Of a stretch of 64,000 nucleotides of DNA, positions 1 through 64,000 are shown in pieces. Numbering within the stretch: the stretch's first letter is position 1; every line of letters begins with the position of its first letter. The stretch lies in assembly GCF_013315695.1 (NCBI RefSeq), contig NZ_CP054356.1. The stretch is one strand, 5' to 3'. Under the pieces are notes generated by a model. The model was not told the DNA's origin. It ran no database searches and saw nothing but the letters and a program-made list of their open reading frames with translations. Made by a program: the position numbers and the translations under genes. This DNA is from Escherichia coli. GTDB taxonomy: Bacteria > Pseudomonadota > Gammaproteobacteria > Enterobacterales > Enterobacteriaceae.

Positions 1-2
1 AT

Positions 3-389
3 TATATTGATGATGAAGATTACCGCCGGCGCATTCTGACCCAGCTTAATCGGGGAGAAAGTCGCCATGCCGTTGCCAGAGCCATCTGTCACGGTCAAAA
101 AGGTGAGATAAGAAAACGATATACCGACGGTCAGGAAGATCAACTGGGCACACTGGGGCTGGTCACTAACGCCGTCGTGTTATGGAACACTATTTATATG
201 CAGGCAGCCCTGGATCATCTCCGGGCGCAGGGTGAAACACTGAATGATGAAGATATCGCACGCCTCTCCCCGCTTTGCCACGGACATATCAATATGCTCG
301 GCCATTATTCCTTCACGCTGGCAGAACTGGTGACCAAAGGACATCTGAGACCATTAAAAGAGGCGTCAGAGGCAGAAAACGTTGCTTAA
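3..389 (+). CDS. tnpA: Tn3-family transposase TnpA, C-terminal fragment (5' part lies outside window)
   Basis: Open frame from window edge to stop at 387-389; C-terminal peptide (..LWNTIYMQAALDHLRAQGETLNDEDIARL..) matches recalled Tn3 TnpA C-terminus; followed directly by the Tn3 terminal IR. Confidence 0.8.
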   Translation, partial: YIDDEDYRRRILTQLNRGESRHAVARAICHGQKGEIRKRYTDGQEDQLGTLGLVTNAVVLWNTIYMQAALDHLRAQGETLNDEDIARLSPLCHGHINMLGHYSFTLAELVTKGHLRPLKEASEAENVA

Positions 390-422
390 CGTGAGTTTTC
401 GTTCCACTGAGCGTCAGACCCC
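385..422. mobile_element. Tn3-type 38-bp terminal inverted repeat (tnpA-proximal end of transposon)
   Basis: CTTAACGTGAGTTTTCGTTCCACTGAGCGTCAGACCCC is the reverse complement of the canonical Tn3 IR GGGGTCTGACGCTCAGTGGAACGAAAACTCACGTTAAG. Confidence 0.85.
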
Positions 423-956
423 GTTTTCATTCTAATGGTGTAGTAGTTTCACGTCACGCGCACGTGCATATTCTTCGAAAGCTTCGGCGTTAGCCGGTCA
501 ACCAGGGGTTTGAGGCCCAACCGTACGAGATCGTACGCTAAGTTCATTTTTTGAGCAGAAGAGGTGAGTAAAGAAAACGAGGGTTTTATTTACTCTTCCC
601 GTCAATGCCAGTAGCCATGCGGTTTCAGGGACTTTCAGTGTTAATAAACTCGGTAATCAAATCAACGTAAACCTGCCTAACAACGCCACGACTTTATTGA
701 CTTAAAATCATATAGTTAGCTTCTTAGCGTACGTTTCCGCTCCATTGGGCTTCAAACCCCACACCCAATGACATGAGAAAAGCTGGATCTGATTCTCAAA
801 ATGCTGGGATACCCATCGAGATGGAGAACTCAGTCAATGTTCCATTCTTTCTGAAATATGTGTGGGGACACTGATCTGTCGGGAGCCGGATGCGGTAGTT
901 CCGCAGGTCCGGTTCTGAGGAGGGGCCCGTCCGGGCAACCGGCGGGTCTACTCACC

Positions 957-1520
957 TCATCCCCCTACAACCACTCCCATTCGTTTAAGTATTTTTAAAC
1001 CTGCTTCCTGTGGTATCTTTATAGATAAGATCCTGTTTATCTCAGGATTTATATCGAGACCTTCTGTCATTGAAAAATCACAGTGAGACAAATCAGAATG
1101 TCTGAACTCTGTATTATTAAACTCCGAACCAGTAAAATCAGATTTACGAAGGTCTGTTTCCTCAAATAAACAATCACGGAAGCGACAGGATAAAAAAATA
1201 GATTTCTGTAACCGTAAACTAATAAAATCAACAAATCTCAAATCACAATTTACAAGAGAAAAAGTACAGGGAAACATAATGTCTGCTGCATTTACTCCTT
1301 GTAATAAACAATCTTTGAATTCACAGTCAATAAGTTTAAAAAAATTAAGTTTTAAATTCTTTATTGAGCAGTTTACGAAGCGACATTTTTCGAACTCACA
1401 ATCGCGAAAGTTAAAGTTGTCAAGCTGTATTCGTTCAAATATACAATTGTAATAATTTACACCTGATAATTCACTTTCACTGAGGTGTCGTTTTGTGATT
1501 CTTTTTTCTATTATATCCAT
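957..1520 (-). CDS. mcbG: Microcin B17 immunity protein McbG (pentapeptide-repeat protein)
   Basis: 187 aa, runs of pentapeptide repeats (..CEFEKCRFVNCSIKNLKLNFFKLIDCEFKDC..); last gene of mcbABCDEFG order. Confidence 0.9.
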   Translation of the reverse strand: MDIIEKRITKRHLSESELSGVNYYNCIFERIQLDNFNFRDCEFEKCRFVNCSIKNLKLNFFKLIDCEFKDCLLQGVNAADIMFPCTFSLVNCDLRFVDFISLRLQKSIFLSCRFRDCLFEETDLRKSDFTGSEFNNTEFRHSDLSHCDFSMTEGLDINPEINRILSIKIPQEAGLKILKRMGVVVGG

Positions 1521-1523
1521 GTG

Positions 1524-2255
1524 TCAGTCTCCTGTTCCCATAACTTCTTTAATAAATGCCTTTTCTGGAGTTGTTTCATTATTGGATTGAATAAAATCAC
1601 TCATATCAGAATAACGATTTATACTATTTTTTGAAAGCATATAGAAGGGGATTTTATCTCTTGTTAATTCATCAAAAATATGAGTTGAGAAAAATACCGT
1701 TTTCCCGTCAGCGGTGATCTTATTTATCAGTTCCCATAACATCATTCTGTACTGAATATCAATGCCTACAGTTGGTTCATCCAGTAAAAATAAACGGGCA
1801 TTTTTGCAAAGCGTTAGCATCAAAGATATGATAAGCCAACGCTTCTCTCCATAACTTACCGTGTAAGTCCTTTTACGTCTTATTTTATCATAGCGAATGA
1901 AAAAATTATCATTCCATTTATGATTAAGCTCTGTCCATGCCTGTTTTTTAGTTAACTTATTGAAGCAGCAAATCAAATCAAGAACCTCCTCATTCCTTAG
2001 TGTACCTGAAAGATTTATGACTTGAGGTAGACTTACTAATTCTCCACCAGAGAAATTTCGCTTGAGGGTCCCTTCATAATTACTGACTCCGCCCCTGATA
2101 AGGTTAAAAAGAGTGGTCTTCCCGGCTCCATTTTCTCCAAGCAGACCTATCAACTCTCCCTGCTCAATCTTAAGCGACAGATTATTGAAAACAGGGGGTA
2201 AATTTACTTTATATGAAAAGCTCAGAGAGTTGATTTCTAAAAGAGGTATGGTCAT
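1524..2255 (-). CDS. mcbF: Microcin B17 export/immunity ABC transporter ATP-binding protein McbF
   Basis: Walker A GENGAGKTT, ABC signature-like SGGE, Walker B LFLLDEP; position in operon. Confidence 0.9.
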   Translation of the reverse strand: MTIPLLEINSLSFSYKVNLPPVFNNLSLKIEQGELIGLLGENGAGKTTLFNLIRGGVSNYEGTLKRNFSGGELVSLPQVINLSGTLRNEEVLDLICCFNKLTKKQAWTELNHKWNDNFFIRYDKIRRKRTYTVSYGEKRWLIISLMLTLCKNARLFLLDEPTVGIDIQYRMMLWELINKITADGKTVFFSTHIFDELTRDKIPFYMLSKNSINRYSDMSDFIQSNNETTPEKAFIKEVMGTGD

Positions 2256-2977
2256 TGAGAACTCCAGACTGGCTCAGTTTTGAAGGTTAGTGCTGAAATA
2301 ATACTTATGATTAACATTATACTATAGAAAAATATCGTCATCAGAGACAACTCCTGGTCTGACTGGAGTATTGTAGAATAGATGGCGATAGGATTAACCT
2401 GATTTATCCAGTAAACGATCCCCTCATTATATTTTAATGATACAATTCCTGATACCATACAGACAGTTATTAATACAGAATAGATAGTGCTGGCTGTTTG
2501 GAATGTGACTCTGAACGATGCCATGAAAGTGAGTGAAACCATCATAAATGCATTTATGTATATCGATTTTAAAATAATCATTACTATTTGATAATCTGGA
2601 CTTGCCTGGAATCCTGTTAGTACGACTAAAATGAAAAAAAACACATACAAAATAGACATGATAAGTGAGGCTATTAATTGAGAACGAATAAATAATAGTC
2701 GACCATCCATATTATGCACGAAGGTAGCAATAAAACCACTTTCTCTTCTTCCGACCAGATACAGACAGTAATTAAACAGAACAACAGAAAAAGAAATGTA
2801 GCCTACAAACCATGATATTTGTTTTCCGAGCCATGCTGTATCACCATAATGAAGTTCAATTTCATTGAAATGAAGGAAAAAGAACAACACTGTAGGTGAC
2901 ATAATTGTCCATATTAAGCTGAAAGGGGTTCTGATTTGTTCCATCAGAAAAATTATCGCCATTTTTAATGTAACCAT
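2252..2977 (-). CDS. mcbE: Microcin B17 export/immunity ABC transporter permease McbE
   Basis: 241 aa highly hydrophobic multi-TM protein, translationally coupled to mcbF. Confidence 0.85.
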   Translation of the reverse strand: MVTLKMAIIFLMEQIRTPFSLIWTIMSPTVLFFFLHFNEIELHYGDTAWLGKQISWFVGYISFSVVLFNYCLYLVGRRESGFIATFVHNMDGRLLFIRSQLIASLIMSILYVFFFILVVLTGFQASPDYQIVMIILKSIYINAFMMVSLTFMASFRVTFQTASTIYSVLITVCMVSGIVSLKYNEGIVYWINQVNPIAIYSTILQSDQELSLMTIFFYSIMLIISIISALTFKTEPVWSSQ

Positions 2978-2986
2978 TTGTTATCC

Positions 2987-4177
2987 TTATGGGAATGGTA
3001 CCATCTTTGATTCTCTGACTTTAATACCGTCCCCGGTATGGTAAATTTTATTATTAATGTTTATTGCACCTGAGTTATTCATATGAAGGAAAAAATCAGG
3101 GCTTACTATTTTTGTGTACCAGACAAGGCTGTTACTTACTCTTTCCCTGGCATAGTAAACAAAAATATTATCAGAAATTTGTTGAAGATAGTTTAATAAA
3201 TTTGTGTCTGACGTAATATTTTCCTCAAGCGTTAACTTGACATCATCAGACAGTAGTACCGTATTTTCACACAAATCCGTAAACGACTCGTACTTGTTGC
3301 ATGACATAAAGTGACGCTGGTAACTATCAATAATGTCATCATCAGTATAACCGCCAATAAGAAAGTTGTGCAGGCATATATACGATTGCCACAATTCCAC
3401 TACGGATTTACAAAGTGCTTTTTTCAGACTATTAGCATAGGATAATCCGGTACTGTATTTTATTCGACTGATTTTGTTTTTTGTGCCATACAGGGTTAGT
3501 ACTGCGTGTCCAGGAGCTCCGGGCAGGGTGATATCGAAAATCCTGATATCTCCTTCTGACCTGAGAGCCAGTAAAATCTCATCTATATGATTTATGCCTG
3601 TTACTATTTCACTGGATATTTCAGTATTGGCTTTTCCCTGTAACCAGTAAAGAAGGAGGGACTGTCTCTCCATAAATTCACACAAGGAACCTTCTATGGC
3701 ATCGTTCAAACTACCATGAAAGCTACATCCGCATGTATCTCTGTCAGGATAAAATTTCAGATCATCTGCAGCGGTTATATTGTCGAGTGCAATTATGACT
3801 GCAGGTATTTCTTGTTGTTCAAGGCTAAACAGATTAAAGGCTCTGACCGTTTTAAATTTATGGGTTATGATTTCATCGCGGGTCAGTGATGAGATCTGAA
3901 AAAATGCTTCGGTAAAAGCCTTTGCAGCAGATGGAGGCATCATCTCATATAATGTTTTCTGACCACCGGTGACTATCTCATTAAAAAAATGACGGCGTTC
4001 AAAATATTCACCTATTGCCCCCTGAATTGACTTCAGAGTTTCACCGGCCGCGCTGGCTGGTGTAATACGCTCATAGTCCCATATCTGAGAAAACGTTGGC
4101 ATATTTCTGTTCAGTTTTGGACTCATGGCCATTGTGGCCGGCCATGCGGACATAAGGTTACTGTAGACATTTATCAT
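2987..4177 (-). CDS. mcbD: Microcin B17 synthetase subunit McbD (YcaO-type cyclodehydratase)
   Basis: 396 aa, operon position between mcbC and mcbE; size matches McbD. Confidence 0.85.
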   Translation of the reverse strand: MINVYSNLMSAWPATMAMSPKLNRNMPTFSQIWDYERITPASAAGETLKSIQGAIGEYFERRHFFNEIVTGGQKTLYEMMPPSAAKAFTEAFFQISSLTRDEIITHKFKTVRAFNLFSLEQQEIPAVIIALDNITAADDLKFYPDRDTCGCSFHGSLNDAIEGSLCEFMERQSLLLYWLQGKANTEISSEIVTGINHIDEILLALRSEGDIRIFDITLPGAPGHAVLTLYGTKNKISRIKYSTGLSYANSLKKALCKSVVELWQSYICLHNFLIGGYTDDDIIDSYQRHFMSCNKYESFTDLCENTVLLSDDVKLTLEENITSDTNLLNYLQQISDNIFVYYARERVSNSLVWYTKIVSPDFFLHMNNSGAININNKIYHTGDGIKVRESKMVPFP

Positions 4178-4976
4178 CGTTTACATCTCCAAAAAACTGA
4201 ACGATCAGTGGCGCTACAGTCCTCTGATCCAGATTCATTGTTTTTGCTACGTATGAATCGGTATATCCCGCCCATACCCGGTTTTTCAGTCCTATTTGAT
4301 CTGCAACCAATACTGCGTTCTGATACATCGAACCTGTTTCCATTAAGGCCATCCGGTATCCTCTGTAGCGATATTTGAACAAAGCTTTTTCAAAAATAAT
4401 GCAATAGACGAGAGCAAAATGGGGTTTACCAAGACGTTCCGAATCCCCACCGGACAGGCTTCGGTAGAGTGACTGAGTATTACATGTAGCAACAGGTTCC
4501 AGTGCCTGACTTAGCGGCAGGTAGTGATAAACATTAGTTCCTGCCTGCCAGTTTTCTGTATTTTCAGATAATCTGCATAAAAAAACTTCAATCGGGTACA
4601 ATGCCCCCCCAGAAGGATAAGGTCTTCTTACAGAGCCAGGATCAGGTGAGCTGAATGCATTGACTAATAACTTTTCAATAGTACGAATGGAAAGTTTATT
4701 TTTGTCGCAAAAGTTTATTCCTGATGGGAGCCTTTCACGACTAAAATTATGTGATGAGGATATGTTTATTACGGAGCTGAAACCTGGCCTGAAGAGAACT
4801 TCTTTATTTTCAAATTTCTCCAGATGGGCAAGAGGTACCGCGGACACGAAAGTTCGTTCAGCAAATTCGGGGAGGGAAGCAAAGTTACCTCTGACATGAA
4901 AATCTTTAACAATGGCCAGAACTTCAGGATCTGTGTAATGCGTTACTTCCACTAAAGAGAGTTCGTGTTTTGACAT
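4158..4976 (-). CDS. mcbC: Microcin B17 synthetase subunit McbC (FMN-dependent dehydrogenase)
   Basis: 272 aa, operon position; size matches McbC. Confidence 0.85.
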   Translation of the reverse strand: MSKHELSLVEVTHYTDPEVLAIVKDFHVRGNFASLPEFAERTFVSAVPLAHLEKFENKEVLFRPGFSSVINISSSHNFSRERLPSGINFCDKNKLSIRTIEKLLVNAFSSPDPGSVRRPYPSGGALYPIEVFLCRLSENTENWQAGTNVYHYLPLSQALEPVATCNTQSLYRSLSGGDSERLGKPHFALVYCIIFEKALFKYRYRGYRMALMETGSMYQNAVLVADQIGLKNRVWAGYTDSYVAKTMNLDQRTVAPLIVQFFGDVNDDKCLQ

Positions 4977-4977
4977 G

Positions 4978-5865
4978 TTATCTCTCCAGACAGCTGCAAG
5001 CCTGCCAGTGAATTACCGGCTCTTTACATAAAATACAGGTGATTAAATCAGCGCTAACAGATGACATAAAGTTATCGACATGACTTTTAACCAGTGAAGT
5101 ACCTGTCAACTCCTGAAGTCGCCGTTTTATTAAATGATAGCTGAATCCTCTTTCTGATTCGCCTAAAGCCAATGCTGGTAGTGTCATTTGGTATTTTTTC
5201 AGTAACTGAAGTAAGTTTGCCCAGGACATTTCGTTACGTCTGAAGCTTTTTTCTTCCCTGCTCAGCCATCTCTCTATATGACAAAAATGGCAGGGAGTAC
5301 CAAGATCAGGTGAATATACTCCATCTATCCTGAATGACTCCTTTAGGTAGTAGCTTTGGATGAAGGCAACACCAGGGTTACTTTCAAATTTTGAATAGAT
5401 TCTTTTTACAATGTCTGAATGATAGTTTTCGAGATGTAACCAGATTAGTGTTGAATCGCTCACATTAATATTATTATCTTTTATATCAATGATATGAGAA
5501 ACAAAAACACCATCAGATTTCCATTGTTCCCGGGCATTACTGAAAAGATGTGGAACATCGCTTATTATGACTGAGTTTACCCAGAGAGGTGATGTTTTCG
5601 TTTTATTTATCACGCCTGTGGTAATAAGAAACTCTTTGCCCTTGTCTTTATCAATAAGCGATTCGTCCAGTAGTTTATCAAGGAGGTATTCAGAAATAAT
5701 ACCCTGTTTGGATCGTAGGCTTTCGAGTACTTTTTTCATTCCCTCATGTGTAATGTCTACTGAAGAAATGTAGGTAATAAGCAGGGTCTTTGTATTTCTG
5801 GAAATTATCTCAAACGGCAGAATATTGATCATATCTTTTCCTTTTTTAATATCAGGGAGCACCAT
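4978..5865 (-). CDS. mcbB: Microcin B17 synthetase subunit McbB (zinc-binding scaffold)
   Basis: 295 aa, Cys-rich C-terminus (CHFCH..CILC..C.C), directly downstream of mcbA. Confidence 0.85.
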   Translation of the reverse strand: MVLPDIKKGKDMINILPFEIISRNTKTLLITYISSVDITHEGMKKVLESLRSKQGIISEYLLDKLLDESLIDKDKGKEFLITTGVINKTKTSPLWVNSVIISDVPHLFSNAREQWKSDGVFVSHIIDIKDNNINVSDSTLIWLHLENYHSDIVKRIYSKFESNPGVAFIQSYYLKESFRIDGVYSPDLGTPCHFCHIERWLSREEKSFRRNEMSWANLLQLLKKYQMTLPALALGESERGFSYHLIKRRLQELTGTSLVKSHVDNFMSSVSADLITCILCKEPVIHWQACSCLER

Positions 5866-5891
5866 GCTCCCTGAACGGTTAATTCAACGTA

Positions 5892-6101
5892 TCAGATATG
5901 TGAACCACTTCCGCCGCTGCCACCGTTTCCACCACTACAACCGTTGCTGCAACCACCACAACCGCCACCTTGACCACCGCAGCTACCGCCGCCGCCGCCG
6001 CCGCCACCACCACCAATGCCAACACCTAATGGAGACTGGCGTGATAATTTAAGAGCATCAACGGACAAAACTACACCAAATTCACTCGCTTTTAATTCCA
6101 T
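5892..6101 (-). CDS. mcbA: Microcin B17 precursor peptide McbA
   Basis: 69 aa MELKASEFGVVLSVDALKLSRQSPLGVGIGGGGGGGGGGSCGGQGGGCGGCSNGCSGGNGGSGGSGSHI; matches recalled McbA with leader plus Gly/Ser/Cys core. Confidence 0.97.
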   Translation of the reverse strand: MELKASEFGVVLSVDALKLSRQSPLGVGIGGGGGGGGGGSCGGQGGGCGGCSNGCSGGNGGSGGSGSHI

Positions 6102-6320
6102 AAGGACTCCTTTTTTAAGGGAAATTAATGCTTATGACATCTGAATAGTATGTTGGCCAACACTAGTTACTTGCCGTCATTAACTATATTTTGCAATGAT
6201 AATTTGAACTAAATTTGTACGCCTGTTAAATATTTAATAATAATATCAGTTGGTTATGTTTATGCTGTTATTGTTTTTTTACAAAAATTAATATTGTGTT
6301 TACATTTTGCTTTCAGTTGC
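6102..6320 (-). promoter_or_regulatory. mcbA upstream promoter region (AT-rich; expected site of the OmpR-dependent stationary-phase Pmcb promoter)
   Basis: AT-rich 200 bp directly 5' of mcbA on the minus strand; exact -35/-10 not assigned. Confidence 0.4.
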
Positions 6321-6630
6321 TGTCAGGATGTCACACTACCCCTTTAAGCCCCCACTGGTCTGGCAGGGCCGGGGGTGGGTAAGGTGAAACCTGTCAATCA
6401 GTACCGGCTTACGCCGGTATCATATGCAACAACTGAGTGCCGCCTTCCATATCATATCATTTGCCCGTTTCCCGCCGTGCAGATCCGGTTTCCGGCTGAA
6501 GTGGATCCAGACCTGATTTGTTGCTGAGTATCGGTAAAAGAGCGGCTTATAATCTATTCTGAAACATGGCAAGTGAATCTGGGCTGTATAATTCCGGCAA
6601 GTGTCATCTGTATTTAAAGGTCGTGTGAGT

Positions 6631-7083
6631 ATGAAATTTATGGAATGTGCTGTCCGGGATGTGATTTATGGGACCAATGTCCGTATTGTCAAACCGGTCA
6701 ACATTTATGAATGTGAACTCAGGGACAATGTGTTTGTCGGCCCCTTCGTTGAGATACAGAAAGGCTGTGTCATTGGTAGTGGAAGCCGGATACAGTCGCA
6801 CACGTTTATTTGTGAGAACGTAACACTGGGGGAGAACTGCTTCATTGGTCATAACGTGACGTTCGCCAACGATCTGTTTCGTTCAGGAGCACCAGATCCG
6901 TCACCGGATAACTGGATCAGCATTACCCTGGGGGATTCGGTTACTGTTGGCAGTGGAGCCATTATTCTGTCTCCGTATATATGCAGCGGAGCTGTTATTG
7001 GTGCGGGGGCAGTTGTAGTAAAACCGATTGAGAACAAAGGCATTTATGCAGGAAACCCGGCAAGACTGATCAGAATATTATGA
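6631..7083 (+). CDS. Hexapeptide-repeat (left-handed beta-helix) acyl/acetyltransferase
   Basis: Repeated [LIV]-G-x-x-x-x hexapeptides (IGHNVTF, LGDSVTVGSGAIILS, IGAGAVVV); ORF track starts at alternative GTG 6601, ATG at 6631 more likely. Confidence 0.75.
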   Translation: MKFMECAVRDVIYGTNVRIVKPVNIYECELRDNVFVGPFVEIQKGCVIGSGSRIQSHTFICENVTLGENCFIGHNVTFANDLFRSGAPDPSPDNWISITLGDSVTVGSGAIILSPYICSGAVIGAGAVVVKPIENKGIYAGNPARLIRIL

Positions 7084-7091
7084 AAAAGAAA

Positions 7092-7116
7092 AGGGCCGTT
7101 ACTGGCCCTTTTTATC
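7092..7116 (+). terminator. Rho-independent terminator after acyltransferase gene
   Basis: GGGCCGTTACTGGCCC hairpin followed by T-run just after stop codon. Confidence 0.55.
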
Positions 7117-7485
7117 AGAGGTAGGTCTGTGAATACGGCAGGTGTACAGAAATCGACTGCCGGGGATCGATTTCCAGGGCCGCCCGGTATTCTGCGTCAG
7201 TGATATCACCTTTTTTCAGTAAATAACCGAGAGCATCGTTTCCCAGCCCTGACAGTATGCGTATTCTGGCGATCCGGACTGGCAAATAACCCATCAAAAA
7301 CGTTATTGCCAGACATTGCGAACTCACCAATTTTGATTATTGGAGCCACTTTTTCATAAGTTCCGTGAAATTATTTCATAATAACGACCCTGTTTATTTT
7401 ATGTAATGACTGGCAATAAAATAACTTGATTAAGTTCCCTTTATCCAGCCTGATAGTGGATAAAGGAAACTCAATCATAATTTAA

Positions 7486-7839
7486 TTAGTTTATTAACTT
7501 CATCGCATTCTTTTTTGTCTCCTCATCACTTTTTTGCTCCGATTGTGAAGAGGACTGAATGATTGTTGAAGAATTTAAATCGGCCATCTCTTTTGGAAAT
7601 AGCGATCTCAATATATTCACGATATCTGAAAATGTGGTTTCTTTCGTCAGCAGTTCACATAAAAGGAAAGGGGCCCTGGGATCTTGTCTGTATAAGGCCA
7701 GACCTGCCGTCAGTGCAGCCCGGTTAAGGCGGCTGCGTTCCCCTTGCGGGATACTGTCCAGTGTATCACAAACAATTTTATCTGTTTGATTTACATCTGG
7801 ATTTAGCTTAAAGGCAATGGTTCTGCGCTTGTCCATCAT
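7486..7839 (-). CDS. parR: Plasmid partition adaptor ParR (StbB)
   Basis: 117 aa [47 protein letters not shown].. matches recalled R1/R100 ParR. Confidence 0.92.
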   Translation of the reverse strand: MMDKRRTIAFKLNPDVNQTDKIVCDTLDSIPQGERSRLNRAALTAGLALYRQDPRAPFLLCELLTKETTFSDIVNILRSLFPKEMADLNSSTIIQSSSQSEQKSDEETKKNAMKLIN

Positions 7840-8801
7840 TAATTACCTATGAGATACATACCGTTAACTAAATCATATTGAGAGTTATTGGTTTTAAAAA
7901 AACGTTCATCACGAATCTGTGTGTGTTTTTTTACTGCATCGCATATTAATTCTGCGCCACCACCTATAACCATAACATGAGTATAACCAGAAAATTCATT
8001 GAGTGTATTTAATACACGTTGCTCAAGTTTACGAAGTGCTTCATTCATTGCTTCGGTGACTATTGATATTTTATTCTCATCATTAATTCGTTGCTTCAGA
8101 TAGTTATTATCTTTTCTGTGAATAATTATATCGTCAGCAAGATAGCTACTTCCTTTTGTTCTCGCAAGAGAAAGGGCATCTTTTACTGCAGATGTGACCA
8201 GAGATACACCAAGAGATGAGTCTCCGTATATTTTACTGATTCCCGATAATTTCCCCATTACCTGAGAAATATCTAATGTGGTGCCCCCGAGATCTATAAT
8301 TAATAAAGAATCTAACTCATCCAGTTCTTGTAGAACTTCATAACCTGCCGGTATAGATTCAGGCATGACTTTTACATCTTTTATTGTGAATGTATCCCCA
8401 CCATTTAATGTAATTTTTTTCCGGAAGTTTGCTTTCTTACGCTCAATATTTTCCGTATTGGGTTGGTTATTCCTGTCGTAATACTCTGTCAGAGGAAGTG
8501 TGCAAACAATATCCACTTCGCTTACCGGCAGACCACTGGTCAGTAAGGCGTGGTGCACCGCAACGACATTAACGTCGCTGTATTGCCATGCGATATTGGT
8601 TGTGACTACAGCATCCGGGCTGATTGGATCAAATGAATACTGTTCGCCGTTCAGTGTGTAGTTAAAGACCTTTTTATCACCAAAAGAAACTGCCCACTCG
8701 CGTTTGAAGCTGTTCGGGCTAATGTGCTGTTTAATTGTTCCGTCGCTTTCCTGCCACTGTAGTTTGATGTTTGTTGAACCGTCATCAATGAATACCAACA
8801 T
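7839..8801 (-). CDS. parM: Plasmid partition actin-like ATPase ParM (StbA)
   Basis: 320 aa [25 protein letters not shown].. matches recalled R1 ParM. Confidence 0.95.
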
Positions 8802-8809
8802 TTATAAAA

Positions 8810-8975
8810 CTCCTTATGGTGTTTTTTTTGGTGTTTGTTTGGGTGTGTTTTGGGTTTTAAGTGGGTTTATTTGTCAAGTTTACCCCATTTTAACTATCAA
8901 TCAATGATTATTTGTCTTGTTTTGGTGTTTTATTGGGTTTGGAGTGGGTTGTTTTTGGGTTTTGTTTGGCGGATA
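8810..8975. promoter_or_regulatory. parC: parC centromere/promoter region (iterated ~11-bp repeats)
   Basis: Directly upstream of parM: multiple direct repeats of GGGTGTGTTTT / GGGTTTTAAGT / GGTGTTTTATT type flanking an AT-rich core. Confidence 0.7.
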
Positions 8976-8980
8976 ACAAA

Positions 8981-9290
8981 AGATGTCGCCGGGCTCCTCT
9001 TTTTACTGCGCCGGCTGACGCGGCGCGGCAGGAACGCTGCCTGTGGTCAGTGTCCCGCGTCCGGCCGGGCACGGGACGGGCGCTTTTACCGCTCCCGGCT
9101 GGCGTCGGTGACAGTGTACGCCAGCCCGTCGCCCTTTTCTGATGAGCGCCCTTCAAGCCGCTTTCGCGGCATAGCCTTGCCGTCAAAAAGACGACGGCTG
9201 CGGTATTCCACGGTCGGCCTGACCCGTTACCGGGCGCGGTGAACAGCCCACAGGCAGCGGGGAACGGGCGCCACAGGGGCGCCCTCCCGA
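8981..9290 (+). repeat. Leading-region structured repeat, family A copy 1 (Frpo/ssi-like candidate ssDNA promoter)
   Basis: About 310 bp nearly identical to 10288-10598; GC-rich with nested inverted repeats; sits directly upstream of an operon start. Confidence 0.6.
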
Positions 9291-9312
9291 TGCTCCTGTG
9301 AGGATAATTCCC

Positions 9313-10239
9313 ATGCCAAACTGGTGCTCGAATCGTATGTATTTTTCTGGTGAACCGGCACAGATCGCTGAGATTAAACGACTGGCCAGCGGTGCAGTCA
9401 CACCGTTTTATCGCCGCGCCACAAATGAAGGTATTCAGCTGTTTCTGGCCGGAAGTGCCGGACTTCTGCAGACCACTGAAGATGTGCGGTTTGAACCATG
9501 CCCCGGACTGACGGCTGCCGGACGTGGTGTTTTATCGCCGGAGAATATCACGTTCACCCGCTGGCTGAAGCACCTGCAGGACGGTGTACTGCTGGATGAG
9601 CAAAACTGCCTGATGCTGCATGAACTCTGGCTGCAGAGCGGTACTGGACAGCGTCGCTGGGAAGGGTTACCGGATGATGTCAGGGAAACTATCACTGTGC
9701 ATTTCACCGCAAAAAGAGGTGACTGGTGTGACATCTGGGGTAACGAGGATGTATCGGTGTGGTGGAACCGTCTGTGTGACAACGTACTGCCGGAAAAAAC
9801 CATGCCGTTTGACCTGCTGACGGTTTTGCCGACCCGCCTGGATATTGAAGTGAATGGCTTTAACGGCGGTGTTCTGAACGGTGTTCCTTCTGCATATCAC
9901 TGGTATACAGAACGGTATGGCGTGAAGTGGCCTTGTGGGTATGACCTGAATATCAGCAGTCAGGGGGAAAACTTCATTCAGGTAGATTTCGACACGCCGT
10001 GGTGTCAGCCGGAAAGCGACGTTGTTGCAGAATTAAGCCGCCGTTTCGGCTGCACGCTGGAGCACTGGTACGCCGAACAGGGCTGCAATTTCTGTGGCTG
10101 GCAGTTGTATGAGCGCGGAGAGCTTGTTGATGTGCTGTGGGGGGAACTGGAATGGTCTTCCCCGACAGATGACGATGAGCTGCCGGAAGTCACCGGACCT
10201 GCGTGGATAGTCGACAATGTGGCGCATTATGGCGGATGA
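9313..10239 (+). CDS. Hypothetical Trp/Cys-rich leading-region protein (about 308 aa)
   Basis: ORF with SD AGGA upstream of ATG 9313 (track gives alternative GTG 9298); motifs PNWCSNRMYF, WCDIWGNEDVSVWWNRLCDN, GCNFCGWQL; no family recognised with confidence. Confidence 0.6.
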   Translation: MPNWCSNRMYFSGEPAQIAEIKRLASGAVTPFYRRATNEGIQLFLAGSAGLLQTTEDVRFEPCPGLTAAGRGVLSPENITFTRWLKHLQDGVLLDEQNCLMLHELWLQSGTGQRRWEGLPDDVRETITVHFTAKRGDWCDIWGNEDVSVWWNRLCDNVLPEKTMPFDLLTVLPTRLDIEVNGFNGGVLNGVPSAYHWYTERYGVKWPCGYDLNISSQGENFIQVDFDTPWCQPESDVVAELSRRFGCTLEHWYAEQGCNFCGWQLYERGELVDVLWGELEWSSPTDDDELPEVTGPAWIVDNVAHYGG

Positions 10240-10287
10240 AGTATGACGGAGACGGGCGGGCAACCGCCCGTTTCTTTTCCGGTAAAG

Positions 10288-10598
10288 GATGTCGCCGTGC
10301 TCCTCTTTTTACTGCGCCGGCTGACGCGGCGCGGCATAAACGCTGCCTGTGGTCAGTGTCCCGCGTCCGGTGGGCACGGGACGGGCGCTTTTACCGCTCC
10401 CGGCTGGCGTCGGTGACAGTGTACGCCAGCCTGTCGCCCTTTTCTGATGAACGCCCTTCAAGCCGCTTTCGCGGCATAGCCTTGCCGTCAGAAAGACGAC
10501 GGCTGCGGTATTCCACGGTCGGCCTGACCCGTTACCGGACGCGGTGAACAGCCCACAGGCAGCGGGGAACGGGCACCACAGGGGTGCCCTCCCGGTGC
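10288..10598 (+). repeat. Leading-region structured repeat, family A copy 2 (Frpo/ssi-like)
   Basis: Near-identical to 8981-9290; ends just before RBS of methyltransferase gene. Confidence 0.6.
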
Positions 10599-10622
10599 CC
10601 TCTGTAAGAGAAGGAGTTTTGT

Positions 10623-11306
10623 ATGTCCCGTTTTGTCCTCGGTAACTGCATCGATGTTATGGCCCGTATTCCTGATAACGCCATTGATTTCATACTGACT
10701 GACCCGCCGTACCTCGTCGGTTTCCGTGACCGTTCCGGGCGCACCATTGCCGGTGATGTTAATGATGACTGGCTGCAACCTGCCAGCAATGAGATGTACC
10801 GCGTACTCAAAAAAGACGCGCTGATGGTCAGCTTCTACGGCTGGAACCGTGTCGATCGCTTTATGGCCGCCTGGAAACGCGCCGGATTCAGCGTGGCAGG
10901 GCACCTCGTGTTCACCAAAAACTACACATCCAAATCTGCGTATGTCGCGTACCGTCACGAATGCGCTTACATCCTGGCAAAGGGCAGTCCGGCCCGGCCC
11001 CGTAACCCTCTGCCGGATGTGCTGGGCTGGAAATATTCAGGCAATCGTCATCACCCGACGGAAAAGCCCGTTACCAGCCTGCAACCACTGATTGAGAGCT
11101 TCACACATCCGAACGCGATTGTGCTGGACCCGTTTGCAGGCAGCGGCTCAACCTGCGTCGCTGCCCTCCAGTCCGGACGCCGGTATATCGGTATCGAGCT
11201 GCTTGAACAGTATCACCGTGCCGGACAGCAACGACTGGCCGCCGTGCAACGGGCCATGCAGCAGGGGGCCGCGAATGATAACTGGTTTGAACCGGAGGCT
11301 GCGTAA
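10623..11306 (+). CDS. Orphan DNA methyltransferase (N6-adenine/N4-cytosine type, beta-class)
   Basis: Motif IV TDPPY precedes motif I DPFAGSGST; 227 aa; typical leading-region orphan MTase. Confidence 0.85.
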   Translation: MSRFVLGNCIDVMARIPDNAIDFILTDPPYLVGFRDRSGRTIAGDVNDDWLQPASNEMYRVLKKDALMVSFYGWNRVDRFMAAWKRAGFSVAGHLVFTKNYTSKSAYVAYRHECAYILAKGSPARPRNPLPDVLGWKYSGNRHHPTEKPVTSLQPLIESFTHPNAIVLDPFAGSGSTCVAALQSGRRYIGIELLEQYHRAGQQRLAAVQRAMQQGAANDNWFEPEAA

Positions 11307-11528
11307 ATGAACTATGCCGGACACGAAAAACTTCGCGCCGACGTGGCGGAGGTGGCCAACACCATGTGTGACCTTCGGGCCAGGCTGAACGATATGGAGC
11401 ATCGCTGTCGCTTTGATTCCGATGTGCTTGTTGAACGCCTGACACGCCAGACGCTGTATCGCGCCAATCGCCTGTTCATGGAGGCGTATACCGAAATTCT
11501 GGAACTGGATTCCTGCTTCAAAGATTGA
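11307..11528 (+). CDS. Hypothetical small protein (73 aa)
   Basis: ATG overlaps methyltransferase stop (TAAATG); operon context only. Confidence 0.5.
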   Translation: MNYAGHEKLRADVAEVANTMCDLRARLNDMEHRCRFDSDVLVERLTRQTLYRANRLFMEAYTEILELDSCFKD

Positions 11529-11541
11529 GAAGGAGACGAGA

Positions 11542-11976
11542 ATGTACGGAACATGCGAAACGCTATGCCGGGAGCTGGCAGCAAAGTATTCGGGAGACAC
11601 GCCACTGATGCTGGTTATCTGGTCCCCGGAAGAAATTCAGGCCCTCTCTGACGGAATGGATATTGCCCTGACCGATCATGAAATCAGGACTGTCCTGGCG
11701 CGCCTGGAGGACATCCCGGAAGACCAGCGGACTGAATCCGGTATTTCTTCCGGCGTGGCGATGGAGATCATCAATAACGTGAGCGAAAACCGCCAGGTGA
11801 CTGTCCCTGCTGAACTGCTGGCGTCCCTGATTCAGACCGCTGAACAGGCATTGTGGAAACGTGAATGGGCCGCCCGGGATCATGGCCTCGCCGTCCCGGA
11901 ATGCGTCACCCGCCGTCAGGCGGTGGTTAATCAGGTCCGCATCCTGCTGAAAAACAACACACACGAAAACGACTGA
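11542..11976 (+). CDS. Hypothetical leading-region protein, paralog of 13679-14098 (possibly DUF1380-type)
   Basis: Good RBS GAGAAGGAG; shares MY(G/C)T start and R-x-VTVPA-x-LL motif with ORF 13679. Confidence 0.6.
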   Translation: MYGTCETLCRELAAKYSGDTPLMLVIWSPEEIQALSDGMDIALTDHEIRTVLARLEDIPEDQRTESGISSGVAMEIINNVSENRQVTVPAELLASLIQTAEQALWKREWAARDHGLAVPECVTRRQAVVNQVRILLKNNTHEND

Positions 11977-12020
11977 TGTTATCGCCGCCTCCGGGCGGCG
12001 ATACAGGGAGTTCATGAATT

Positions 12021-12791
12021 ATGAATGAAATGCTGAATGCACTGATTTATCGCCACGCCAGCAACCTGTTGCTGGCGCAGGGCTGGCCGGAAGAGACGGA
12101 TGTTGACCAGCGTAACCCGAAGTATCCGGGCTGGATCAGCATTTACGTGCGGCTGGATGCGCCCCGGCTGGCGACGTTACTTATCAAGCGTCACGGCGGC
12201 GTACTGCCGCCGCTCCTGGCCTCTGCCATTCAGAAACTGACCGGAACCGGAGCGGAACTTGTTCTGTCCGGCAGTCAGTGGCAGTCGCTGCCGGTACTTC
12301 CGGCAGACGGAACGCAGGTGTCTTTCCCGTATGCCGGTGAGTGGCTGGCAGAGGACGAAATCAGGGCCGTTCTTGGTGCGGTACGCGATGCAGTATGCAG
12401 TGTCAGTTACCAGGTGGCAGAAGATGCGCGGCGTATCCGTGCGGCGCTGACCACCACCGGTCAGACGTTGCTGACCCGCCAGACGCGCCGCTTTCGCCTG
12501 GTGGTGAAGGAAAGCGATCACCCCTGCTGGCTCGATGAAGACGACGAAAACCTGCCCGTGGTGCTCGATGCCATCCTGAACCGGGGCGCTCGTTTTTCGT
12601 CGGTGGAAATGTATCTGGTCAGTGAGTGTGTGGAGCATATCCTGTCCAGTGGGCTGGCCTGCGATATGCTGCGTATACCGGATGAACCGCCCCGCCGCTG
12701 GTTTGACCGTGGTGTTCTGCGGGAGGTGGTCCGGGAAGCCCGGAACGAAATCCGCAGCATGGCGGATGCCCTGGCAAAAATCCGGAAATGA
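12021..12791 (+). CDS. Hypothetical protein (256 aa)
   Basis: RBS AGGGAG 10 nt upstream; codon usage consistent with neighbours; no family recognised. Confidence 0.55.
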
Positions 12792-12847
12792 TGACGCTGG
12801 CGGGGAAAAATCTCCGCCTTTTCCAGTCGGTCCCCGGAAAGAGCAAA

Positions 12848-13200
12848 AGGATGTCGCCGCAGGCTCCTCTTTACCCGGCCATGTGGGGCATGGCCTTGTG
12901 GGTTTTCAGTTATGTGGCCTCAGCGTCGTGTGCGGGCTGTGCCGTGCCTCCATCGTAGCCGGGCTTCTGCGGGCGGGTTGCAAGGTAAGGTGAACCGCTG
13001 CGGTCACCCGGTCCCTCCTTCCCGTCTGCCGTGATTTTCCGGTCGTTCACCCGCTCAGATTTCGCGGTCTCACCCTTCAACTCCCGTCAGCCGTGCGCGT
13101 CAGGCTGCGGCTTCCCTTGCGCCCTTGCAACCCTGCAGGCCCGGCAAAGATGGAGGCACGGCACCGCCCGGTGTCGCGGAATATGTGAACAACGGAGGAA
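12848..13200 (+). repeat. Divergent family-A-related structured element upstream of klcA
   Basis: Begins with the same AAGGATGTCGCCG..GCTCCTCTTT motif as family A copies, then diverges; GC-rich with inverted repeats. Confidence 0.45.
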
Positions 13201-13206
13201 AACATC

Positions 13207-13632
13207 ATGCAATATGCGAAACCTGTCACTCTGAACGTTGAAGAGTGTGACCGTCTCTCCTTTCTGCCTTACCTGTTTGGCAACGATTTTCTGTATGCCG
13301 AGGCGTATGTGTACGCGCTGGCGCAAAAAATGATGCCGGAATATCAGGGAGGCTTCTGGCATTTCATCCGCCTGCCGGACGGTGGCGGTTACATGATGCC
13401 GGATGGCGACCGTTTTCATCTGGTCAACGGTGAAAACTGGTTTGACCGCACTGTGAGTGCTGATGCCGCAGGTATCATCCTGACTTCCCTTGTGATTAAC
13501 CGCCAGTTGTGGCTGTACCACGACAGCGGGGATGCGGGACTGACACACCTTTACCGGATGCGCGATGCGCAGTTGTGGAGCCACATCGAATTTCACCCCG
13601 AATGCAATGCGATTTACGCGGCACTTGACTGA
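13207..13632 (+). CDS. klcA: Antirestriction protein KlcA/ArdB family
   Basis: 141 aa; size, leading-region position and motifs ([21 protein letters not shown]) consistent with recalled KlcA/ArdB. Confidence 0.65.
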
Positions 13633-13678
13633 TTAACGGACGGGGCGGCGATGCCGCCCCTGTAAAGGAGACGAGAAC

Positions 13679-14098
13679 ATGTACTGTACTGTTAAAGAAA
13701 TTATCCGCGAAGTGCTGGATACAGACGTGCCGGACAGTGAATGCGTTTTTGCCGTGGTGCTGACCCGTGGGGATGTGCGTCACATAGCCCAGGACTGGAG
13801 TCTGACAGACGATGAGCTGGAAACCGTCATGCAGCGGCTGGACGATGCCTTTGAGCATGGTGCTGATGTCAGCATTGTTCACGACGTTGTTCGTGAACTG
13901 ATGGAGGAAAAGCGCGTAAACCGTCTTGTAACAGTCCCTGCGGTGCTGCTGGAAAAAGTGATGGTGATGGCTGGTAGTGAAATTTATCGCCTCCATGCTG
14001 TAGGGAGCGAGAACGGGGGCGACGGTGACGCATTTGTCAGGGAAGAACGTGAGATTATGCGGGTGATGCGTCAGGCGCTGGACGGGGAGAATGGGTAA
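13679..14098 (+). CDS. Hypothetical leading-region protein, paralog of 11542-11976
   Basis: RBS AAAGGAGA; shared motifs with ORF 11542 (VTVPAVLLEKV). Confidence 0.6.
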   Translation: MYCTVKEIIREVLDTDVPDSECVFAVVLTRGDVRHIAQDWSLTDDELETVMQRLDDAFEHGADVSIVHDVVRELMEEKRVNRLVTVPAVLLEKVMVMAGSEIYRLHAVGSENGGDGDAFVREEREIMRVMRQALDGENG

Positions 14099-14289
14099 TG
14101 AATATCAGCAAGGAAACCCGCGAAATTCTGCGTAATTACAGGGCCGTGATTAATGCGCGGCGTCGTGAAATGGGGCAGAAACCGCTCACCACCGCGCAGA
14201 TTGTTGATGAAATATGTGATTTTGTGGTGAATCAGCAGGCTGTTTTCCTCGGTGGTCACTACATCCTTCAGGGCAGCAGGCACAGGTGA
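14098..14289 (+). CDS. Hypothetical small protein (63 aa)
   Basis: ATG overlaps previous stop (TAATG); operon context. Confidence 0.45.
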   Translation: MNISKETREILRNYRAVINARRREMGQKPLTTAQIVDEICDFVVNQQAVFLGGHYILQGSRHR

Positions 14290-14490
14290 TACAGGGCAGG
14301 CGGTGGAGGCCGCCTGTCAGCCCGCGCGAAAACCCCTGGCAGGCTGGCGCCTGCCGGAAGGGAAGCGGGCCACGCTGGCGCGTCGCCCGTTACCCTTCCC
14401 GTTTGTGATGTGTCCGGAATGTTTTTTCCTGATGTTATGTTTCTGTGGTTACTGTTCTTCTTCTTCCTCTTCTTTCCGTTCCTCTCCTGT

Positions 14491-15025
14491 TTATGCCTTT
14501 TCCGGGCGTCCCCCTGGCGGGGCGGGCTGTCGTGAACGGAGCCAGCGGAGCTGTCTCCGCCCTGGCGGGCTTCCATCCCTGACGCAAAACCCCGGGTTTG
14601 CAGCGACCGGAACGGTCGCGCCACCCCTGTCGCGCCGTGGCCTGCGCTCCCGGCATCCCGGCAAAAAGACGCCGGGATGTAAGGAGCAACGCCGTTTCGC
14701 AAACCGCGCTTCACGTCGTTGCAGCGGGTCCCTGCTCATTGCCTGCCGGGTGCCACACACCCGTATGAGTCCCTGTCGCCGGGGGCATAGACAGCCACAA
14801 CCTGCCGCACTGACTGTCCAGGGTAAATGAACAGCCCACAAAATTTTTTACCTAAAACCCGGTAAAAAATTTTGCGTTCTGCCCAGGACAGGTGCGTCAG
14901 GCCGTGGCAGTGATGCCCCTTGCGGCGAAGGTTCTCAAACGGGTGAAGTTCATACCACAGGGAATACAGCAGCAGGTTCCCGCGAAACGTCAAAACCGCG
15001 GCTCCCGAAACTCAACGGGTGATGT
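14491..15025 (+). repeat. Leading-region structured repeat, family B copy 1 (Frpo/ssi-like candidate ssDNA promoter)
   Basis: About 530 bp repeated at 17774-18300 and 23191-23740; contains perfect 14-bp inverted repeat CAAAATTTTTTACC/GGTAAAAAATTTTG (about 14839-14874). Confidence 0.6.
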
Positions 15026-15256
15026 TCTTTAAAAATCAGGATTTATTTCAGGCTCCGGCAATACGCATTTATGTGTTCTGTCAGTCATCCGGCTGGCAGG
15101 TAATGAAAACGCAGGAACAGAAGGAGGAAAACACCGGAAAGCGTCAGATGCAGATATGAAAAAAAGCAGGTCAGGGACCTGCTTAATCCACGCCGTAAGA
15201 ATTGTGCGACCAATTTTGACGGCATTGTTAACCAATTTGTCATAAGGAATCCATTT

Positions 15257-15487
15257 ATGACTGTAAGCATTGTTTCACCTTCCGCAGCGGCTGTAAAGCC
15301 CCGCCGTCATCCCCGTTTCAGACGCGAAGACATCCCCGCGCCGGAACTTGACCCCGTGCTGAAAGCCTTCGGGCGACACATTGCCCGGAGTTTTCGCCGG
15401 GGGCGTGGTGTACACATCCCCGCCATGAAAAACACGGCCTTCGGGCAGGTGCTCCGCACACTCGAACTGAAACGCGCTTTTAACTGA
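15257..15487 (+). CDS. Hypothetical small basic protein (76 aa, Arg-rich)
   Basis: RBS AAGGAA; first gene after family B copy 1; RRHPRFRRED..RSFRRGRG. Confidence 0.5.
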   Translation: MTVSIVSPSAAAVKPRRHPRFRREDIPAPELDPVLKAFGRHIARSFRRGRGVHIPAMKNTAFGQVLRTLELKRAFN

Positions 15488-15538
15488 TGAGGTGAGCCGC
15501 CCCGCGAGGGGCGGCAACAGACGGAAGGAGAACATTTT

Positions 15539-16900
15539 ATGACATTAGCAGCAATCACCATGACCGCCCCGGAAGCCGCCAGCCCTGTGCAGATGTACCG
15601 CGCGACCTACTCACCGGATGACAACAAACTGCGCCTGTATGCCGTGTCACGTCTTGACCCGGAGACGTATAAAAAAGTGCATGATGCCGGTTTTCGCTGG
15701 GCACCAGAACAGGCGCTGTTTGTGGCTCCAGCCTGGACACCGGGCCGGGAAGACGTGCTCCTCTCACTTGCCGGAGAGATTGAGGATGAAGACAGCACGC
15801 TCGCTGAACGTCAGGAAGCACGGGCGGAGCGGTTTACCGGATACAGCGGAAAGCGGGCCAGTGAATCCGCACAGGCACTTGATGAAGTGGAAAGACTGGC
15901 CGCGATGATCCCGCCCGGTCAGCCCATTCTTGTGGGGCATCACAGCGAACGCCGCGCCCGTCGTGATGCGCAGCGTATTGAAAACGGCATGAAACGTGCC
16001 GTGATGCTCTTTGAACGTGCGGAATACTGGGAAGAACGTGCGCGGTCGGCACTGCTTCACGCGAAGTATAAAGAACGTCCGGACGTTCGCTGGCGTCGTA
16101 TCAAAAAAATCGAAGCTGATTTGCGCAAGGCTGAAAAGACCATCGCACAGTCGCAGAAATATCTGACGATGTGGCGGGCTGAATCGCTGGATCTGAATAT
16201 GGCAAAACTCATCAGCAGTCATGACCATATCAGCGCCTGTTTCCCGCTGGATACGTATCCGCGCCCGGCAGAAAAAAGCCAGTATGAAGGAAGTCGATCG
16301 TTATGGTCGGCCCTGGATGATGACATCATCACCACGGAGCAGGCCCGCGAAATTGCGATCCGCTGTCATGAACGGCAGATTCAGCATCAGCAACGCTGGG
16401 TTAACCACTATCAGAACCGCCTGATCTATGAGCGTGCCATGCTGGACGAAAGCGGCGGCGTGGTTACCCGGACACAGGATTTTGAGCCGGGCGGACAGGT
16501 TTTCAGCCGGGGCGAGTGGCTGACCATCATCCGCGTGAACAAAAGCAACGGGGCGGTGAGTTCAGTCACAACGCCGAATTACAGTTTTCTCGGGTACAGC
16601 GGCACGATGAAAGTGACGCCCGATCGCATCACGGACTACAAAGCACCATCGGCAGAAGAGGCTGCCGTCGCCAGCCAGGCCGCGAAGCGTCCGCCGGTAG
16701 TCAACTATCCGGGGGAAGGTTTCCGGGAAATGACAAAGGCGCAGTGGGCCGCCCTGCCCCGGGACTGTAAGGCCGTGCGCAGTGTGGCAGAGACAGAAGA
16801 CCACGGGGCATACCGCTACCGCCGCACAATGGACAATAATTTCCGCCTGGTGAATGTGTATATCACCGACATGAAAATCACGGAAATCCCGCAGAAATAA
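15539..16900 (+). CDS. Hypothetical leading-region protein (453 aa)
   Basis: Strong RBS GAAGGAGA; long ORF with Arg/Glu-rich helical central region; no family assigned with confidence. Confidence 0.65.
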   Translation: MTLAAITMTAPEAASPVQMYRATYSPDDNKLRLYAVSRLDPETYKKVHDAGFRWAPEQALFVAPAWTPGREDVLLSLAGEIEDEDSTLAERQEARAERFTGYSGKRASESAQALDEVERLAAMIPPGQPILVGHHSERRARRDAQRIENGMKRAVMLFERAEYWEERARSALLHAKYKERPDVRWRRIKKIEADLRKAEKTIAQSQKYLTMWRAESLDLNMAKLISSHDHISACFPLDTYPRPAEKSQYEGSRSLWSALDDDIITTEQAREIAIRCHERQIQHQQRWVNHYQNRLIYERAMLDESGGVVTRTQDFEPGGQVFSRGEWLTIIRVNKSNGAVSSVTTPNYSFLGYSGTMKVTPDRITDYKAPSAEEAAVASQAAKRPPVVNYPGEGFREMTKAQWAALPRDCKAVRSVAETEDHGAYRYRRTMDNNFRLVNVYITDMKITEIPQK

Positions 16901-16946
16901 GGTATATCCCCCCGGGAAATCCCCGGGGGATGACGGAGATAATGAT

Positions 16947-17510
16947 ATGCACAGTCAGTTAAAAGAACGTATCCGGCTGATGCGCGCAAGGCTGGATAAC
17001 GCCGCGCCGGTTGCTGAAATCCGGGCTGAATCTCAGCTTTTTGTGACTCCTGCCCCGGTCTGTGATCGCCTGGTGACGCTGGCGGAGATCAGCAACCGTG
17101 ATCACATTCTGGAACCCTCTGCCGGCACCGGGGCCATACTGCGGGCGATTCGTCATGTCGCGCCGGGGGCCATGTGTGATGCGGTGGAGATTAACAGCGG
17201 GCTGGTCCGGTATCTGCGGGATAATTTTAACGGTGTCAGGGTTCAGTGTGGCGACTTCATGGAATGGCAGCCGGTGCAGTATTACAGCCGGATTATCATG
17301 AATCCGCCGTTCAGTCACGGGCAGGATATCCGGCATATCCTGCGGGCTTTTTCCCTGTTGCGTCCGGGTGGTGTGCTGGTTGCCGTCTGTCTGAACGGGC
17401 CGCGCCAGCAGGAGAAGCTGTTACCGTTTTCTGATGTCCGCGAGGTGCTGCCGTGCGGCACATTTGCTTATACCCGTGTTCCGACGATGATTATTCGTCT
17501 GCGTGCCTGA
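16947..17510 (+). CDS. Small orphan SAM-dependent DNA methyltransferase (N6-adenine type)
   Basis: Motif I EPSAGTGA and motif IV NPPF; 187 aa; RBS GGAG. Confidence 0.7.
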   Translation: MHSQLKERIRLMRARLDNAAPVAEIRAESQLFVTPAPVCDRLVTLAEISNRDHILEPSAGTGAILRAIRHVAPGAMCDAVEINSGLVRYLRDNFNGVRVQCGDFMEWQPVQYYSRIIMNPPFSHGQDIRHILRAFSLLRPGGVLVAVCLNGPRQQEKLLPFSDVREVLPCGTFAYTRVPTMIIRLRA

Positions 17511-17687
17511 TGACTCCGGGCAGGCGGGAGGATAAATGCCCGTCTGCCCGCGCCGGGAAAAGACCGCGCGCCGGTGGCGCTGAAAGGGGCCGCGCTTACG
17601 CGCCGCCCCTTTCATTACGCGGACGTTCTGCTGTGGGCTTCTGTCTTTTCAGACCTGTCATTTGCCTGTTACTGATGATGTTGTTGT

Positions 17688-17722
17688 TCCTGCTACTGCT
17701 ACTGCTACTGCTACTGCTACTG
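17688..17722. repeat. Tandem hexanucleotide repeat (TGCTAC)n, about 5 units
   Basis: CTGCTACTGCTACTGCTACTGCTACTGCTACTG in pyrimidine-rich tract preceding family B copy 2. Confidence 0.8.
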
Positions 17723-17773
17723 TTCTTCTTTTTTCTGCTGCTCTGATTACTGTCTGTTTTGTTGTTCTCCTGC

Positions 17774-18300
17774 TTATGCCTTTTCCGGGCGTCCCCCTGG
17801 CGGGGCGGGCTGTCGTGAACGGAGCCAGCGGAGCTGTCTCCGCCCTGGCGGGCTTCCATCCCTGACGCAAAAACCCGGGTTTGCAGCGACCGGAACGGTC
17901 GCGCCACCCTTGTCGCGCCGTGGCCTGCGCTCCCGGCATCCCGGCAAAAGACGCCGGGATGTAAGGAGCAACGCTGTTTCGCAAACCGCGCTTCACGTCG
18001 TTGCGGCGGGTCCCTGCCCGTTGTTCTGTCCGGTGCCATTCACCTGTTTAAGCCCCTGTCGCCGGGGGCTGATACAGCCACAACCTGCCGCACTGACTGT
18101 CCAGGGTAAATGAACAGCCCACAAAATTTTTTACCCAAAACCCGGTAAAAAATTTTGCGTTCTGCCCAGGACAGGTGCGTCAGGCCGTGGCAGTGATGCC
18201 CCATGCGGCGAAGGTTCTCAAACAGGTGATGGTGAATACCGGAGGGAACAAAAGGCAGGTCCCCGCAAAACGTCAAAACCGCGGCTCCCGAAACTCAACA
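17774..18300 (+). repeat. Leading-region structured repeat, family B copy 2 (Frpo/ssi-like), upstream of ssb
   Basis: Near-identical to 14491-15025 and 23191-23740. Confidence 0.6.
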
Positions 18301-18340
18301 GATGATGGGGGCTGAAAACATCAACAGAAGGAGACACATC

Positions 18341-18868
18341 ATGGCAGTTCGTGGCATTAACAAGGTCATTCTTGTCGGTCGTCTGGGAAAAGATCCGGAA
18401 GTCCGTTACATCCCCAACGGGGGCGCAGTGGCAAACCTGCAGGTGGCCACGTCAGAAACCTGGCGCGACAAACAGACGGGGGAAATGAAGGAGCAGACGG
18501 AATGGCACCGCGTGGTGCTGTTCGGCAAGCTCGCGGAAGTGGCAGGTGAATATCTGCGTAAGGGGGCGCAGGTCTACATTGAAGGCCAGCTTCGCACCCG
18601 TAGCTGGGAAGATAACGGTATTACCCGTTACGTCACCGAAATCCTTGTTAAAACCACGGGCACCATGCAGATGCTGGGGAGTGCACCACAGCAGAACGCT
18701 CAGGTGCAACCGCAGCCTCAGCAGAATGGTCAGTCACAGAGTGCTGACGCGACGAAAAAAGGGAGCGCGAAAACGAAAGGCCGTGGACGTAAGGCTGCGC
18801 AGCCGGAGCCTCAGCCGCAACCACCGGAGGGGGAGGATTACGGGTTTTCAGACGATATCCCGTTCTGA
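18341..18868 (+). CDS. ssb: Plasmid single-stranded DNA-binding protein SSB
   Basis: [23 protein letters not shown].. OB-fold N-terminus and acidic C-terminal tail DDIPF; track ORF extended to upstream ATG 18302. Confidence 0.95.
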
Positions 18869-18886
18869 CTGGCCTGACTGTGATAA

Positions 18887-19159
<273 letters not shown>

Positions 19160-19219
19160 GAGAGGTGCCGGACGGGGATCACGTCCGGCAGACATTAACT
19201 ACACAATAAGGGGATAGTC

Positions 19220-21184
19220 ATGTCAGTAACAAAGTCTGAACCAAAATCTACCCGTAAAGCAAGCCGTAAACCTGCAAAAACGCAGGAAACTGTCCTGTCT
19301 GCCCTGCTGGCGCAGACGGAGGAAGTGAGCGTGCCGCTGGCCTCGCTGATTAAGTCACCACTGAATGTGCGCACGGTGCCGTATTCTGCGGAGTCCGTCA
19401 GCGAACTGGCTGATTCCATTAAGGGGGTCGGCCTGCTGCAGAATCTGGTTGTTCATGCCCTGCCAGGTGACCGCCACGGTGTCGCCGCAGGTGGTCGCCG
19501 ACTGGCAGCACTCAACATGCTGGCAGAGCGTGGCATCATTCCGGCTGACTGGCCTGTCCGCGTGAAAATTATTCCGCAGGAACTGGCGACGGCCGCATCG
19601 ATGACCGAGAACGGTCATCGTCGGGATATGCACCCAGCCGAACAGATTGCCGGATTCTGTGCAATGGCGCAGGAAGGCAAAACACCTGCACAAATCGGTG
19701 ATTTGCTGGGCTATTCACCCCGCCACGTTCAGCGAATGCTGAAACTGGCTGACCTTGCGCCTGTCATCCTCGATGCGCTGGCAGAAGACCTCATCACCAC
19801 CGAGCACTGTCAGGCGCTGGCGCTGGAGAACGACACCGCGCGTCAGGTGCAGGTGTTTGAAGCCGCCTGTCAGTCGGGATGGGGCGGTAAACCGGAAGTA
19901 CAGACCATTCGTCGTCTGGTGACCGAAAGTGAAGTGGCGGTGGCAGGGAACAGTAAATTCCGCTTCGTGGGGGCTGATGCCTTCTCGCCAGATGAACTGC
20001 GCACTGACCTGTTCAGCGACGACGAGGGTGGCTATGTGGACTGCGTGGCGCTCGATGCCGCCCTGCTGGAAAAACTCCAGGCTGTTGCTGAACACCTTCG
20101 GGAAGCCGAAGGCTGGGGATGGTGCGCCGGACGCATGGAGCCTGTCGGTGAGTGCCGTGAGGATGCCGGAACATACCGCTGTCTGCCGGAGCCGGAAGCG
20201 GTGCTGACGGAGGCGGAAGAAGAACGTCTGAACGAACTGATGACGCGTTACGACGCGCTGGAAAACCAGTGTGAGGAATCTGACCTGCTGGAAGCAGAAA
20301 TGAAGCTGATGCGCTGCATGGCGAAGGTCAGGGCGTGGACGCCGGAGATGCGTGCCGGAAGCGGTGTGGTGGTGTCCTGGCGTTATGGCAACGTGTGTGT
20401 CCAGCGTGGTGTGCAGTTGCGCAGCGAGGATGATGCGGCTGACGACGCTGACCGCACGGAACAGGTGCAGGAGAAAGCGCCCGTGGAGGAAATCAGTCTG
20501 CCACTGCTGACGAAAATGTCTTCCGAACGCACGCTGGCAGTCCAGGCAGCACTGATGCAGCAACCGGACAAATCCCTGGCACTGCTGGCATGGACGCTCT
20601 GCCTGAATGTGTTTGGCAGCGGAGCGTACAGTAAACCAGCACAAATCAGCCTGGAATGTAAACATTATTCGCTGACCAGCGATGCGCCATCGGGGAAGGA
20701 CGGTGCCGCATTCCTGGCGCTGATGGCAGAAAAAGCCCGTCTTGCAGCCCTGTTACCGGAGGGATGGTCACGGGATATGACGACGTTCCTGTCACTCAGC
20801 CAGGAGGTACTGTTATCCCTGCTCAGTTTCTGCACCGCGTGCAGCATCCACGGCGTTCAGACCCGCGAGCATGGTCACACGTCACGCAGTCCGCTGGACT
20901 CGCTGGAGAGCGCTATCGGATTCCACATGCGCGACTGGTGGCAGCCGACGAAAGCAAACTTCTTCGGACACCTGCAAAAGCCGCAGATTATCGATGCCCT
21001 GAATGATGCCGGACTGTCCGGTGCTGCGCGGGACGCGGAGAAAATGAAGAAAGGCGATGCCGCTGAACATGCAGAGTTCCACATGAAAGACAACCGCTGG
21101 GTGCCTGGCTGGATGTGTACACCACGTCCACAGGCAGAGACGGAAACCACGGAGTACCGTGACGACCAGGCAGAAGCCGCCTGA
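19220..21184 (+). CDS. ParB-like nuclease domain protein (leading-region ParB/Srx homolog)
   Basis: 654 aa; N-terminal ParB-type region (..GLLQNLVVH.. GGRRLAALN..); conserved position between ssb and psiB. Confidence 0.7.
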
Positions 21185-21252
21185 CCGCCAGTCATAAACC
21201 ATTTATCACGCCGCCCTGCCGGAGACGGGGCGGCAGCAAGGGAGATACCGTG

Positions 21253-21687
21253 ATGAAAACTGAACTGACCCTGAATGTATTACAGACCATGAGCGCACAG
21301 GAATATGAAGATATCCGGGCTGCCGGAAGTGATGAACGTCGTGAACTCACACATGCCGTGATGCGGGAGCTGGATGCGCCGGATAACTGGACGATGAACG
21401 GCGAGTATGGCAGCGAGTTCGGCGGCTTTTTCCCCGTCCAGGTCCGTTTCACGCCTGCCCACGAACGTTTTCACCTGGCGTTATGTTCACCGGGCGATGT
21501 CTCTCAGGTCTGGGTGCTGGTTCTGGTGAATGCCGGTGGTGAGCCGTTTGCGGTGGTTCAGGTACAGCGGCGGTTTGCACCGGAAGCCGTCAGCCATTCA
21601 CTGGCACTGGCGGCGTCACTGGACGCGCAGGGGTACAGCGTCAGTGACATCATCCATATCCTGATGGCGGAAGGAGGTCAGGCATGA
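21253..21687 (+). CDS. psiB: Plasmid SOS inhibition protein PsiB
   Basis: [40 protein letters not shown].. matches recalled PsiB; ATG at 21253 (track starts at GTG 21250). Confidence 0.95.
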
Positions 21688-22403
21688 GCGCACGTTCACA
21701 GGCACTGGTTCCCCTCAGCGCAGAGCAACAGGCCGCATGGCGGGCGGTGGCGGAGACAGAAAAACGCCGCCACCAGGGAAACACGCTGGCGGAATATCCG
21801 TATGCGGGGGCGTTTTTCCGCTGTCTGAACGGAAGCCGCAGGATATCGCTGTCTGACCTGCGATTTTTCATGCCGTCCCTGACCGCAGAAGAACTGCGCG
21901 GCAACCGTTCTCAGTGGCTGTATGCCGTCGATGTGCTGATTGAAACTCAGGGCGAGGTCTGCCTTCTTCCCCTTCCCGGCGATGCAGCAGAGCGGCTGTT
22001 CCCGTCGGTGCGGTTCCGTGTCAGGGAGCGCAGTCGCCACAAATCCGCACTGGTCATGCAAAAGTACAGCCGCCAGCAGGCGAGGGAGGCAGAGCAGAAA
22101 GCCCGTGCGTACCAGGCGCTGGTCGCTCAGGCTGAAATCGAACTGGCATTCCATTCGCCGGAAACAGTCGGAAGCTGGCATGCCCGCTGGAGTGACCGGG
22201 TGGCAGAGCATGACCTGGAAACCCTGTTCTGGCAGTGGGGTGAGCGTTTTCCGTCACTGGCCGGAATGGAACGCTGGCAGTGGCAGGATATGCCGTTCTG
22301 GCAGGTTATTGCGGAAGCCAGTCTTGCAGCAAGAGAGGCCGGTCACGCTGTCCGTGAGATGGAGCGGTGGATGGTGCCGAACAAACTCCGGGAGGCGGCG
22401 TGA
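21684..22403 (+). CDS. psiA: Plasmid SOS inhibition protein PsiA
   Basis: 239 aa immediately downstream of and overlapping psiB stop. Confidence 0.85.
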
Positions 22404-22559
22404 TGCGGCAACAATCGCACAGATTACCCGTAAACAGCCTGAATGAGCGGGTTATTTTCAGGAAAAGTGAGTGTGGTCAGCGTGCAGGTATATGGGCTAT
22501 GATGTGCCCGGCGCTTGAGGCTTTCTGCCTCATGACGTGAAGGTGGTTTGTTACCGTGT

Positions 22560-22640
22560 TGTGTGGCAGAAAGAAGATAGCCCCGTAGTAAGTTAATTTT
22601 CATTAACCACCACGAGGCATCCCTATGTCTAGTCCACATC
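22560..22640 (-). ncRNA. Putative sok/flmB-type antisense RNA (approximate)
   Basis: Inferred from hok/mok architecture: antisense to mok leader; boundaries not determined. Confidence 0.3.
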
Positions 22641-22837
22641 AGGATAGCCTCTTACCGCGCTTTGCGCAAGGAGAAGAAGGCCATGAAACTACCACGAAGT
22701 TCCCTTGTCTGGTGTGTGTTGATCGTGTGTCTCACACTGTTGATATTCACTTATCTGACACGAAAATCGCTGTGCGAGATTCGTTACAGAGACGGACACA
22801 GGGAGGTGGCGGCTTTCATGGCTTACGAATCCGGTAA
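22625..22837 (+). CDS. mok: mok-like modulator-of-killing reading frame overlapping hok
   Basis: 70-aa ORF overlapping the hok frame, as in hok/sok and flm loci. Confidence 0.6.
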
Positions 22838-22841
22838 GTAG
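22683..22841 (+). CDS. hok: Hok/Gef-family membrane toxin (FlmA/Hok-like), 52 aa; below ORF-track size cut-off
   Basis: Translation [52 protein letters not shown] matches recalled Hok; TAG stop at 22839-22841. Confidence 0.92.
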
Positions 22842-22850
22842 CAACCTGGA

Positions 22851-22872
22851 GGCGGGCGCAGGCCCGCCTTTT
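22851..22872 (+). terminator. Rho-independent terminator of hok mRNA
   Basis: GGCGGGCGCAGGCCCGCC hairpin followed by TTTT. Confidence 0.7.
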
Positions 22873-23190
22873 CAGGGCTGATGCTGGTCTGACTGCACTG
22901 AAGCGCCTTTATAAAGGGGCTGCTGGTTCGCCGGTGGCCCCTTTCTCCTTGCTGGCATTGTACGGGCATGAACAACCAGACTGCCAGGAAGGCCGTTTCC
23001 CTCCGGGAACGGGGATGAACGTGCGCCTGCGGCGCCCGTTCTTTTCCCCCGCCTTCTCTGTTTATGACTTACCAGAAATCACATCACCTTCCCTTTGATT
23101 ATTCTCTTTTTCCTCCTGCTCTGACTCTGATTACTGCTCTGACTCTGATTACTGCTGCCCTGATTATTGTCTGTTTTGTTGTTCTCCTGC

Positions 23191-23740
23191 TTATGCCTTT
23201 TCCGGGCGTCCCCCTGGCGGGGCGGGCTGTCGTGAACGGAGCCAGCGAAGCTGTCTCCGCCCTGGCGGGCTTCCATCCCTGACGCAAAACCCCCGGCTTG
23301 CAGCGACTGTTCCGGTCGCGCCGCCTCTGTCGCGCCGTGGCCTGCGCTCCTGGCATCCCGGCAAAAGGCCGCCGGGATGTAAGGCGCAACGCCGTTTCGC
23401 AAACCGCGCTTCACGTCGTTGCGGCGGGTCCCTGCCCGTTGTTGTGTCCGGTGCCATTCACCTGTTTAAGCCCTGTCGCCGGGGCTGATAGTTGATACAA
23501 CCTGCCGCACTGACTGTCCGGTAAAATGAACAGCCCACAAAATTTTTTACCCAAAACCCGGTAAAAATTTTGCGTTCTGCTCCAGACAGGTGCGTCAGGC
23601 CGTGGCAGGTGATGCCCCTGCGGCGAAGGTTCTCAAACAGGTGATGGTGAATACCGGAGGAACAAAAGGCAGGTCCCCGCAAAACGTCAAAACCGCGGCT
23701 CCCGAAACTCAACAGATGATGGGGGCTGAAAACATCAGAT
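23191..23740 (+). repeat. Leading-region structured repeat, family B copy 3 (Frpo/ssi-like)
   Basis: Near-identical to copies 1 and 2; 3' end shares the ssb leader sequence up to about 10 nt before the RBS. Confidence 0.6.
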
Positions 23741-23752
23741 ACAGGAGGAATT

Positions 23753-24049
23753 ATGAGCGCATTTTCTTTTAACACCACTTATCAGCCAACAGGCGATCAG
23801 CAGAAAGACGCAATCGCACAAATCGGGATCATGCAGAATCGTGCTGTTCAGGCAAATCTTGCATATCAGAGCTGCCGGGATTCTGGTGCACTCTTTAAGG
23901 TGCTCCACCAGGTCAATAATGAGCTGCATGACTTACTGGATAGCCTGGAGAATCATACTCCTCTTGTCAGAAAAAACGCTGATGAGTTGATCGCGCTGTT
24001 ACTGCTTTTCACTCGGCAGGTTGGTCAGTCCCGAACTGACCTGATTTGA
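23753..24049 (+). CDS. Hypothetical protein (98 aa)
   Basis: RBS AGGAGG; first gene after family B copy 3. Confidence 0.5.
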   Translation: MSAFSFNTTYQPTGDQQKDAIAQIGIMQNRAVQANLAYQSCRDSGALFKVLHQVNNELHDLLDSLENHTPLVRKNADELIALLLLFTRQVGQSRTDLI

Positions 24050-24159
24050 TGGTCCTTCCCCTCGGAATTGTTGTCTTTTTGTTAACGATAACCGAGGGGG
24101 GATGATATTAAGCGAAAAAACTTTTATTAATTTTATGCCTTCATAAAGGAGTTACTGTT

Positions 24160-24981
24160 ATGCGATTAGCTTCCCGTTTTGGTCGATATAATTCTATTCG
24201 CCGTGAGCGCCCGTTAACGGATGACGAATTAATGCAGTTTGTTCCATCTGTCTTTTCTGGTGATAAACATGAATCCCGGAGTGAGCGTTATACATATATC
24301 CCAACCATCAATATCATCAATAAGTTACGTGATGAAGGTTTCCAGCCATTCTTTGCCTGTCAGAGTCGGGTTCGTGATTTGGGACGCCGCGAATACAGTA
24401 AACATATGTTACGTCTTCGCAGGGAAGGGCATATTAACGGGAAAGAAGTTCCTGAAATTATCCTGCTTAATTCACATGATGGTTCATCCAGTTATCAGAT
24501 GATCCCAGGAATTTTTCGTTTTGTCTGCACAAATGGCCTGGTGTGTGGGAATAATTTTGGCGAAATCCGCGTTCCACATAAAGGTGATATTGTCGGGCAG
24601 GTTATTGAGGGAGCGTATGAAGTGCTCGGTGTCTTTGATAAAGTCACTGAAAATATGGAGACAATGAAAGAGATACATCTTAACAGTGACGAACAACATT
24701 TATTTGGCAGAGCTGCATTGATGGCCAGGTACGAAGATGAAAATAAAACGCCAGTGACGCCAGAACAAATAATTACTCCCCGCCGTTGGGAGGATAAACA
24801 GAACGATCTCTGGACAACCTGGCAGCGGGTTCAGGAGAATATGATAAAAGGTGGATTATCGGGGCGAAGTGCCTCCGGTAAAAATACCAGAACAAGAGCC
24901 ATTACAGGCATTGACGGTGATATCCGAATCAACAAAGCATTATGGATGATTGCCGAACAGTTCAGGGAGTGGAAGTCATGA
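24160..24981 (+). CDS. Conserved leading-region protein (DUF932-like)
   Basis: 273 aa; conserved position next to orf169/oriT in F-like plasmids; family name from memory only. Confidence 0.5.
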   Translation: MRLASRFGRYNSIRRERPLTDDELMQFVPSVFSGDKHESRSERYTYIPTINIINKLRDEGFQPFFACQSRVRDLGRREYSKHMLRLRREGHINGKEVPEIILLNSHDGSSSYQMIPGIFRFVCTNGLVCGNNFGEIRVPHKGDIVGQVIEGAYEVLGVFDKVTENMETMKEIHLNSDEQHLFGRAALMARYEDENKTPVTPEQIITPRRWEDKQNDLWTTWQRVQENMIKGGLSGRSASGKNTRTRAITGIDGDIRINKALWMIAEQFREWKS

Positions 24982-25030
24982 TAATATAAGTAAAGCCCCG
25001 AAAAATTTTTCGGGGCTTTACTTATATTAT
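24981..25030. terminator. Perfect 50-bp palindrome (bidirectional terminator candidate) between convergent genes
   Basis: ATAATATAAGTAAAGCCCCGAAAAA / TTTTTCGGGGCTTTACTTATATTAT. Confidence 0.65.
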
Positions 25031-25277
25031 CATCCTGCGGCATTGCTGTGTCGTCTGATATGCCTCAATTTCATCAACTGGCTTTTCGGTAGTCTGTAAA
25101 TATTGTGCCCGCGAAAAATGGTCTGGCAGGAGGCTGCACAGTTACCGGATATATATAAGATGGGATCCCGCTTTGCGGGGCTTCGGCCAGTCAGCATTAT
25201 CACTCATATGATATTTTTGTGTGTGGCCTTCCATGCCGCTGTCGCGGCATAACCGGTATTTGACAATGTATACAATA

Positions 25278-25787
25278 TTAATTTTTCTGCACACTGTTAA
25301 TTTGGGAAAGTGATTTCTTCGTGGTCGGAACCCGGATGCCTTTACTGCTCTTTATCCAGGTATAAATCCGGTAAACCTCTGATGCGTAGGCAAGACGTCT
25401 CTGGTTCTGGCGTTCGGTCTTCCTGAATCCGGCATTGTATGCACCAACGGCCTCCCAGGAGACGCCCCATTTTTTAAAGGCTATTGCCAGATAATAAGCA
25501 CCGGTATAAATGTTCATGCAGGGATCTGTTGTCAGATGTTCCGGCTTAATTCCATAGCGGGCCAGTTCGTTAAAATGCTGGGAATCTACCTGCATCAGTC
25601 CGCTGCCATATCCCGTTACCGGATTAATACCGATGGCATTAACCCGGTAACGGGATTCTTTCCATGATATCGCTCTCAGTAAATCCGGGTCTATTTTGTA
25701 ATCCCGACCTGCAAGATCAAAGCAATCGGCGGCTTCGCAGATCCCATTTATAAACATCAGGCAGATTGCTAACATCCATTTTTTCAT
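25278..25787 (-). CDS. Lytic transglycosylase (F orf169/gene X-like)
   Basis: 169 aa with signal peptide and transglycosylase motifs (..ISWKESRY.. GLMQV.. AYNAG..); transcribed away from oriT. Confidence 0.85.
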
Positions 25788-25789
25788 TT

Positions 25790-26195
25790 TTCCACCTCTG
25801 GTGACTTTATCCGTAAATAATTTAACCTACTCCACAAAAAGGCTCAACAGGTTGGTGGTTCTCACCACCAAAAGCACCACACCCCACGCAAAAACAATTT
25901 TTTGCTGATTTTTCTTTATAAATAGAGTGTTATGAAAAATTAGTTTCTCTTACTCTCTTTATGATATTTAAAAAAGCGGTGTCGGCGCGGCTACAACAAC
26001 GCGCCGACACCGCTTTGTAGGGGTGGTACTGACTATTTTTATAAAAAACATCATTTTATATTAGGGGCGCTGCTAGCGGCGCGGTGTGTTTTTTTATAGG
26101 ATACCGCTAGGGGCGCTGCTAGCGGTGCGTCCCTGTTTGTATTATGAATTTTAGTGTTCCGAAATTAACTTTATTTTATGTTCAAAAAAGGTAAT
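25790..26195 (-). other. oriT: Origin of transfer oriT (F/R100-type); nic predicted on minus strand near 25878/25879
   Basis: Plus strand carries reverse complement of the F nic region (..CCAAAAGCACC|ACACCCCACGC..), adjacent inverted repeat GGTGGTTCTCACCACC, A/T-rich tracts, hairpin GCGGTGTCGGCGCG..CGCGCCGACACCGC, repeated AGGGGCGCTGCTAGCGG motifs (TraM-site candidates). Confidence 0.8.
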
Positions 26196-26200
26196 CTCTA

Positions 26201-26584
26201 ATGGCTAAGGTGAACCTGTATATCAGCAATGATGCCTATGAAAAAATAAATTCGATTATTGAGAAGCGTCGACAGGAAGGGGCAAGGGAAAAAGATGTCA
26301 GTTTTTCAGCAACAGCTTCAATGCTTCTTGAACTGGGGCTTCGTGTATATGAGGCTCAGATGGAGCGTAAAGAGTCTGCATTTAATCAGACTGAGTTTAA
26401 TAAATTGCTTCTTGAATGCGTTGTAAAAACACAATCATCAGTAGCGAAAATTTTGGGTATTGAGTCTCTCAGTCCTCATGTCTCCGGAAATCCAAAGTTT
26501 GAATATGCCAATATGGTTGAAGATATCAGGGAGAAGGTATCATCTGAGATGGAACGATTTTTTCCAAAAAATGATGATGAATAA
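26201..26584 (+). CDS. traM: Relaxosome protein TraM
   Basis: 127 aa MAKVNLYISNDAYEKINSIIEKRRQEGAREKDVSFSATASMLLELGL.. matches TraM. Confidence 0.95.
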   Translation: MAKVNLYISNDAYEKINSIIEKRRQEGAREKDVSFSATASMLLELGLRVYEAQMERKESAFNQTEFNKLLLECVVKTQSSVAKILGIESLSPHVSGNPKFEYANMVEDIREKVSSEMERFFPKNDDE

Positions 26585-26692
26585 AAGAAATTTGACTTCG
26601 TTCAAATATCAGAGTTTTTATGATTTAAAAAGGTGACAGTACGAAAGATAATTAGTATATTAATTACGTGGTTAATGCCACGTTAAAATTTG

Positions 26693-26775
26693 AATTTGAA
26701 AATCGCCGATGCAGGGAGTTCTCTCCTCCCCGCATCGACTGTCCATAGAATCCTTTGTGAGGAGGTTCCTATGTA
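26693..26775 (-). ncRNA. finP: FinP antisense RNA (approximate)
   Basis: Antisense to traJ leader/RBS; two stem-loops (e.g. CGATGCAGGGAG..CTCCCCGCATCG) and minus-strand U-tail (plus GAATTTGAAAATC). Confidence 0.6.
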
Positions 26776-27460
26776 TCCGATGGATCGTATTCAACAAAAA
26801 CATGCTCGTCAAATAGATCTGCTGGAAAATCTGACGGCAGTTATTCAGGATTATCCAAATCCAGCCTGTATCAGGGACGAAACTGGAAAATTTATTTTTT
26901 GCAATACGCTGTTTCATGAGTCATTTCTTACACAAGATCAAAGTGCTGAAAAATGGCTTCTGTCGCAGAGAGATTTTTATGAATTGATCTCTGTCACAGA
27001 GATGGAAGCATACAGGAATGAGCATACGCATCTTAATCTTGTAGAGGATGTTTTTATTCAGAACAGATTCTGGACAATATCTGTCCAGTCATTTCTTAAT
27101 GGACACAGAAATATTATTCTGTGGCAATTTTATGATGCTGCTCATGTTCGTCATAAAGACAGTTATAATCAAAAAACGATTGTCAGTGATGATATCAGAA
27201 ATATAATCAGAAGAATGAGTGATGATTCTTCTGTATCATCATATGTAAATGATGTATTTTACTTATATAGCACCGGAATCAGTCATAATGCTATAGCAAG
27301 AATATTAAACATATCCATCTCCACATCAAAGAAACACGCATCTCTGATATGCGACTACTTCTCTGTTTCTAATAAAGATGAGTTAATCATCTTACTCTAC
27401 AATAAAAAGTTTATTCATTATTTATACGAGAAGGCTATGTGTATCATAAATATGCGTTAA
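26771..27460 (+). CDS. traJ: Transfer operon activator TraJ
   Basis: ATG with RBS GAGGAGG; MYPMDRIQQKHARQIDLLENL..; track ORF extends upstream to 26690. Confidence 0.85.
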   Translation: MYPMDRIQQKHARQIDLLENLTAVIQDYPNPACIRDETGKFIFCNTLFHESFLTQDQSAEKWLLSQRDFYELISVTEMEAYRNEHTHLNLVEDVFIQNRFWTISVQSFLNGHRNIILWQFYDAAHVRHKDSYNQKTIVSDDIRNIIRRMSDDSSVSSYVNDVFYLYSTGISHNAIARILNISISTSKKHASLICDYFSVSNKDELIILLYNKKFIHYLYEKAMCIINMR

Positions 27461-27558
27461 TAAAGTGTTAATAAAATATAGACTTTCCGTCTATTTACCT
27501 TTTCTGATTATTCTGCAAACATAAGTGGTAACCAGAAGATAAACAGCGGGAGGTGTTA

Positions 27559-27954
27559 TTGAAAAGATTTGGTACACGTTCTGCAACAGGTAAGATGGTA
27601 AAACTAAAATTACCTGTAGATGTGGAAAGTCTATTAATTGAGGCAAGTAACAGAAGCGGAAGAAGTCGATCGTTTGAGGCAGTAATAAGACTTAAAGATC
27701 ATCTTCACCGCTATCCAAAGTTTAACAGGGCAGGAAATATCTATGGTAAGTCGCTGGTTAAGTATCTGACAATGCGTCTGGATGATGAAACTAACCAGCT
27801 ACTTATTGCAGCAAAAAATCGTAGTGGATGGTGTAAAACAGATGAGGCTGCAGACAGAGTTATTGATCATTTGATCAAGTTTCCTGATTTTTATAACTCG
27901 GAGATATTCAGGGAGGCAGATAAAGAGGAAGATATAACATTTAATACACTCTAG
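27559..27954 (+). CDS. traY: Relaxosome accessory protein TraY
   Basis: Ribbon-helix-helix protein (..FGTRSATGKMVKLKLPVDVESLL..); probable TTG start at 27559 after RBS GGGAGG (track: 27553). Confidence 0.85.
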   Translation: MKRFGTRSATGKMVKLKLPVDVESLLIEASNRSGRSRSFEAVIRLKDHLHRYPKFNRAGNIYGKSLVKYLTMRLDDETNQLLIAAKNRSGWCKTDEAADRVIDHLIKFPDFYNSEIFREADKEEDITFNTL

Positions 27955-27986
27955 TTTTATTCATTTATCCGAAATTGAGGTAACTT

Positions 27987-28346
27987 ATGAATACTGTTTT
28001 AAGTGTTCAGGGTGCTTCTGCGCCCGTCAAAAAGAAATCGTTTTTTTCTAAATTCACTCGTCTGAATATGCTTCGCCTGGTTCGTGCAGTGATCCCGGTT
28101 GCTGTTCTGATGATGTTGTTCCCTGAGTTAGCTATGGCTGCTGGTAAAGGCGACCTGATGGCTAAAGGTAACGATACGGTTAAGGCGACCTTCGGTAAGG
28201 ACTCCAGTATCGTTAAATGGGTTGTTCTGGCTGAGGTGCTGGTCGGTGCGGTCATGTACATGATGACCAAAAACGTCAAGTTCCTGGTCGGCTTTGCCAT
28301 CATCTCTGTATTTATTGCTGTGGGTATGAGCGTCGTTGGCCTCTGA
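27987..28346 (+). CDS. traA: F-pilin precursor TraA
   Basis: 119 aa propilin with long leader and hydrophobic mature pilin. Confidence 0.9.
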
Positions 28347-28360
28347 CAGGAAATAAAACG

Positions 28361-28672
28361 ATGTCGGGAGACGAGAATAAACTTAAGAAATATCGTTTCC
28401 CGGAAACACTGACCAACCAGAGCCGCTGGTTTGGCCTGCCACTGGATGAACTGATCCCCGCAGCAATCTGTGTTGGCTGGGGTATCACAACATCGAAATA
28501 TCTGTTCGGTATTGGTGCAGCGGTTCTGGTTTATTTCGGGATTAAAAAACTGAAAAAAGGGCGGGGCAGTTCCTGGTTACGTGACCTGATTTACTGGTAT
28601 ATGCCAACAGCCCTGCTGCGCGGTATTTTTCATAATGTTCCCGATTCGTGTTTCCGGCAGTGGATTAAATAG
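28361..28672 (+). CDS. traL: Pilus assembly protein TraL
   Basis: Size and order in tra operon. Confidence 0.85.
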
Positions 28673-28693
28673 AACTGATACCAGGATTGTTAT

Positions 28694-29260
28694 ATGGAAC
28701 ACGGTGCCCGTTTAAGTACCAGTCGTGTAATGGCCATCGCCTTTATATTTATGTCAGTGCTTATTGTTCTCAGCCTCTCTGTTAACGTCATTCAGGGGGT
28801 GAATAACTACCGCCTTCAGAATGAGCAACGCACTGCCGTGACGCCAATGGGATTTAATGTGCCCTTTGCCGTGTCACAGAACAGTGCCGATGCCTCTTAT
28901 TTGCAGCAGATGGCGCTGTCATTTATTGCCCTCCGTCTGAATGTCTCACCGGAAATCGTCGATGCCTCACATCAGGCGCTTCTGCAATATATCCGCCCGG
29001 GCGCACAGAACCAGATGAAAGTTATTCTGGCTGAAGAAGCGAAACTCATTAAAAAAGATAACGTGAATTCTGCTTTTTTCCAGACCAGTGTCCGTGTCTG
29101 GCCTCAGTATGGTCGTGTGGAAATCCGTGGAATTCGGAAAACATGGATTGGTAACTCCGAACCTTTTACTGATATCAAACATTACATCCTTATTCTGAAG
29201 CGGGAAAACGGGGTGACCTGGCTGGATAATTTCGGGGAAACAGACGATGAGAAAAAATAA
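28694..29260 (+). CDS. traE: Pilus assembly protein TraE
   Basis: Size and order. Confidence 0.85.
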
Positions 29261-29975
29261 TACGGCAATAATATTCGGCGGCCTGTTTTTTTCCTGCAGC
29301 GTGATGGCCGCAAACGGTACGCTGGCCCCCACTGTGGTGCCAATGGTGAACGGTGGTCAGGCCAGTATTGCCATCAGCAATACCAGCCCGAATCTGTTTA
29401 CCGTTCCCGGTGACCGGATTATCGCCGTGAACAGTCTGGATGGTGCCCTGACCAATAATGAGCAGACCGCCTCCGGCGGTGTGGTGGTGGCCACCGTCAA
29501 CAAAAAGCCCTTTACGTTCATTCTGGAAACAGAGCGTGGTCTGAACCTTTCCATTCAGGCTGTTCCCCGTGAAGGCGCGGGGCGTACCATTCAGCTGGTC
29601 AGTGACCTGCGCGGAACCGGAGAAGAAGCCGGAGCGTGGGAAACGTCCACGCCTTACGAATCCCTGCTTGTGACCATCAGCCAGGCTGTCCGTGGCGGAA
29701 AATTACCTGCAGGCTGGTATCAGGTTCCTGTGACAAAGGAAACCCTGCAGGCCCCGGCGGGGCTGTCTTCAGTGGCAGATTCCGTATGGACGGGGAATCA
29801 CCTGAAGATGGTCCGCTTTGCCGTGGAAAATAAAACGCTGTCTGCCCTGAATATCCGGGAAAGTGATTTCTGGCAGCCGGGAACCCGTGCCGTGATGTTC
29901 AGCCAGCCTGCCAGCCAGTTACTGGCAGGTGCGCGCATGGATGTGTATGTCATCCGTGACGGGGAGGGCAACTGA
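29247..29975 (+). CDS. traK: Type IV secretion secretin-like protein TraK
   Basis: Size and order; signal peptide. Confidence 0.85.
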
Positions 29976-31426
29976 TGGCCAGTATCAATACCATTGTGAA
30001 ACGCAAGCAGTACCTGTGGCTGGGGATTGTGGTTGTCGGTGCAGCCTCCGCGATTGGTGGGGTACTGTATCTGTCTGATGTGGACATGTCCGGTAACGGT
30101 GAGGCGGTGGCTGAACAGGAGCCTGTGCCGGATATGACAGGTGTGGTGGATACGACCTTTGATGACAAGGTGCGTCAGCATGCCACCACAGAGATGCAGG
30201 TGACGGCAGCGCAGATGCAGAAGCAGTATGAGGAAATCCGTCGTGAACTGGATGTCCTGAACAAACAGCGCGGTGATGACCAGCGTCGTATTGAAAAGCT
30301 GGGACAGGACAATGCCGCCCTGGCAGAGCAGGTAAAAGCCCTGGGTGCTAATCCCGTCACGGCGACCGGTGAGCCTGTACCTCAGATGCCTGCCTCACCG
30401 CCCGGGCCGGAAGGCGAACCACAGCCAGGAAACACCCCCGTATCCTTCCCGCCGCAGGGCAGCGTTGCTGTTCCACCGCCGACGGCGTTTTATCCCGGGA
30501 ATGGTGTCACGCCACCACCACAGGTGACGTACCAGTCTGTGCCGGTGCCTAACCGGATACAGCGTAAGGTGTTTACCCGTAATGAGGGAAAACAGGGACC
30601 ATCGCTGCCGTACATTCCGTCAGGAAGTTTTGCGAAAGCCATGCTGATTGAAGGGGCGGATGCCAATGCCTCAGTCACCGGTAATGAATCCACGGTGCCG
30701 ATGCAGTTGCGTATCACCGGCCTGGTGGAAATGCCGAACAGCAAGACGTATGACGCAACGGGATGTTTTGTGGGGCTGGAAGCCTGGGGGGATGTGTCCA
30801 GTGAACGTGCCATTGTACGCACCCGCAATATCAGTTGCCTGAAGGACGGCAAAACTATTGATATGCCGATTAAGGGGCATGTCAGCTTCCGGGGTAAAAA
30901 CGGTATCAAGGGCGAAGTGGTGATGCGTAACGGCAAAATCCTCGGCTGGGCATGGGGCGCGGGATTTGTTGACGGTATCGGTCAGGGAATGGAGCGCGCC
31001 TCCCAACCGGCTGTCGGGCTGGGTGCCACAGCCGCTTACGGGGCTGGTGATGTCCTGAAAATGGGTATCGGTGGCGGCGCATCGAAAGCCGCACAGACGC
31101 TCAGTGACTACTACATCAAACGTGCCGAACAGTATCACCCGGTGATACCGATTGGTGCGGGCAACGAAGTGACCGTGGTGTTCCAGGACGGCTTCCAGCT
31201 GAAAACCGTGGAGGAAATGGCGCTGGAGCAGTCACAGAGTACAGCGGAAGAGGGTAACCCGGAAAGCCCGGTGCCGAATCCTCCCTCGGCAGAAAGCCAC
31301 CTGAACGGTTTTAACACCGACCAGATGCTGAAACAGCTGGGCAATCTGAATCCGCAGCAGTTTATGTCCGGAGACAAGAACCCGCTGGGCGGGGATGCCG
31401 GCAAGGAGGGCGGAAATGGCGGGTGA
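29975..31426 (+). CDS. traB: Type IV secretion protein TraB (VirB10-like)
   Basis: 483 aa with Pro-rich region and VirB10-like C-terminus; order. Confidence 0.85.
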   Translation: MASINTIVKRKQYLWLGIVVVGAASAIGGVLYLSDVDMSGNGEAVAEQEPVPDMTGVVDTTFDDKVRQHATTEMQVTAAQMQKQYEEIRRELDVLNKQRGDDQRRIEKLGQDNAALAEQVKALGANPVTATGEPVPQMPASPPGPEGEPQPGNTPVSFPPQGSVAVPPPTAFYPGNGVTPPPQVTYQSVPVPNRIQRKVFTRNEGKQGPSLPYIPSGSFAKAMLIEGADANASVTGNESTVPMQLRITGLVEMPNSKTYDATGCFVGLEAWGDVSSERAIVRTRNISCLKDGKTIDMPIKGHVSFRGKNGIKGEVVMRNGKILGWAWGAGFVDGIGQGMERASQPAVGLGATAAYGAGDVLKMGIGGGASKAAQTLSDYYIKRAEQYHPVIPIGAGNEVTVVFQDGFQLKTVEEMALEQSQSTAEEGNPESPVPNPPSAESHLNGFNTDQMLKQLGNLNPQQFMSGDKNPLGGDAGKEGGNGG

Positions 31427-31982
31427 TGCACTGACATTCCGTGTGGCGTTTGTCGTTCGCTGGCTGCTGTGGGTCGTCAGGTTTGTGGTTATCTGGCCGC
31501 TGGCCACAATGGCCCTGATGGCTCTGTTTGTTTTATGGAAGGACAACACCACGCCGGGGAAATTACTGGTTAAGGAGATTAACTTCGTAAGACAAACAGC
31601 ACCTGCCGGACAGTTCCCGGTCAGTGAATGCTGGTTTTCTTCCTCTGATTCTTCAGGCAGATCAGAAATACAGGATATCTGCCATTACCGCGCGGCTGAT
31701 GCTGCAGATTATGTCAGGGAGACTGACCGGTCACTGATGCAACTGGTCACCGCATTCTGGGCAACGCTGGCACTGATGTATATGTCGTTTGCGGCAGGCA
31801 CCGGGAAATATCCGATGTGGCCCGGAAAAATGAAATGTGTCCGGGTGGGAACCGCAGATGAACATCTGAAGGAAGTTTATACGGAAGACGCTTCCCTGCC
31901 GGAAAAAATCAGGAAATGCCCTGTTTATTTCCATGATGACAGAACAAACAGAAGCAACGGAGATAAAAATGAACATGCGTAA
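31416..31982 (+). CDS. traP: Conjugal transfer protein TraP
   Basis: Order after traB; MAGDALTFRV.. start inferred (track 31395). Confidence 0.7.
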   Translation: MAGDALTFRVAFVVRWLLWVVRFVVIWPLATMALMALFVLWKDNTTPGKLLVKEINFVRQTAPAGQFPVSECWFSSSDSSGRSEIQDICHYRAADAADYVRETDRSLMQLVTAFWATLALMYMSFAAGTGKYPMWPGKMKCVRVGTADEHLKEVYTEDASLPEKIRKCPVYFHDDRTNRSNGDKNEHA

Positions 31983-32286
31983 TATTAATGTTATTACTGC
32001 CCGCGCTGTGCCGGATAAAAACGTATCAGATGATTTTATGCATGCTGTTCTCAGTAACTGCACCACAAGAATCGCACTTCCTGCGCCGAAGAAATTCAGT
32101 TCTGAATCATTGCCGCACAATTTTAATATGGCTGCTGTCGGAGTGATGAAGAAGGGTATGTCGATGAGTTTATTTTCTTCTCCGGGAAATACAGTAGTCT
32201 CCGGACAACCCTGTGCAGGAAAAACAAATCTGACAGTAGAGTTAATTTCTGCTGTTGTGGAGAGTAATAAAAAAGGAGAAGGGTAA
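31969..32286 (+). CDS. Small transfer-region protein in trbD/trbG position
   Basis: ORF between traP and traV; exact equivalence to F trbD/trbG not established. Confidence 0.5.
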   Translation: MNMRNINVITARAVPDKNVSDDFMHAVLSNCTTRIALPAPKKFSSESLPHNFNMAAVGVMKKGMSMSLFSSPGNTVVSGQPCAGKTNLTVELISAVVESNKKGEG

Positions 32287-32801
32287 TGAAACAGATTTCT
32301 TTATTTATTCCTCTGCTGGGAACCTTATTACTTTCCGGCTGTGCAGGAACGAACTCTGATTTTGAGTGTGATGCCACCACGTCAGATACCTGTATGACGA
32401 TGGAGCAGGCTAATGAGAAGGCCAAAAAACTGGAGCAGTCCTCAGAAGCAAAGCCGGTTGCGGCATCACTGCCGCGCCTGGCTGAAGGGAACTTCCGGAC
32501 CACGTCGGTGCAGGCCGTTGCGGCGACAACGCCGTCCCGCAGCAGGCCTGCGGTGACAGCACATCCGGAGCAGAAACTGCTGGCACCACGCCCGCTGTTT
32601 ACCGCTGCCCGGGAAGTGAAAACGGTTGTTCCGGTCAGTTCAGTTGCGCCGGTAACACCTCCCCGTCCGCTAAGAACGGGTGAGCAGACGGCTGCATTAT
32701 GGATAGCGCCTTATATTGATAATCAGGATGTTTATCATCAGCCATCCAGTGTGTTTTTTGTTATTAAACCGTCTGCGTGGGGAAAACCACGTATTAATTA
32801 A
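32286..32801 (+). CDS. traV: Outer-membrane lipoprotein TraV
   Basis: MKQISLFIPLLGTLLLSGCAGT.. lipobox and recalled TraV sequence. Confidence 0.92.
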   Translation: MKQISLFIPLLGTLLLSGCAGTNSDFECDATTSDTCMTMEQANEKAKKLEQSSEAKPVAASLPRLAEGNFRTTSVQAVAATTPSRSRPAVTAHPEQKLLAPRPLFTAAREVKTVVPVSSVAPVTPPRPLRTGEQTAALWIAPYIDNQDVYHQPSSVFFVIKPSAWGKPRIN

Positions 32802-32935
32802 CTGGCCCTGAAGTTGTATATCAGCCGGCAATGCCGGCGGGCTTTCTGTATTCAAAATCTGCCTGTAAAACGAGTGCCCTGTGCGTGAAAAGGGATGGGC
32901 GGTAGCGTGTCAGAACATGTCGGGAGGAATATTCC

Positions 32936-33157
32936 GTGAGTGATGAAGCCGATGAAGCATATTCAGTGACAGAACAACTGACCATGACAGGAATAAACCG
33001 GATACGCCAGAAAATAAATGTTCATGGTATTCCTGTTTATCTCTGTGAAGCATGCGGAAATCCTATTCCGGAAGCCCGGAGGAAAATATTTCCCGGTGTG
33101 ACGTTGTGCGTTGAATGTCAGGCGTATCAGGAAAGGCAGAGGAAACACTATGCATAA
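32936..33157 (+). CDS. traR: TraR (DksA-like zinc-finger protein)
   Basis: 73 aa with CEACGNPIPEARRK..CVEC four-Cys motif. Confidence 0.9.
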   Translation: MSDEADEAYSVTEQLTMTGINRIRQKINVHGIPVYLCEACGNPIPEARRKIFPGVTLCVECQAYQERQRKHYA

Positions 33158-33165
33158 ATCAGAAA

Positions 33166-33627
33166 ATGAAAAAAATAGATTTTATTCTGGATGAGCATGA
33201 GCAGATATTCAGAAAACAGGGTTCTTTGTGTATGGCACTGGGTAAGGGCTTTTTAGTTATAGCTATTCTTTGTGGTGTTGCCACATTCTGTGTTTCTGGC
33301 CTGTATCTGAAATCCCTGTGCCTGTCCGTTGCCTGCTGTTGTGGGGTATTCAGTCGTATTTTTAATTATTACAGCGTACCGGAGGAATCACGCATGGTAC
33401 TCAGTCGTCAGGAATTACTCCGGCTTATGCGTCTGACTGAAGACGTACCAGATGTGAGACAGGAACTGCTTAACCGTTTGTTGTCCGGTAAAAAACTGAC
33501 TGGTCGGGATGAACAGGATATCCGGCGTCTCTGGCAGGAGAAAGTGGATGCAATGCAGGAGTCTGCCACCCGTCAGCGTGAACAGGATACTATTCGGAAG
33601 TTTACTGAAGGGAATAAATCCGAATGA
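33166..33627 (+). CDS. Hypothetical membrane protein (accessory ORF between traR and traC)
   Basis: ATG 33166 (MKKIDFIL..), TM segment, charged C-terminus; AT-rich relative to flanking tra genes. Confidence 0.5.
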   Translation: MKKIDFILDEHEQIFRKQGSLCMALGKGFLVIAILCGVATFCVSGLYLKSLCLSVACCCGVFSRIFNYYSVPEESRMVLSRQELLRLMRLTEDVPDVRQELLNRLLSGKKLTGRDEQDIRRLWQEKVDAMQESATRQREQDTIRKFTEGNKSE

Positions 33628-33706
33628 GAATCTGCAGTGTTTTATGACCTCATAAGTTAACTGAAGGGATATTCAGTGATTAATATACAAGCGGAGATAA
33701 TAAAGA

Positions 33707-33925
33707 ATGCATACCTTTATTTTTCTTGTGCTGATAAAAAATATTAACGGTGGCGGAAGCTGGAATATTACACCCATGCCAAATACGGACGTATGCGTGC
33801 AGGTTCTTCGGACAATCGAAGCACATGGCGGCAGGGGCTTTGGAAATACAGGGGAGTGTATTGAAGTTAAAACAAATGAACCTTTGAACAGCGTGATGGA
33901 AACACTAAATGGTGGTGGGCAATGA
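33707..33925 (+). CDS. Hypothetical small protein (72 aa)
   Basis: ORF with N-terminal hydrophobic segment in traR-traC insert. Confidence 0.4.
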   Translation: MHTFIFLVLIKNINGGGSWNITPMPNTDVCVQVLRTIEAHGGRGFGNTGECIEVKTNEPLNSVMETLNGGGQ

Positions 33926-34300
33926 GTGCTTACTGCTTCGAAGGAAAATGAAATGAAGTCGATATATTTAAAATCTGTTCTGGCTTTTATATTTGTTGGC
34001 GTTATGGCTATGATTGTATGTATTCCTTTTTACATCGTTTACCTTGCGCAACAACCTGCAACACCAGAACAACTGACAGAGATTTTACAGGAAACTCCCT
34101 GTGCAGCAGAAGCATTTCAGGAGACACTTAATTATCAGTCTGAACCTTTAACACTTGGTAAGGCAAATAAAATCGCATCAGAATGCAGAAAAAGAAACGA
34201 AATGGCAGAGGTGAAACGTGTAAGAGAAAATGAGCGCAATAAGATTCGCGAAAAACAAATTCAGGCATTAAATGATGCTCATTCAGTAAAGGAACGTTAA
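33926..34300 (+). CDS. Hypothetical membrane protein (124 aa)
   Basis: ORF with TM segment and Lys/Arg/Glu-rich C-terminus in traR-traC insert. Confidence 0.45.
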   Translation: MLTASKENEMKSIYLKSVLAFIFVGVMAMIVCIPFYIVYLAQQPATPEQLTEILQETPCAAEAFQETLNYQSEPLTLGKANKIASECRKRNEMAEVKRVRENERNKIREKQIQALNDAHSVKER

Positions 34301-34425
34301 TCCTGGTTTCCTGTTAAAAGCCTCCATCTCTTATTTGTGCTGTGGTTTCAGGAATGGCACTGCGTGATATATCCACGGCCACAGACTGATATTTTCCTTT
34401 TTTAAACGCACTAAGGAATACTCAT

Positions 34426-37056
34426 ATGAGTAATAACCCACTTGAGGCCGTCACTCAGGCGGTTAACTCCCTCGTCACAGCACTGAAACTGCCTGACGAA
34501 TCCGCAAAGGCCAATGAAGTTCTGGGCGAAATGAGCTTCCCGCAGTTCAGCCGTCTGCTGCCGTACCGTGATTACAACCAGGAATCCGGTCTGTTCATGA
34601 ATGACACCACGATGGGCTTTATGCTGGAAGCCATTCCCATCAATGGGGCGAATAAGTCCATTGTGGAGGCACTCGATCACATGCTGCGCACCAAACTGCC
34701 GCGCGGTATTCCGTTGTGTATCCATCTGATGTCCAGTCAGCTGGTTGGTGACAGGATTGAATACGGGCTGCGTGAGTTCTCCTGGTCAGGTGAACAGGCT
34801 GAACGGTTTAACGCCATTACCCGTGCCTATTATATGAAAGCGGCAGCGACACAGTTCCCGCTGCCGGAGGGGATGAATCTGCCCCTGACCCTGCGCCATT
34901 ACCGGGTGTTTATCTCGTACTGTTCTCCCTCGAAGAAAAAAAGCCGGGCTGACATTCTGGAAATGGAAAATCTGGTGAAAATCATCCGTGCCTCTTTTCA
35001 CGGCGCAAAAATCACCACACAGACAGTGGATGCACAGGCTTTCATCGAGATTGTCGGGGAGATGATTAACCATAATCCGGACTCTCTGTACCCGAAAAGA
35101 CGTCAGCTGGACCCGTATTCTGATCTGAATTATCAGTGTGTGGAGGACAGTTTTGACCTGAATGTCCGGGCTGATTACCTGACGCTGGGCCTGCGTGAGA
35201 ACGGCAGGAACAGCACGGCCCGCATCCTGAATTTCCATCTGGCCCGTAACCCGGAAATCGCCTTCCTGTGGAACATGGCCGACAACTACAGCAATCTGCT
35301 GAACCCGGAAATGTCCATTTCCTGCCCGTTCATCCTGACGCTGACTCTGGTGGTGGAAGACCAGGTGAAAACCCACAGCGAAGCCAACCTGAAGTACATG
35401 GACCTGGAGAAGAAGTCGAAGACCTCCTATGCCAAATGGTTTCCGTCCGTGGAGAAAGAGGCGAAGGAGTGGGGGGAACTGCGCCAGCGGCTGGGCTCCG
35501 GCCAGTCTTCTGTCGTGTCCTACTTCCTCAACATCACAGCCTTCTGCAAGGACAATAATGAAACGGCACTGGAAGTGGAGCAGGACATCCTGAACAGCTT
35601 CCGTAAAAACGGTTTTGAGCTGATTTCACCGCGCTTTAACCACATGCGCAATTTCCTGACCTGCCTGCCCTTTATGGCCGGGAAAGGGCTGTTTAAACAG
35701 CTGAAAGAGGCCGGTGTGGTTCAGCGCGCAGAGAGCTTTAATGTGGCCAACCTGATGCCGTTAGTGGCGGATAACCCCCTGACACCGGCAGGTCTGCTGG
35801 CGCCCACCTACCGTAACCAGCTGGCGTTTATCGATATCTTCTTTAAGGGGATGAATAACACCAACTACAACATGGCGGTCTGTGGCACCTCCGGGGCCGG
35901 TAAAACCGGACTGATACAGCCACTTATCCGCAGCGTGCTGGACTCCGGGGGCTTTGCCGTGGTGTTCGACATGGGGGATGGCTACAAGTCCCTGTGTGAG
36001 AACATGGGGGGCGTATATCTGGACGGTGAAACCCTGCGTTTTAACCCGTTTGCGAACATCACCGATATCGACCAGTCAGCGGAGCGTGTCCGCGACCAGT
36101 TGTCGGTGATGGCCAGCCCCAACGGTAACCTGGATGAAGTGCATGAAGGTCTGCTGCTGCAGGCGGTCAAAGCCTCCTGGCTGGCCAAAAAGAATCAGGC
36201 GCGCATTGATGATGTGGTGAATTTCCTGAAAAACGCCAGTGACAGCGAGCAGTATGCCGGGTCACCGACCATCCGCAGCCGTCTGGATGAAATGATTGTG
36301 CTGCTTGACCAGTACACTGCCAACGGCACTTATGGCCGGTATTTTAACTCTGATGAGCCGTCCCTGCGGGATGATGCCAGAATGGTGGTGCTGGAGCTGG
36401 GTGGGCTGGAAGACCGTCCGTCCCTGCTTGTTGCGGTGATGTTCTCCCTTATTATCTACATCGAGAACAGGATGTACCGCACGCCGCGTACTCTCAAGAA
36501 ACTGAACGTCATTGATGAAGGCTGGCGTCTGCTGGACTTCAAAAATCGTAAAGTCGGTGAGTTTATTCAAAAAGGTTACCGCACCTGTCGCCGCCATACC
36601 GGTGCCTATATCACCATCACACAGAACATCGTCGACTTTGACTCTGACAAGGCCTCCAGTGCGGCCCGTGCGGCATGGGGTAACTCCTCCTACAAAATTA
36701 TCCTCAAACAGAGTGCGAAGGAGTTCGCGAAATATAACCAGTTATTCCCGGATCAGTTCCAGCCACTGCAGCGCGACATGATTGGCAAGTTTGGTGCGGC
36801 CAAAGACCAGTGGTTCAGTTCCTTCCTGCTGCAGGTGGAAAACCATTCCTCCTGGCACCGTCTGTTTGTGGACCCGTTAAGCCGCGCCATGTACAGCTCT
36901 GACGGCCCGGATTTTGAGTTTGTGCAGCAGAAACGCAGGGAGGGCCTGAGTATTCATGAGGCGGTGTGGCAGCTGGCGTGGAAGAAGTCAGGGCCGGAGA
37001 TGGCTTCGCTGGAAGCCTGGCTGGAAGAACATGAGAAATACAGGAGTGTTGCATGA
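34426..37056 (+). CDS. traC: Type IV secretion ATPase TraC (VirB4-like)
   Basis: 876 aa; Walker A GTSGAGKT; order. Confidence 0.95.
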   Translation: MSNNPLEAVTQAVNSLVTALKLPDESAKANEVLGEMSFPQFSRLLPYRDYNQESGLFMNDTTMGFMLEAIPINGANKSIVEALDHMLRTKLPRGIPLCIHLMSSQLVGDRIEYGLREFSWSGEQAERFNAITRAYYMKAAATQFPLPEGMNLPLTLRHYRVFISYCSPSKKKSRADILEMENLVKIIRASFHGAKITTQTVDAQAFIEIVGEMINHNPDSLYPKRRQLDPYSDLNYQCVEDSFDLNVRADYLTLGLRENGRNSTARILNFHLARNPEIAFLWNMADNYSNLLNPEMSISCPFILTLTLVVEDQVKTHSEANLKYMDLEKKSKTSYAKWFPSVEKEAKEWGELRQRLGSGQSSVVSYFLNITAFCKDNNETALEVEQDILNSFRKNGFELISPRFNHMRNFLTCLPFMAGKGLFKQLKEAGVVQRAESFNVANLMPLVADNPLTPAGLLAPTYRNQLAFIDIFFKGMNNTNYNMAVCGTSGAGKTGLIQPLIRSVLDSGGFAVVFDMGDGYKSLCENMGGVYLDGETLRFNPFANITDIDQSAERVRDQLSVMASPNGNLDEVHEGLLLQAVKASWLAKKNQARIDDVVNFLKNASDSEQYAGSPTIRSRLDEMIVLLDQYTANGTYGRYFNSDEPSLRDDARMVVLELGGLEDRPSLLVAVMFSLIIYIENRMYRTPRTLKKLNVIDEGWRLLDFKNRKVGEFIQKGYRTCRRHTGAYITITQNIVDFDSDKASSAARAAWGNSSYKIILKQSAKEFAKYNQLFPDQFQPLQRDMIGKFGAAKDQWFSSFLLQVENHSSWHRLFVDPLSRAMYSSDGPDFEFVQQKRREGLSIHEAVWQLAWKKSGPEMASLEAWLEEHEKYRSVA

Positions 37057-37439
37057 CCACAACGCAAAAAACGACTGATGTTACAGCCCCCCGACGCAGC
37101 CACTGGTGGTGGACGGTGCCGGGATGCCTGGCAATGGTGTTACTGAACGCAGCCGTCAGTTACGGCATTGTCAGACTGAACGCACCGGTGACTGCCGCCT
37201 TCAACATGAAACAGACTGTGGATGCATTTTTTGACAGCGCCAGTCAGAAACAACTGTCAGAAGCACAGTCAAAAGCCCTTTCAGCGCGTTTTAACACGGC
37301 ACTGGAAGCCAGCCTGCAGGCGTGGCAGCAGAAACACCACGCGGTCATTCTGGTGTCGCCTGCCGTGGTACAGGGGGCTCCGGATATCACCCGGGAAATC
37401 CAGCAGGATATTGCCCGGCGAATGAGAGCGGAACCATGA
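37053..37439 (+). CDS. trbI: Conjugal transfer protein TrbI
   Basis: Size and order. Confidence 0.8.
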   Translation: MTTTQKTTDVTAPRRSHWWWTVPGCLAMVLLNAAVSYGIVRLNAPVTAAFNMKQTVDAFFDSASQKQLSEAQSKALSARFNTALEASLQAWQQKHHAVILVSPAVVQGAPDITREIQQDIARRMRAEP

Positions 37440-38068
37440 GATGCCGGGGGCTGATTGCCCTGCTGATATGGGGGCAGAGTGTGGCCGCCGCCGATCTTGG
37501 CACCTGGGGCGATCTGTGGCCGGTAAAGGAGCCGGACATGCTGACGGTGATCATGCAGCGCCTGACGGCACTGGAGCAGTCCGGTGAGATGGGCCGGAAA
37601 ATGGATGCCTTTAAGGAGCGGGTGATCCGCAACAGTCTGCGGCCCCCTGCCGTGCCCGGTATCGGACGCACGGAGAAATACGGCAGCCGGTTGTTTGACC
37701 CGTCCGTCAGACTGGCTGCGGATATCCGGGATAACGAAGGGCGGGTGTTTGCCCGTCAGGGTGAAGTGATGAATCCGCTGCAGTATGTGCCTTTTAACCA
37801 GACGCTGTATTTCATCAATGGCGATGATCCGGCGCAGGTGGCCTGGATGAAACGCCAGACGCCGCCCACACTGGAGAGCAAAATTATCCTCGTGCAGGGC
37901 AGTATCCCGGAGATGCAGAAGTCTCTGGACAGCCGTGTTTACTTTGACCAGAACGGTGTGCTCTGCCAGCGCCTCGGCATTGATCAGGTCCCGGCACGGG
38001 TGAGCGCCGTTCCCGGCGATCGCTTCCTGAAGGTGGAATTTATTCCGGCAGAGGAGGGCAGAAAATGA
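37436..38068 (+). CDS. traW: Pilus assembly protein TraW
   Basis: ATG overlapping trbI stop (ATGA); signal peptide MRCRGLIALLIWGQSVAAA; track ORF starts upstream at 37322. Confidence 0.85.
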   Translation: MRCRGLIALLIWGQSVAAADLGTWGDLWPVKEPDMLTVIMQRLTALEQSGEMGRKMDAFKERVIRNSLRPPAVPGIGRTEKYGSRLFDPSVRLAADIRDNEGRVFARQGEVMNPLQYVPFNQTLYFINGDDPAQVAWMKRQTPPTLESKIILVQGSIPEMQKSLDSRVYFDQNGVLCQRLGIDQVPARVSAVPGDRFLKVEFIPAEEGRK

Positions 38069-39057
38069 AGCGAAGCCTGTGGCTGCTGATGTTATTCCTT
38101 CTCGCCGGTCATGTCCCTGCAGCGTCTGCGGATTCTGCCTGTGAGGGGCGTTTTGTAAACCCGATCACGGATATCTGCTGGAGCTGTATTTTCCCGCTCT
38201 CGCTGGGCAGTGTCAAAGTCAGTCAGGGTAAGGTCCCCGACACGGCGAACCCGTCGATGCCCATTCAGATTTGTCCGGCACCGCCGCCGCTGTTCAGGCG
38301 TATCGGGCTGGCCATTGGTTACTGGGAGCCGATGGCGCTGACGGACGTCACCCGGTCACCGGGATGCATGGTTAACCTGGGCTTCAGCCTGCCGGCTTTT
38401 GGTAAAACGGCACAGGGAACGGCGAAAAAGGATGAGAAGCAGGTGAACGGGGCGTTCTATCACGTTCACTGGTACAAATACCCGCTGACGTACTGGCTGA
38501 ACATCATCACATCGCTGGGCTGTCTGGAAGGTGGTGACCTGGATATCGCTTATCTTTCTGAAATTGACCCCACCTGGACGGACAGCAGCCTGACCACCAT
38601 TCTCAATCCGGAAGCTGTCATCTTTGCCAATCCGATAGCACAGGGGGCCTGTGCAGCAGATGCCATTGCCAGCGCCTTTAATATGCCTCTCGATGTTCTG
38701 TTCTGGTGTGCCGGTTCGCAGGGAAGTATGTACCCGTTCAATGGCTGGGTGAGTAATGAGTCCAGTCCGTTGCAGTCCTCCCTGCTGGTCAGTGAACGCA
38801 TGGCGTTCAAACTACACCGTCAGGGCATGATTATGGAAACCATCGGGAAAAATAACGCCGTCTGTAATGAATATCCGTCCCCAATCCTGCCCAAAGAACG
38901 CTGGCGTTATCAGATGGTGAATATGTATCCGGACAGCGGGCAGTGCCATCCGTTCGGGCGCAGTGTGATGCGCTGGGAGACGGGAAAAAATCCGCCCAAC
39001 ACAAAGAAAAACTTCGGCTACCTGATGTGGCGTAAACGTAACTGTGTATTCCTGTAA
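38065..39057 (+). CDS. traU: Pilus assembly protein TraU
   Basis: 330 aa with signal peptide; order. Confidence 0.9.
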   Translation: MKRSLWLLMLFLLAGHVPAASADSACEGRFVNPITDICWSCIFPLSLGSVKVSQGKVPDTANPSMPIQICPAPPPLFRRIGLAIGYWEPMALTDVTRSPGCMVNLGFSLPAFGKTAQGTAKKDEKQVNGAFYHVHWYKYPLTYWLNIITSLGCLEGGDLDIAYLSEIDPTWTDSSLTTILNPEAVIFANPIAQGACAADAIASAFNMPLDVLFWCAGSQGSMYPFNGWVSNESSPLQSSLLVSERMAFKLHRQGMIMETIGKNNAVCNEYPSPILPKERWRYQMVNMYPDSGQCHPFGRSVMRWETGKNPPNTKKNFGYLMWRKRNCVFL

Positions 39058-39080
39058 ATCATTTTAATGAATAAGAGGAA

Positions 39081-39392
39081 ATGAAAATGGCAACAATGGA
39101 CAGTAAATATATTCAGCACCTCAGGAAAATAAGTGCTGTGCTGCTCAGGCTGATAAGCAGAACATTAAAATTATTTCCTTTTGGTCTTGTAATGGTGCCC
39201 GTTATATTATTTTATTTTGCACCTGACAGTTTTCTCGCTGAAATTATTCATGAATGGAAGAAGGCAGATATATCAGAACAAGTGACACTTGTCAGATTAT
39301 ATCTGAAGGTGACATTTACATGTGCGTTTATGGCTGTTTTTCTCAATTATCTTTTTTCTGATGAGTTCATGCCTGTAAATAGCAGAAAGTGA
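39081..39392 (+). CDS. Hypothetical small membrane protein between traU and trbC
   Basis: 103 aa, RBS AGAGGAAATGAAA, two hydrophobic segments. Confidence 0.45.
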   Translation: MKMATMDSKYIQHLRKISAVLLRLISRTLKLFPFGLVMVPVILFYFAPDSFLAEIIHEWKKADISEQVTLVRLYLKVTFTCAFMAVFLNYLFSDEFMPVNSRK

Positions 39393-40039
39393 GAAATATC
39401 ATGAACCGGAAAATATTTGCACTTTTTGCTCTGACAGCAGGGATGCATCTTGCTGTTCATGCTTCAGAAAATGTGAACACACCTGAAAACCGCCAGTTCC
39501 TGAAGCAGCAGGAAAATTTAAGCAGACAACTGCGAGAGAAACCTGACCATCAGCTGAAAGCCTGGGCGGAGAAACAGGTGCTGGAAAACCCCCTTCAGCG
39601 TTCAGATAACCATTTTCTGGATGAGCTGGTTCGTAAACAGCAGGCTTCGCAGGACGGGAAACCCCGGCAGGGTGCCCTGTATTTTGTGTCGTTTTCCATT
39701 CCCGAAGAGGGGCTGAAACGGATGCTGGGCGAAACCCGGCACTACGGTATTCCGGCCACACTGCGGGGCATGGTGAACAATGACCTGAAGACCACCGCTG
39801 AAGCCGTGCTGTCCCTGGTGAAAGACGGCGCGACTGATGGTGTTCAGATCGACCCGACGCTGTTTTCACAGTACGGCATTCGCAGTGTACCGGCACTGGT
39901 GGTGTTCTGCAGTCAGGGATACGACATCATCCGGGGAAACCTGCGGGTCGGCCTGGCGCTGGAGAAAGTGGCCGCCACGGGTGACTGCCGGCAGGTGGCT
40001 CATGATTTACTGGCAGGGAAAGGAGATTCCGGGAAATGA
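39389..40039 (+). CDS. trbC: Pilus assembly protein TrbC
   Basis: Size, signal peptide, order. Confidence 0.85.
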   Translation: MRNIMNRKIFALFALTAGMHLAVHASENVNTPENRQFLKQQENLSRQLREKPDHQLKAWAEKQVLENPLQRSDNHFLDELVRKQQASQDGKPRQGALYFVSFSIPEEGLKRMLGETRHYGIPATLRGMVNNDLKTTAEAVLSLVKDGATDGVQIDPTLFSQYGIRSVPALVVFCSQGYDIIRGNLRVGLALEKVAATGDCRQVAHDLLAGKGDSGK

Positions 40040-41886
40040 AACGTATTTTACCTCTGATACTGGCTCTGGTTGCCGGCATGGCACAGGCTGACAGCAACAG
40101 TGATTACCGGGCCGGTTCTGATTTTGCCCGTCAGATTCAGGGGCAGGGTACAGGCAGTATTCAGGGCTTTAAGCCACAGGAGAGTATCCCCAGCTATAAC
40201 GCGAATCCGGACGAGACAAAATATTACGGTGGCGTGACTGCCGGCGGGGATGGCGGCCTGAAAAATGACGGCACCACGGAATGGGCGACCGGTGAAACCG
40301 GAAAAACCATCACAGAGTCCTTCATGAACAAGCCGAAAGACATTCTGTCACCGGATGCACCGTTCATTCAGACCGGCAGGGATGTGGTGAACCGGGCTGA
40401 CAGCATTGTGGGAAACACCGGGCAGCAGTGCAGTGCGCAGCAGATAAACCGCAGTGAGTTCACAAACTATACCTGTGAGCGGGACACGATGGTGGAGGAG
40501 TACTGCACACGGACTGCCAGTATCACCGGGGACTGGAAATACACGGATGAATATCGTGAAGTGACGATACCGCACTCACAGTTCCGGTTCAGTATGAACG
40601 GGCTGAAACTGGTGTTCAGTGTCACGGCTCCGGTAACCGGTACAGTGGAAAGTGCATCATTGTCTGTATACGCCGCTTTTTTCTTCCTGAACTCCCGTTA
40701 TACCTTCATGAATACAACCTTTAATGTCGGCCTGGCAAACGGGCAGTCGGATACTTACCCCCTGTCCGGGGCGACAGGTTTGCAGGTGACACAGGGGCAG
40801 GTTCTGACCGGTAGTGGCTGTACTGCTAACGGTAATTGCCTCCCGCACGGGAATGGTGACAGGAAAGTCTATGAATCGCTTGTCAGTGGTGCTTCCACCT
40901 TTACGCTGAAACTCAGGATGAAGGTCCGTGATAAAGAATGGGTTCCCCGGGTGGAGTGGGTGGAGAGTTGTCCGTTTAATAAAGCGGATGGCGTGCTGAC
41001 AGGCACTGAGTGTTCAGAGCCGGGTGGTACGAAAACCGGAGTGATGGAAGGTAAACCCTGGAACATCACACAGGCATGCTGGGCATACCGGGATAAATAT
41101 GTCACTCAGTCCGCAGATAACGGCACCTGTCAGAAATATGTCGATAATCCGGCCTGTACGCTGGCCTCACGTCAGTGCGCGTTTTATTCCGATGAGGGAA
41201 CCTGTCTGCATGAGTACGCCACGTACTCCTGCGAGTCCAGAACATCAGGAAAAGTGATGGTCTGTGGTGGTGATGTCTTCTGCCTTGACGGTGAATGCGA
41301 TAAGGCACAGAGCGGAAAAAACAGTGATTTTGGTGAAGCAGTATCACAGCTGGCTGCGCTTGCCGCCGCAGGTAAGGATGTTGCCGCCCTGAATGGTGTG
41401 GATGTCAGGGCTTTCACGGGTGAGGCGAAATTCTGCCGTAAGGCCGCAGCCGGCTTCAGTAACTGCTGTAAGGATGGCGGCTGGGGTCAGGATGTGGGGC
41501 TGGCGAAGTGCAACAGTGAAGAAAAGGCGCTGGGAAAGGCAAAGGACAACAAACTGACGGTGAGTGTGGGCGAGTTCTGCTCCCGGAAAGTGCTGGGTGT
41601 CTGTCTGCAGAAAAAGCGCAGCTACTGCCAGTTTGATTCGAAGCTGGCGCAGATAGTCCAGCAGCAGGGGCGTAACGGGCAGTTGCGTATCAGTTTTGGC
41701 AGTGCGAAGCATCCTGACTGTCGGGGGATTACGGTTGATGAGCTGCAGAAAATTCAGTTCGACAGACTGGATTTCACTAACTTCTACGAAGACCTGATGA
41801 ATAACCAGAAAATCCCGGACAGTGGCGTTCTGACGCAGAAAGTGAAAGAGCAGATTGCTGACCAGCTGAAACAGGCAGGACAGTAA
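40036..41886 (+). CDS. traN: Mating-pair stabilisation protein TraN
   Basis: 616 aa Cys-rich outer-membrane protein; order. Confidence 0.9.
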   Translation: MKRILPLILALVAGMAQADSNSDYRAGSDFARQIQGQGTGSIQGFKPQESIPSYNANPDETKYYGGVTAGGDGGLKNDGTTEWATGETGKTITESFMNKPKDILSPDAPFIQTGRDVVNRADSIVGNTGQQCSAQQINRSEFTNYTCERDTMVEEYCTRTASITGDWKYTDEYREVTIPHSQFRFSMNGLKLVFSVTAPVTGTVESASLSVYAAFFFLNSRYTFMNTTFNVGLANGQSDTYPLSGATGLQVTQGQVLTGSGCTANGNCLPHGNGDRKVYESLVSGASTFTLKLRMKVRDKEWVPRVEWVESCPFNKADGVLTGTECSEPGGTKTGVMEGKPWNITQACWAYRDKYVTQSADNGTCQKYVDNPACTLASRQCAFYSDEGTCLHEYATYSCESRTSGKVMVCGGDVFCLDGECDKAQSGKNSDFGEAVSQLAALAAAGKDVAALNGVDVRAFTGEAKFCRKAAAGFSNCCKDGGWGQDVGLAKCNSEEKALGKAKDNKLTVSVGEFCSRKVLGVCLQKKRSYCQFDSKLAQIVQQQGRNGQLRISFGSAKHPDCRGITVDELQKIQFDRLDFTNFYEDLMNNQKIPDSGVLTQKVKEQIADQLKQAGQ

Positions 41887-41909
41887 GGTATGGAAAATAA
41901 CCGGGGGAA

Positions 41910-42170
41910 ATGATGAAAGTCATATTCACGTCGAACCGTTTTATTGATTTTCTTATCCGGCTTTTGATTACAGCGATTGTCATTTCCCCGGTAATTATCT
42001 GGTCGTGGGATACGGTAAAAGAAACCACTGCAGGTGAGATGCTTGCTGCTTGTTTTGTTATTTTTTACTCCGGTGTGCTCCTGTTTATTCTGTATTTTTG
42101 TTTTTCTGCCCTGACTGGCCTGCAGAAAGATGATGAAAGAAAAAATGATGAAAGGAATGAAGATGAATAA
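41910..42170 (+). CDS. trbE: Conjugal transfer protein TrbE
   Basis: 86 aa membrane protein; order. Confidence 0.8.
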   Translation: MMKVIFTSNRFIDFLIRLLITAIVISPVIIWSWDTVKETTAGEMLAACFVIFYSGVLLFILYFCFSALTGLQKDDERKNDERNEDE

Positions 42171-42906
42171 AGCATTACTGCCACTGTTACTCTGCTGCTT
42201 TATTTTTCCGGCGTCAGGGAAAGATGCAGGCTGGCAGTGGTATAACGAGAAAATAAATCCGAAGGAAAAAGAAAATAAACCTGTACCTGCAGCCCCCCGT
42301 CAGGAGCCGGATATTATGCAGAAACTGGCCGCGCTGCAGACGGCAACAAAGCGGGCGCTGTACGAAGCCATTCTGTATCCCGGCGTGGATAATTTTGTGA
42401 AATATTTCCGGCTGCAGAATTACTGGACTCAGCAGGCCGGGCTTTTCACCATGAGTGCTAAAAAGGCCATGCTGGCACATCCCGAACTGGACTATAACCT
42501 GCAGTACAGCCATTACAACGGCACGGTACGGAACCAGCTGGCGGCAGACCAGGCGCAGCAGCGACAGGCCATTGCGAAACTGGCTGAACACTACGGCATC
42601 ATGTTTTTTTACCGGGGGCAGGACCCCATCGACGGGCAACTGGCGCAGGTCATTAATGGCTTCCGGGATACGTATGGTCTGAGTGTTATTCCCGTTTCCG
42701 TGGATGGCGTGATTAATCCGCTGTTGCCGGATTCCCGGACTGACCAGGGGCAGGCGCAGCGCCTCGGCGTGAAATATTTCCCGGCCATGATGCTGGTTGA
42801 CCCGAAACAGGGCAGTGTTCGCCCGTTATCATACGGCTTTATTTCGCAGGACGACCTGGCAAAACAATTCCTGAACGTTTCTGAAGATTTTAAACCGAAT
42901 TTTTAA
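42163..42906 (+). CDS. traF: Pilus assembly protein TraF (thioredoxin-like fold)
   Basis: MNKALLPLLLCCFIFPASG signal peptide; track ORF starts upstream at 42130. Confidence 0.85.
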   Translation: MNKALLPLLLCCFIFPASGKDAGWQWYNEKINPKEKENKPVPAAPRQEPDIMQKLAALQTATKRALYEAILYPGVDNFVKYFRLQNYWTQQAGLFTMSAKKAMLAHPELDYNLQYSHYNGTVRNQLAADQAQQRQAIAKLAEHYGIMFFYRGQDPIDGQLAQVINGFRDTYGLSVIPVSVDGVINPLLPDSRTDQGQAQRLGVKYFPAMMLVDPKQGSVRPLSYGFISQDDLAKQFLNVSEDFKPNF

Positions 42907-42919
42907 CCAAAGGTTATAT

Positions 42920-43264
42920 ATGCATACAGGGGATTTGTGTTTTTTTACAGGTGCCAGCCTGTTTATCGTGGGGGTTGTTGGTTATTTCTTTACAGGACCA
43001 AATAATAAAGGAGTTTATCTGCTGAGCTCGTTTGTCTTCTTTGTAGTAAATGTCATAAGTGTATGTATGCTGCCAGATAATTTCTTGTTTCTTTGTGGTG
43101 CGGTTATGAATCAGTGTGCCGTACCGGTTGTTTCAATGGCAGTCAGTACCATACCGGTTATCACGAAGTTTGACAGTTTCAGAAGGATGTTTGTTTGTAT
43201 TATGTTGTCATCAGCATGGTCCGGAGTGATGTGGTTTTTTATAAGGGGGCTTATGACAGGCTAA
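42920..43264 (+). CDS. trbA: Conjugal transfer protein TrbA
   Basis: 114 aa membrane protein in trbA position. Confidence 0.7.
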   Translation: MHTGDLCFFTGASLFIVGVVGYFFTGPNNKGVYLLSSFVFFVVNVISVCMLPDNFLFLCGAVMNQCAVPVVSMAVSTIPVITKFDSFRRMFVCIMLSSAWSGVMWFFIRGLMTG

Positions 43265-43382
43265 GTCATATAAAACGGTAATAAAAACCATACAAAATAA
43301 TGAGGTTGATCTGATTAATATCACACAAACGCGAATATTACAGACATGAATACTCTCATGTAAATAATAACCGGAGTTTAAC

Positions 43383-43667
43383 ATGATAAGTAAACGCAGA
43401 TTCTCTTTACCACGGCTTGATATTACGGGAATGTGGGTATTTTCCCTGGGTGTCTGGTTTCATATCGTCGCCCGTCTTGTTTACAGCAAACCCTGGATGG
43501 CTTTTTTTCTGGCGGAGTTGATTGCGGCCATCCTTGTGCTGTTCGGCGCATACCAGGTGCTGGATGCATGGATTGCACGTGTCAGCCTGGAAGAGCGTGA
43601 GGCACTGGAAGCCAGGCAACAGGCCATGATGGAAGGGCAGCAGGAGGGCGGACATGTCTCTCACTAA
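43383..43667 (+). CDS. traQ: Pilin chaperone TraQ
   Basis: 94 aa membrane protein; size and order. Confidence 0.8.
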   Translation: MISKRRFSLPRLDITGMWVFSLGVWFHIVARLVYSKPWMAFFLAELIAAILVLFGAYQVLDAWIARVSLEEREALEARQQAMMEGQQEGGHVSH

Positions 43668-44199
43668 ATTACTGCCGGTCATTTTGTTGATGATGGCCAC
43701 AGGTGTGCAGGCCTCCACCCGGGATGAAATTGAACGACTCTGGAATCCGCAGGGTATGGCCGTGCAGCCTGCACAACCGGCAGCAGACACATCAGCCAGA
43801 ACAGAAAAGCCGGCTCCCCGCTGGTTCCGCCTCAGCAACGGCAGGCAGGTTAACCTGGCCGACTGGAAGGTGGTGCTGTTTATGCAGGGGCATTGCCCTT
43901 ACTGTCACCAGTTTGACCCGGTACTGAAACAGCTGGCACAGCAGTACGGCTTTTCCGTTTTTCCCTACACCCTGGATGGTCAGGGGGATACCGCCTTTCC
44001 GGAAGCATTACCGGTGCCACCGGACGTGATGCAGACCTTCTTCCCGAATATCCCGGTGGCCACACCGACCACCTTCCTGGTCAACGTCAACACACTTGAG
44101 GCATTACCGCTTTTGCAGGGGGCAACGGATGCCGCCAGTTTTATGGCGCGGATGGATACCGTTCTGCAGATGTACGGAGAGGAAAAAGGTACGAAATAA
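43654..44199 (+). CDS. trbB: Periplasmic disulfide isomerase-like TrbB
   Basis: Thioredoxin motif CPYC; signal peptide. Confidence 0.85.
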   Translation: MSLTKLLPVILLMMATGVQASTRDEIERLWNPQGMAVQPAQPAADTSARTEKPAPRWFRLSNGRQVNLADWKVVLFMQGHCPYCHQFDPVLKQLAQQYGFSVFPYTLDGQGDTAFPEALPVPPDVMQTFFPNIPVATPTTFLVNVNTLEALPLLQGATDAASFMARMDTVLQMYGEEKGTK

Positions 44200-44203
44200 G
44201 CAG

Positions 44204-44476
44204 GTGGTGTTACTCATTGCCGGAATATCCGGCATCGCGACGGGAATAATCGTCAGCCTGAATATCCCCTTTATCCGTCAGGGGCTTTTTTATCCCGCCA
44301 GCCCTGTGGAAATTGTCGTTTCGCTGTGTCTTACCTTTTCTGTTTCTGTTGTGTTTTTTGTGGGGGCAATTGTGGGATGGATTTCGGTGTCTGAAATATA
44401 TTACAGCCGCATGAACGGCCTGAATGAATCATCGGAAATATCAGAGGAAACTTATAATGAAAGAAAAAAGAAATGA
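44204..44476 (+). CDS. trbJ: Conjugal transfer protein TrbJ
   Basis: Probable GTG start just after trbB stop; about 90 aa membrane protein; track ORF 44096 is in the same frame. Confidence 0.6.
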   Translation: MVLLIAGISGIATGIIVSLNIPFIRQGLFYPASPVEIVVSLCLTFSVSVVFFVGAIVGWISVSEIYYSRMNGLNESSEISEETYNERKKK

Positions 44477-44849
44477 TGCGGAACTAAAAAACAGAAAAAC
44501 TAAACGGGATTATGATTATGAACGCAGGGTTTCTGATATATATTTTGATCTGTTTTTTGTGTTCGTTGCTGCCGGAACTTTTTTATGGGTGATTATGCAT
44601 AGTATTTTTGATGCCTGTATTGATTCGTGGAAAGCTGACCCGGAATTAAATAATTTTCGTTATATGTGGAACATCCTGATGTATGTCATTCCGTATACGT
44701 TATGGGCGTTTGCAGGTGGATTTCTTATCGTATACGTCAGGAACCCTTTAAATGAATTAATAAACGGGGGGATCAGAATATTCCGGCTGAAACGCCGTAT
44801 GCGCCGGGAGAACAAATTAAGGGAGGGTGGCAATAATGCTTCGCATTAA
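44457..44849 (+). CDS. trbF: Conjugal transfer protein TrbF
   Basis: ATG 44457 (MKEKRNDAEL..), membrane protein; order. Confidence 0.65.
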   Translation: MKEKRNDAELKNRKTKRDYDYERRVSDIYFDLFFVFVAAGTFLWVIMHSIFDACIDSWKADPELNNFRYMWNILMYVIPYTLWAFAGGFLIVYVRNPLNELINGGIRIFRLKRRMRRENKLREGGNNASH

Positions 44850-46209
44850 ACCTCTTCTGGTTCTTTGTGCCGCTTTACTGACGGTCACACCCGCAGCGTC
44901 AGCGGATGTGAACAGCGACATGAATCAGTTCTTTAATAAGCTGGGATTTGCTTCCAATACCACACAACCGGGCGTCTGGCAGGGGCAGGCCGCCGGGTAT
45001 GCCTATGGTGGCTCCCTGTATGCCCGCACCCAGGTCAAAAATATCCAGCTGATTTCCATGACGCTGCCGGATATCAATGCCGGATGTGGCGGCATCGACG
45101 CCTATCTCGGCTCGTTCAGTTTTATTAATGGCGATCAGTTGCAGCGTTTTGTTAAGCAGATTATGAGCAACGCTGCCGGTTACTTTTTTGACCTTGCCCT
45201 GCAGGCAACGGTGCCGGAAATCAAAACCGCAAAAGACTTCCTGCAGAAAATGGCAAGCGACATTAACAGTATGAACCTCAGCTCCTGTCAGGTGGCGCAG
45301 GGGATTGTCGGAGGATTATTTCCTCAGACTCAGGTGTCACAGCAGAAGGTCTGTCAGGACATTGCCGGTGAGAGCAATATTTTTGCTGACTGGGCCGCGT
45401 CCCGTCAGGGCTGCACGGTCGGAGGACAGTCATCGTCTGTTCGTGACAAGGCCAGTGACAAAGATAAGGAACGGGTGCTGAAGAACATCAATATCATCTG
45501 GGACTCGCTGTCCAAAAACAGGATGCTTGATGGTAACAAAGAACTGAAAGAATTTATTATGACGCTCACCGGTACGCTGATTTTTGGGGAAGACAGCGAG
45601 ATTACCCCCCTGCCGGCGCGTACCACTGACCGCGATATCCTCCGGGCGATTATGGAGGGGGGAACGGCAAAAGTTTATCACTGCAACGATTCGGACAAGT
45701 GTCTGAAGGTGGTGGCGGATGCAAATGTGACCATCGCCCGGGATAAAGCCCTGAAATCACAGATTACAAAACTGCTCACCAGTATTCAGAATAAAGCGGT
45801 GAGTGATACTCCACTGGATGACAGGGAAAAAGGCTTCATTTCCAGCACCACCGTCCCCGTCTTTAAATATCTTATTGACCCGCAGATGCTCGGTGTGTCC
45901 AGCAGCGTGGTTTACCAGCTGACGGACTATATCGGCTACGACATCATGCTCCAGTACATTCAGGAACTGCTTCAGCAGGCCCGGGCCATGATTGCCACCG
46001 GGAACTATCCACAGACCGTGCTGGACAGTGTGCTGGAGAATCTGAATCAGGCACAGCAACAGATTGCGGTTTTCCAGGGGCAGGTAAAGGTCCAGCAGGA
46101 TGCATTGCTGGTTGTTGACCGTCAGATGAGCTACATGCGCCAGCAGCTTTCCGCCCGCATGCTCAGCCGTTACCAGAACAACTATCACTTCGGAGGGAGC
46201 ACGCTGTGA
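44836..46209 (+). CDS. traH: Pilus assembly protein TraH
   Basis: MLRIKPLLVLCAALLTVTPAASA signal peptide; 457 aa. Confidence 0.9.
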   Translation: MLRIKPLLVLCAALLTVTPAASADVNSDMNQFFNKLGFASNTTQPGVWQGQAAGYAYGGSLYARTQVKNIQLISMTLPDINAGCGGIDAYLGSFSFINGDQLQRFVKQIMSNAAGYFFDLALQATVPEIKTAKDFLQKMASDINSMNLSSCQVAQGIVGGLFPQTQVSQQKVCQDIAGESNIFADWAASRQGCTVGGQSSSVRDKASDKDKERVLKNINIIWDSLSKNRMLDGNKELKEFIMTLTGTLIFGEDSEITPLPARTTDRDILRAIMEGGTAKVYHCNDSDKCLKVVADANVTIARDKALKSQITKLLTSIQNKAVSDTPLDDREKGFISSTTVPVFKYLIDPQMLGVSSSVVYQLTDYIGYDIMLQYIQELLQQARAMIATGNYPQTVLDSVLENLNQAQQQIAVFQGQVKVQQDALLVVDRQMSYMRQQLSARMLSRYQNNYHFGGSTL

Positions 46210-49028
46210 ATGAAGTCTATGTGATTGCCGGTGGTGAGTGGTTAAGCAATAACCTGAACGCCATTGCCGCCTTTATGGGGACCCGGACGTGGGATTCCAT
46301 CGAAAAAATTGCGCTCACATTGTCTGTTCTCGCGGTGGCCGTGATGTGGGTACAGCGGCACAACGTGATGGATTTGCTGGGCTGGGTGGCCGTGTTTGTG
46401 CTTATCAGCCTGCTGGTTAATGTCCGTACATCGGTGCAGATTATTGATAACAGTGACCTGGTCAAAGTTCACCGGGTGGATAATGTGCCGGTCGGACTGG
46501 CGATGCCACTTTCACTGACGACCCGTATCGGGCATGCAATGGTGGCCAGTTACGAGATGATATTCACCCAGCCGGACAGTGTCACCTACAGCAAAACGGG
46601 GATGCTGTTCGGCGCAGAACTGGTATCAAAAAGCACCGACTTTTTGTCCCGCAATCCGGAAATCGCCAATCTTTTTCAGGATTATGTGCAGAACTGTGTG
46701 ATGGGGGATATTTACCTGAACCACAAATACACGCTGGAGGAGCTGATGGCCTCCGCTGATCCCTACACGCTGATTTTTTCCCGCCCCAGTCCGCTGCGGG
46801 GCGTTTACGACAGCAATAATAATTTCGTGACCTGTAAGGACGCGTCGGTTTCGCTGAAAGACAAGCTGAATCTGGACACACAGAGTGGCGGAAAAACCTG
46901 GCATTATTATGCCCAGCAGTTATTTGGTGGTCGCCCTGATCCGAACCTGTTGTTCAGTACGCTGATTGGCGACAGTTACAGTTACTTCTATGGCTCAAGT
47001 AAATCAGCCAGCCAGATCATCCGCCAGAATGTCACCATCAATGCGCTGAAGGAGGGGATCACCAGTTATGCCGCACGTAATGGTGATTCGGCCAGCCTGG
47101 TGAATCTGGCCACCACATCATCGATGGAGAAGCAACGTCTGGCACATGTCTCCATCGGTCATGTGGCGATGCGGACACTGCCCATGACGCAGACCATCCT
47201 GACGGGGATCGCCATCGGTATTTTCCCGCTCCTGGTACTGGCGGCTGTCTTCAACAAACTGACGCTGTCCGTCCTGAAAGGCTATGTGTTTGCCCTGATG
47301 TGGTTGCAGTCATGGCCAATGTTGTACGCCATTCTGAACAGTGCCATGACATTTTATGCGAAGCAGAACGGTGCACCGGTGGTGCTCTCAGAAATTTCAC
47401 AGATACAGCTGAAATACTCCGATCTGGCTTCCACTGCCGGGTATCTTTCCATGATGATCCCGCCATTATCCTGGATGATGGTCAGGGGACTCGGGGCCGG
47501 ATTTTCCAGTGTGTACAGCCATTTCGCTTCCTCTGCTATCAGCCCGACCGCCAGTGCGGCAGGCAGTGTGGTTGACGGTAATTACTCCTACGGCAACATG
47601 CAGACGGAAAACGTGAACGGCTTCAGCTGGAGCACCAACAGCACCACGTCGTTTGGTCAGATGATGTACCAGACCGGCAGTGGCGCAACTGCCACACAGA
47701 CCCGTGACGGTAATATGGTGATGGATGCGAGCGGGGCGATGTCCCGGTTACCGGTTGGTATCAATGCAACGCGTCAGATTGCAGCGGCACAACAGGAAAT
47801 GGCCCGGGAGGCGTCGAACAGAGCAGAAAGCGCCCTGCATGGGTTCAGCAGCAGTATTGCCAGTGCCTGGAACTCGCTCAGCCAGTTTGGTTCTAACCGG
47901 GGGAGCAGTGATTCTGTCACAGGTGGTGCTGACAGCACGATGAGCGCACAGGACTCCATGATGGCCAGCCGTATGCGCAGTGCAGTGGAAAGCTATGCGA
48001 AGGCGCATAATATCAGTAATGAGCAGGCGACTCAGGAACTGGCATCCAGAAGTACGAGAACTTCTGCCGGGATGTATGGAGATGCTCATGCTGAATGGGG
48101 GGTTAAACCTAAAATTCTTGGTGTTGGTGGAGGATTAGGCGTTAGAGGTGGTGGTCGGGCTGGTATTGATTGGGAAGATAATGATGCGCATACGGCAAGT
48201 AGTAATACTCAGTCGAGCCATAATGCTCGTCATGATATCGATGCCAGAGCTACACAAGACTTTAAAGAGGCCAGCGATTACTTTACCAGTCGCAAGGTCA
48301 GTGAGTCCGGCAGCCATACTGACAATAATGCTGATTCCCGTGTGGATCAGTTGTCTGCAGCCCTGAATTCAGCGAAGCAGAGTTACGACCAGTACACGAC
48401 GAATATGACCCGCAGCCATGAATATGCTGAAATGGCATCCCGTACTGAAAGCATGAGTGGGCAGATGAGTGAAGACCTGTCGCAACAGTTTGCACAGTAT
48501 GTAATGAAACACGCGCCACAGGATGCAGAAGCTATTCTGACAAACACCAGTTCACCGGAGATTGCAGAACGTCGTCGGGCGATGGCCTGGTCTTTTGTGC
48601 AGGAACAGGTACAGCCTGGTGTTGATAATGCCTGGCGGGAATCCCGTGGTGATATTGGTAAAGGAATGGAGAGCGTACCTTCGGGTGGTGGCAGTCAGGA
48701 TATTATTGCTGACCATCAGGGACATCAGGCCATTATTGAGCAAAGAACGCAGGACAGTAATATCCGTAATGATGTAAAACATCAGGTTGATAATATGGTC
48801 ACAGAATATAAAGGGAATATAGGTGATACTCAGAACAGCGTACGTGGCGAGGAAAATATTGTAAGAGGACAGTATTCTGAACTGCAGAATCACCATAAAA
48901 CAGAGGCATTATCTCAGAATAATAAATATAATGAAGAAAAGTCGGCTCAGGAAAGAATGCCCGGGGCTGACAGTCCACAGGAACTTATGAAAAGGGCAAA
49001 GGAATATCAGGATAAGTATAAGCAATAA
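46206..49028 (+). CDS. traG: Mating-pair stabilisation / entry-exclusion protein TraG
   Basis: 940 aa, N-terminal multi-TM domain and large periplasmic domain. Confidence 0.92.
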   Translation: MNEVYVIAGGEWLSNNLNAIAAFMGTRTWDSIEKIALTLSVLAVAVMWVQRHNVMDLLGWVAVFVLISLLVNVRTSVQIIDNSDLVKVHRVDNVPVGLAMPLSLTTRIGHAMVASYEMIFTQPDSVTYSKTGMLFGAELVSKSTDFLSRNPEIANLFQDYVQNCVMGDIYLNHKYTLEELMASADPYTLIFSRPSPLRGVYDSNNNFVTCKDASVSLKDKLNLDTQSGGKTWHYYAQQLFGGRPDPNLLFSTLIGDSYSYFYGSSKSASQIIRQNVTINALKEGITSYAARNGDSASLVNLATTSSMEKQRLAHVSIGHVAMRTLPMTQTILTGIAIGIFPLLVLAAVFNKLTLSVLKGYVFALMWLQSWPMLYAILNSAMTFYAKQNGAPVVLSEISQIQLKYSDLASTAGYLSMMIPPLSWMMVRGLGAGFSSVYSHFASSAISPTASAAGSVVDGNYSYGNMQTENVNGFSWSTNSTTSFGQMMYQTGSGATATQTRDGNMVMDASGAMSRLPVGINATRQIAAAQQEMAREASNRAESALHGFSSSIASAWNSLSQFGSNRGSSDSVTGGADSTMSAQDSMMASRMRSAVESYAKAHNISNEQATQELASRSTRTSAGMYGDAHAEWGVKPKILGVGGGLGVRGGGRAGIDWEDNDAHTASSNTQSSHNARHDIDARATQDFKEASDYFTSRKVSESGSHTDNNADSRVDQLSAALNSAKQSYDQYTTNMTRSHEYAEMASRTESMSGQMSEDLSQQFAQYVMKHAPQDAEAILTNTSSPEIAERRRAMAWSFVQEQVQPGVDNAWRESRGDIGKGMESVPSGGGSQDIIADHQGHQAIIEQRTQDSNIRNDVKHQVDNMVTEYKGNIGDTQNSVRGEENIVRGQYSELQNHHKTEALSQNNKYNEEKSAQERMPGADSPQELMKRAKEYQDKYKQ

Positions 49029-49043
49029 TGCTGTTTTTGGGAG

Positions 49044-49529
49044 ATGATAATGAGATGTTTAACCCATATTACTCTGGTAACGGTGATACAGTTTATCGCC
49101 TGTTATCTGGCTGGTTGGGGGAATGCCGAAACAATTTTTATGCTGTTCTTCATAGTACTATGGCAGGGACTGTTTATATGGTTGTTCTCTCAAATACGAA
49201 AAAAACGGAATGTGTCGGATGAGTTTAAGTTTAGTAAAGGCGTTTGGTATATAACGATGCCAGTATCTTCCTTACTCTCTCCATTATTAAGCCTGATGGT
49301 TTTTATCATTGGTACACTATACGAATTAAGGCGAGTTAGTGGTTGTGTAAGCGTAAGAGAATGGATGCAATCTCAGGTAAATGAACAAACTAATGAAGAT
49401 TTGCATCTGGATTTTGATAATATGGATTTTCATCGTACTAATCCTGCAACAGGGTTACCTATGTCAGGTATTGGTGTGGATATCGGTGGTAATTCATATG
49501 GTTATAGTTCAAAACGATATGATGAGTGA
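49044..49529 (+). CDS. traS: Entry exclusion protein TraS
   Basis: Hydrophobic inner-membrane protein directly after traG. Confidence 0.75.
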   Translation: MIMRCLTHITLVTVIQFIACYLAGWGNAETIFMLFFIVLWQGLFIWLFSQIRKKRNVSDEFKFSKGVWYITMPVSSLLSPLLSLMVFIIGTLYELRRVSGCVSVREWMQSQVNEQTNEDLHLDFDNMDFHRTNPATGLPMSGIGVDIGGNSYGYSSKRYDE

Positions 49530-49574
49530 ATCTTAATTTGTATATTATGACGTTTTATTCAATATGAAGGAACA

Positions 49575-50309
49575 TTGATGAAAATGAAAAAATTGATGAT
49601 GGTTGCACTGGTCAGTTCCACTCTGGCCCTTTCAGGGTGTGGTGCGATGAGCACAGCAATCAAGAAGCGTAACCTTGAGGTGAAGACTCAGATGAGTGAG
49701 ACCATCTGGCTTGAACCCGCCAGCGAACGCACGGTATTTCTGCAGATCAAAAACACGTCTGATAAAGACATGAGTGGGCTGCAGGGCAAAATTGCTGATG
49801 CTGTGAAAGCAAAAGGATATCAGGTGGTGACTTCTCCGGATAAAGCCTACTACTGGATTCAGGCGAATGTGCTGAAGGCTGATAAGATGGATCTGCGGGA
49901 GTCTCAGGGATGGCTGAACCGTGGTTATGAAGGCGCAGCTGTTGGTGCAGCGTTAGGTGCCGGTATTACCGGCTATAACTCAAATTCTGCCGGTGCCACA
50001 CTCGGTGTAGGCCTTGCTGCTGGTCTGGTGGGTATGGCTGCAGATGCGATGGTGGAAGATGTGAACTATACCATGATCACGGATGTACAGATTGCAGAGC
50101 GTACTAAGGCAACGGTGACAACGGATAATGTTGCCGCCCTGCGTCAGGGCACATCAGGTGCGAAAATTCAGACCAGTACTGAAACAGGTAACCAGCATAA
50201 ATACCAGACCCGTGTGGTTTCAAATGCGAACAAGGTTAACCTGAAATTTGAAGAGGCGAAGCCTGTTCTCGAAGACCAACTGGCCAAATCAATCGCAAAT
50301 ATTCTCTGA
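49575..50309 (+). CDS. traT: Surface exclusion / serum-resistance lipoprotein TraT
   Basis: [21 protein letters not shown] lipobox; matches TraT. Confidence 0.95.
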
Positions 50310-50511
50310 ACCTCGTCAGGAGGCTGATCTGACCGGCCTCCTTGCTGACGCCTCGCGTTGCTCGTTGTCCAACCCCGGGATGTAACAAAATAAATTTTGT
50401 CACCTCCCGGCGTTTCCGAAATAAATATGAAAACACTGAGCGGTTGTGCAAATTCTTTGTGCGACCGTGAAGTGTTGCCGGCGAAGCCGGGATCTTCCGG
50501 AGAAAGTCATT

Positions 50512-51249
50512 ATGACATCAGACAATATCGCTGAATATGTTGGTGAGAATAATCAATTTACTGAGAAGCCTGTAACTGAATACCCCCCGGTGATACAGGA
50601 TAATACAGTGACCACTAAAGACTATCTGTACAGCAATAATATTGATACTGACCTTTTAGTGGTTATCGGAGGGCTTATTGTTATATTGTTTCTCATGATG
50701 CTTATCATGTACTTTATTAATTCTCTCAGGCATAAGGAATTAACTGAAATACTGGAAAAAATATCTTTTCCTGAAAAATCCGGGAGCAATTTGCTTAAAC
50801 CGGAGGCGGTCAGCTGTAATTTGTTGTCCCTGTGTGTGCTGGCACCGGTACTCTGTACACCCAGAAAGCTGGCAGAAGTCTCCAGGGAGATCATCGTGGC
50901 GAGTGCGCAGGAAATTGCATGGACGCCGGGGAGCAGTCGTATTGATGGTCATCAGGGCGAAAATATTACCTGGTCTCTGTCATCGCAGTCTCCTGCCGAT
51001 AAGTATGATCTCATCAATAAAACCTCCCGTGTTTCTCCTGACAGTGGCCGTTTTTATGAACCGGACACAGTTCTGGATCACCGTGAACGGGTACGCCTTT
51101 TTATTCAGATCCAGTTTCCGCACGGGAGTGACTGGTCTGAAGTATTGCGACTGACTGACATTGTTACAGAGAAGGTCTCTTCCGGCAGGGCTGCAGGCGG
51201 GTATCACCACCGGCATACAGGGTACACCTGGTCTGTTTCTGTGAATTAA
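50512..51249 (+). CDS. Hypothetical membrane-anchored protein inserted between traT and traD
   Basis: RBS GGAG before ATG 50512; one TM helix ([22 protein letters not shown]); AT-rich. Confidence 0.5.
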
Positions 51250-51299
51250 CCCCACATCATCCTTTTCTGCCCTGTTCCAGATTTTCCCGGAGTTTCATC

Positions 51300-53525
51300 A
51301 TGAGTTTTAACGCAAAGGATATGACCCAGGGCGGTCAGATTGCGTCCATGCGTATCCGCATGTTCAGCCAGATCGCCAATATCATGCTTTACTGCCTGTT
51401 TATTTTTTTCTGGATACTCGTTGGTCTGATTTTATGGGTAAAAATAAGCTGGCAGACGTTTGTGAACGGCTGTATTTACTGGTGGTGTACCACGCTGGAA
51501 GGCATGCGGGATTTAATCAAGTCCCAGCCAGTATATGAGATCCAGTATTACGGCAAAACCTTCCGGATGAACGCTGCCCAGGTACTGCATGATAAATATA
51601 TGATCTGGTGCGGAGAGCAGCTATGGTCCGCATTCGTTCTGGCCACAGTTGTGGCACTGGTTATTTGCCTGATCACCTTCTTTGTTGTCTCCTGGATTCT
51701 GGGGCGTCAGGGTAAACAACAGAGCGAAAATGAAGTCACAGGTGGTCGTCAGCTGACAGACAATCCGAAAGACGTTGCCCGGATGCTGAAAAAAGACGGC
51801 AAGGACTCCGATATCCGGATTGGCGACCTGCCGATTATCCGGGATTCCGAAATCCAGAACTTCTGTCTGCACGGCACGGTCGGGGCCGGTAAGTCGGAGG
51901 TTATCCGTCGTCTGGCCAACTATGCCCGTCAGCGCGGTGATATGGTGGTGATTTATGACCGTTCAGGGGAATTTGTTAAAAGTTACTATGATCCCTCCAT
52001 CGATAAAATCCTGAATCCGCTGGATGCCCGCTGTGCCGCATGGGATTTGTGGAAGGAGTGCCTGACACAGCCGGATTTTGATAATACCGCAAATACTCTG
52101 ATCCCTATGGGTACAAAAGAGGACCCGTTCTGGCAGGGTTCAGGACGTACCATTTTTGCGGAAGCGGCGTACCTGATGCGTAATGACCCCAACCGCAGCT
52201 ACAGCAAACTGGTGGACACACTGCTTTCCATCAAAATTGAAAAACTGCGTACCTTCCTGCGTAATTCACCGGCAGCCAACCTGGTGGAAGAGAAAATTGA
52301 GAAAACGGCGATTTCCATCCGTGCTGTGCTGACCAACTACGTGAAAGCCATCCGTTACCTGCAGGGGATTGAGCATAACGGTGATCCCTTCACCATCCGT
52401 GACTGGATGCGTGGTGTCCGGGAAGATCAGAAAAACGGCTGGCTGTTTATTTCGTCGAACGCCGACACCCATGCCTCCCTGAAGCCTGTGATCTCCATGT
52501 GGCTGTCCATTGCCATTCGTGGTCTGCTGGCAATGGGAGAAAACCGTAACCGTCGTGTGTGGTTTTTCTGTGATGAGTTACCCACGTTACACAAACTGCC
52601 GGATCTGGTGGAGATCCTGCCGGAAGCCCGTAAGTTCGGTGGCTGTTATGTGTTTGGTATCCAGTCCTATGCCCAGCTGGAAGATATCTACGGTGAGAAA
52701 GCGGCGGCCACGCTGTTTGACGTCATGAACACCCGTGCTTTTTTCCGTTCCCCGAGCCATAAGATTGCAGAGTTCGCTGCCGGTGAGATTGGTGAGAAAG
52801 AGCACCTGAAAGCCAGCGAGCAGTATTCCTACGGTGCTGACCCGGTACGTGACGGGGTATCGACCGGTAAGGATATGGAGCGTCAGACGCTGGTCAGTTA
52901 TTCCGACATTCAGTCTCTGCCGGATCTGACCTGCTATGTCACTCTGCCCGGACCGTATCCGGCAGTCAAACTCTCTCTGAAATATCAGGCACGACCGAAG
53001 GTCGCTCCGGAGTTTATTCCGCGTGACATCAACCCGGAAATGGAGAACCGTCTGAGTGCCGTACTTGCCGCAAGGGAAGCAGAAGGTCGTCAGATGGCCA
53101 GCCTCTTTGAACCGGAGGTTGCCTCCGGAGAAGATGTGACTCAGGCTGAACAGCCACAACAGCCACAACAGCCACAACAGCCACAACAGCCACAACAGCC
53201 ACAACAGCCACAACAGCCACAACAGCCACAACAGCCACAACAGCCAGTGTCTTCTGTCATCAATGATAAGAAGTCAGATGCAGGTGTGAGTGTTCCGGCA
53301 GGGGGGATCGAGCAGGAGCTGAAAATGAAACCGGAAGAAGAGATGGAACAGCAACTGCCACCCGGGATCAGTGAATCCGGTGAAGTGGTGGATATGGCCG
53401 CTTATGAGGCATGGCAACAGGAAAATCATCCGGACATCCAGCAGCATATGCAGCGTCGTGAAGAGGTGAACATTAATGTGCACCGGGAGCGCGGGGAGGA
53501 TGTTGAGCCGGGAGATGATTTCTGA
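51300..53525 (+). CDS. traD: Type IV coupling protein TraD
   Basis: 741 aa; Walker A GTVGAGKS; C-terminal QPQ repeats. Confidence 0.95.
53151..53246 (+). repeat. Tandem 9-bp repeat (CAGCCACAA)x10 encoding (QPQ)n in TraD C-terminal tail
   Basis: Ten perfect tandem units visible at 53151-53240. Confidence 0.9.
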
Positions 53526-56500
53526 TGTTGAGTTTCAGCGTTGTTAAATCGGCAGGCAGTGCCGGAAACTATTACACCGACAAGGATAATTACTATGTGC
53601 TGGGCAGCATGGGAGAACGCTGGGCTGGTCAGGGGGCTGAACAGCTTGGGCTGCAGGGCAGCGTCGATAAGGATGTTTTTACCCGTCTTCTGGAGGGCAG
53701 GCTGCCGGACGGGGCGGATTTAAGCCGCATGCAGGATGGCAGTAATAAGCATCGTCCCGGCTACGACCTGACCTTCTCCGCCCCCAAAAGTGTCTCCATG
53801 ATGGCCATGCTCGGGGGGGATAAACGTCTTATTGATGCACATAACCAGGCCGTGGATTTTGCTGTCCGTCAGGTGGAGGCGCTGGCTTCCACACGGGTGA
53901 TGACGGACGGACAGTCAGAAACGGTGCTGACCGGTAATCTGGTGATGGCACTGTTTAACCATGACACCAGTCGCGATCAGGACCCACAGTTACACACGCA
54001 TGTAGTGGTGGCTAATGTCACGCAGCATAACGGCGAGTGGAAGACACTGAGCAGTGACAAAGTGGGGAAAACCGGATTTTCCGAGAACGTGCTAGCGAAC
54101 CGGATTGCGTTCGGGAAAATATATCAGAGTGAGTTACGTCAGCGCGTTGAGGCGCTGGGTTATGAAACCGAAGTGGTCGGTAAGCACGGTATGTGGGAGA
54201 TGCCGGGCGTACCGGTGGAGGCCTTTTCCAGTCGTTCACAGGCTATCAGGGAGGCCGTCGGTGAAGACGCCTCGCTGAAATCCCGGGATGTGGCGGCACT
54301 GGATACGCGAAAATCCAAACAGCACGTCGATCCGGAAATCAGAATGGCTGAATGGATGCAGACGCTGAAGGAAACCGGGTTCGACATCCGGGCATATCGT
54401 GACGCGGCGGATCAGCGTGCGGAGATCCGCACGCAGGCGCCCGGGCCTGCTTCACAGGACGGGCCGGATGTGCAGCAGGCGGTGACACAGGCGATTGCCG
54501 GATTAAGTGAACGAAAAGTGCAGTTCACGTATACGGACGTGCTGGCCAGGACGGTCGGCATACTGCCGCCGGAAAATGGTGTGATTGAACGGGCACGCGC
54601 CGGTATCGATGAGGCCATCAGCCGTGAGCAGCTTATCCCCCTCGACCGTGAGAAGGGGCTGTTCACATCAGGAATTCATGTGCTCGATGAGCTGTCCGTC
54701 CGGGCACTCAGTCGTGACATCATGAAACAGAACCGGGTGACCGTACATCCGGAGAAAAGTGTCCCCCGGACGGCTGGTTACAGCGATGCGGTCAGTGTTC
54801 TGGCACAGGACCGTCCGTCGCTGGCCATTGTGTCCGGGCAGGGCGGTGCAGCCGGGCAGCGTGAGCGGGTGGCTGAACTGGTCATGATGGCCCGGGAGCA
54901 GGGGCGGGAGGTGCAGATTATCGCTGCTGACCGTCGCTCGCAGATGAACCTGAAGCAGGATGAACGGCTGTCCGGTGAGCTGATAACCGGACGTCGTCAG
55001 CTGCAGGAGGGCATGGTCTTCACGCCGGGCAGTACTGTTATCGTCGACCAGGGCGAAAAACTCTCCCTGAAAGAGACGTTAACCCTGCTGGACGGTGCCG
55101 CACGTCATAACGTACAGGTCCTGATAACCGACAGCGGGCAGCGAACCGGTACAGGCAGTGCGCTGATGGCCATGAAGGATACCGGGGTGAACACGTATCG
55201 CTGGCAGGGCGGAGAACAGCGACCGGCAACCATCATCAGTGAACCGGACCGGAATGTCCGCTATGACCGGCTGGCCGGAGATTTTGCGGCCAGCGTGAAA
55301 GCCGGAGAAGAGAGCGTGGCACAGGTCAGCGGGGTACGGGAACAGGCCATACTGACACAGGCCATTCGCAGTGAGCTGAAAACACAGGGCGTGCTCGGAC
55401 ACCCGGAGGTGACCATGACCGCCCTGTCACCGGTCTGGCTGGACAGCCGGAGCCGTTATCTGCGGGATATGTACCGACCGGGGATGGTGATGGAGCAGTG
55501 GAACCCGGAGACACGCAGTCATGACCGCTATGTTATCGACCGGGTGACGGCGCAGAGTCACAGCCTGACCCTGCGGGATGCGCAGGGCGAAACGCAGGTG
55601 GTGCGTATTTCCTCCCTGGACAGCAGCTGGTCGCTGTTCCGGCCGGAAAAAATGCCGGTGGCAGACGGCGAGCGACTGAGGGTGACAGGGAAAATTCCCG
55701 GACTCCGCGTCTCCGGCGGTGACCGCCTGCAGGTGGCATCCGTCAGTGAAGATGCGATGACGGTTGTTGTGCCGGGGCGGGCTGAACCGGCCACCCTGCC
55801 TGTGGCTGATTCACCGTTCACGGCACTGAAGCTGGAGAACGGCTGGGTGGAAACGCCCGGGCATTCCGTCAGTGACAGTGCGACGGTGTTTGCCTCCGTC
55901 ACACAGATGGCAATGGACAACGCCACCCTGAACGGTCTGGCCCGCAGCGGTCGTGATGTCCGGCTGTATTCCTCACTGGATGAAACCCGTACTGCGGAAA
56001 AACTTGCCCGCCATCCCTCCTTTACGGTGGTTTCTGAGCAGATAAAGGCGCGGGCCGGTGAGACATCGCTGGAAACCGCTATCAGTCTGCAGAAAACCGG
56101 GCTGCACACGCCGGCACAGCAGGCCATTCATCTGGCCCTTCCTGTGCTGGAAAGTAAAAACCTGGCCTTCAGCATGGTGGACCTGCTGACAGAGGCGAAG
56201 TCGTTTGCTGCAGAAGGAACCGGTTTTACTGAACTGGGAGGGGAAATCAATGCGCAGATAAAACGCGGTGACTTACTGTATGTGGATGTGGCAAAAGGCT
56301 ATGGCACAGGCCTGCTGGTTTCCCGTGCGTCGTATGAGGCAGAAAAAAGTATTCTTCGCCATATTCTCGAAGGTAAGGAGGCGGTCACGCCGCTGATGGA
56401 GAGAGTACCCGGCGAACTCATGGAGACGTTAACGTCGGGACAGCGTGCCGCCACCCGTATGATACTGGAAACGTCCGACCGTTTCACGGTGGTACAGGGT

Positions 56501-58795
56501 TATGCCGGTGTGGGTAAGACCACACAGTTCCGGGCGGTGATGTCAGCCGTGAACATGCTGCCGGCGAGTGAGCGTCCCCGAGTTGTGGGGCTGGGGCCCA
56601 CGCACCGTGCGGTCGGTGAGATGCGCAGCGCCGGCGTGGATGCACAGACGCTGGCGTCCTTTCTGCATGACACGCAGCTGCAGCAGCGCAGCGGAGAAAC
56701 GCCGGATTTCAGCAACACGCTGTTCCTGCTCGATGAGAGCTCAATGGTGGGCAATACCGACATGGCACGGGCATACGCCCTGATTGCGGCCGGTGGCGGT
56801 CGTGCCGTGGCCAGTGGTGACACGGACCAGCTGCAGGCCATCGCGCCCGGTCAGCCTTTCCGTCTCCAGCAGACGCGCAGTGCTGCCGATGTGGTCATCA
56901 TGAAGGAGATTGTGCGTCAGACGCCGGAACTGCGGGAGGCGGTATACAGCCTGATTAACCGGGATGTGGAAAGGGCACTGTCCGGGCTTGAGAGTGTGAA
57001 ACCGTCTCAGGTTCCCCGTCAGGAGGGCGCATGGGCACCGGAGCACTCCGTGACGGAGTTCAGTCACAGCCAGGAAGCGAAACTGGCAGAAGCGCAGCAG
57101 AAGGCGATGCTGAAAGGTGAGACTTTTCCGGATGTCCCCATGACACTGTATGAAGCCATTGTCCGCGACTATACCGGCAGGACACCGGAAGCACGGGAGC
57201 AGACGCTGATTGTCACGCACCTGAATGAGGACCGGCGCGTACTGAACAGCATGATTCATGATGCACGGGAAAAGGCCGGTGAGCTGGGGAAAGAGCAGGT
57301 CATGGTGCCTGTCCTGAACACAGCGAATATACGTGACGGGGAGCTGCGTCGTCTCTCCACCTGGGAGAATAACCCGGATGCCCTTGCCCTGGTGGATAGT
57401 GTGTATCACCGGATTGCCGGTATCAGCAAGGATGACGGGCTGATAACCCTGGAGGATGCGGAAGGTAACACGCGGCTGATTTCGCCCCGGGAGGCGGTGG
57501 CTGAAGGTGTCACACTGTACACCCCGGACAAAATCCGGGTGGGGACCGGCGACCGGATGCGCTTCACGAAGAGTGACCGGGAGCGCGGTTATGTGGCCAA
57601 CAGCGTCTGGACGGTGACAGCGGTTTCCGGTGACAGTGTCACGCTGTCAGACGGACAGCAGACCCGGGTGATTCGCCCCGGCCAGGAGCGGGCAGAGCAA
57701 CATATTGACCTGGCTTATGCCATCACCGCCCACGGTGCGCAGGGGGCGAGTGAAACCTTTGCCATCGCGCTTGAAGGCACGGAAGGTAACCGGAAACTGA
57801 TGGCCGGCTTTGAGTCAGCCTACGTGGCCCTGTCGCGTATGAAGCAGCATGTGCAGGTGTACACCGATAACCGTCAGGGCTGGACGGATGCCATTAACAA
57901 TGCCGTACAGAAAGGAACTGCCCACGATGTGCTGGAGCCGAAACCGGACCGGGAGGTCATGAATGCGCAGCGGCTGTTCAGTACGGCACGGGAACTGCGG
58001 GACGTGGCGGCAGGCCGTGCCGTTCTCCGTCAGGCAGGGCTGGCCGGGGGAGACAGCCCTGCACGGTTTATTGCACCGGGACGTAAATATCCGCAGCCGT
58101 ATGTGGCACTGCCGGCGTTTGACCGTAACGGCAAGTCAGCTGGTATCTGGCTGAACCCACTGACCACGGATGACGGAAACGGGCTGCGGGGATTCAGTGG
58201 TGAAGGACGGGTGAAAGGCAGCGGGGATGCGCAGTTCGTGGCCCTGCAGGGCAGCCGTAACGGAGAGAGCCTGCTGGCTGATAATATGCAGGATGGCGTC
58301 CGGATTGCCCGTGATAATCCTGACAGCGGTGTGGTGGTGAGAATTGCCGGTGAAGGTCGTCCGTGGAATCCCGGTGCCATCACCGGTGGCCGCGTGTGGG
58401 GGGATATCCCGGATAACAGCGTCCAGCCGGGGGCCGGAAATGGCGAACCGGTCACGGCAGAGGTACTGGCACAGCGGCAGGCTGAAGAGGCCATCCGCCG
58501 TGAAACGGAACGCCGCGCAGATGAAATTGTCAGGAAAATGGCAGAGAACAAACCTGACCTGCCGGATGGCAAAACAGAGCTGGCTGTCAGGGATATTGCC
58601 GGACAGGAGCGTGACCGGTCTGCCATATCTGAACGGGAAACCGCACTGCCGGAGAGTGTGCTGCGTGAATCACAACGGGAGCGGGAAGCGGTCCGGGAGG
58701 TTGCCCGGGAAAATCTGCTGCAGGAGCGTCTGCAGCAGATGGAGCGGGATATGGTTCGTGACCTGCAGAAAGAGAAAACCCTGGGCGGAGACTGA
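53525..58795 (+). CDS. traI: Relaxase/helicase TraI
   Basis: 1756 aa; N-terminal relaxase (..SAGSAGNYYTDKDNYYVLGS.. HTHVVVANV), helicase Walker A GYAGVGKT; matches recalled F TraI. Confidence 0.97.
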   Translation: MLSFSVVKSAGSAGNYYTDKDNYYVLGSMGERWAGQGAEQLGLQGSVDKDVFTRLLEGRLPDGADLSRMQDGSNKHRPGYDLTFSAPKSVSMMAMLGGDKRLIDAHNQAVDFAVRQVEALASTRVMTDGQSETVLTGNLVMALFNHDTSRDQDPQLHTHVVVANVTQHNGEWKTLSSDKVGKTGFSENVLANRIAFGKIYQSELRQRVEALGYETEVVGKHGMWEMPGVPVEAFSSRSQAIREAVGEDASLKSRDVAALDTRKSKQHVDPEIRMAEWMQTLKETGFDIRAYRDAADQRAEIRTQAPGPASQDGPDVQQAVTQAIAGLSERKVQFTYTDVLARTVGILPPENGVIERARAGIDEAISREQLIPLDREKGLFTSGIHVLDELSVRALSRDIMKQNRVTVHPEKSVPRTAGYSDAVSVLAQDRPSLAIVSGQGGAAGQRERVAELVMMAREQGREVQIIAADRRSQMNLKQDERLSGELITGRRQLQEGMVFTPGSTVIVDQGEKLSLKETLTLLDGAARHNVQVLITDSGQRTGTGSALMAMKDTGVNTYRWQGGEQRPATIISEPDRNVRYDRLAGDFAASVKAGEESVAQVSGVREQAILTQAIRSELKTQGVLGHPEVTMTALSPVWLDSRSRYLRDMYRPGMVMEQWNPETRSHDRYVIDRVTAQSHSLTLRDAQGETQVVRISSLDSSWSLFRPEKMPVADGERLRVTGKIPGLRVSGGDRLQVASVSEDAMTVVVPGRAEPATLPVADSPFTALKLENGWVETPGHSVSDSATVFASVTQMAMDNATLNGLARSGRDVRLYSSLDETRTAEKLARHPSFTVVSEQIKARAGETSLETAISLQKTGLHTPAQQAIHLALPVLESKNLAFSMVDLLTEAKSFAAEGTGFTELGGEINAQIKRGDLLYVDVAKGYGTGLLVSRASYEAEKSILRHILEGKEAVTPLMERVPGELMETLTSGQRAATRMILETSDRFTVVQGYAGVGKTTQFRAVMSAVNMLPASERPRVVGLGPTHRAVGEMRSAGVDAQTLASFLHDTQLQQRSGETPDFSNTLFLLDESSMVGNTDMARAYALIAAGGGRAVASGDTDQLQAIAPGQPFRLQQTRSAADVVIMKEIVRQTPELREAVYSLINRDVERALSGLESVKPSQVPRQEGAWAPEHSVTEFSHSQEAKLAEAQQKAMLKGETFPDVPMTLYEAIVRDYTGRTPEAREQTLIVTHLNEDRRVLNSMIHDAREKAGELGKEQVMVPVLNTANIRDGELRRLSTWENNPDALALVDSVYHRIAGISKDDGLITLEDAEGNTRLISPREAVAEGVTLYTPDKIRVGTGDRMRFTKSDRERGYVANSVWTVTAVSGDSVTLSDGQQTRVIRPGQERAEQHIDLAYAITAHGAQGASETFAIALEGTEGNRKLMAGFESAYVALSRMKQHVQVYTDNRQGWTDAINNAVQKGTAHDVLEPKPDREVMNAQRLFSTARELRDVAAGRAVLRQAGLAGGDSPARFIAPGRKYPQPYVALPAFDRNGKSAGIWLNPLTTDDGNGLRGFSGEGRVKGSGDAQFVALQGSRNGESLLADNMQDGVRIARDNPDSGVVVRIAGEGRPWNPGAITGGRVWGDIPDNSVQPGAGNGEPVTAEVLAQRQAEEAIRRETERRADEIVRKMAENKPDLPDGKTELAVRDIAGQERDRSAISERETALPESVLRESQREREAVREVARENLLQERLQQMERDMVRDLQKEKTLGGD

Positions 58796-58814
58796 TACAG
58801 GAAGACAAACACTG

Positions 58815-59561
58815 ATGACAACGGATAACACGAACACGACACGTAACGATTCACTGGCTGCACGGACCGATACCTGGTTGCAGTCGTTTCTGGTCTGGTC
58901 ACCCGGACAGCGGGATATCATCAAAACGGTGGCGCTGGTGCTGATGGTACTGGACCACATCAATCTGATATTCCAGCTGAAGCAGGAATGGATGTTTCTG
59001 GCCGGGCGAGGAGCCTTTCCGCTGTTTGCCCTGGTGTGGGGGCTGAATCTGTCCCGTCATGCGCATATCCGGCAACCGGCCATTAACCGGCTGTGGGGAT
59101 GGGGAATTATTGCCCAGTTCGCATATTATCTGGCCGGCTTTCCCTGGTATGAGGGGAATATCCTGTTTGCCTTTGCAGTGGCGGCACAGGTGCTGACGTG
59201 GTGTGAAACGCGCAGTGGGTGGCGTACAGCAGCGGCCATTCTTCTGATGGCCCTGTGGGGGCCTTTGTCCGGCACCAGTTACGGCATTGCCGGGCTGCTG
59301 ATGCTGGCGGTCAGTTACCGACTGTACCGGGCGGAAGACAGAGCGGAACGTCTGGCGCTGGTCGCCTGCCTGCTGGCTGTTATTCCGGCGCTTAACCTTG
59401 CCACCAGTGATGCAGCGGCGGTGGCTGGTCTTGTGATGACGGTGCTGACCGTTGGTCTGGTGTCCTGTGCAGGAAAATCATTACCCCGTTTCTGGCCCGG
59501 GGATTTTTTCCCGGTATTCTACGCCTGTCATCTGGCTGTGCTGGGCGTTCTGGCGCTGTGA
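58815..59561 (+). CDS. traX: Pilin N-acetylase TraX
   Basis: ATG 58815 (MTTDNTNTTRNDSL..), multi-TM protein; track ORF begins upstream inside traI. Confidence 0.85.
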   Translation: MTTDNTNTTRNDSLAARTDTWLQSFLVWSPGQRDIIKTVALVLMVLDHINLIFQLKQEWMFLAGRGAFPLFALVWGLNLSRHAHIRQPAINRLWGWGIIAQFAYYLAGFPWYEGNILFAFAVAAQVLTWCETRSGWRTAAAILLMALWGPLSGTSYGIAGLLMLAVSYRLYRAEDRAERLALVACLLAVIPALNLATSDAAAVAGLVMTVLTVGLVSCAGKSLPRFWPGDFFPVFYACHLAVLGVLAL

Positions 59562-59615
59562 CGGGTGTGGTATCTTTGACCGTAACAGGATGATTCGTCA
59601 GAGGCAGAACACAGC

Positions 59616-60173
59616 ATGACAGAGCAGAAGCGACCGGTACTGACACTGAAGCGGAAAACGGAAGGGGAGACGCCTGTCCGCAGGCGGAAAACCATCATCA
59701 ATGTCACCACGCCACCAAAGTGGAAGGTGAAAAAGCAGAAGCTGGCCGAGAAAGCAGCCCGGGAAGCGGAGCTGGCGGCAAAAAAAGCGCAGGCCAGACA
59801 GGCGCTGTCCATTTATCTGACGCTGCCCTCGCTGGATGAGGCGGTGAACACTCTGAAACCCTGGTGGCCGGGATTGTTTGACGGTAACACGCCCAGGCTT
59901 CTTGCCTGTGGTATCCGGGAGGTTTTACTGGATGAGGTGTTTCAGCGGAATATCCCGCTCTCTCATAAAAAACTCAGCCGGGCGCTGAAAGCTATCACCC
60001 GTTCGGAAAGTTATCTGTGTGCAATGAAAGCCGGCGCCTGCCGCTATGATACGGAAGGCTATGTGACAGAACATATCACACAGGAAGAAGAACAGTATGC
60101 GCAGGCGCGCCTGGAAAAGGTGCGCAGACAGAACCGGATCAAGGATGAGCTGCGGGCGATCCTGGCGGAATAA
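59616..60173 (+). CDS. finO: Fertility inhibition RNA chaperone FinO (apparently intact)
   Basis: 185 aa basic protein [59 protein letters not shown].. Confidence 0.92.
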
Positions 60174-60324
60174 AAGAGCCCTCTGTATGACAGAGGGCAA
60201 CAGCGAGAAAAAATCGGGAAAACAGAAATCCAGAGTTTTGATGGAGAAAACACCCAACCGTTCAGGGATGTTTCAGAATGTTTCTGACATAATCCGGGAG
60301 CCGGGTCAAGAGGGGGGATAAAAA

Positions 60325-60528
60325 ATGGCTGTATCCAGTGGATTATCTGAGCACAGCGGTATTTATCGCTATCAGCGCGTGGGGCGTCATGCCGTCCGTC
60401 AGGAGATTCGTGGTTTTTTCAGGGAAGCCGCTGAGGCCTGGCAGAATGCGGCCCGGCTGGCACCCTGTGAAGCATGGCGGGATTTTGCCCTGAAGAGGGC
60501 ATCTGCATGCCGGTGTAAGTGCCGATAA
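60325..60528 (+). CDS. Hypothetical small protein (67 aa)
   Basis: ORF with RBS AGAGGGGGGA; no family assigned. Confidence 0.35.
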   Translation: MAVSSGLSEHSGIYRYQRVGRHAVRQEIRGFFREAAEAWQNAARLAPCEAWRDFALKRASACRCKCR

Positions 60529-61269
60529 AAATAACCCCCGTCGCGGAGCTCCGGGGGATCAGGCTTATATGGCAGATCGTTATTATTATAGTGGTGTAAG
60601 AAGGAGTTGCCCTGTCTTTCAAACGGACATCACAGAGTTAACATATTTCACATCCCGGGTAAGCCAGCAGGGATAAAAAATGTGATGAATTTCAAGAAGC
60701 AGAAGGTGACAGTAGCATGCATAACAGTACGGTTATGTCCGGTGAATCTGACAGACAGCCGGGCTGTATTCGCGGCAGGATAAAGAAAAACCGGGAGATG
60801 ACTCTCCCGGTCCGTCTTATCGCTAATCCCCTGAGCAGGGCATGTATGACTTATCTATGACCGTTATATTCAGCGCCACATCCGGTAGCCTGCGATATAA
60901 CACAGTTATCCTATCAGTAAGAGCAGGTATGATGAATACACGGAGATTAAAAATATAATCTCCGTCACATGTTACCCCCGGAAACCGGTAACGCCGTCAC
61001 GGGAAATACGTGACAGAAAAAGCAGCCTCCGTTACTCCAGGTATCAGAAGGCTGAATAATGCATGAGACTTTGTTTCTTATGTGTCTGGTCAGGCTGGCT
61101 GACCAGCGTTTTTAGTAACACATAGCCATATGTGTATTAAGCCACCTCATCTTATTTTGTCGAATTGATCACAATTCAACGGTTTATTTTTGGCGTGATA
61201 CGTGAGCCGTTATTCATCCCGGCATGGAATTCATGCAATCACGAAAAGTAATCAGTGACGGAGAGTAAA

Positions 61270-61731
61270 ATGAAGAAATATATACCAGTGGTATTATTTG
61301 TTTTTTCATGTCAGGTATTTTCTGCTGATATTCATGGACGGGTTGTGCGTGTTCTGGATGGTGATACCATTGACGTCATGTTATCTCAGCATCCGGTGCG
61401 TGTCCGTCTTGTTAATATTGATGCACCTGAAAAGAAACAGGACTATGGCCGGTGGTCTGAAAAAATAATGAAATCTCTGATTGCGGGAAAAACGGTTACT
61501 GTCACATATTTTCAGCGAGATCGTTATGGTCGTATTCTCGGGCAGGTTTATGCACCAGACGGAATGAATGTTAATCATTTTATGGTCCGTGCAGGCGCTG
61601 CATGGGTTTATGAGCAGTACAACACCGATCCTGTTCTTCCCGTCCTGCAGGGAGAAGCACGACAGCAGAAACGTGGTCTGTGGGCAGACAGCGCTCCTGT
61701 TCCGCCCTGGGTATGGCGCTCACGGAAATAA
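61270..61731 (+). CDS. nuc: Secreted thermonuclease-family (SNase-like) endonuclease
   Basis: Signal peptide MKKYIPVVLFVFSCQVFSA; motifs VRVLDGDTIDV, VRLVNIDAPE, RYGRILGQV, GLW typical of SNase fold. Confidence 0.85.
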   Translation: MKKYIPVVLFVFSCQVFSADIHGRVVRVLDGDTIDVMLSQHPVRVRLVNIDAPEKKQDYGRWSEKIMKSLIAGKTVTVTYFQRDRYGRILGQVYAPDGMNVNHFMVRAGAAWVYEQYNTDPVLPVLQGEARQQKRGLWADSAPVPPWVWRSRK

Positions 61732-61818
61732 TGATATTTCTGTGGCTATTGAGTTCTCATTGAAATGCGATATTTAAAAGCATGAAGCATATTACATTAT
61801 TAACTTATTTCTCTGTTA

Positions 61819-62218
61819 ATGAAAGGTGAACAAATGAACTATCAGGCAGTATCAGAATTAATCACATCGTCTAATCATAATGTTCTTATAGTGTGGGACT
61901 CAGCTTCTGAAGTTGATGGTTTTTTAAATAAACTGAATATCACTGATTATAAGTATTATGATTTCAGCCAGATTTACAGTTGTTCTGACAGAACATTAAA
62001 TGATTATGCGGTTATTTTTTATCAGGGATGCACTGAACGCCAGTGAGCATATTATTATTTTAAATTGTACAGGATGGCCTGATTTGAATAATGAATCTGC
62101 CGTCATGCAGTTTGCCAGAGTGGCACGAAAATCAGGAAAACAACTGATAGTCGCAGTAAGAGAACAGGATATGAAAAAAATGGAAGCAGAGTCTGGAAGG
62201 ATCATAAAAATCCACTGA
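61819..62218 (+). pseudogene. Frameshifted paralog of ORF 62371-62808 (two overlapping ORF fragments 61819-62046 and 62000-62218)
   Basis: Fragment 1 aligns to N-terminal half and fragment 2 to C-terminal half of the intact paralog (..SEHIIILNCTGWPDLNNESAVMQFARVARKSGKQLIVAV..); frame change near T-run around 62020. Confidence 0.6.
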
Positions 62219-62370
62219 CGCCTTCGCGTTGCTCAGTTGTCCAACCCCGGGGACGGGAAAAAGCAAGTTTTCCCCGTCCCCGGCGTTTCTGAATAAAAAC
62301 CGGGAAATGGTGGCACAGGGGGAAAGCCGGAACCACCTGTATCCAGATTTTATCTCATAATGGTGAATAT

Positions 62371-62808
62371 ATGAAATATGATGATGTGTCAGAATTGATG
62401 ATTAAATGTGAACACAACATTCTTATTGTTGGTAATACTTACTCCCGAGTTGATAATTTTTTTAAGGGGTATTCTGTACCAGATTCTAAATATTATGATT
62501 TCACTCAGATTAACAGTGATTCAGATGCAGAGAGAAATGATCATGCCGTCTCCTTTATCAGGGATGCAATGAATAGTGAAGAGCATATAATTATTTTTAA
62601 TTGTGTTGGGTGGCCTGATTTAGGTGGTGGATCAGCAGTATCGCAGTTTGCAATGATGGCCAGAAAATTTGGTAAACAACTTATTGTCGCTGTAAGTGAA
62701 AAGGATGCCATAAAATTAAAAGACAACTTTAATATTATTGGAACGTTGTCATATGGTAAAGAAAATTTTATTGCCATGAGCCATACGAAAAGCGAGTTCT
62801 GTAGTTAA
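62371..62808 (+). CDS. Hypothetical protein (145 aa), intact paralog of the upstream frameshifted gene
   Basis: ORF with conserved ..IIIFNCVGWPDLGGGSAVSQFAMMARKFGKQLIVAV.. core; AT-rich. Confidence 0.6.
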   Translation: MKYDDVSELMIKCEHNILIVGNTYSRVDNFFKGYSVPDSKYYDFTQINSDSDAERNDHAVSFIRDAMNSEEHIIIFNCVGWPDLGGGSAVSQFAMMARKFGKQLIVAVSEKDAIKLKDNFNIIGTLSYGKENFIAMSHTKSEFCS

Positions 62809-62950
62809 AAGCGGGAAATGGAGGTAATGGTCAGCAACAGGGAATGTGGTATTATCGCGGCGGGTGTCTGAGCCTTTCTGGTTCAGGCAAGACGCAGGTA
62901 CCAGAAATGCGAAGACCCCACTTGTTAATCCATTAACTCGTGAGGCCTGC

Positions 62951-63010
62951 ATGAAGTACGTAGCACTACTGATTGTAGCCTCTTCCTTGCAGAGAGGTCA
63001 AAGTTTATGA
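62951..63010 (+). CDS. pndC/mok-like leader reading frame (19 aa) translationally coupled to toxin gene
   Basis: ATG 62951; stop TGA overlaps toxin ATG (ATGA); architecture as in pnd/srnB loci. Confidence 0.5.
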   Translation: MKYVALLIVASSLQRGQSL

Positions 63011-63156
63011 CGAAATATACCCTTATCGGGTTGCTCGCCGTGTGCGCCACGGTGTTGTGTTTTTCACTGATATTCAGGGAACGGTTATGTGAGCTGAATA
63101 TTCACAGGGGAAATACAGTGGTGCAGGTAACTCTGGCCTACGAAGCACGGAAGTAA
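63007..63156 (+). CDS. pndA: Hok-family toxin PndA/SrnB-like, 49 aa; below ORF-track size cut-off
   Basis: Translation MTKYTLIGLLAVCATVLCFSLIFRERLCELNIHRGNTVVQVTLAYEARK; matches recalled PndA/SrnB core. Confidence 0.88.
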   Translation: MTKYTLIGLLAVCATVLCFSLIFRERLCELNIHRGNTVVQVTLAYEARK

Positions 63157-63440
63157 GCTGCCGGGCGGGGGCGGAAGTCCCCGCTTTCCGGAAGTGTGGG
63201 GTATTTCAGGGGCAGACACCCGACATGCCAGAAACCGCCGGTCCCGCCCGGGGCCGGCACACAGGTTAAGGCATTTCCTGTTTTTTCAGCCATTTCGCAA
63301 CAAAAATCACATTAAACAACAGTAATCAGACATGATTTGTGCGCCAACACAGATCTTCGTCACAATTCTCAAGTCGCTGATTTCAAAAAACTGTAGTATC
63401 CTCTGCGAAACGATCCCTGTCTGAGAAGAGAGGAGGCGAG

Positions 63441-63698
63441 ATGTCGCAGACAGTAAATGCAGAGACTTCCTCATCGGGAAAAAAACGACCTTACAGAAGG
63501 GGTAATCCTGTTCCTGCGAGAGAACGACAAAAAGCGTCTCTTGCAAGAAGGAGTGCCACTCATAAAGCGTTTCATGCCGTCATTCAGCTTCGACTGAAAG
63601 AAAAGTTAAGTGAGCTTGCTGATGAAGACGGGATCACTCAGGCACAGATGCTTGAGTGGCTGATAGAGTCAGAGGTTAAGCGCAGAAAATCTTTGTGA
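63441..63698 (+). CDS. copB: RepFII copy-number repressor CopB (RepA2)
   Basis: 85 aa [37 protein letters not shown].. resembles recalled CopB/RepA2. Confidence 0.85.
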
Positions 63699-63792
63699 AT
63701 ATTTGCGTTTCTTGCTGTTTCAGTGATGAGATGTTAGATTGCTGATCGTTTTAAGGAATTTTGTGGCTGGCCACGCCGTAAGGTGGCAGGGA

Positions 63793-63885
63793 ACTGGTTC
63801 TGATGTGGATTTACAGGAGCCAGAAAAGCAAAAACCCCGATAATCTTCTTCAACTTTGGCGAGTACGAAAAGATTACCGGGGCCC
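63793..63885 (-). ncRNA. copA: CopA antisense RNA of RepFII replicon (approximate)
   Basis: Target stem-loop on plus strand CCCCGATAATCTTCTTCAACTTTGGCGAGTACGAAAAGATTACCGGGG in repA leader; boundaries approximate. Confidence 0.5.
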
Positions 63886-63933
63886 ACTTAAACCGTATAG
63901 CCAACAATTCAGCTATGCGGGGAGTATAGTTAT

Positions 63934-64000
63934 ATGCCCGGAAAAGTTCAAGACTTCTTTCTGTGCTCGCTCCTTCTGCGCATTGTAAGTGCAGGATGGT
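63934..64000 (+). CDS. tap: RepA leader peptide Tap, 5' part (continues beyond window)
   Basis: ATG 63934; [22 protein letters not shown].. matches recalled R1/R100 tap. Confidence 0.7.

Follow-up and report, generated by a model that had tools for sequence, protein, structure and literature searches.

A DUF1281 gene at the border of an IncFII plasmid leading region, preceded by a putative single-strand promoter

The DNA analysed here (the window) is a 64,000-nt stretch of Escherichia coli contig NZ_CP054356.1, collinear at 99.8% with the pMccB17-like IncFII plasmid NZ_CP024888. At 9313..10239 on the plus strand it carries a coding sequence of 308 aa, running from an ATG at 9313 to a stop at 10239, with a Shine-Dalgarno sequence (GAGGA, 9300..9304, +) that can be read directly 8 nt before the start. 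The reading frame is present just as the original prediction described it. Because its 308 codons are intact in 10 of 10 plasmid alleles, and eight of these compared in pairs gave a dN/dS of 0.25, we conclude that 9313-10239 is a real gene. The corresponding value for the adjacent methylase gene is 0.12; calculated by segment, dN/dS of the DUF1281 gene was nowhere near 1 and was lowest (0.09) in the N-terminal 28 residues. Many sequenced plasmids carry the gene in a form 99.9% identical in DNA sequence to that of the window; plasmid annotations name it 'DUF1281 domain-containing protein' and, in one record, yfaB.

Upstream, and divergent from the DUF1281 gene, lie parR (7486-7839, -) and parM (7839-8801, -), both identified from their open reading frames and from the annotation of the 99.8%-identical NZ_CP024888. 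The interval between the parM start and the next element (8802..8977), a T/G-rich repeated sequence placed by position, is presumably parC, an assignment that follows the layout of the parMRC locus of R1. The gene thus adjoins parMR/parC and is indeed the first one after parC, as had been proposed. Downstream, at 10623..11306 (+), open reading frame, annotation and BLASTP agree on a 227-aa DNA methylase of the M.EcoGIX type, identical at 219 of 227 residues (96%) to M.EcoGIX of pESBL (L007 4783-5463). At about 957-6101 (-), collinearity with NZ_CP024888 at 99.8% places a microcin B17 operon comprising a TOMM precursor, McbB, a SagB-type dehydrogenase, YcaO, McbE, an ABC ATPase and a pentapeptide-repeat immunity protein; because of this operon we assign the window to a pMccB17-like IncFII plasmid.

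The direction of transfer could be read from a single exact match to the nic sequence GTGGGGTGT^GGTGCTTT at 25871..25887 on the minus strand (0.01 expected by chance), the nic sequence of an F-type oriT; the traJ 5'UTR and FinP are at 26666-26777. As nic is on the minus strand, the minus strand is transferred and is the template for the plus-strand leading genes, including the DUF1281 gene. This gene is located at a distance of 15.6-16.6 kb from nic, with oriT/nic on one side and the maintenance region on the other, and forms the oriT-distal border of the 'anti-defence island' in the leading region of a pMccB17-like IncFII plasmid. The original prediction had called it the first leading-region gene, a label that holds for map order only: being farthest from nic and adjoining parMRC, it is the last of the leading-region genes to enter the recipient.

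The leading region also holds a repeat of about 600 nt in three copies (14443-15040, 17726-18323 and 23143-23737), which are 84-94% identical to two regions of F that match Frpo2 (upstream of ssb) and Frpo1, the class 1 single-strand promoters; F has two such copies to the window's three. An Rfam match to the antisense RNA 'AS-pc01' at 15161-15262 (-) overlaps the end of one of these Frpo-like repeat regions. Rfam further identified two sok antitoxin RNAs, and thus two hok/sok loci, at 22509-22685 and 62862-63017 (+).

Directly upstream of the DUF1281 gene is a GC-rich, long imperfect hairpin on the transferred strand (8978..9296, -), termed family A copy 1, which corresponds to the 'own family A element' of the original prediction. 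A second copy, supported by the direct repeat, by single-strand folding and by a match to pESBL, lies 5' of the methylase gene (10284..10605, -). The two form direct repeats of 316 nt (8978-9293 and 10284-10598) on either side of the DUF1281 gene and are 95-97% identical to each other. Folded as single-stranded DNA, copy 1 reached -100.5 kcal/mol with a z of -5.5, and copy 2 a z of -6.3. A compensatory change among the window, F and pESBL alleles (GGGCACC..GGTGCCC versus GGGCGCC..GGCGCCC) supports one small stem of the element. Copy 1 is 95% identical to the pESBL region 5' of M.EcoGIX and is closer to the F-plasmid allele of the hairpin than to the window's own copy 2, while the segment 10266-10622, which includes copy 2, matches the intergenic stretch preceding M.EcoGIX in pESBL-EA11 (L007 4425-4781) at 99.2% identity.

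Wen et al. (NAR 2025, PMC12672017) describe the hairpin 5' of M.EcoGIX as a single-strand promoter of a new 'class 3', with a transcription start mapped by 5'RACE and induction of the operon within 15 min of transfer. Since family A is the intergenic hairpin immediately 5' of M.EcoGIX, it is, judged by its sequence, most probably this class 3 promoter, and the DUF1281 gene would have a copy of its own. The identification of the upstream element as a duplicate of the M.EcoGIX hairpin, made by sequence comparison, is added here. In pESBL and F, the M.EcoGIX operon (Wen et al. 2025; Fomenkov et al. 2020) has the hairpin once, before the methylase only, whereas the window has the second copy before DUF1281. 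From this likeness we infer that copy 1 probably has promoter activity. A consensus scan of both strands over 8700-10700 returned no -35/-10 hexamers, and manual inspection gave no convincing pair. RefSeq places two Arg-rich 'hypothetical proteins', WP_002430945 (8949-9242, +) and WP_001310011 (10236-10547, +), inside the family A copies; these look like spurious open reading frames through GC-rich structured DNA.

We found the DUF1281 gene in 3100 of 5426 complete E. coli genomes, with 4075 of the 4125 copies located on plasmids. PLSDB contributes at least 5000 plasmids that carry it, the majority of them conjugative and of IncF or IncI type. Junction-specific PLSDB queries separated three arrangements. 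Among the matches listed, 4244 records have a different hairpin before DUF1281, about 360 have family A before DUF1281, as in the window, and about 1356 have parC, family A and the methylase with no DUF1281 gene between them (NZ_CP148436, L035, was checked as an example). The window's arrangement is thus a minority form among PLSDB plasmids. In F and pESBL, where family A is single and precedes the methylase only, another GC-rich hairpin, unrelated to family A and about 285 nt long (z -5.8), stands before DUF1281 and extends as far as the ribosome-binding site (L007 3187-3471 in pESBL-EA11; L002 5568-5855 in F). This hairpin is highly conserved and is absent from the window; it showed no sequence similarity to any window element or to any other part of pESBL, and it could be a further, previously undescribed class of single-strand promoter. 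Homology of the window with the F and pESBL alleles starts at 9297, 16 nt before the ATG.

With a 316-nt direct repeat on each side of the DUF1281 gene, homologous recombination between the repeats could convert the window form into the gene-less one. The product of such an event has exactly the parC-hairpin-methylase layout of the gene-less plasmids. In the F plasmid (NC_002483, L002 5856-6778), DUF1281 is shifted out of frame by 1 nt near codon 162 and has no CDS entry, and the same 923-nt frameshifted form is present in the recent plasmids CP054450, NZ_CP091027 and NZ_CP115352. Owing to these frameshifts in F and in modern plasmids, the gene is classed as accessory, and its frequent loss makes any benefit conditional. 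Phage genomes were essentially devoid of it: tblastn returned one 1.9-kb unannotated 'phage' record and one weak jumbo-phage match, and the sparse result, together with a full-length match to the uncharacterised PHROG 37043, led us to set phage relatives aside.

The surroundings of distant relatives were compared, in part across 17 loci gathered with a 12-sequence alignment. An M.EcoGIX-type methylase lies 0.5-1.7 kb downstream of DUF1281 in five loci from Citrobacter, Pantoea and Erwinia and 8.6 kb downstream in a sixth, from Pantoea brenneri; across these six, identity to the window is 42-49% for DUF1281 versus 70-84% for the methylase. Other N6 methylases occur near DUF1281 in two metagenomic contexts. 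In an Api92-type context, and likewise in chromosomal elements of Proteus mirabilis and Providencia stuartii, DUF1281 is preceded by ArdC (confirmed by Pfam: ArdcN, E 4.7e-38; MPTase-PolyVal, E 6.8e-40). In the Proteus and Providencia elements it is also followed after 0.6 kb by a PFGI-1-class/MobH relaxase gene, with an integrase gene beyond. The full order, in Proteus mirabilis ATCC 29906 (L030 8564-14327) and in Providencia stuartii (L031), is ArdC, a 99-aa ORF, DUF1281, a 128-aa ORF, the MobH/PFGI-1-class relaxase and a tyrosine recombinase. From this order, the leading end of that ICE family seems to carry a gene set similar in kind to that of the leading regions of IncF and IncI plasmids.

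Elsewhere, DUF1281 follows MazEF and an STY4534-family ICE replication protein in a Shewanella element, where type IV pilus genes come after it. Its neighbours are ParMR, PsiA, hok and DUF932 genes in Cedecea and Pluralibacter plasmids, and ssb, recT and yqaJ on a marine contig. The maintenance module that borders it differs by plasmid and may be parMRC, sopABC or dinI-impCAB. The gene is thus linked to functions that handle or protect the entering single strand, and not to any one maintenance module.

The product had been described as belonging to an unknown family; it is a DUF1281 protein with a solved homologue. Pfam places DUF1281 (PF06924; E 1.6e-46) at residues 30-206, covering model positions 1-177 of 177, followed by the also significant DUF1281_C (PF18406, 'ferredoxin-like domain in Api92-like protein'; E 1.3e-14) at residues 209-282. 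Api92 of Yersinia pseudotuberculosis (crystal structure, PDB 2IJR) aligns with residues 3-274 at E 6e-48, and at E 1.3e-98 when the family profile is the query. We are all but certain that this is the plasmid DUF1281 protein variously named YfaB, YubB or YccB. It has the same three-dimensional fold as Api92, in which a ferredoxin-like sheet, with the extreme N-terminus (MPNWCxN) as its first strand, is interrupted by a helical domain of about 170 residues; in our model the window protein is a compact two-domain alpha/beta structure, an architecture predicted with high confidence. Api92 shares both Pfam domains and belongs to a subgroup that differs in lacking C261 and the C-terminal tail, and the Api92-type neighbour is ArdC where the window has the M.EcoGIX-type methylase. 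An AlphaFold DB search matched only other uncharacterised DUF1281 or 'YubB ferredoxin-like' proteins, NCBIfam gave no match, and no PADLOC anti-phage defence family was matched at E <= 0.1. The profile-HMM searches and structure prediction that had been proposed as checks therefore supplied a family and an Api92-like fold, and the matches brought no functional assignment.

Much of this is on record, and the family is not new. Among their 100 largest leading-region families, Samuel et al. (Nature 2024, PMC11541004) include DUF1281 as family 27, with 1949 members, significant leading-region enrichment, T-strand-templated orientation and a median gene position of 22 from oriT, with which the last-to-enter position in the window agrees. 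They label it 'Uncharacterized; DUF1281', with the names YubB, YccB, YfdA and YfaB, and all 1949 of 1949 members are 'NA' against their anti-CRISPR and anti-restriction sequence and structure sets. The literature searched yielded no functional study of DUF1281, Api92, yubB, yfdA, yccB or yfaB proteins. To the known family, structure and enrichment we add the three arrangements with their frequencies, the recurrent adjacency to a single-strand DNA methylase or ArdC across unrelated elements, and the conserved N- and C-terminal features described below.

The reading we favour, at a probability of roughly 0.45, is that DUF1281 would be an optional anti-defence factor made early from a single-strand promoter, blocking a protein of the recipient. 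In the window's plasmid lineage, the single-stranded hairpin would drive a transient burst of synthesis in the new transconjugant after entry of the final portion of the leading region. The protein would then aid establishment in some recipients, as an optional, host-dependent factor, by binding and blocking some protein of the recipient, probably a nuclease of restriction type, whose substrate is the incoming DNA, and would do so stoichiometrically, in the manner of ArdA or PsiB, rather than catalytically. The broader element of this reading, an early-expressed role in establishment or anti-defence, we infer from gene neighbourhood and general properties, and we regard it as somewhat favoured. 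The putative early induction of DUF1281 may not apply outside the window's plasmid lineage: the hairpin before the gene in most plasmids (the 4244 records among the matches listed) is not of class 3, and the published induced operons, six in pESBL and four in F, are named for M.EcoGIX, not for DUF1281.

The gene might instead have no role on entry, being a passenger or serving a vegetative function (such as plasmid competition, fertility inhibition, stability or a host-interaction trait) at the leading-region border, with the upstream hairpin copy a by-product of recombination. Its location at the edge of the island beside whichever maintenance module is present would fit, as would its absence from the gene-less plasmids (about 1356 among the matches listed), its frameshift in F without loss of transfer proficiency, the lack of the characterised promoter class before it in most plasmids and its entry about 16.6 kb after nic. 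However, linkage to the methylase, ArdC or a relaxase recurs in IncF, IncI, other plasmids and MobH-type ICEs, T-strand-templated orientation is consistent, and leading-region enrichment is significant. Moreover, both alternative upstream hairpins are strongly structured (z -5.5 and -5.8) and end at the ribosome-binding site, with no duplex promoter detected upstream. We therefore consider the absence of an entry role unlikely.

For the favoured anti-defence reading, the mode of action is the more tentative part. Stoichiometric inhibition, proposed by analogy, appears the most likely mode for a protein that is acidic, shows no catalytic or cofactor motif that could be recognised, changes faster in evolution than the enzyme encoded beside it, is often lost and travels with anti-restriction functions; even so, we would put it at clearly less than an even chance. 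The window protein is very acidic (pI 4.5, net charge -23) and soluble (maximum Kyte-Doolittle mean over 19 residues, 0.68), and acidity is a family trait, with a mean net charge of -20 and a pI of 4.1-5.1 in nearly all members. Against the favoured reading, overall dN/dS is below 1 and no segment approaches it, which gives no sign of an arms race at that resolution.

In being strongly acidic, leading-region encoded, T-strand-templated and expected early, DUF1281 resembles ArdA and Ocr, a functional analogy only. It differs from ArdA in having no Pfam ArdA (PF07275) match, no structural match and no match in the published anti-restriction screens. ArdA is an elongated, DNA-shaped dimer, unlike the compact two-domain alpha/beta form of the DUF1281 model. 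KlcA/ArdB lies in the same island, about 3 kb downstream of DUF1281 by annotation mapped onto the window, but in pESBL and F its single-strand promoter is of another class, and it has no sequence or fold similarity to DUF1281. The failure of the original prediction to match ArdA, KlcA or other anti-restriction folds was borne out in Pfam, NCBIfam, PDB and AFDB, none of which gave an ArdA or KlcA-ArdB match. PsiB, a leading-region inhibitor of RecA that is dispensable in laboratory matings and acts by binding one host protein, may offer a precedent for the proposed mode, though it is unrelated in sequence and fold. DUF1281 also differs from M.EcoGIX in having no methyltransferase motifs.

One candidate target follows from gene adjacency. 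M.EcoGIX is a single-strand-specific m6A methyltransferase whose methylation sensitises DNA to the modification-dependent nuclease Mrr (PMC7736820), and DUF1281 could for that reason be an antidote, an inhibitor shielding the promiscuously methylated plasmid from Type IV (Mrr/McrBC-like) restriction. The plasmids that keep the methylase without DUF1281 (about 1356 among the matches listed) speak against a strict dependence. That DUF1281 might be the founding member of a new, conjugation-specific anti-defence or establishment class working with M.EcoGIX-type methylases and ArdC seems doubtful. DUF1281 carriers include the IncF and IncI backbones by which ESBL and carbapenemase genes are disseminated; if the protein does help plasmids survive entry into restriction-proficient hosts, it would extend the set of anti-defence functions in leading regions and might be targeted to curb the spread of resistance plasmids.

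Conservation was assessed in 38 diverse homologues with identity down to 25%. Residues M1, C5, N7, G47, G50, L94, W138, P173, G182, F226, D227, G262, G269 and P296 are invariant or nearly so: N7 and G269 are kept in all 38, and C5, F226 and D227 in 35, with H251 in 34, C261 in 32 and E255 in 31. The family-wide motifs, namely the N-terminal NWCxN, the NGFNG loop, FDTxW, HxYxE, CG, G269 and P296, are all present in the window protein. If the polar set C5, N7, D227, H251, E255 and C261 were catalytic, as it could be, the protein would more likely be an enzyme than an inhibitor. On this alternative, the set would make up a thiol/imidazole site where the sheet and the helical domain form a cleft, and the substrate to be modified or cleaved during establishment would be a host factor, a nucleotide signal or protein partners of the incoming DNA. 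Retention of the set in homologues as distant as 25% identity, the strong constraint on the N-terminal 28 residues (dN/dS 0.09) and the confidently modelled two-domain architecture would all suit it, and the leading-region setting is the same as for an inhibitor. We consider an enzyme unlikely.

The original prediction drew attention to Trp/Cys clusters. Its five quoted strings are all in the translation (WCSN at 4-7, WCDIWGNEDVSVWWNRLCDN at 138-157, WPCGYD at 206-211, WCQPESD at 230-236 and GCNFCGWQL at 257-265). E. coli proteins contain about 1.5% Trp and 1.2% Cys, and against this background the 16 Trp (5.2%) and 10 Cys (3.2%) are in excess (binomial P 3e-5 and 4e-3, respectively). The clusters are mostly lineage-specific. 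Beyond C5 and C261, only C247 (25 of 38), C99 (21) and C258 (17) recur in part, and C63, C139, C155, C208 and C231 do not recur, with C208 and C231 varying even between close IncF alleles. A metal-binding (zinc or iron-sulfur) or redox-sensing protein whose function is set by its cysteine clusters would account for the composition, for the CxxC (C258-x2-C261) in the sheet near H251 and C247 and for the 4-13 Cys per family member, yet it is very unlikely, because Cys conservation is too patchy for a metal cluster to be the defining feature: half of the ten cysteines are not conserved, a four-ligand set is not kept family-wide, Api92 has only C5 of the candidate ligands, Trp ranges from 5 to 16 with the window allele at the extreme, and no metalloprotein fold was matched. 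An internal duplication, also suggested originally, was rejected: Smith-Waterman comparison of the two halves against shuffles gave z <= 2.4, and hhalign of family-alignment halves and sub-domains gave probabilities of 0.2-6.3%.

The C-terminus is the other conserved feature. The Api92 subgroup, which lacks C261, also lacks the tail GP-x-YI-x2-N-x2-H-[YF]-GG. We discounted a ubiquitin-like role for the terminal Gly-Gly, as the model shows an ordered tail (pLDDT about 88) and a fold other than beta-grasp. Among the 38 homologues, 25 end in exactly -GG, following an acidic run and the conserved GP-x-YI-x2-N-x2-H-[YF] sequence; in the window protein (residues 281-308), the acidic run is DDDELPE and the tail is modelled with high confidence.

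Follow-up and report, generated by a model that had tools for sequence, protein, structure and literature searches.

Hairpin-led, probable anti-defence modules in an F-like plasmid leading region: an M.EcoGIX orthologue and a putative split DUF3560-methyltransferase

The window (the whole 64,000-nucleotide stretch of Escherichia coli DNA analysed here) holds two methyltransferase genes in a locus that is overall ordinary and largely known, its sole new lead being the reading of two neighbouring genes, ydbA and ydcA, as a split enzyme. The region is probably an F-like plasmid's usual anti-defence leading region, assembled from hairpin-led cassettes, an explanation that would embrace both an orthologue of the characterised methyltransferase M.EcoGIX and a split YdbA-YdcA enzyme. 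Judged from sequence, ydbA-ydcA is best read as one split DUF3560-methyltransferase, because in 45 of 125 distant representatives of the YdcA relatives the YdcA domain follows a full YdbA homologue within a single fused protein; in many phages and other elements the putative enzyme is a single polypeptide. The features on which the argument draws are as follows.

8978-9293, minus strand: hairpin element of about 315 nt, first copy; candidate class-3-type single-strand promoter upstream of the DUF1281 gene (repeat and inverted arms)
9298-10239, plus strand: DUF1281 (YccB/YubB-like) leading-region gene (ORF; DUF1281 annotation in a 99.9% identical plasmid)
10284-10598, minus strand: hairpin element immediately 5' of the 227-aa methylase gene (homologue of the pESBL class-3 single-strand DNA promoter)
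10623-11306, plus strand: 227-aa beta-class N6/N4 DNA methyltransferase, M.EcoGIX orthologue (Pfam, NCBIfam, pESBL-EA11 identity)
11307-12791, plus strand: three small ORFs after the methylase gene, same module: 73 aa; DUF1380, 144 aa; 256 aa (ORFs and annotation)
12847-13177, minus strand: hairpin element upstream of klcA; candidate class-2-like single-strand promoter (similarity to Frpo' 4, inverted arms)
13207-13632, plus strand: KlcA/ArdB-type antirestriction gene, between the two methylase modules ('antirestriction protein' in a 99.9% identical plasmid)
14438-15024, minus strand: single-strand promoter element of the Frpo/ssiD type (class 1), 5' of the ydbA-ydcA module (ssiD identity, repeat, fold)
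15257-15487, plus strand: 76-aa ORF, first in the ydbA-ydcA module (ORF; annotated as a hypothetical protein)
15539-16900, plus strand: YdbA, a DUF3560 protein of 453 aa that would be the non-catalytic half of a split methyltransferase (Pfam, fusion homology)
16947-17510, plus strand: YdcA, 187 aa, bare adenine-N6-type methyltransferase catalytic domain with FxTP, EPSAGTG and NPPF (motifs, profiles, model)
17721-18311, minus strand: another Frpo/ssiD-type element, lying 5' of ssb and forming the right-hand repeat at the edge of the ydbA-ydcA cassette (ssiD identity, repeat)
18302-18868, plus strand: plasmid ssb at the head of the next module, which comprises ssb, DUF905, parB-like, psiB and psiA (ORF and annotation)
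25871-25890, minus strand: F-type nic site of oriT (one exact match)

The window belongs to an IncF conjugative plasmid, with a 99.9% identical match to E. coli p5505-2 over 30 kb. Compared with NZ_CP095528.1, identity is 99.9% at 1-30303 and 95-99.9% across the remainder, about 0.7 kb (48878-49576) being unaligned. The F-type nic sequence (TGCGTGGGGTGT/GGTGCTTT), which we take to be the consensus of F-like plasmids, occurs once in the window, at 25871-25890 on the minus strand, against a chance expectation of 0. This makes the minus strand the one that is transferred and puts the leading region at coordinates below approximately 25880; the position and strand of nic therefore place both methylase genes in the leading region, as a first-pass annotation had claimed, with the transferred strand as their template. 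The distance to nic is approximately 8.4 kb for the 187-aa gene and 14.6 kb for the 227-aa gene, and traM, traJ, traY and the genes that follow lie on the opposite side of nic from both.

Leading-region anti-defence islands with Frpo-type single-strand promoters have been described previously (Samuel et al. 2024, PMC11541004; PMC12672017), and the window agrees with those of Samuel et al. in gene content and order, all genes being oriented towards oriT. Orphan methyltransferases are a prominent enriched function of these islands (PMC11541004), and that study already catalogues both methylase families of the window as leading-region methyltransferases. Placed by annotation and size, and not by a sequence test, the 227-aa gene fits family 8 (K07319), ydcA fits family 26 (K07317/K00561) and ydbA fits family 28 (DUF3560, 'YdbA').

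The 227-aa protein is of the M.EcoGIX kind already characterised, a beta-class N6/N4 DNA methyltransferase. Both ORFs of the first-pass annotation were recovered on the plus strand with precisely the coordinates given there, and the motif order that it had reported for this one holds, with DPPY (motif IV) at residues 27-30 of the translation and FAGSGST (motif I) at 171-177. Pfam PF01555 (N6_N4_Mtase) matches residues 21-201 with E 2.9e-37, covering model positions 1-219 of 221, and NCBIfam PRK13699 scores 488.8 bits (cut-off 244; E 2e-147). Furthermore, the protein is identical at 219 of its 227 residues (96%) to the equally long DNA methylase of the pESBL-EA11 leading region, which we equate with M.EcoGIX because the annotation of that leading region shows no other such gene. 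Window positions 9297-14359 are collinear with the pESBL leading region at 93%, and the order of the small ORFs after the methylase gene (11307-12791) is also annotated in pESBL; we expect these three ORFs to be co-transcribed with the methylase gene. The ydbA-ydcA cassette is not present in pESBL.

M.EcoGIX of pESBL (E. coli O104:H4) and M.BceJIII are plasmid-borne, single-strand-specific m6A methyltransferases (Fomenkov et al. 2020, PMC7736820), and M.EcoGIX is a promiscuous enzyme that modifies SAY and protects from restriction (PMC7736820). The 227-aa gene shares with it the beta-class motif order, an upstream DUF1281 gene and a downstream small ORF, DUF1380 and klcA. The two differ by eight amino-acid substitutions and in plasmid type (IncF as opposed to IncI1). 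By analogy with the published work on M.EcoGIX, the orthologue would be made in the recipient while the entering strand is still single-stranded, and would place m6A at many SAY sites of that strand, thereby blunting restriction. In an ST131 strain bearing an IncF plasmid, a survey of the methylome counted the M.EcoGIX homologue as the sole plasmid methyltransferase, which would speak against DNA methylation by YdbA-YdcA if that plasmid carries ydcA.

Both methylase modules are headed by their own single-strand-promoter-like hairpin on the transferred strand, in keeping with the separate modules described in the first-pass annotation. The element at 10284-10598 is nearly identical to the sequence 5' of the pESBL-EA11 methylase gene, and its folding energy on the minus (transferred) strand is -96.4 kcal/mol (z = -6.2); the transcription start of the pESBL class-3 single-strand promoter driving M.EcoGIX has been mapped by 5' RACE (PMC12672017). 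The element at 8978-9293 is a 97% direct repeat of it, has long inverted arms (9035-9064 / 9230-9259) and can likewise be aligned to the pESBL sequence 5' of M.EcoGIX. Upstream of klcA, the element at 12847-13177 shows 78% identity to the suspected Frpo' 4 of Samuel 2024, with inverted arms (12933-12964 / 13139-13170) that are 91% complementary. The ydbA-ydcA cassette is flanked by a direct repeat (14438-15024 / 17721-18307, spacing 3283); 14680-15013 (minus strand) is 80% identical to F plasmid ssiD and 17962-18311 is 87% identical to F ssiD. The upstream copy folds at -103.5 kcal/mol on the minus strand (z = -10.0) and has the features of a class 1 Frpo/ssi element, namely ssiD homology, a long imperfect hairpin and the right orientation on the transferred strand. 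In all, the leading region of the window holds three ssiD/Frpo homologues and one 'Frpo' 4'-like element, and the leading hairpin of each cassette could serve as a single-strand DNA promoter.

The architecture of the 187-aa protein, YdcA, is distinct from that of the 227-aa enzyme, again as first annotated. Motif I (EPSAGTG, residues 56-62) precedes NPPF (119-122), and with FxTP (motif X) at its head the order is X, I, IV, gamma-like where the other is beta. Pfam MTS matches YdcA with E 4.9e-6, while the Pfam DNA-methylase models do not match (N6_Mtase E 0.65); its best solved relative by sequence is the catalytic domain of M.TaqI (2.4e-6), and its PHROG matches reach 9e-32. The matches of the 227-aa protein and the PHROG matches of YdcA are far past chance, and the Pfam and PDB sequence matches of YdcA are weaker. 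Among 59 homologues, P57, G60, G62, N119, P121, D127 and H130 are invariant, F32, T34, P35, E56, S58 and A59 are nearly so, and E81, P120 and F122 are kept in 90% or more. YdcA is thus predicted to be an active enzyme core of the TaqI/EcoKI/DarB type, with SAM-binding and (N)PPF amino-methylating parts intact. In the predicted model (pLDDT 89) there is no target-recognition domain, the protein stopping at residue 187 directly after the last strand of the core fold, and no HsdS-like gene is annotated near ydcA in the near-identical plasmid.

It is this bare core that the upstream gene would complete. The fusion proteins have an N-terminal part that is homologous to the full length of YdbA (E as low as 1e-128), although DUF3560 matches residues 89-206 of YdbA only (E 1.1e-36). 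In a distant set of 125 YdcA-relative representatives, from which close copies and fragments of the window's own gene were left out, the 45 YdbA-then-methyltransferase fusions span 485-1453 aa and a further 21 carry a partial YdbA; Pfam finds DUF3560 plus MTS on the fusion proteins. In an unrelated contig the split pair is again adjacent, with a 4-nt overlap and an upstream ORF that matches YdbA at 3.8e-44, whereas in the window a gap of 46 nt separates the genes. The ydcA-type and ydbA-type families of Samuel 2024 are near-equal in size, at 1957 and 1913 members (PMC11541004). In the available parts of PMC11541004 and PMC12672017, DUF3560 is listed as uncharacterised, and DUF3560 and the small methyltransferase are not treated as one split enzyme. 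The YdbA model (pLDDT 91) has no match among solved structures and no recognisable DNA-binding fold, and YdbA matches none of the known recognition domains.

We propose that YdbA and YdcA form a complex, in which YdbA would most likely provide substrate binding or targeting and YdcA the catalytic core that has no recognition domain of its own. The most likely job of the pair would be low-specificity adenine methylation of incoming plasmid DNA, a second antirestriction layer whose presumed outcome is protection from restriction. A literature search found no methylation data or experimental report on YdbA or YdcA. More broadly, we tentatively suggest, at somewhat less than even chances, that YdbA-YdcA and the DUF3560-methyltransferase fusions of phages and plasmids are a distinct, uncharacterised kind of early-acting modification enzyme, in which a large helical/beta-rich partner targets a core without recognition domain, and which is made from the incoming single strand and marks invading DNA broadly. 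If true, this would be a second route of antirestriction methylation, mechanistically unlike M.EcoGIX; the more novel variant would have host RNA or protein as its target.

Two other accounts of the genes themselves must be weighed against a split enzyme. The pair of methylases could be two independent, self-sufficient, sequence-specific orphan DNA methyltransferases, each serving against a different recipient restriction specificity, an idea to which the two architectures, the two separate promoter-led modules and the lack of an endonuclease lend some weight. It is common for a plasmid to carry several orphan methyltransferases, and some of these enzymes protect against specific systems (PMC11602122), which provides a precedent. 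Re-inspection through the annotation of NZ_CP095528.1 bears out the earlier statement that no endonuclease is adjacent: none is annotated adjoining either methylase gene or anywhere in its window-matching stretches. NCBIfam models give no match for the DUF1281 gene or for four of the ORFs between the methylase genes, bar one far-below-cut-off match for 13679-14098. Orphan status therefore stands insofar as there is no restriction partner, but the 227-aa enzyme is not new, and the promiscuity and single-strand specificity of M.EcoGIX, to which it is 96% identical, do not sit well with a site-specific role (PMC7736820); nor can it stand for one restriction specificity when M.EcoGIX is promiscuous at SAY (PMC7736820). 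The 187-aa protein was likewise mistaken for a self-contained methyltransferase: it has no recognition domain, its chain ends right after the catalytic fold, and it appears to be the catalytic half of an enzyme with YdbA. Its relatives are mostly fused to or beside YdbA, and self-sufficiency or site-specificity is therefore unlikely. We regard two independent, site-specific enzymes as distinctly improbable. Protection against more than one restriction specificity, which the first-pass annotation had suggested, is plausible but not required, because low-specificity enzymes already cover broadly. Alternatively, ydcA, with ydbA, might be a decaying, non-functional remnant, left when a stop codon interrupted a fusion gene; fused proteins are frequent elsewhere, truncated or chimeric copies of each gene are numerous in the protein databases, and pESBL does without the cassette. 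Decay is very hard to reconcile with the retention of every catalytic and SAM-binding position of YdcA, with the ribosome-binding site of its own (GGAG, 9 nt before the ATG) that ydcA possesses, and with the intact 187-aa and 453-aa forms each being represented by clusters with thousands of members. The split arrangement, moreover, recurs in the unrelated contig and is kept in at least 2212 database plasmids, and we give a remnant hardly any credence.

The substrate of the split enzyme is likely to be DNA. M.TaqI is the best solved relative of YdcA by sequence and by profile (5.4e-11), with the highest identity among the fold matches (31% over 150 aligned residues), and the FxTP motif is typical of EcoKI/TaqI-like enzymes (PMC5512222). 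We nevertheless only infer that YdcA acts on DNA at all, as by profile and fold the rRNA adenine methyltransferases resemble it almost as closely as M.TaqI does, with Dim1, Erm and TrmN almost equal. The failure of the Pfam DNA-methylase models to match YdcA and the lack of a recognisable DNA-binding fold in YdbA also speak against DNA. The pair might instead methylate RNA, such as the amino group of an adenine or guanine in rRNA or tRNA, or else a recipient protein, so that the new host is reprogrammed directly after entry. The presence of Dim1/KsgA, Erm, TrmN, Trm11 and METTL5 among the best fold and profile matches would favour this, as would an NCBIfam list headed by Erm/KsgA and a Pfam match, MTS, that is a RsmC/RlmG/HemK-type domain. 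The NPPF-type motif of YdcA also occurs in glutamine methyltransferases and in those that form m2G in RNA. A precedent comes from YfjB, a different leading-region protein, whose reprogramming of the host is the subject of a recent preprint (PMC13370423). We consider an RNA or protein target unlikely, as the NCBIfam scores fall far under the cut-offs (Erm 34 against 212 bits, KsgA 26.9 against 171 bits) and the model lacks the C-terminal RNA-binding domain of the Erm/KsgA type. Far stronger than the NCBIfam matches are those to methylase domains of phage polyvalent proteins (9e-32), by description EcoKI/TaqI-like DNA adenine methylases; the top family matches (PHROG, E 9e-32 to 1e-11; three of 14 named DNA methyltransferase) fall on domains inside giant phage proteins. 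Among the phage hits are also a 'DarB-like antirestriction' protein and a 2741-aa protein adjoining a tailspike. The YdcA family profile also aligns with the methylase domain of P1 DarB (28.7 bits, residues 90-274, LPxGTF...GT motif included), and one DUF3560-methyltransferase fusion additionally bears a DNA polymerase III beta-clamp domain.

Set beside the rRNA adenine-N6 dimethyltransferases KsgA/Dim1 and Erm, YdcA scores far below their cut-offs and is missing their RNA-binding domain, and its genomic setting and fusion partners point to DNA rather than to a role of that type. With M.TaqI, a gamma-class N6-adenine DNA methyltransferase, YdcA shares the X-I-IV order and the NPPF/NPPY catalytic loop, but M.TaqI has a C-terminal DNA-recognition domain of approximately 180 residues and YdcA has none. 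It resembles the methylase module found in P1 DarB and in the polyvalent proteins of phages and plasmids (Iyer et al. 2017, PMC5512222) in its EcoKI/TaqI-like catalytic domain and an N-terminal helix capped by the TP motif, and the carriers of both alike need early antirestriction. The DarB-type module, however, has an N-terminal LPD36 and a C-terminal SNF2/SF2 helicase, in place of which YdbA-YdcA has a DUF3560 partner; Pfam on YdbA, YdcA and 18 relatives gives DUF3560 alone for YdbA and nothing but methyltransferase models for YdcA and the relatives. Finally, YdbA-YdcA would be expressed in the recipient from the incoming strand, whereas DarB is, as far as known, delivered as protein.

In E. 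coli and Klebsiella, antibiotic resistance is carried mainly by IncF plasmids, whose leading region determines whether transfer survives the defences of the recipient. Positions 1-30303 of the window match the E. coli plasmid p5505-2 (NZ_CP095528.1; IncFIA/IncFIC, MOBF, conjugative) at 99.9% identity, while most of the remainder aligns to the p5505-2 tra region at 95-99.9%, ending near repA. The F-type nic sequence, the consensus of F-like plasmids, has a single match, at 25871-25890 (minus strand), where none is expected by chance. The minus strand is therefore the transferred strand and the leading region everything below approximately 25.9 kb, entering in descending coordinates. Leading-region genes on the plus strand have the transferred strand as their template, the layout previously reported for such genes (PMC7736820). 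The p5505-2 annotation gives the gene order:

microcin B17 operon, parM/parR, DUF1281, hypothetical ORF
DNA methylase, small ORF, DUF1380, hypothetical ORF
antirestriction (KlcA-type), DUF1380, small ORF
small ORF, DUF3560, class I SAM-dependent methyltransferase
ssb, DUF905, ParB-like, psiB, (psiA), hok, DUF932, lytic transglycosylase, traM onward

The first-pass annotation had described two orphan DNA methyltransferases of different architecture in this region. Both reading frames are present, at 10623-11306 and 16947-17510 (both plus strand), and the motif orders hold: in the 227-aa protein motif IV (DPPY, 27-30) precedes motif I (FAGSGST, 171-177), and in the 187-aa protein, YdcA, motif I (EPSAGTG, 56-62) is followed by NPPF (119-122). 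The absence of a partner endonuclease also stood up to re-inspection, with none annotated in the p5505-2 stretches that align with the window, where the only annotated nuclease is a thermonuclease-family gene near finO. The 8.3-kb stretch around both methylases matches at least 5000 database plasmids, mostly from Escherichia, Klebsiella and Salmonella, and at least 2212 contain 80% or more of it as one piece. As it was put, the finding is already known, since both families have been catalogued, the arrangement occurs in thousands of sequenced plasmids, and M.EcoGIX homologues in IncF plasmids have been explicitly mentioned (PMC7736820; PMC4659465).

The 227-aa protein matches Pfam N6_N4_Mtase end to end (2.9e-37), scores twice the cut-off of NCBIfam PRK13699, and has solved relatives that are beta-class enzymes, e.g. 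CcrM, M.RsrI and DpnA. We compared it with pESBL-EA11, the plasmid of the O104:H4 outbreak strain, whose leading region has the same gene order and a sole annotated DNA methylase, also of 227 aa, which we take to be M.EcoGIX. The two proteins are identical at 219 of 227 positions, and the 340 nt 5' of the gene are almost base-for-base alike. Judged by these comparisons, the 227-aa gene is an M.EcoGIX orthologue. M.EcoGIX promiscuously methylates adenine (m6A) at SAY on single strands and aids pESBL establishment against restriction in an orientation-dependent manner, and its homologues are abundant in IncI1 and IncF plasmids (Fomenkov et al., PMC7736820). The hairpin ahead of M.EcoGIX contains a transcription start, mapped by 5' RACE in a 2025 study that named the hairpin a class-3 single-strand DNA promoter (PMC12672017). 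This methylase is already understood.

YdcA is a different matter. Word-index homologue searches gave nothing beyond close enterobacterial relatives and assembly chimeras; 582-aa 'fusions' of 99% identity from these searches were singletons, and were discarded as artefacts. An exhaustive search of 1.84 billion cluster representatives returned 9908 relatives at E ≤0.001, and among the best 150 of these are many long proteins in which the match is C-terminal. We compared the 135 new representatives in this best 150 with the leading-region proteins of the window, 125 remaining after removal of 10 that were fragments or near copies of ydcA itself. In 45 of the 125 (fusions of 485-1453 aa), homology over the N-terminal 300-450 residues takes in essentially all of YdbA (E down to 1e-128), the 453-aa DUF3560 protein encoded directly upstream of ydcA. 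Partial YdbA is found in 21, other N-terminal extensions in 23, and 36 are short stand-alone proteins. Precomputed Pfam hits on the fusions are DUF3560 plus MTS, and of 18 YdcA relatives scanned with Pfam, seven contain DUF3560. One stand-alone relative is immediately preceded by a gene, cut by the contig end, that is again YdbA-like (3.8e-44) and shares 4 nt with the start of the methyltransferase. By Rosetta-stone reasoning, we conclude that ydbA-ydcA would be a split version of one enzyme, its products forming a putative complex.

A gap of 46 nt separates ydbA from ydcA in the window, and a ydcA ribosome-binding site (GGAG) lies 9 nt before the ATG. Between the ydbA stop and this site lies a G+C-rich hairpin without a T-run (16908-16929; CCCCCGGG-AAAT-CCCCGGGGG), which may affect the relative expression of YdbA and YdcA. 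The Samuel et al. catalogue (PMC11541004) lists 1913 members for the DUF3560/'YdbA' family and 1957 for the one to which ydcA would belong, labelled adenine-specific DNA methyltransferase (K07317) or 23S rRNA dimethyltransferase (K00561). [quoted passage not shown] The split-enzyme reading is a modest, testable lead that will not surprise specialists. It concerns a methyltransferase found in roughly two thousand catalogued elements, and implies that ydbA and ydcA should be cloned together. Dependence of YdcA on the upstream DUF3560 gene, if true, would explain why expression of the small gene alone, or motif-based methylome surveys, might miss it. Separately, a plasmid DUF3560 gene and its SAM-dependent methyltransferase neighbour are reportedly matched by chromosomal CRISPR spacers in Klebsiella pneumoniae, the former by three (PMC6965323).

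Among 59 homologues, the YdcA residues for SAM binding and catalysis are invariant or nearly so (FxTP 32-35, E56-G62, E81, D103-F104, NPPF 119-122), as are D127, H130, G151-Q154 and L168-P169, and on these conservation grounds we rejected the idea that ydcA is a pseudogene or remnant. Its AlphaFold model (pLDDT 89) is a complete class I fold with no residues beyond it. The substrate is less easily read. YdcA matches only generic small methyltransferase models in Pfam (MTS, 4.9e-6; RrnaAD, 3.5e-4), with no significant match to N6_Mtase, and a fold search matched DNA and RNA methyltransferases without separating them. RNA, or protein, would be an alternative substrate to DNA. When the family profile was compared with all PDB sequences, M.TaqI came top (5e-11), with Dim1 second (7e-10). 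Much stronger matches (9e-32 to approximately 1e-11) fall on internal domains in phage protein families that are 1259-3925 positions long, and 3 of the 14 PHROG hits of YdcA bear the name DNA methyltransferase. Among cultured phages, a 2741-aa protein adjoining the tailspike of Shewanella phage X14 and a 1803-aa protein of F116-like Pseudomonas phages contain the domain, and it also occurs within a protein annotated 'DarB-like antirestriction'. Iyer et al. (PMC5512222) place methylase domains of just this kind, from 'polyvalent proteins', in a mostly monophyletic EcoKI/TaqI-like group of DNA adenine methylases whose N-terminal helix has a TP motif as its cap. The P1 DarB methylase domain (residues 90-274) aligns with the YdcA family profile, sharing LPxGTF...GT near the C terminus. 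Finally, in a 1018-aa metagenomic representative, a DNA polymerase III beta-clamp C-terminal domain (Pfam 2e-6; PHROG 'processivity factor' 5e-18) precedes DUF3560 and the methyltransferase, which recalls the connection to the replication machinery proposed for M.EcoGIX. Because the M.TaqI match, the phage domains, the Iyer et al. group, the DarB alignment and the beta-clamp fusion point the same way, we favour DNA adenine, with moderate confidence, as the most likely YdbA-YdcA target.

The contexts of the fused form that we examined are phage-like: one fusion adjoins a small terminase gene, a second lies among KilA-N/ANT, HNH and LPD29 genes, and a third is in a prophage with portal, TerL, DUF932 and N6_N4_Mtase genes. 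Phages and plasmid leading regions therefore share one gene pool. At GCA_000426245.1 (AUEZ01000004.1 54006-74306), a prophage combines a 766-aa DUF3560-methyltransferase fusion with DUF932 and N6_N4_Mtase genes, a trio of families identical to that of the plasmid leading region. A 227-aa gene that follows a fusion on another contig (L015) has no homologue among the plus-strand ORFs of 60 aa or more between 8800 and 26000 in the window, the 227-aa methylase included. In pESBL-EA11 (L011), a DUF4942 gene that is absent from the window adjoins oriT (18947-19795). Since a phage protein annotated DUF4942 matches the YdcA-type methylase domain, DUF4942 may add one more methyltransferase-like family to the leading-region repertoire.

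Five hairpin-led cassettes were delimited in the leading region from its repeats and from a comparison to published Frpo/ssi sequences, with these elements:

8978-9293, minus strand: class-3-type hairpin copy, 97% identical to 10284-10598, in front of DUF1281
10284-10598, minus strand: class-3-type hairpin copy, window counterpart of the hairpin upstream of M.EcoGIX
12847-13177, minus strand: hairpin in front of klcA, sharing 78% identity with 'Frpo' 4' (Samuel et al.)
14680-15013 (ssiD-matching core), minus strand: F ssiD/Frpo homologue in front of ydbA-ydcA
17962-18311 (ssiD-matching core), minus strand: F ssiD/Frpo homologue
23113-23737 (core 23380-23725), minus strand: F ssiD/Frpo homologue, 84% identical to F ssiD

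The transferred strand of 10284-10598 folds at -96 kcal/mol (z = -6.2), and the hairpin in front of ydbA-ydcA reaches z = -10. Given the copy at 8978-9293, expression from the entering strand may extend to DUF1281. The Frpo copy closest to oriT, at 23113-23737, precedes a 98-aa ORF (23753-24049), which is followed by DUF932 (24160-24981). Direct repeats of approximately 590 nt (14438-15024 and 17721-18307, spacing 3283) bound the ydbA-ydcA cassette, which is wholly absent from pESBL, where both flanks are collinear with the window. It is therefore plausible that the cassette can be gained or lost by recombination between promoter copies.

An annotated 'hypothetical protein' CDS of reference plasmids (WP_001310011.1; window 10236-10547, plus strand) lies almost wholly within hairpin 10284-10598, a similar chance ORF occurs in the copy at 8978-9293, and the CDS is probably not a real gene. 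Simple repeats just ahead of Frpo copies, (CTGCTA)x5 at ~17690-17722 and a TTC/CTC-rich tract at ~14455-14480 (within 17688-17722 and 14440-14480), may vary in length between plasmids. Elsewhere, a low-G+C (37-42%) microcin B17 operon (mcbA-G, ~957-6101, minus strand), recognised by homology to the annotated reference plasmid, lies upstream of parMR. G/T-rich repeats with 11-12-nt spacing at 8811-8973, directly upstream of parM (minus strand), resemble the iterons of a ParMRC parC centromere. The reference plasmid, near-identical elsewhere, gives no alignment for approximately 0.7 kb around traS/traT (48877-49577) and just 95% identity in the adjoining traG segment, a divergence that fits a different entry-exclusion allele.

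Follow-up and report, generated by a model that had tools for sequence, protein, structure and literature searches.

Two diverged DUF1380 paralogs and a YchA family protein in an IncF/IncI1 plasmid leading region: possible effectors of plasmid establishment

The window, a stretch of 64,000 nucleotides of Escherichia coli DNA, contains a canonical IncF/IncI1 leading region in which two open reading frames on the + strand, at positions 11542–11976 and 13679–14098, encode true but distant relatives, diverged members of the DUF1380 family. The identity and the genomic context of these two genes are near certain. With regard to function, we favor, at somewhat less than even chances, the reading that the DUF1380 proteins and the YchA protein encoded between them are independent, acidic and fast-evolving effectors that serve plasmid establishment or counter host defense.

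The preliminary description had taken the two frames for paralogs on the strength of a common N-terminus and a common motif. Both features are present (MYGT and RQVTVPAELL in paralog 1, MYCT and RLVTVPAVLL in paralog 2), and pairwise alignment bears out the relationship, with 32 of 116 positions identical (28%), 50% positives and an E-value of 1e-9 in a single BLASTP comparison. Paralog 1 (YubF/YcgB type, 144 aa, pI 4.7) matches the Pfam model for DUF1380 (PF07128) from end to end (E 9.8e-52, model positions 1–137 of 137). Paralog 2 (YubJ/YcjA/YcgC type, 139 aa, pI 4.5) matches it only weakly, at an E-value of 4.3e-4 and over model positions 1–106, because the model was built around the paralog-1 type; its membership is also backed by a clean alignment with the four subtypes of the family. 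Both proteins match phrog_9024 (E 5.7e-71 for paralog 1 and 3.9e-5 for paralog 2), and RefSeq assigns both genes of the window to the DUF1380 family. The paralogy itself is already known, being recorded in Pfam and RefSeq. The same genes are known as YubF and YubJ of the F plasmid (also YcgB and YcjA/YcgC) and as Hp10 and Hp12 of pESBL. The F orthologs occupy the same positions and are 92% (paralog 1) and 87% (paralog 2) identical, and Samuel et al. (2024) divide the two types found in the window between their leading-region families 7 and 14.

The hallmarks of DUF1380 are an N-terminus of the form MY(G/C/A)(T/P) and a linker, R-x-V-x-VP-A-x-x-L, that precedes a C-terminal helical hairpin. In an alignment of 20 sequences, residues M1, L12, P89, L93 and R107 are invariant, and Y2, T4, V86, V88 and A90 are conserved in at least 90% of the members; the protein of the IncL/M plasmid pOXA-48 departs from both motifs (MHGN..., RKIEVNAEAL). 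The AF2 model of paralog 1 is all-alpha (pLDDT 84), and its gene is preceded by the Shine-Dalgarno sequence AAGGAG, 7 nt upstream of the start codon. The isoelectric points of all subtypes fall between 4.3 and 4.9, in line with the effector reading, although acidity is an unspecific trait. A 13-nt segment that is identical upstream of both paralogs, AAGGAGACGAGAA, was considered as a shared RNA element and rejected because it occurs in the IncF lineage only, the Shine-Dalgarno contexts of other lineages being different. A tblastn search of the phage collection with paralog 1 gave no match. All three proteins, both DUF1380 paralogs and YchA, nevertheless have PHROG families, which probably derive from plasmid-like records. 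An hhalign comparison of the DUF1380 N-terminal domain with a 156-aa protein encoded upstream of distant YchA genes returned a probability of 56% and an E-value of 1e-4, which we treat as a lead only.

The genes are organized in two operons. The first follows a hairpin-forming intergenic region (10240–10622) and consists of genes for a beta-class N6/N4 DNA methyltransferase of the M.EcoGIX/YubD type (10623–11306), YubE (73 aa, 11307–11528), paralog 1 and the 256-aa YchA/YubG/NgrC family protein (12021–12791). The second follows an intergenic region of 415 nt (12792–13206) and consists of the KlcA/ArdB-type anti-restriction gene klcA (13207–13632), paralog 2 and orf63 (14098–14289), which encodes a basic protein of 63 aa with a pI of 10. 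All leading-region genes lie on the + strand and point towards traM/oriT, as they do in F, which makes the transferred (−) strand the template for their transcription. F and the IncI1 plasmid pESBL (PMC4288162) share this gene order exactly, and the closest plasmids among the matches listed are conjugative IncFIA plasmids, 99.8% identical, in agreement with the earlier placement of these genes in an IncF leading region adjoining anti-restriction functions. The same arrangement was found by tblastn and megablast in at least 5000 PLSDB plasmids, all near-identical records. About 60% of complete E. coli genomes (3156 of 5426) have it as well.

The assignments of the neighboring genes made in the preliminary description were upheld for the most part. 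In the methyltransferase, DPPY (residue 27) precedes FAGSG (residue 171), which is the motif order of the beta class; RefSeq lists the protein as a DNA methylase and its homologs carry PF01555. In pESBL, M.EcoGIX guards the plasmid against restriction (PMC4288162). The start codon of yubE abuts the stop codon of the methyltransferase gene, and YubE, which matches phrog_4830 (E 9.8e-37) and whose homologs carry PF27407 (YubE), is found in every methyltransferase-containing locus of the census of 33 loci described below. KlcA matches PF03230 (Antirestrict, E 2.4e-26) and is named an antirestriction protein in RefSeq. The start of orf63 overlaps the stop of paralog 2 (TAATG), and this gene closes the anti-restriction operon of nearly all related loci, whether the anti-restriction protein that precedes it is KlcA or ArdA. 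Paralog 2 does follow klcA, as had been described, but yubE lies between the methyltransferase gene and paralog 1. Nor can paralog 1 be said to flank klcA: the ychA gene and the 415-nt intergenic region separate the two, which hence belong to different operons.

The 256-aa protein had been described as having no recognizable motif. This is correct insofar as it has no match in Pfam, NCBIfam, PADLOC or the PDB sequences, but it does belong to a family: it matches phrog_8919 over residues 4–256 (E 3.4e-134), and YchA entries of AFDB match its model at a TM score of 0.97. It corresponds to Hp11 of pESBL and to family 10 of Samuel et al. (2024). YchA/YubG is a small family of Enterobacterales plasmids without a Pfam domain, whose homologs were found down to 23% identity, and for its confidently predicted fold (pLDDT 91) no solved structural relative was found. 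The F ortholog is 92% identical and is encoded at the corresponding place, just before the anti-restriction operon; in the related loci, the next gene downstream of ychA always encodes KlcA or ArdA. Some YchA proteins bear labels in the databases, for example 'membrane protein', 'DUF1472' and 'ArdA', that stem from fusions or mis-annotation.

Both operons have upstream of them a stable hairpin in the transferred strand, which templates the genes. Folded as single-stranded DNA, region 10240–10622 gave z-scores of −6.8 (+ strand) and −6.7 (− strand), and region 12792–13206 gave −4.6 on both strands; in either case none of 100 shuffled sequences folded as well. By sequence reading, the latter region comprises a terminator-like hairpin at about 12799–12822 and a long hairpin after it. 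No sigma-70-type double-strand promoter was found across 10200–14900. In pESBL, a class 2 single-stranded DNA (ssDNA) promoter that is conserved in F is located upstream of klcA, and RNA-seq and 5' RACE in the pESBL/F systems show that the M.EcoGIX and KlcA operons are induced from these upstream regions, the ssDNA promoters firing in the recipient within minutes of entry and falling silent once the plasmid is double-stranded (PMC12672017). By analogy, the long hairpin of 12792–13206 is probably the class 2 ssDNA promoter of the klcA operon, and 10240–10622, judging from its position and folding, is probably a class 3 ssDNA promoter active on the transferred (−) strand.

The shared operons speak for a co-factor role of the DUF1380 proteins, as raised in the preliminary description: each would assist the anti-restriction protein encoded before it as a co-factor, regulator or specificity subunit, paralog 1 the methyltransferase and paralog 2 KlcA. 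The spacing within the operons is tight, with the stop-start overlap of paralog 2 and orf63 as one instance, and in the IncF, IncI1 and IncL/M backbones alike a DUF1380 gene lies at most two genes from klcA. We examined the association by HMM scoring of 33 loci, a small and phylogenetically clustered sample, partly ascertained through DUF1380 itself, in which the diverse loci came from contigs encoding distant YchA homologs, from one genome-contig scan and from a profile of two DUF1380 sequences. Strict co-occurrence with either the methyltransferase or KlcA, as expected of an obligate co-factor, fails across these loci and pOXA-48. The number of DUF1380 genes per locus varies from 0 to 4, with 0–2 after the methyltransferase and YubE genes and 0–2 after KlcA. 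One locus (L007) has genes for the methyltransferase, YubE and YchA and lacks DUF1380, KlcA stands without a downstream DUF1380 gene in several others (L008, L013, L019, L024/25, L028), two loci (L029 and L030) have two DUF1380 genes in one slot, and pOXA-48 has a single DUF1380 gene and neither methyltransferase nor YchA. In the sampled loci a DUF1380 gene in the downstream slot always follows KlcA, never ArdA, a contrast that comes down to about two independent ArdA lineages.

In-frame DUF1380::YchA fusions of 375 aa (P0043, P0063 and P0100), which occur naturally, might likewise speak for functional coupling in these operons. As Rosetta-stone evidence they were down-weighted because the region has also given rise to other deletion and frameshift fusions (YchA::KlcA and KlcA::DUF1380 singletons among them) and to an internal duplication, and because a predicted YchA helix is partly lost at the junction. 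KlcA/ArdB and M.EcoGIX, when cloned, are active by themselves. A DUF1380 protein is thus unlikely to be a co-factor of the neighboring gene product, and the division of labor outlined above, with one dedicated subunit for each neighbor, appears to us decidedly improbable. Instead, the census reveals four diverged DUF1380 subtypes, with 20–30% identity between them, that replace one another or stand side by side in two slots, the methyltransferase operon housing subtypes c1 and c4 and the KlcA operon subtypes c2 and c3. The suggestion that the paralogs are specificity variants would fit this pattern.

To judge from substitution patterns, DUF1380 and YchA are real proteins that evolve faster than their neighbors. 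The dN/dS ratios are 0.21–0.45 for paralog 1, 0.19–0.31 for paralog 2 and 0.21–0.26 for YchA, as compared with 0.05–0.08 for KlcA and 0.10–0.14 for the methyltransferase, and amino-acid identity drops to 55% for DUF1380 and to 38–59% for YchA where that of the methyltransferase is 84%. Selection is purifying overall, without signs of an arms race, and the faster rate of DUF1380 and YchA could reflect weaker constraint. These data also bear on the idea that the frames have no function, being passengers or decaying remnants that persist solely through linkage to useful neighbors. Deleted, fused and frameshifted copies are frequent in the databases, one close pair has a dN/dS of 0.97, though at a dS of 0.03, and in the TnSeq study of pESBL the DUF1380 and YchA genes were neutral for plasmid maintenance and for transfer into laboratory K-12 (PMC4288162), which is the lack of phenotype expected of passengers. 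Purifying selection is nevertheless consistent (dN/dS 0.2–0.45, at dS up to about 1), the frames are intact in all four subtypes despite their divergence, the AF2 models are confident and the Shine-Dalgarno sequences are strong, so that there is very little chance that these are passengers. Such TnSeq neutrality would also be shown by condition-specific accessory effectors.

According to the reading that we prefer, DUF1380 and YchA would be small, acidic proteins of the cytoplasm that are produced in the new host and act there as stand-alone effectors; most likely, they would bind and neutralize a host protein, such as a component of a defense or stress-response system, and thereby aid plasmid establishment. 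They would probably not be obligate partners of the adjacent methyltransferase or KlcA, and the four swapping and stacking DUF1380 subtypes might represent alternative specificities. In the survey of Samuel et al. (2024), these families are among the most prevalent uncharacterized leading-region families with T-strand orientation, many of which the authors argue to be anti-defense (PMC11541004). With ArdA, KlcA/ArdB, PsiB and the anti-CRISPRs, DUF1380 and YchA share the genomic niche, the transferred-strand orientation and, probably, expression from ssDNA promoters; they are likewise small and acidic and are distributed as modular accessories. The resemblance is one of context only: no sequence or fold similarity between DUF1380 or YchA and known anti-defense proteins was detected, and searches of PADLOC, NCBIfam and PDB sequences came back empty. 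Likewise, the supplementary table of Samuel et al. has essentially no anti-CRISPR or anti-restriction matches for these families (PMC11541004), and in the literature on DUF1380, ychA/ycjA and yubF/yubG/yubJ we found no functional study and no defense-relief experiment.

Leading-region proteins can have roles other than defense, which counts against the effector reading. HerB (YfjB), a ParB-like leading-region protein that is zygotically induced, reprograms host transcription (PMC13370423). DUF1380 and YchA might similarly target the plasmid's own entry programme, or host physiology, instead of defense systems, for example, by tuning ssDNA promoters, by influencing SSB or RecA loading or complementary-strand synthesis, or by host reprogramming in the manner of HerB/YfjB. 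We regard such a role as unlikely. HerB has ParB/CTPase and HTH domains that DUF1380 and YchA lack, no DNA- or nucleotide-binding motif or fold was detected in either family, and the proteins are acidic. Moreover, the variable copy number and the loss of these genes from otherwise intact leading regions speak against a core role in entry, and the genes were neutral in the TnSeq screen of pESBL.

The genes described here are found on the plasmids to which E. coli, Salmonella and Klebsiella owe most of their antibiotic resistance, they are probably expressed very early in a new host, ahead of most other genes, and the three families to which they belong are among the 15 commonest leading-region families of the 2024 survey (PMC11541004). 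To this, the present analysis adds that the co-factor hypothesis is unlikely, that DUF1380 genes behave as swappable accessory modules (0–4 copies, four subtypes, two slots), and that the position of YchA, a protein without a solved structural relative, is tightly tied to the anti-restriction operon; these points should help in the choice of knock-outs and interaction screens. It is possible, although we put this forward only tentatively, that DUF1380 is an unrecognized family of early plasmid effectors, the four interchangeable subtypes of which each disarm a different host factor of defense or stress response, and that YchA is a second new anti-defense protein. In that case, uncharacterized anti-defense genes that promote the spread of IncF and IncI resistance plasmids would be present in about 60% of sequenced E. 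coli.

The locus is encoded on the + strand throughout and comprises a DUF1281 gene (9298–10239), a beta-class N6/N4 DNA methyltransferase (10623–11306), a 73-aa gene (YubE, 11307–11528), the first of two DUF1380 genes (paralog 1, 11542–11976), a 256-aa ORF (YchA, 12021–12791), klcA (13207–13632; Pfam PF03230, E 2.4e-26), the second DUF1380 gene (paralog 2, 13679–14098) and a 63-aa gene (14098–14289) whose start codon overlaps the stop of paralog 2. Around these genes, IncFIA conjugative E. coli plasmids show 99.8% identity to the window over 8 kb. Gene order is identical in plasmid F, with traM/traJ on the right side, and the IncI1 plasmid pESBL has the same order: M.EcoGIX, Hp9, Hp10, YchA/Hp11, KlcA/ArdB, Hp12 and Hp13 (PMC4288162). 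The closest plasmid, NZ_CP024888 (locus L001), carries a microcin B17-type operon (McbB, SagB/ThcOx dehydrogenase and YcaO-like genes) at 10–3124, just past parM and to the left of its window-matching part.

The preliminary description had taken the ORFs at 11542–11976 and 13679–14098 for paralogs sharing an MY(G/C)T N-terminus and an R-x-VTVPA-x-LL motif. Both features were found in the two proteins alike, and pairwise alignment (28% identity over 116 residues, E 1e-9) bears out the relationship; each protein also matches Pfam DUF1380 (E 9.8e-52 for paralog 1 and 4.3e-4 for paralog 2) and phrog_9024. Judged from these sequence comparisons, the paralogy is real, and it is already on record in RefSeq, where both are named 'DUF1380 family protein'. 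Four DUF1380 subtypes (c1–c4) can be separated, with mutual identities of 19–31%, every one of them acidic (pI 4.3–4.9). The family profile recovers 1099 clusters (90% identity), all from Enterobacterales among the matches listed. Profile searches of PDB sequences with DUF1380 and YchA returned no match, and the predicted folds of both give no function. An acidic 156-aa protein is encoded 5' of distant YchA genes (L003, 3608–4078; L009, 5220–5690; L007, 4260–4571), and hhalign pairs the C-terminal half of this protein with the N-terminal domain of DUF1380 (probability 56%, E 1e-4). It may be a remote relative, and the alignment hints that the N-terminal domain could be a separable module.

In RefSeq, paralog 1 (WP_227910476.1) starts at an ATC codon 84 nt 5' of 11542 (window 11458–11541), overlapping yubE. 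The start at 11542 in the preliminary description is preferable: no ATG, GTG or TTG is present between the upstream stop and this position, and all paralogs start with MY. Because the ATG at 11542 is preceded by a strong Shine-Dalgarno sequence and its Met is position 1 of the Pfam DUF1380 model, the RefSeq start is probably wrong. The plasmid F annotation of paralog 1 is likewise extended at its 5' end.

The 256-aa ORF had been described as lacking any recognisable motif. This holds for Pfam, NCBIfam, PADLOC and PDB sequences, none of which gave a match, but the protein does belong to the YchA/YubG/NgrC family (phrog_8919, E 3.4e-134), a small one: 1.84 billion proteins yield only 177 representative clusters. 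In-frame deletion fusions of paralog 1 to YchA (375 aa; database proteins P0043, P0063 and P0100) occur on at least 25 contigs, with window position about 11935 joined to about 12065 at a common ...NQxRxLL... peptide. Singleton variants include a YchA::KlcA fusion (P0007), a KlcA::DUF1380 fusion (P0152) and a paralog 2 with an internal duplication (P0121).

Gene content was scored with family HMMs in 33 loci, sampled from contigs encoding distant YchA homologs, a one-genome-per-species scan and annotated plasmids. YchA lies directly upstream of an anti-restriction gene, KlcA or ArdA, in every locus, even at 23–31% identity, the sole exception being a contig that ends right there. DUF1380 is facultative in the methyltransferase operon (absent from L003, L005, L007 and L009, single in most loci, two in tandem in L030) and after KlcA (no copy in L005, L008, L013, L019, L024/25 and L028; one in the window, F, L012, L014, L015, L027 and L009; two in L029 and L030). 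None follows ArdA in this sample, in which ArdA loci represent only ~2 lineages. The pSLT-type Salmonella plasmid has a c4 subtype in the methyltransferase operon and a c3-like subtype after KlcA, and IncL/M pOXA-48 has one divergent DUF1380 two genes 5' of klcA, with neither methyltransferase nor YchA. The proposal that the paralogs are co-factors of the genes next to them, improbable in our estimate, is thus countered as an obligate partnership with either neighbour, since presence and copy number vary at both positions; the distribution fits interchangeable accessory modules. In several lineages (L017–L023, L026, L003/L004) ardA occupies the klcA position, with YchA 5' and the 63-aa gene 3' still in place; the anti-restriction gene is thus an exchangeable cassette in a conserved frame. 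Assemblies assigned to Streptomyces morookaense, Oscillospiraceae, Oscillibacter and Collinsella contain enterobacterial plasmid leading-region contigs (L011, L013, L015, L016, L018), almost certainly through contamination or mis-binning.

Among close relatives, dN/dS was 0.21–0.45 for paralog 1, 0.19–0.31 for paralog 2 and 0.21–0.26 for YchA, with 0.05–0.08 for KlcA and 0.10–0.14 for the methyltransferase; a single paralog 1 pair gave 0.97 at negligible dS. Amino-acid identities in Citrobacter/Enterobacter/Raoultella lineages were about 55%, about 44%, 38–59%, 75% and 84%, respectively. By these measures DUF1380 and YchA are real, constrained proteins that evolve faster than their characterised neighbours, and it is very doubtful that they are passengers without function.

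In our reading, the genes form two early operons: MTase-YubE-DUF1380-YchA and KlcA-DUF1380-orf63 (the 63-aa gene). The M.EcoGIX and KlcA operons of pESBL and F are strongly induced in transconjugants, and new single-strand-DNA promoters, whose start sites were located by 5' RACE, have been proposed before the methyltransferase (class 3) and before klcA and ardA (class 2) (2025 study, PMC12672017). In the window, the 383 nt 5' of the methyltransferase and the 415 nt 5' of klcA form long single-strand hairpins (z -6.7 and -4.6 on the transferred (-) strand, 0/100 shuffles as good for each; + strand z-scores similar), and a consensus scan of 10200–14900 for sigma-70-type promoters found 0 (2.0 expected). 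Both regions are candidate single-strand promoters, judged by where they lie, how they fold and the homology of the locus. Immediately 3' of YchA, at about 12799–12822, a short GC hairpin precedes TTTT. GC-rich stem-loops of the form GGGGCGGC-N3-GCCGCCCC lie between cistrons (11981–12002, 13642–13660, about 12799–12822), the one between klcA and paralog 2 being kept in lineages with proteins at just 44% identity; RNA stability or attenuation are possible roles. A ~320-nt hairpin-forming element occurs twice (95–97% identity), 5' of the DUF1281 gene (8978–9293) and of the methyltransferase (10284–10598), and the former gene is probably driven by the same kind of promoter. Another repeat of ~580 nt (14438–15016 and 17721–18299; 90–96% identity), located 5' of the orf76-DUF3560-methyltransferase-2 block and of the ssb region, probably represents Frpo/ssi-type single-strand promoters. 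ORFs of ~100–135 aa wholly within the repeated hairpin elements (10203–10547 and 8835–9242) are probably not genes; one of them is a hypothetical protein in RefSeq, where its annotated homolog WP_001310011.1 corresponds to window positions of about 10236–10547.

Among 5426 complete E. coli genomes, 3300 contain paralog 1 DNA, 3477 contain paralog 2 DNA and 3156 contain at least 80% of the 11542–14098 block, nearly all copies being plasmid-borne. Among leading-region families ranked by size (Samuel et al. 2024, supplementary file 3, PMC11541004), the paralog 1 type (YcgB/YubF; 'Uncharacterized; DUF1380') is family 7 (3957 members), the annotated methyltransferase and KlcA are families 8 (3753) and 9 (3645), and the uncharacterised YchA and paralog 2 type (YcjA/YcgC/YubJ) are families 10 (3556) and 14 (3145). 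For all five the transferred strand is the template, and none had meaningful matches to anti-CRISPR/anti-restriction sets (PMC11541004). The observation is correct, yet the locus is a canonical stretch of the IncF/IncI leading region that had already been annotated and catalogued, and nothing in the window stands out against thousands of other plasmids.

We found no paper on DUF1380 or YchA function; in the pESBL TnSeq table, Hp10, YchA and Hp12 score as neutral, both in maintenance and in transfer to K-12 (PMC4288162). While the identity and context of these genes are secure, we only tentatively favour a role as stand-alone early effectors that would bind a host factor and thereby help the plasmid to establish. 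This preference draws on the context and timing of the genes, on their modular distribution, on the faster evolution and acidity of the proteins, and on the fact that a laboratory recipient poor in defences can do without them. It seems unlikely that they instead serve the entry programme of the plasmid itself or reprogram the host.

Follow-up and report, generated by a model that had tools for sequence, protein, structure and literature searches.

Length-variable pyrimidine-rich repeats upstream of three Frpo-type modules of an IncF plasmid include the typing locus VNTR-37

Three pyrimidine-rich tracts of short tandem repeats were identified in the leading region of an IncF plasmid, each located directly upstream of one copy of a promoter-type repeat, and the second of them, (TGCTAC)n, is the MLVA locus O157-37/VNTR-37 of Escherichia coli O157, already known as a strain-typing marker. 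The tracts are non-coding and are probably spacers at module borders, whose length changes by slipped-strand mispairing and which have no length-dependent function.

The window, i.e. the whole stretch of 64,000 nucleotides that was analysed, was found by sequence comparison to belong to an IncF plasmid with ~99.8% identity to the IncFIA/FIC plasmid pSCU-175-2. A repeat-family search of the window located three copies of a repeat, family B, at 14443-15040 (B1), 17726-18323 (B2) and 23143-23737 (B3). Judged from its sequence and predicted folding, family B is the class-1 single-stranded-DNA promoter repeat (Frpo/ssi/ssp1): the copies are 89-94% identical to Frpo1 and Frpo2 of the F plasmid, and they carry an imperfect stem-loop of ~330 nt on the transferred strand, with leading-region genes downstream in matching orientation. 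The body of B1 (14492-15040, plus strand), delimited from repeat families, comprises a GC-rich 'a-block' that is conserved (14492-14586), a set of small hairpins and the Frpo-type stem-loop of ~330 nt, which lies at about 14678-15011 on the minus (transferred) strand and for which a single-stranded fold of -163 kcal/mol (z = -8.5) was predicted; it is followed by a 76-aa ORF, a DUF3560 gene and a methyltransferase gene, as annotated in the 99.8%-identical plasmid L001. The body of B2 (17775-18323, plus strand), a homologue of F Frpo2/ssp1b, is located upstream of ssb (18341-18868), and B2 shares 93.7% identity with the copy that precedes ssb in F (L014, 8081-8601). The body of B3 (23192-23737, plus strand), a homologue of F Frpo1/ssp1a, precedes a ygeA-like gene (23753-24049) and a DUF932/ygeB-like gene (24160-24981). 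Frpo2 was defined in PMC9849209, where Frpo1 is upstream of ygeA/ygeB, and transcription in F and pESBL initiates from single-stranded DNA, with reconstituted -35/-10 elements and a mapped +1 (PMC9849209, PMC12672017). Family B elements share with Frpo/ssi/ssp1 (Masai & Arai 1997; Couturier et al. 2023; Wen et al. 2025) both their sites, before ssb and before ygeA/ygeB, and the long stem-loop on the transferred strand. The tracts differ from the known elements in being located ~190 nt outside the ~330-nt stem-loop. Since a 328-nt fragment is reportedly sufficient in vitro, a tract at this distance would flank the promoter and not be part of the defined promoter.

A CT-rich tract before each B copy had been noted in the preliminary description, and all three were recovered here with slightly corrected coordinates. 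Tract 1 (14425-14490, plus strand), the pyrimidine-rich spacer upstream of B1, has as its core a degenerate (TTC/CTC)n array at 14455-14477, in which Tandem Repeats Finder detected 6.7 copies of TTC (14455-14474, 88% matches) and which forms the pure pyrimidine run TTCTTCTTCTTCCTCTTCTTTCC of 23 nt (14455-14477); no other homopyrimidine run in the window reaches 18 nt. The core of tract 2 (17655-17775, plus strand), upstream of B2, is (TGCTAC)5 at 17691-17720, reported by the same program as 5.5 copies of CTGCTA with 100% matches (17690-17722). Tract 3 (23085-23190, plus strand), upstream of B3, is built around the 18-mer CTGCTCTGACTCTGATTA, present in 2.3 copies with 100% matches at 23116-23156. 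All three therefore consist of perfect or near-perfect short repeats arranged head to tail, which defines a microsatellite or VNTR. The tracts are also the three most pyrimidine-rich 60-nt segments on the plus strand of the whole 64 kb, with pyrimidine fractions of 0.80-0.87 compared to a mean of 0.48 (sd 0.08) for 60-nt segments of this strand, a bias far beyond chance. Approximately 45 nt (ctgattactgtctgttttgttgttctcctgcttatgcc) are common to the tracts of B2 and B3, and the last ~15 nt of the same sequence are present at B1; the tracts are thus partly homologous and do not represent three independent events.

Each tract is preceded by a GC-rich hairpin on the plus strand. A terminator-like hairpin at 14360-14400 ends the upstream gene block directly before tract 1, the hairpin gaaaggggccgcgcttacgcgccgcccctttc at 17583-17614 is located between the methyltransferase gene and tract 2, and a hairpin followed by TTTT, resembling an intrinsic terminator, is located before tract 3 at 23017-23045 (stem 23023-23035, tail CCGTTCTTTT). 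The hairpin before tract 1 aligns partially with its counterparts at B2 and B3, and those before tracts 1 and 2 were paired in the predicted folds.

The identity of tract 2 with VNTR-37 was established with the PulseNet primers (PMC8461963), taking as members of the locus those sequences with the flanking primer pair and an amplicon within the published 157-274 bp. The forward primer site is present at 17602-17628 (plus strand) with two mismatches in the window, the reverse primer site at 17737-17773 (minus strand) is an exact match, and the predicted amplicon (17602-17773) is 172 bp. In pO157 Sakai both primers match exactly on either side of (TGCTAC)7, with an amplicon of 184 bp. Tract 2 therefore represents the same hypervariable locus with a 6-bp unit as O157-37/VNTR-37 (Keys et al. 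2005; PulseNet protocol), but the plasmid in the window is not pO157 and carries five copies as opposed to seven in Sakai. A mutation rate of 8.5e-5 has been tabulated for O157-37 (PMC3777172). Among searchable papers, no mention was found of VNTR-37 adjoining a single-stranded-DNA promoter.

A second typing locus occupies the equivalent position in Salmonella. In pSLT, (CCTGTT)10.2 is located between the STTR10pl primers, at the homologous site upstream of the Frpo homologue of ssbB. STTR10pl of Salmonella Typhimurium (pSLT position 53711) is homologous in position to tract 2, directly upstream of the Frpo-type element before the plasmid ssb gene, and it is likewise a perfect, pyrimidine-rich array of 6-nt units on the same strand. 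However, its unit is CCTGTT and not TGCTAC, and identity between the pSLT element and B2 is only 76%. Because the units differ, the two arrays are considered to have arisen independently.

Comparison of tract lengths across related plasmids showed that the tracts are hypervariable, and conservation of both length and sequence was clearly absent. The (TGCTAC)n array ranges from about 1 to 12 copies across other plasmids and metagenome contigs, with 2-11 copies in 38 B copies and with 1 and 12 copies in separate contigs. Tract 2 lengths differed by multiples of 6 nt in 29 of the 30 full-length plasmid matches sampled. Among relatives tract 1 spans 75-117 nt, mostly in 3-nt steps, and in the window it is 3 nt shorter than in L001. 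In the plasmid sample the 18-mer of tract 3 was present in one copy (25 plasmids, and also in F) or two copies (21), and a class shorter by 18 nt was also seen. Length variants that are not whole units are few (+20 in tract 1, -21 in tract 2). Copy number changes by whole units between close relatives with conserved flanks, as in a VNTR: six copies of TGCTAC are present in L007 (Shigella, Belgium) and seven in L008 (Klebsiella, India), within 8.5-kb flanks that are 100% identical, and L009, which differs from both by 1 nt, has eight. The earlier suggestion that the tracts are slippage-prone is strongly supported by these unit-multiple differences and by the use of the array as a typing locus.

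The tracts had also been proposed to mark recombination junctions at module boundaries, and plasmid comparison supports this proposal in two respects. First, the junctions are mosaic. The same tract is joined to either of two downstream blocks, type a or type b, which are unrelated to each other, and in the F plasmid the promoter copy at ssb has the tract type that precedes B1 in the window, as would be expected from recombination between B1 and B2. Second, other plasmids carry insertions within or at the tract, namely a group II intron and IS ends.

In the explanation that we favor, the tract DNA is regarded as degenerate (NYT)n triplets, inside which the perfect 3-, 6- and 18-nt repeats arose. 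It fills the gap between the upstream GC-rich terminator-like hairpin, at the end of the preceding gene block, and the conserved body of the downstream class-1 promoter module in the IncF leading region. Expansion and contraction probably occur by slipped-strand mispairing as DNA is synthesised, at a pace well above that of point substitution, and it is because length would change faster than the surrounding sequence that one tract is usable as an MLVA locus. That the mutations arise by slippage and that tract length has no function are both inferred, the former from the pattern of variation. The length and most of the sequence would be unconstrained while the composition persists. As the sense strand is pyrimidine-rich, the transferred strand is purine-rich and is predicted to form a poorly paired linker just 3' of the promoter structure. 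The tracts also lie at the left border of the promoter module, where the leading region is reshuffled by recombination between copies and by insertion of mobile elements.

Strand-specific composition is kept in lineages whose tract sequence is different, which could reflect selection for a property and in that respect speaks against neutrality. These lineages include pSLT with (CCTGTT)n, the 71%-identical element in L052/L056, and IncI1 R64 with short T-rich tracts. All copies derive from one ancestral module, and the persistence of composition is therefore not independent evidence in either direction.

The tracts resemble phase-variable contingency loci in that they too are perfect short tandem repeats whose copy number appears to change by slippage at a high rate. 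In contingency loci, expression is switched by copy number because the repeats lie within an ORF or in the spacer separating the -35 and -10 elements. The tracts are in neither position, and their steps are mostly multiples of 3 or 6 in non-coding DNA. A contingency repeat was rejected, since the tracts are intergenic, ~190 nt outside the promoter stem-loop, and free of coding constraint.

It is possible, but unlikely, that the tract is instead a selected linker or landing pad, an unpaired purine-rich segment of 60-120 nt that lies, on the transferred strand, to the 3' side of the promoter hairpins and that loads SSB or a 3'->5' helicase (UvrD/Rep) or insulates the folding of the promoter from nearby hairpins. 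On the transferred strand, the predicted pairing probability was 0.24-0.31 in the tracts and 0.62-0.72 in the flanks, and tracts ranked 1, 2, 4 and 7 among the least structured 60-nt segments between 8000 and 27000. The least structured parts of this strand adjoin its most structured parts, and a tract 3' of the hairpins has the right polarity for a 3'->5' helicase. In addition, UvrD is required to pass the class-2 promoter ssp2 (preprint 10.64898/2026.01.09.698686), and class-2-like copies in the window have no such tract, but this comparison is based on one published promoter. Replacement of tracts 2 and 3 by random sequence lowered the predicted probability of native pairs from 0.78 to 0.72 and from 0.82 to 0.76, respectively, as expected for insulation; however, this in silico effect is small, and none was found for B1 (0.738 in the wild type, 0.761 with the tract deleted). 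Several further observations argue against a selected linker: copy number varies about tenfold with no apparent optimum, natural plasmids exist in which a 2.3-kb group II intron or IS ends separate the tract from the module, and the corresponding flank in L095 is GT-rich and not pyrimidine-rich.

A stronger form of this idea, in which selection maintains the tract on the 3' side of all class-1 promoters as a loading zone that admits a 3'->5' helicase or SSB, and in which microsatellites (TGCTAC, CCTGTT, TTC and the 18-mer) keep arising at the site through repeated synthesis of the complementary strand into the structures, is considered distinctly unlikely. If it were true, the loading zone would help to explain why class-1 promoters have not been reported as roadblocks to conversion, while the tract-less ssp2 needs UvrD.

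The proposal that the tract is the U/C-rich tail of the terminator of the upstream operon, or a Rho-utilisation site, which would block read-through from melting the next single-stranded promoter hairpin, is very unlikely, even though a GC-rich hairpin precedes each tract (the one before B3 scoring as terminator-like), the sense strand of the tracts is G-poor (C/G 1.3-2.1) and structured, pause-prone DNA follows each tract. A Rho-utilisation site is unstructured RNA, rich in C and poor in G, in which YC dinucleotides are frequent. The (CTGCTA)n array has no YC dinucleotides, the preferred contact of Rho, and the YC density of tract 2 (9.9 per 100 nt) is lower than the window average (11.2), a high density being confined to tracts 1 and 3; moreover, the tracts are T-rich and not C-rich.

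Formation of H-DNA (intramolecular triplexes), or service as primase entry sites (5'-CTG-3') on the retained strand, is highly improbable. H-DNA requires an uninterrupted homopurine-homopyrimidine run, typically of at least 15-20 nt, with mirror symmetry, and the tracts were judged on their runs. The possibility of H-DNA or other structure raised in the preliminary description is plausible for tract 1, with its 23-nt homopyrimidine run (about 50 nt in F), but not for tracts 2 and 3, in which sequence inspection found longest runs of only 14 and 16 nt and which, being broken by G or A about every third base, are not homopurine-homopyrimidine. The three tracts contain 4, 15 and 11 copies of CTG on the plus strand, a 4-6-fold enrichment, and none on the transferred strand, but this excess follows from the repeat units themselves, and replacement synthesis in the donor has no obvious need for priming here.

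Coding of a variable hydrophobic N-terminal part of small proteins (in a plus frame ending in MPFPGVPLAGRAVVNGASGAVSALAGFHP and a stop), or of a minus-strand ORF of 110-148 aa, is effectively refuted: repeat periods are all multiples of 3, tract 2 has a strong 3-nt periodicity, with 85% T in one phase, each of the three copies has open ORFs and PGAP and older annotations call 'hypothetical proteins' on either strand, but among 60 distinct a-block variants substitutions fell 19/14/8 at codon positions 1/2/3, with 33 non-synonymous and 8 synonymous changes including one nonsense change and a start-codon loss, so that there is no signature of purifying selection, while one-nucleotide indel variants shift the frame, tract-length variants of +20 and -21 nt exist, no Shine-Dalgarno sequence precedes any candidate start, Pfam gave no match above threshold, and translation of pyrimidine-rich DNA yields a hydrophobic-looking product whatever the frame.

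In conclusion, VNTR-37 of E. coli O157 and STTR10pl of S. Typhimurium, two routine plasmid-borne typing loci, represent one structural position, the variable spacer just upstream of the Frpo-type promoter driving the plasmid ssb operon. This identity accounts for the null alleles that the loci give in the absence of the plasmid, for the possible presence of cross-reacting alleles on other IncF plasmids, and for the spurious "hypothetical" or "inner membrane" proteins that gene callers report at this position. The practical value of the finding is mainly interpretive. It also draws attention to the border of each early-promoter module as a place where microsatellites arise repeatedly, a border which is in addition a site of module recombination and of intron and IS insertion.

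Positions 9000-25800 of the window make up the leading region of an IncF plasmid. All 16.8 kb of it were 99.8% identical to the IncFIA/FIC plasmid pSCU-175-2, which was also the best match (99.8%) to a 901-nt query around tract 2, a query matched by at least 5000 plasmid records. The annotation of pSCU-175-2 lists antirestriction genes and the DUF3560 and SAM-methyltransferase genes, then ssb, DUF905, a ParB-like gene, psiB, psiA and hok, and finally a ygeA-like gene, DUF932, an SLT transglycosylase gene on the opposite strand, traM and traJ. With every leading gene on the plus strand and oriT at about 25800-26200, it follows from the way in which F is known to transfer that the minus strand of the window is the transferred strand.

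The three family B elements of this region are copies of the class-1 single-stranded-DNA promoter repeat, also known as Frpo, ssi or ssp1. B2 (17726-18323) shared 93.7% identity with Frpo2, which precedes ssb in F, and B3 (23143-23737) shared 89% with Frpo1, which precedes ygeA/ygeB in F; Frpo1 and Frpo2 are defined in PMC9849209. The third copy, B1 (14443-15040), precedes the DUF3560/methyltransferase block, which is absent from F. Each module on the plus strand comprises a GC-rich, terminator-like hairpin at its 5' end (14360-14400, 17583-17614 and 23017-23045), a pyrimidine-rich tract 66-121 nt long, ~190 nt taken up by a conserved GC-rich block and small hairpins, the ~330-nt promoter stem-loop, and the 5' UTR and genes. 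The stem-loop on the minus strand at about 14678-15011 had a predicted folding energy of -163 kcal/mol (z = -8.5). Searches of Rfam gave no match in the tracts or B bodies, the sole matches being the traJ 5' UTR, FinP, sok and AS-pc01. The AS-pc01 match (antisense to pHK01_035; 15161-15262, minus strand) scored 79.4 bits, the gathering score being 79. It is found immediately downstream of B1, where it overlaps the beginning of a 76-aa ORF at 15257.

Tandem Repeats Finder arrays and pyrimidine content confirmed that such a tract precedes each B copy. On the plus strand, tract 1 (14425-14490) contained TTC x6.7 at 14455-14474, tract 2 (17655-17775) CTGCTA x5.5 at 17690-17722 with 100% matches, and tract 3 (23085-23190) the 18-mer CTGCTCTGACTCTGATTA x2.3 at 23116-23156, also 100%. 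Whole tracts were 73-80% pyrimidine, and the top three pyrimidine-rich 60-nt windows of the plus strand of the 64 kb all fell within them (peak values 0.80-0.87 against a mean of 0.48, sd 0.08). The preliminary description had called the tracts different; their repeat cores are indeed distinct, but partial homology among the tracts makes them the variable 5' portion of a single module that is repeated, rather than three independent events. Each tract as a whole is a degenerate (NYT)n sequence, with T at 85% in one phase of tract 2, which accounts for perfect-repeat periods of 3, 6 and 18. A literature search with the repeat sequence itself found no report, and a conserved 30-mer scanned against genome contigs matched four short contigs only, some of them apparently contaminated.

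In order to compare tract lengths between related plasmids, 172 B copies were collected from 17 annotated plasmid stretches and about 120 metagenome contigs. Neither length nor sequence of the tracts was conserved. The hexamer array (TGCTAC)n had 2-11 repeats in 38 copies counted, with 1 and 12 seen besides, and in 29 of 30 sampled full-length plasmid matches the length of tract 2 differed from that in the window by a multiple of 6 nt (-24 to +36). Tract 1 ranged from 75 to 117 nt, mostly in steps of 3 nt, with one TTC more than the window in a plasmid that is otherwise 99.8% identical; the 18-mer of tract 3 was single in 25 copies, F included, and double in 21. Stretches from Shigella sonnei (L007, Belgium) and K. 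pneumoniae (L008, India) carried six and seven hexamers within 8.5-kb flanks that were 100% identical, and a third (L009), one base different in these flanks, carried eight; mutation in the arrays therefore far outpaces single-base change. These repeat-unit steps bear out the earlier suggestion that the tracts are slippage-prone.

The further suggestion, that the tracts mark recombination junctions at module boundaries, was likewise supported by the exchange of adjoining blocks, a tract swap in F, and intron and IS insertions. The ~95-135 nt between tract and promoter stem-loop exist as two unrelated GC-rich alleles, swapped mosaically among copies and plasmids, and the same tract type was joined to either of them: type a in 112 of 172 copies (in the window at 14492-14586, 17775-17869 and 23192-23286) and type b in 54 (for example L007 4456-4589, L013 7772-7905, L015 15760 and 22105). 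By eye, the type-b sequences of IncF and IncI1 appeared about 95% conserved. The promoter copy before ssb in F has the tract type that precedes B1 in the window, as would be expected if B1 and B2 had recombined and the DUF3560/methyltransferase block had been lost. In L009, L012 and six contigs, a group II intron occupied the precise junction of tract and b-block, and unrelated DNA, including apparent IS ends, was cut into the tract in L049, L058, L078, L089 and L093; the tract seems to be an insertion hot spot. The intron (~2.3 kb; L009 2124-4453) carries ltrA in the transferred-strand sense, and its junction, ctgtctgccggg / cgcaccttcgg (tract / type-b block), is listed also for L012, L025, L079, L109, L116 and L129. 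The unrelated DNA upstream of B copies in the latter five joins the tract at varying points; its last bases in four contigs are ...gcttac(g/c), preceded by an ORF tail ...LLPWN..., and we take these ends to resemble those of IS66-like elements. In one copy (L016 18320), a ~48-nt deletion in the a-block between direct repeats CCCTGGCGGG (an 89-nt against a 137-nt segment) represents a further product of slippage or recombination within the module.

In sum, a non-coding spacer of slippage-prone simple sequence marks the upstream border of each Frpo-type promoter module. The interpretation in the preliminary description was supported. It is quite probable that these spacers are neutral. Their length is free to vary and strand composition alone persists, being retained in pSLT and in a 71%-identical element of L052/L056, with a shorter form in IncI1 R64. 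This persistence could reflect an unpaired linker or a helicase/SSB landing pad on the transferred strand, on which predicted pairing probability was 0.24-0.31 in the tracts against 0.62-0.72 in the flanks, and the tracts ranked 1, 2, 4 and 7 among the least structured 60-nt windows of 8000-27000. A possible role as a folding insulator received no clear backing: when the tract was deleted, inverted or randomised in silico, the predicted native pairing of the promoter module shifted slightly and inconsistently, and that of B1 did not change. The composition could also represent a post-terminator U/C tract; the tracts are G-poor (C/G 1.3-2.1) yet T-rich, so they fit Rho/rut features partly, and YC dinucleotides were absent from the hexamer array of tract 2. 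Microsatellite dynamics could just as well have generated this composition as a by-product.

H-DNA was rejected as a general reading, since a pure homopyrimidine run of at least 18 nt was present in tract 1 only; by this sequence check of the proposed structure tract 1 qualifies and tracts 2 and 3 do not. Primase CTG sites were 4-6-fold enriched on the plus strand of the tracts and absent from the transferred strand, a real enrichment but a consequence of the repeat units themselves. The tracts are spanned by ORFs on either strand, which annotation pipelines sometimes call, but coding in either direction was dismissed because 60 distinct variants of the adjoining conserved block had substitutions at codon positions 1/2/3 of 19/14/8, 33 changes non-synonymous against 8 synonymous, and included nonsense, start-loss and 1-nt indel variants, and because these ORFs had no Shine-Dalgarno sequence and no Pfam match. 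The "hypothetical protein" calls over tract and B body (window 17596-18039, minus, and 17662-17865, plus; L002 1597-2040; L011 7597-8052; L013 7663-7905; L014 7808-8164) thus look spurious, given this lack of coding constraint.

The second repeat family, family A (8978-9293, 10284-10598 and ~12845-13190), is located upstream of other leading-region genes, among them the antirestriction gene at 13207, and is probably the class-2, ssp2-like, single-stranded-DNA promoter type. Its copies were without any pyrimidine tract; those at 10284 and ~12845 exclude such a tract as a feature of every single-stranded-DNA promoter. The copy at 8978 is preceded at 8817-8969 by GT-rich 11-12-nt repeats (TGGTGTTTTTTT, TGGGTTGTGTT), which adjoin the start of a parM-like gene, are among the least structured minus-strand segments, and are, we presume, probably parC-type centromere iterons beside parM. 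Elsewhere in the window, a perfect 9-nt array (AACAGCCAC x10.9, 53149-53246) is a coding tandem repeat, encoding (QQP)n close to the C-terminal end of an ORF of 788 codons (51159-53522), probably TraD.

The VNTR-37 primer pair of the PulseNet E. coli O157 MLVA scheme (PMC8461963) matched pO157 Sakai exactly on both sides of (TGCTAC)7 and in the window it matched 17737-17773 exactly and 17602-17628 with 2 mismatches. This identifies tract 2 as locus O157-37/VNTR-37, for which a mutation rate of 8.5e-5 is tabulated (PMC3777172). A primer for VNTR-36 (pO157 locus Vhec7) had no site within the window. In pSLT of S. Typhimurium, (CCTGTT)10.2 occupies the homologous position, upstream of an ssbB Frpo homologue 76% identical to B2, and is flanked by the primers of STTR10pl at the published coordinate pSLT 53711; STTR10pl had 20 alleles among 375 isolates. 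The units of the two loci are different hexamers at the same site and other copies carry a TTC array or the 18-mer, which shows that repeats arise recurrently at this spacer. The core of the observation is an established typing VNTR, so that little of it is new; what it adds, modestly, is the recognition that VNTR-37 and STTR10pl represent one structural position, beside the single-stranded-DNA promoter of the plasmid ssb operon.
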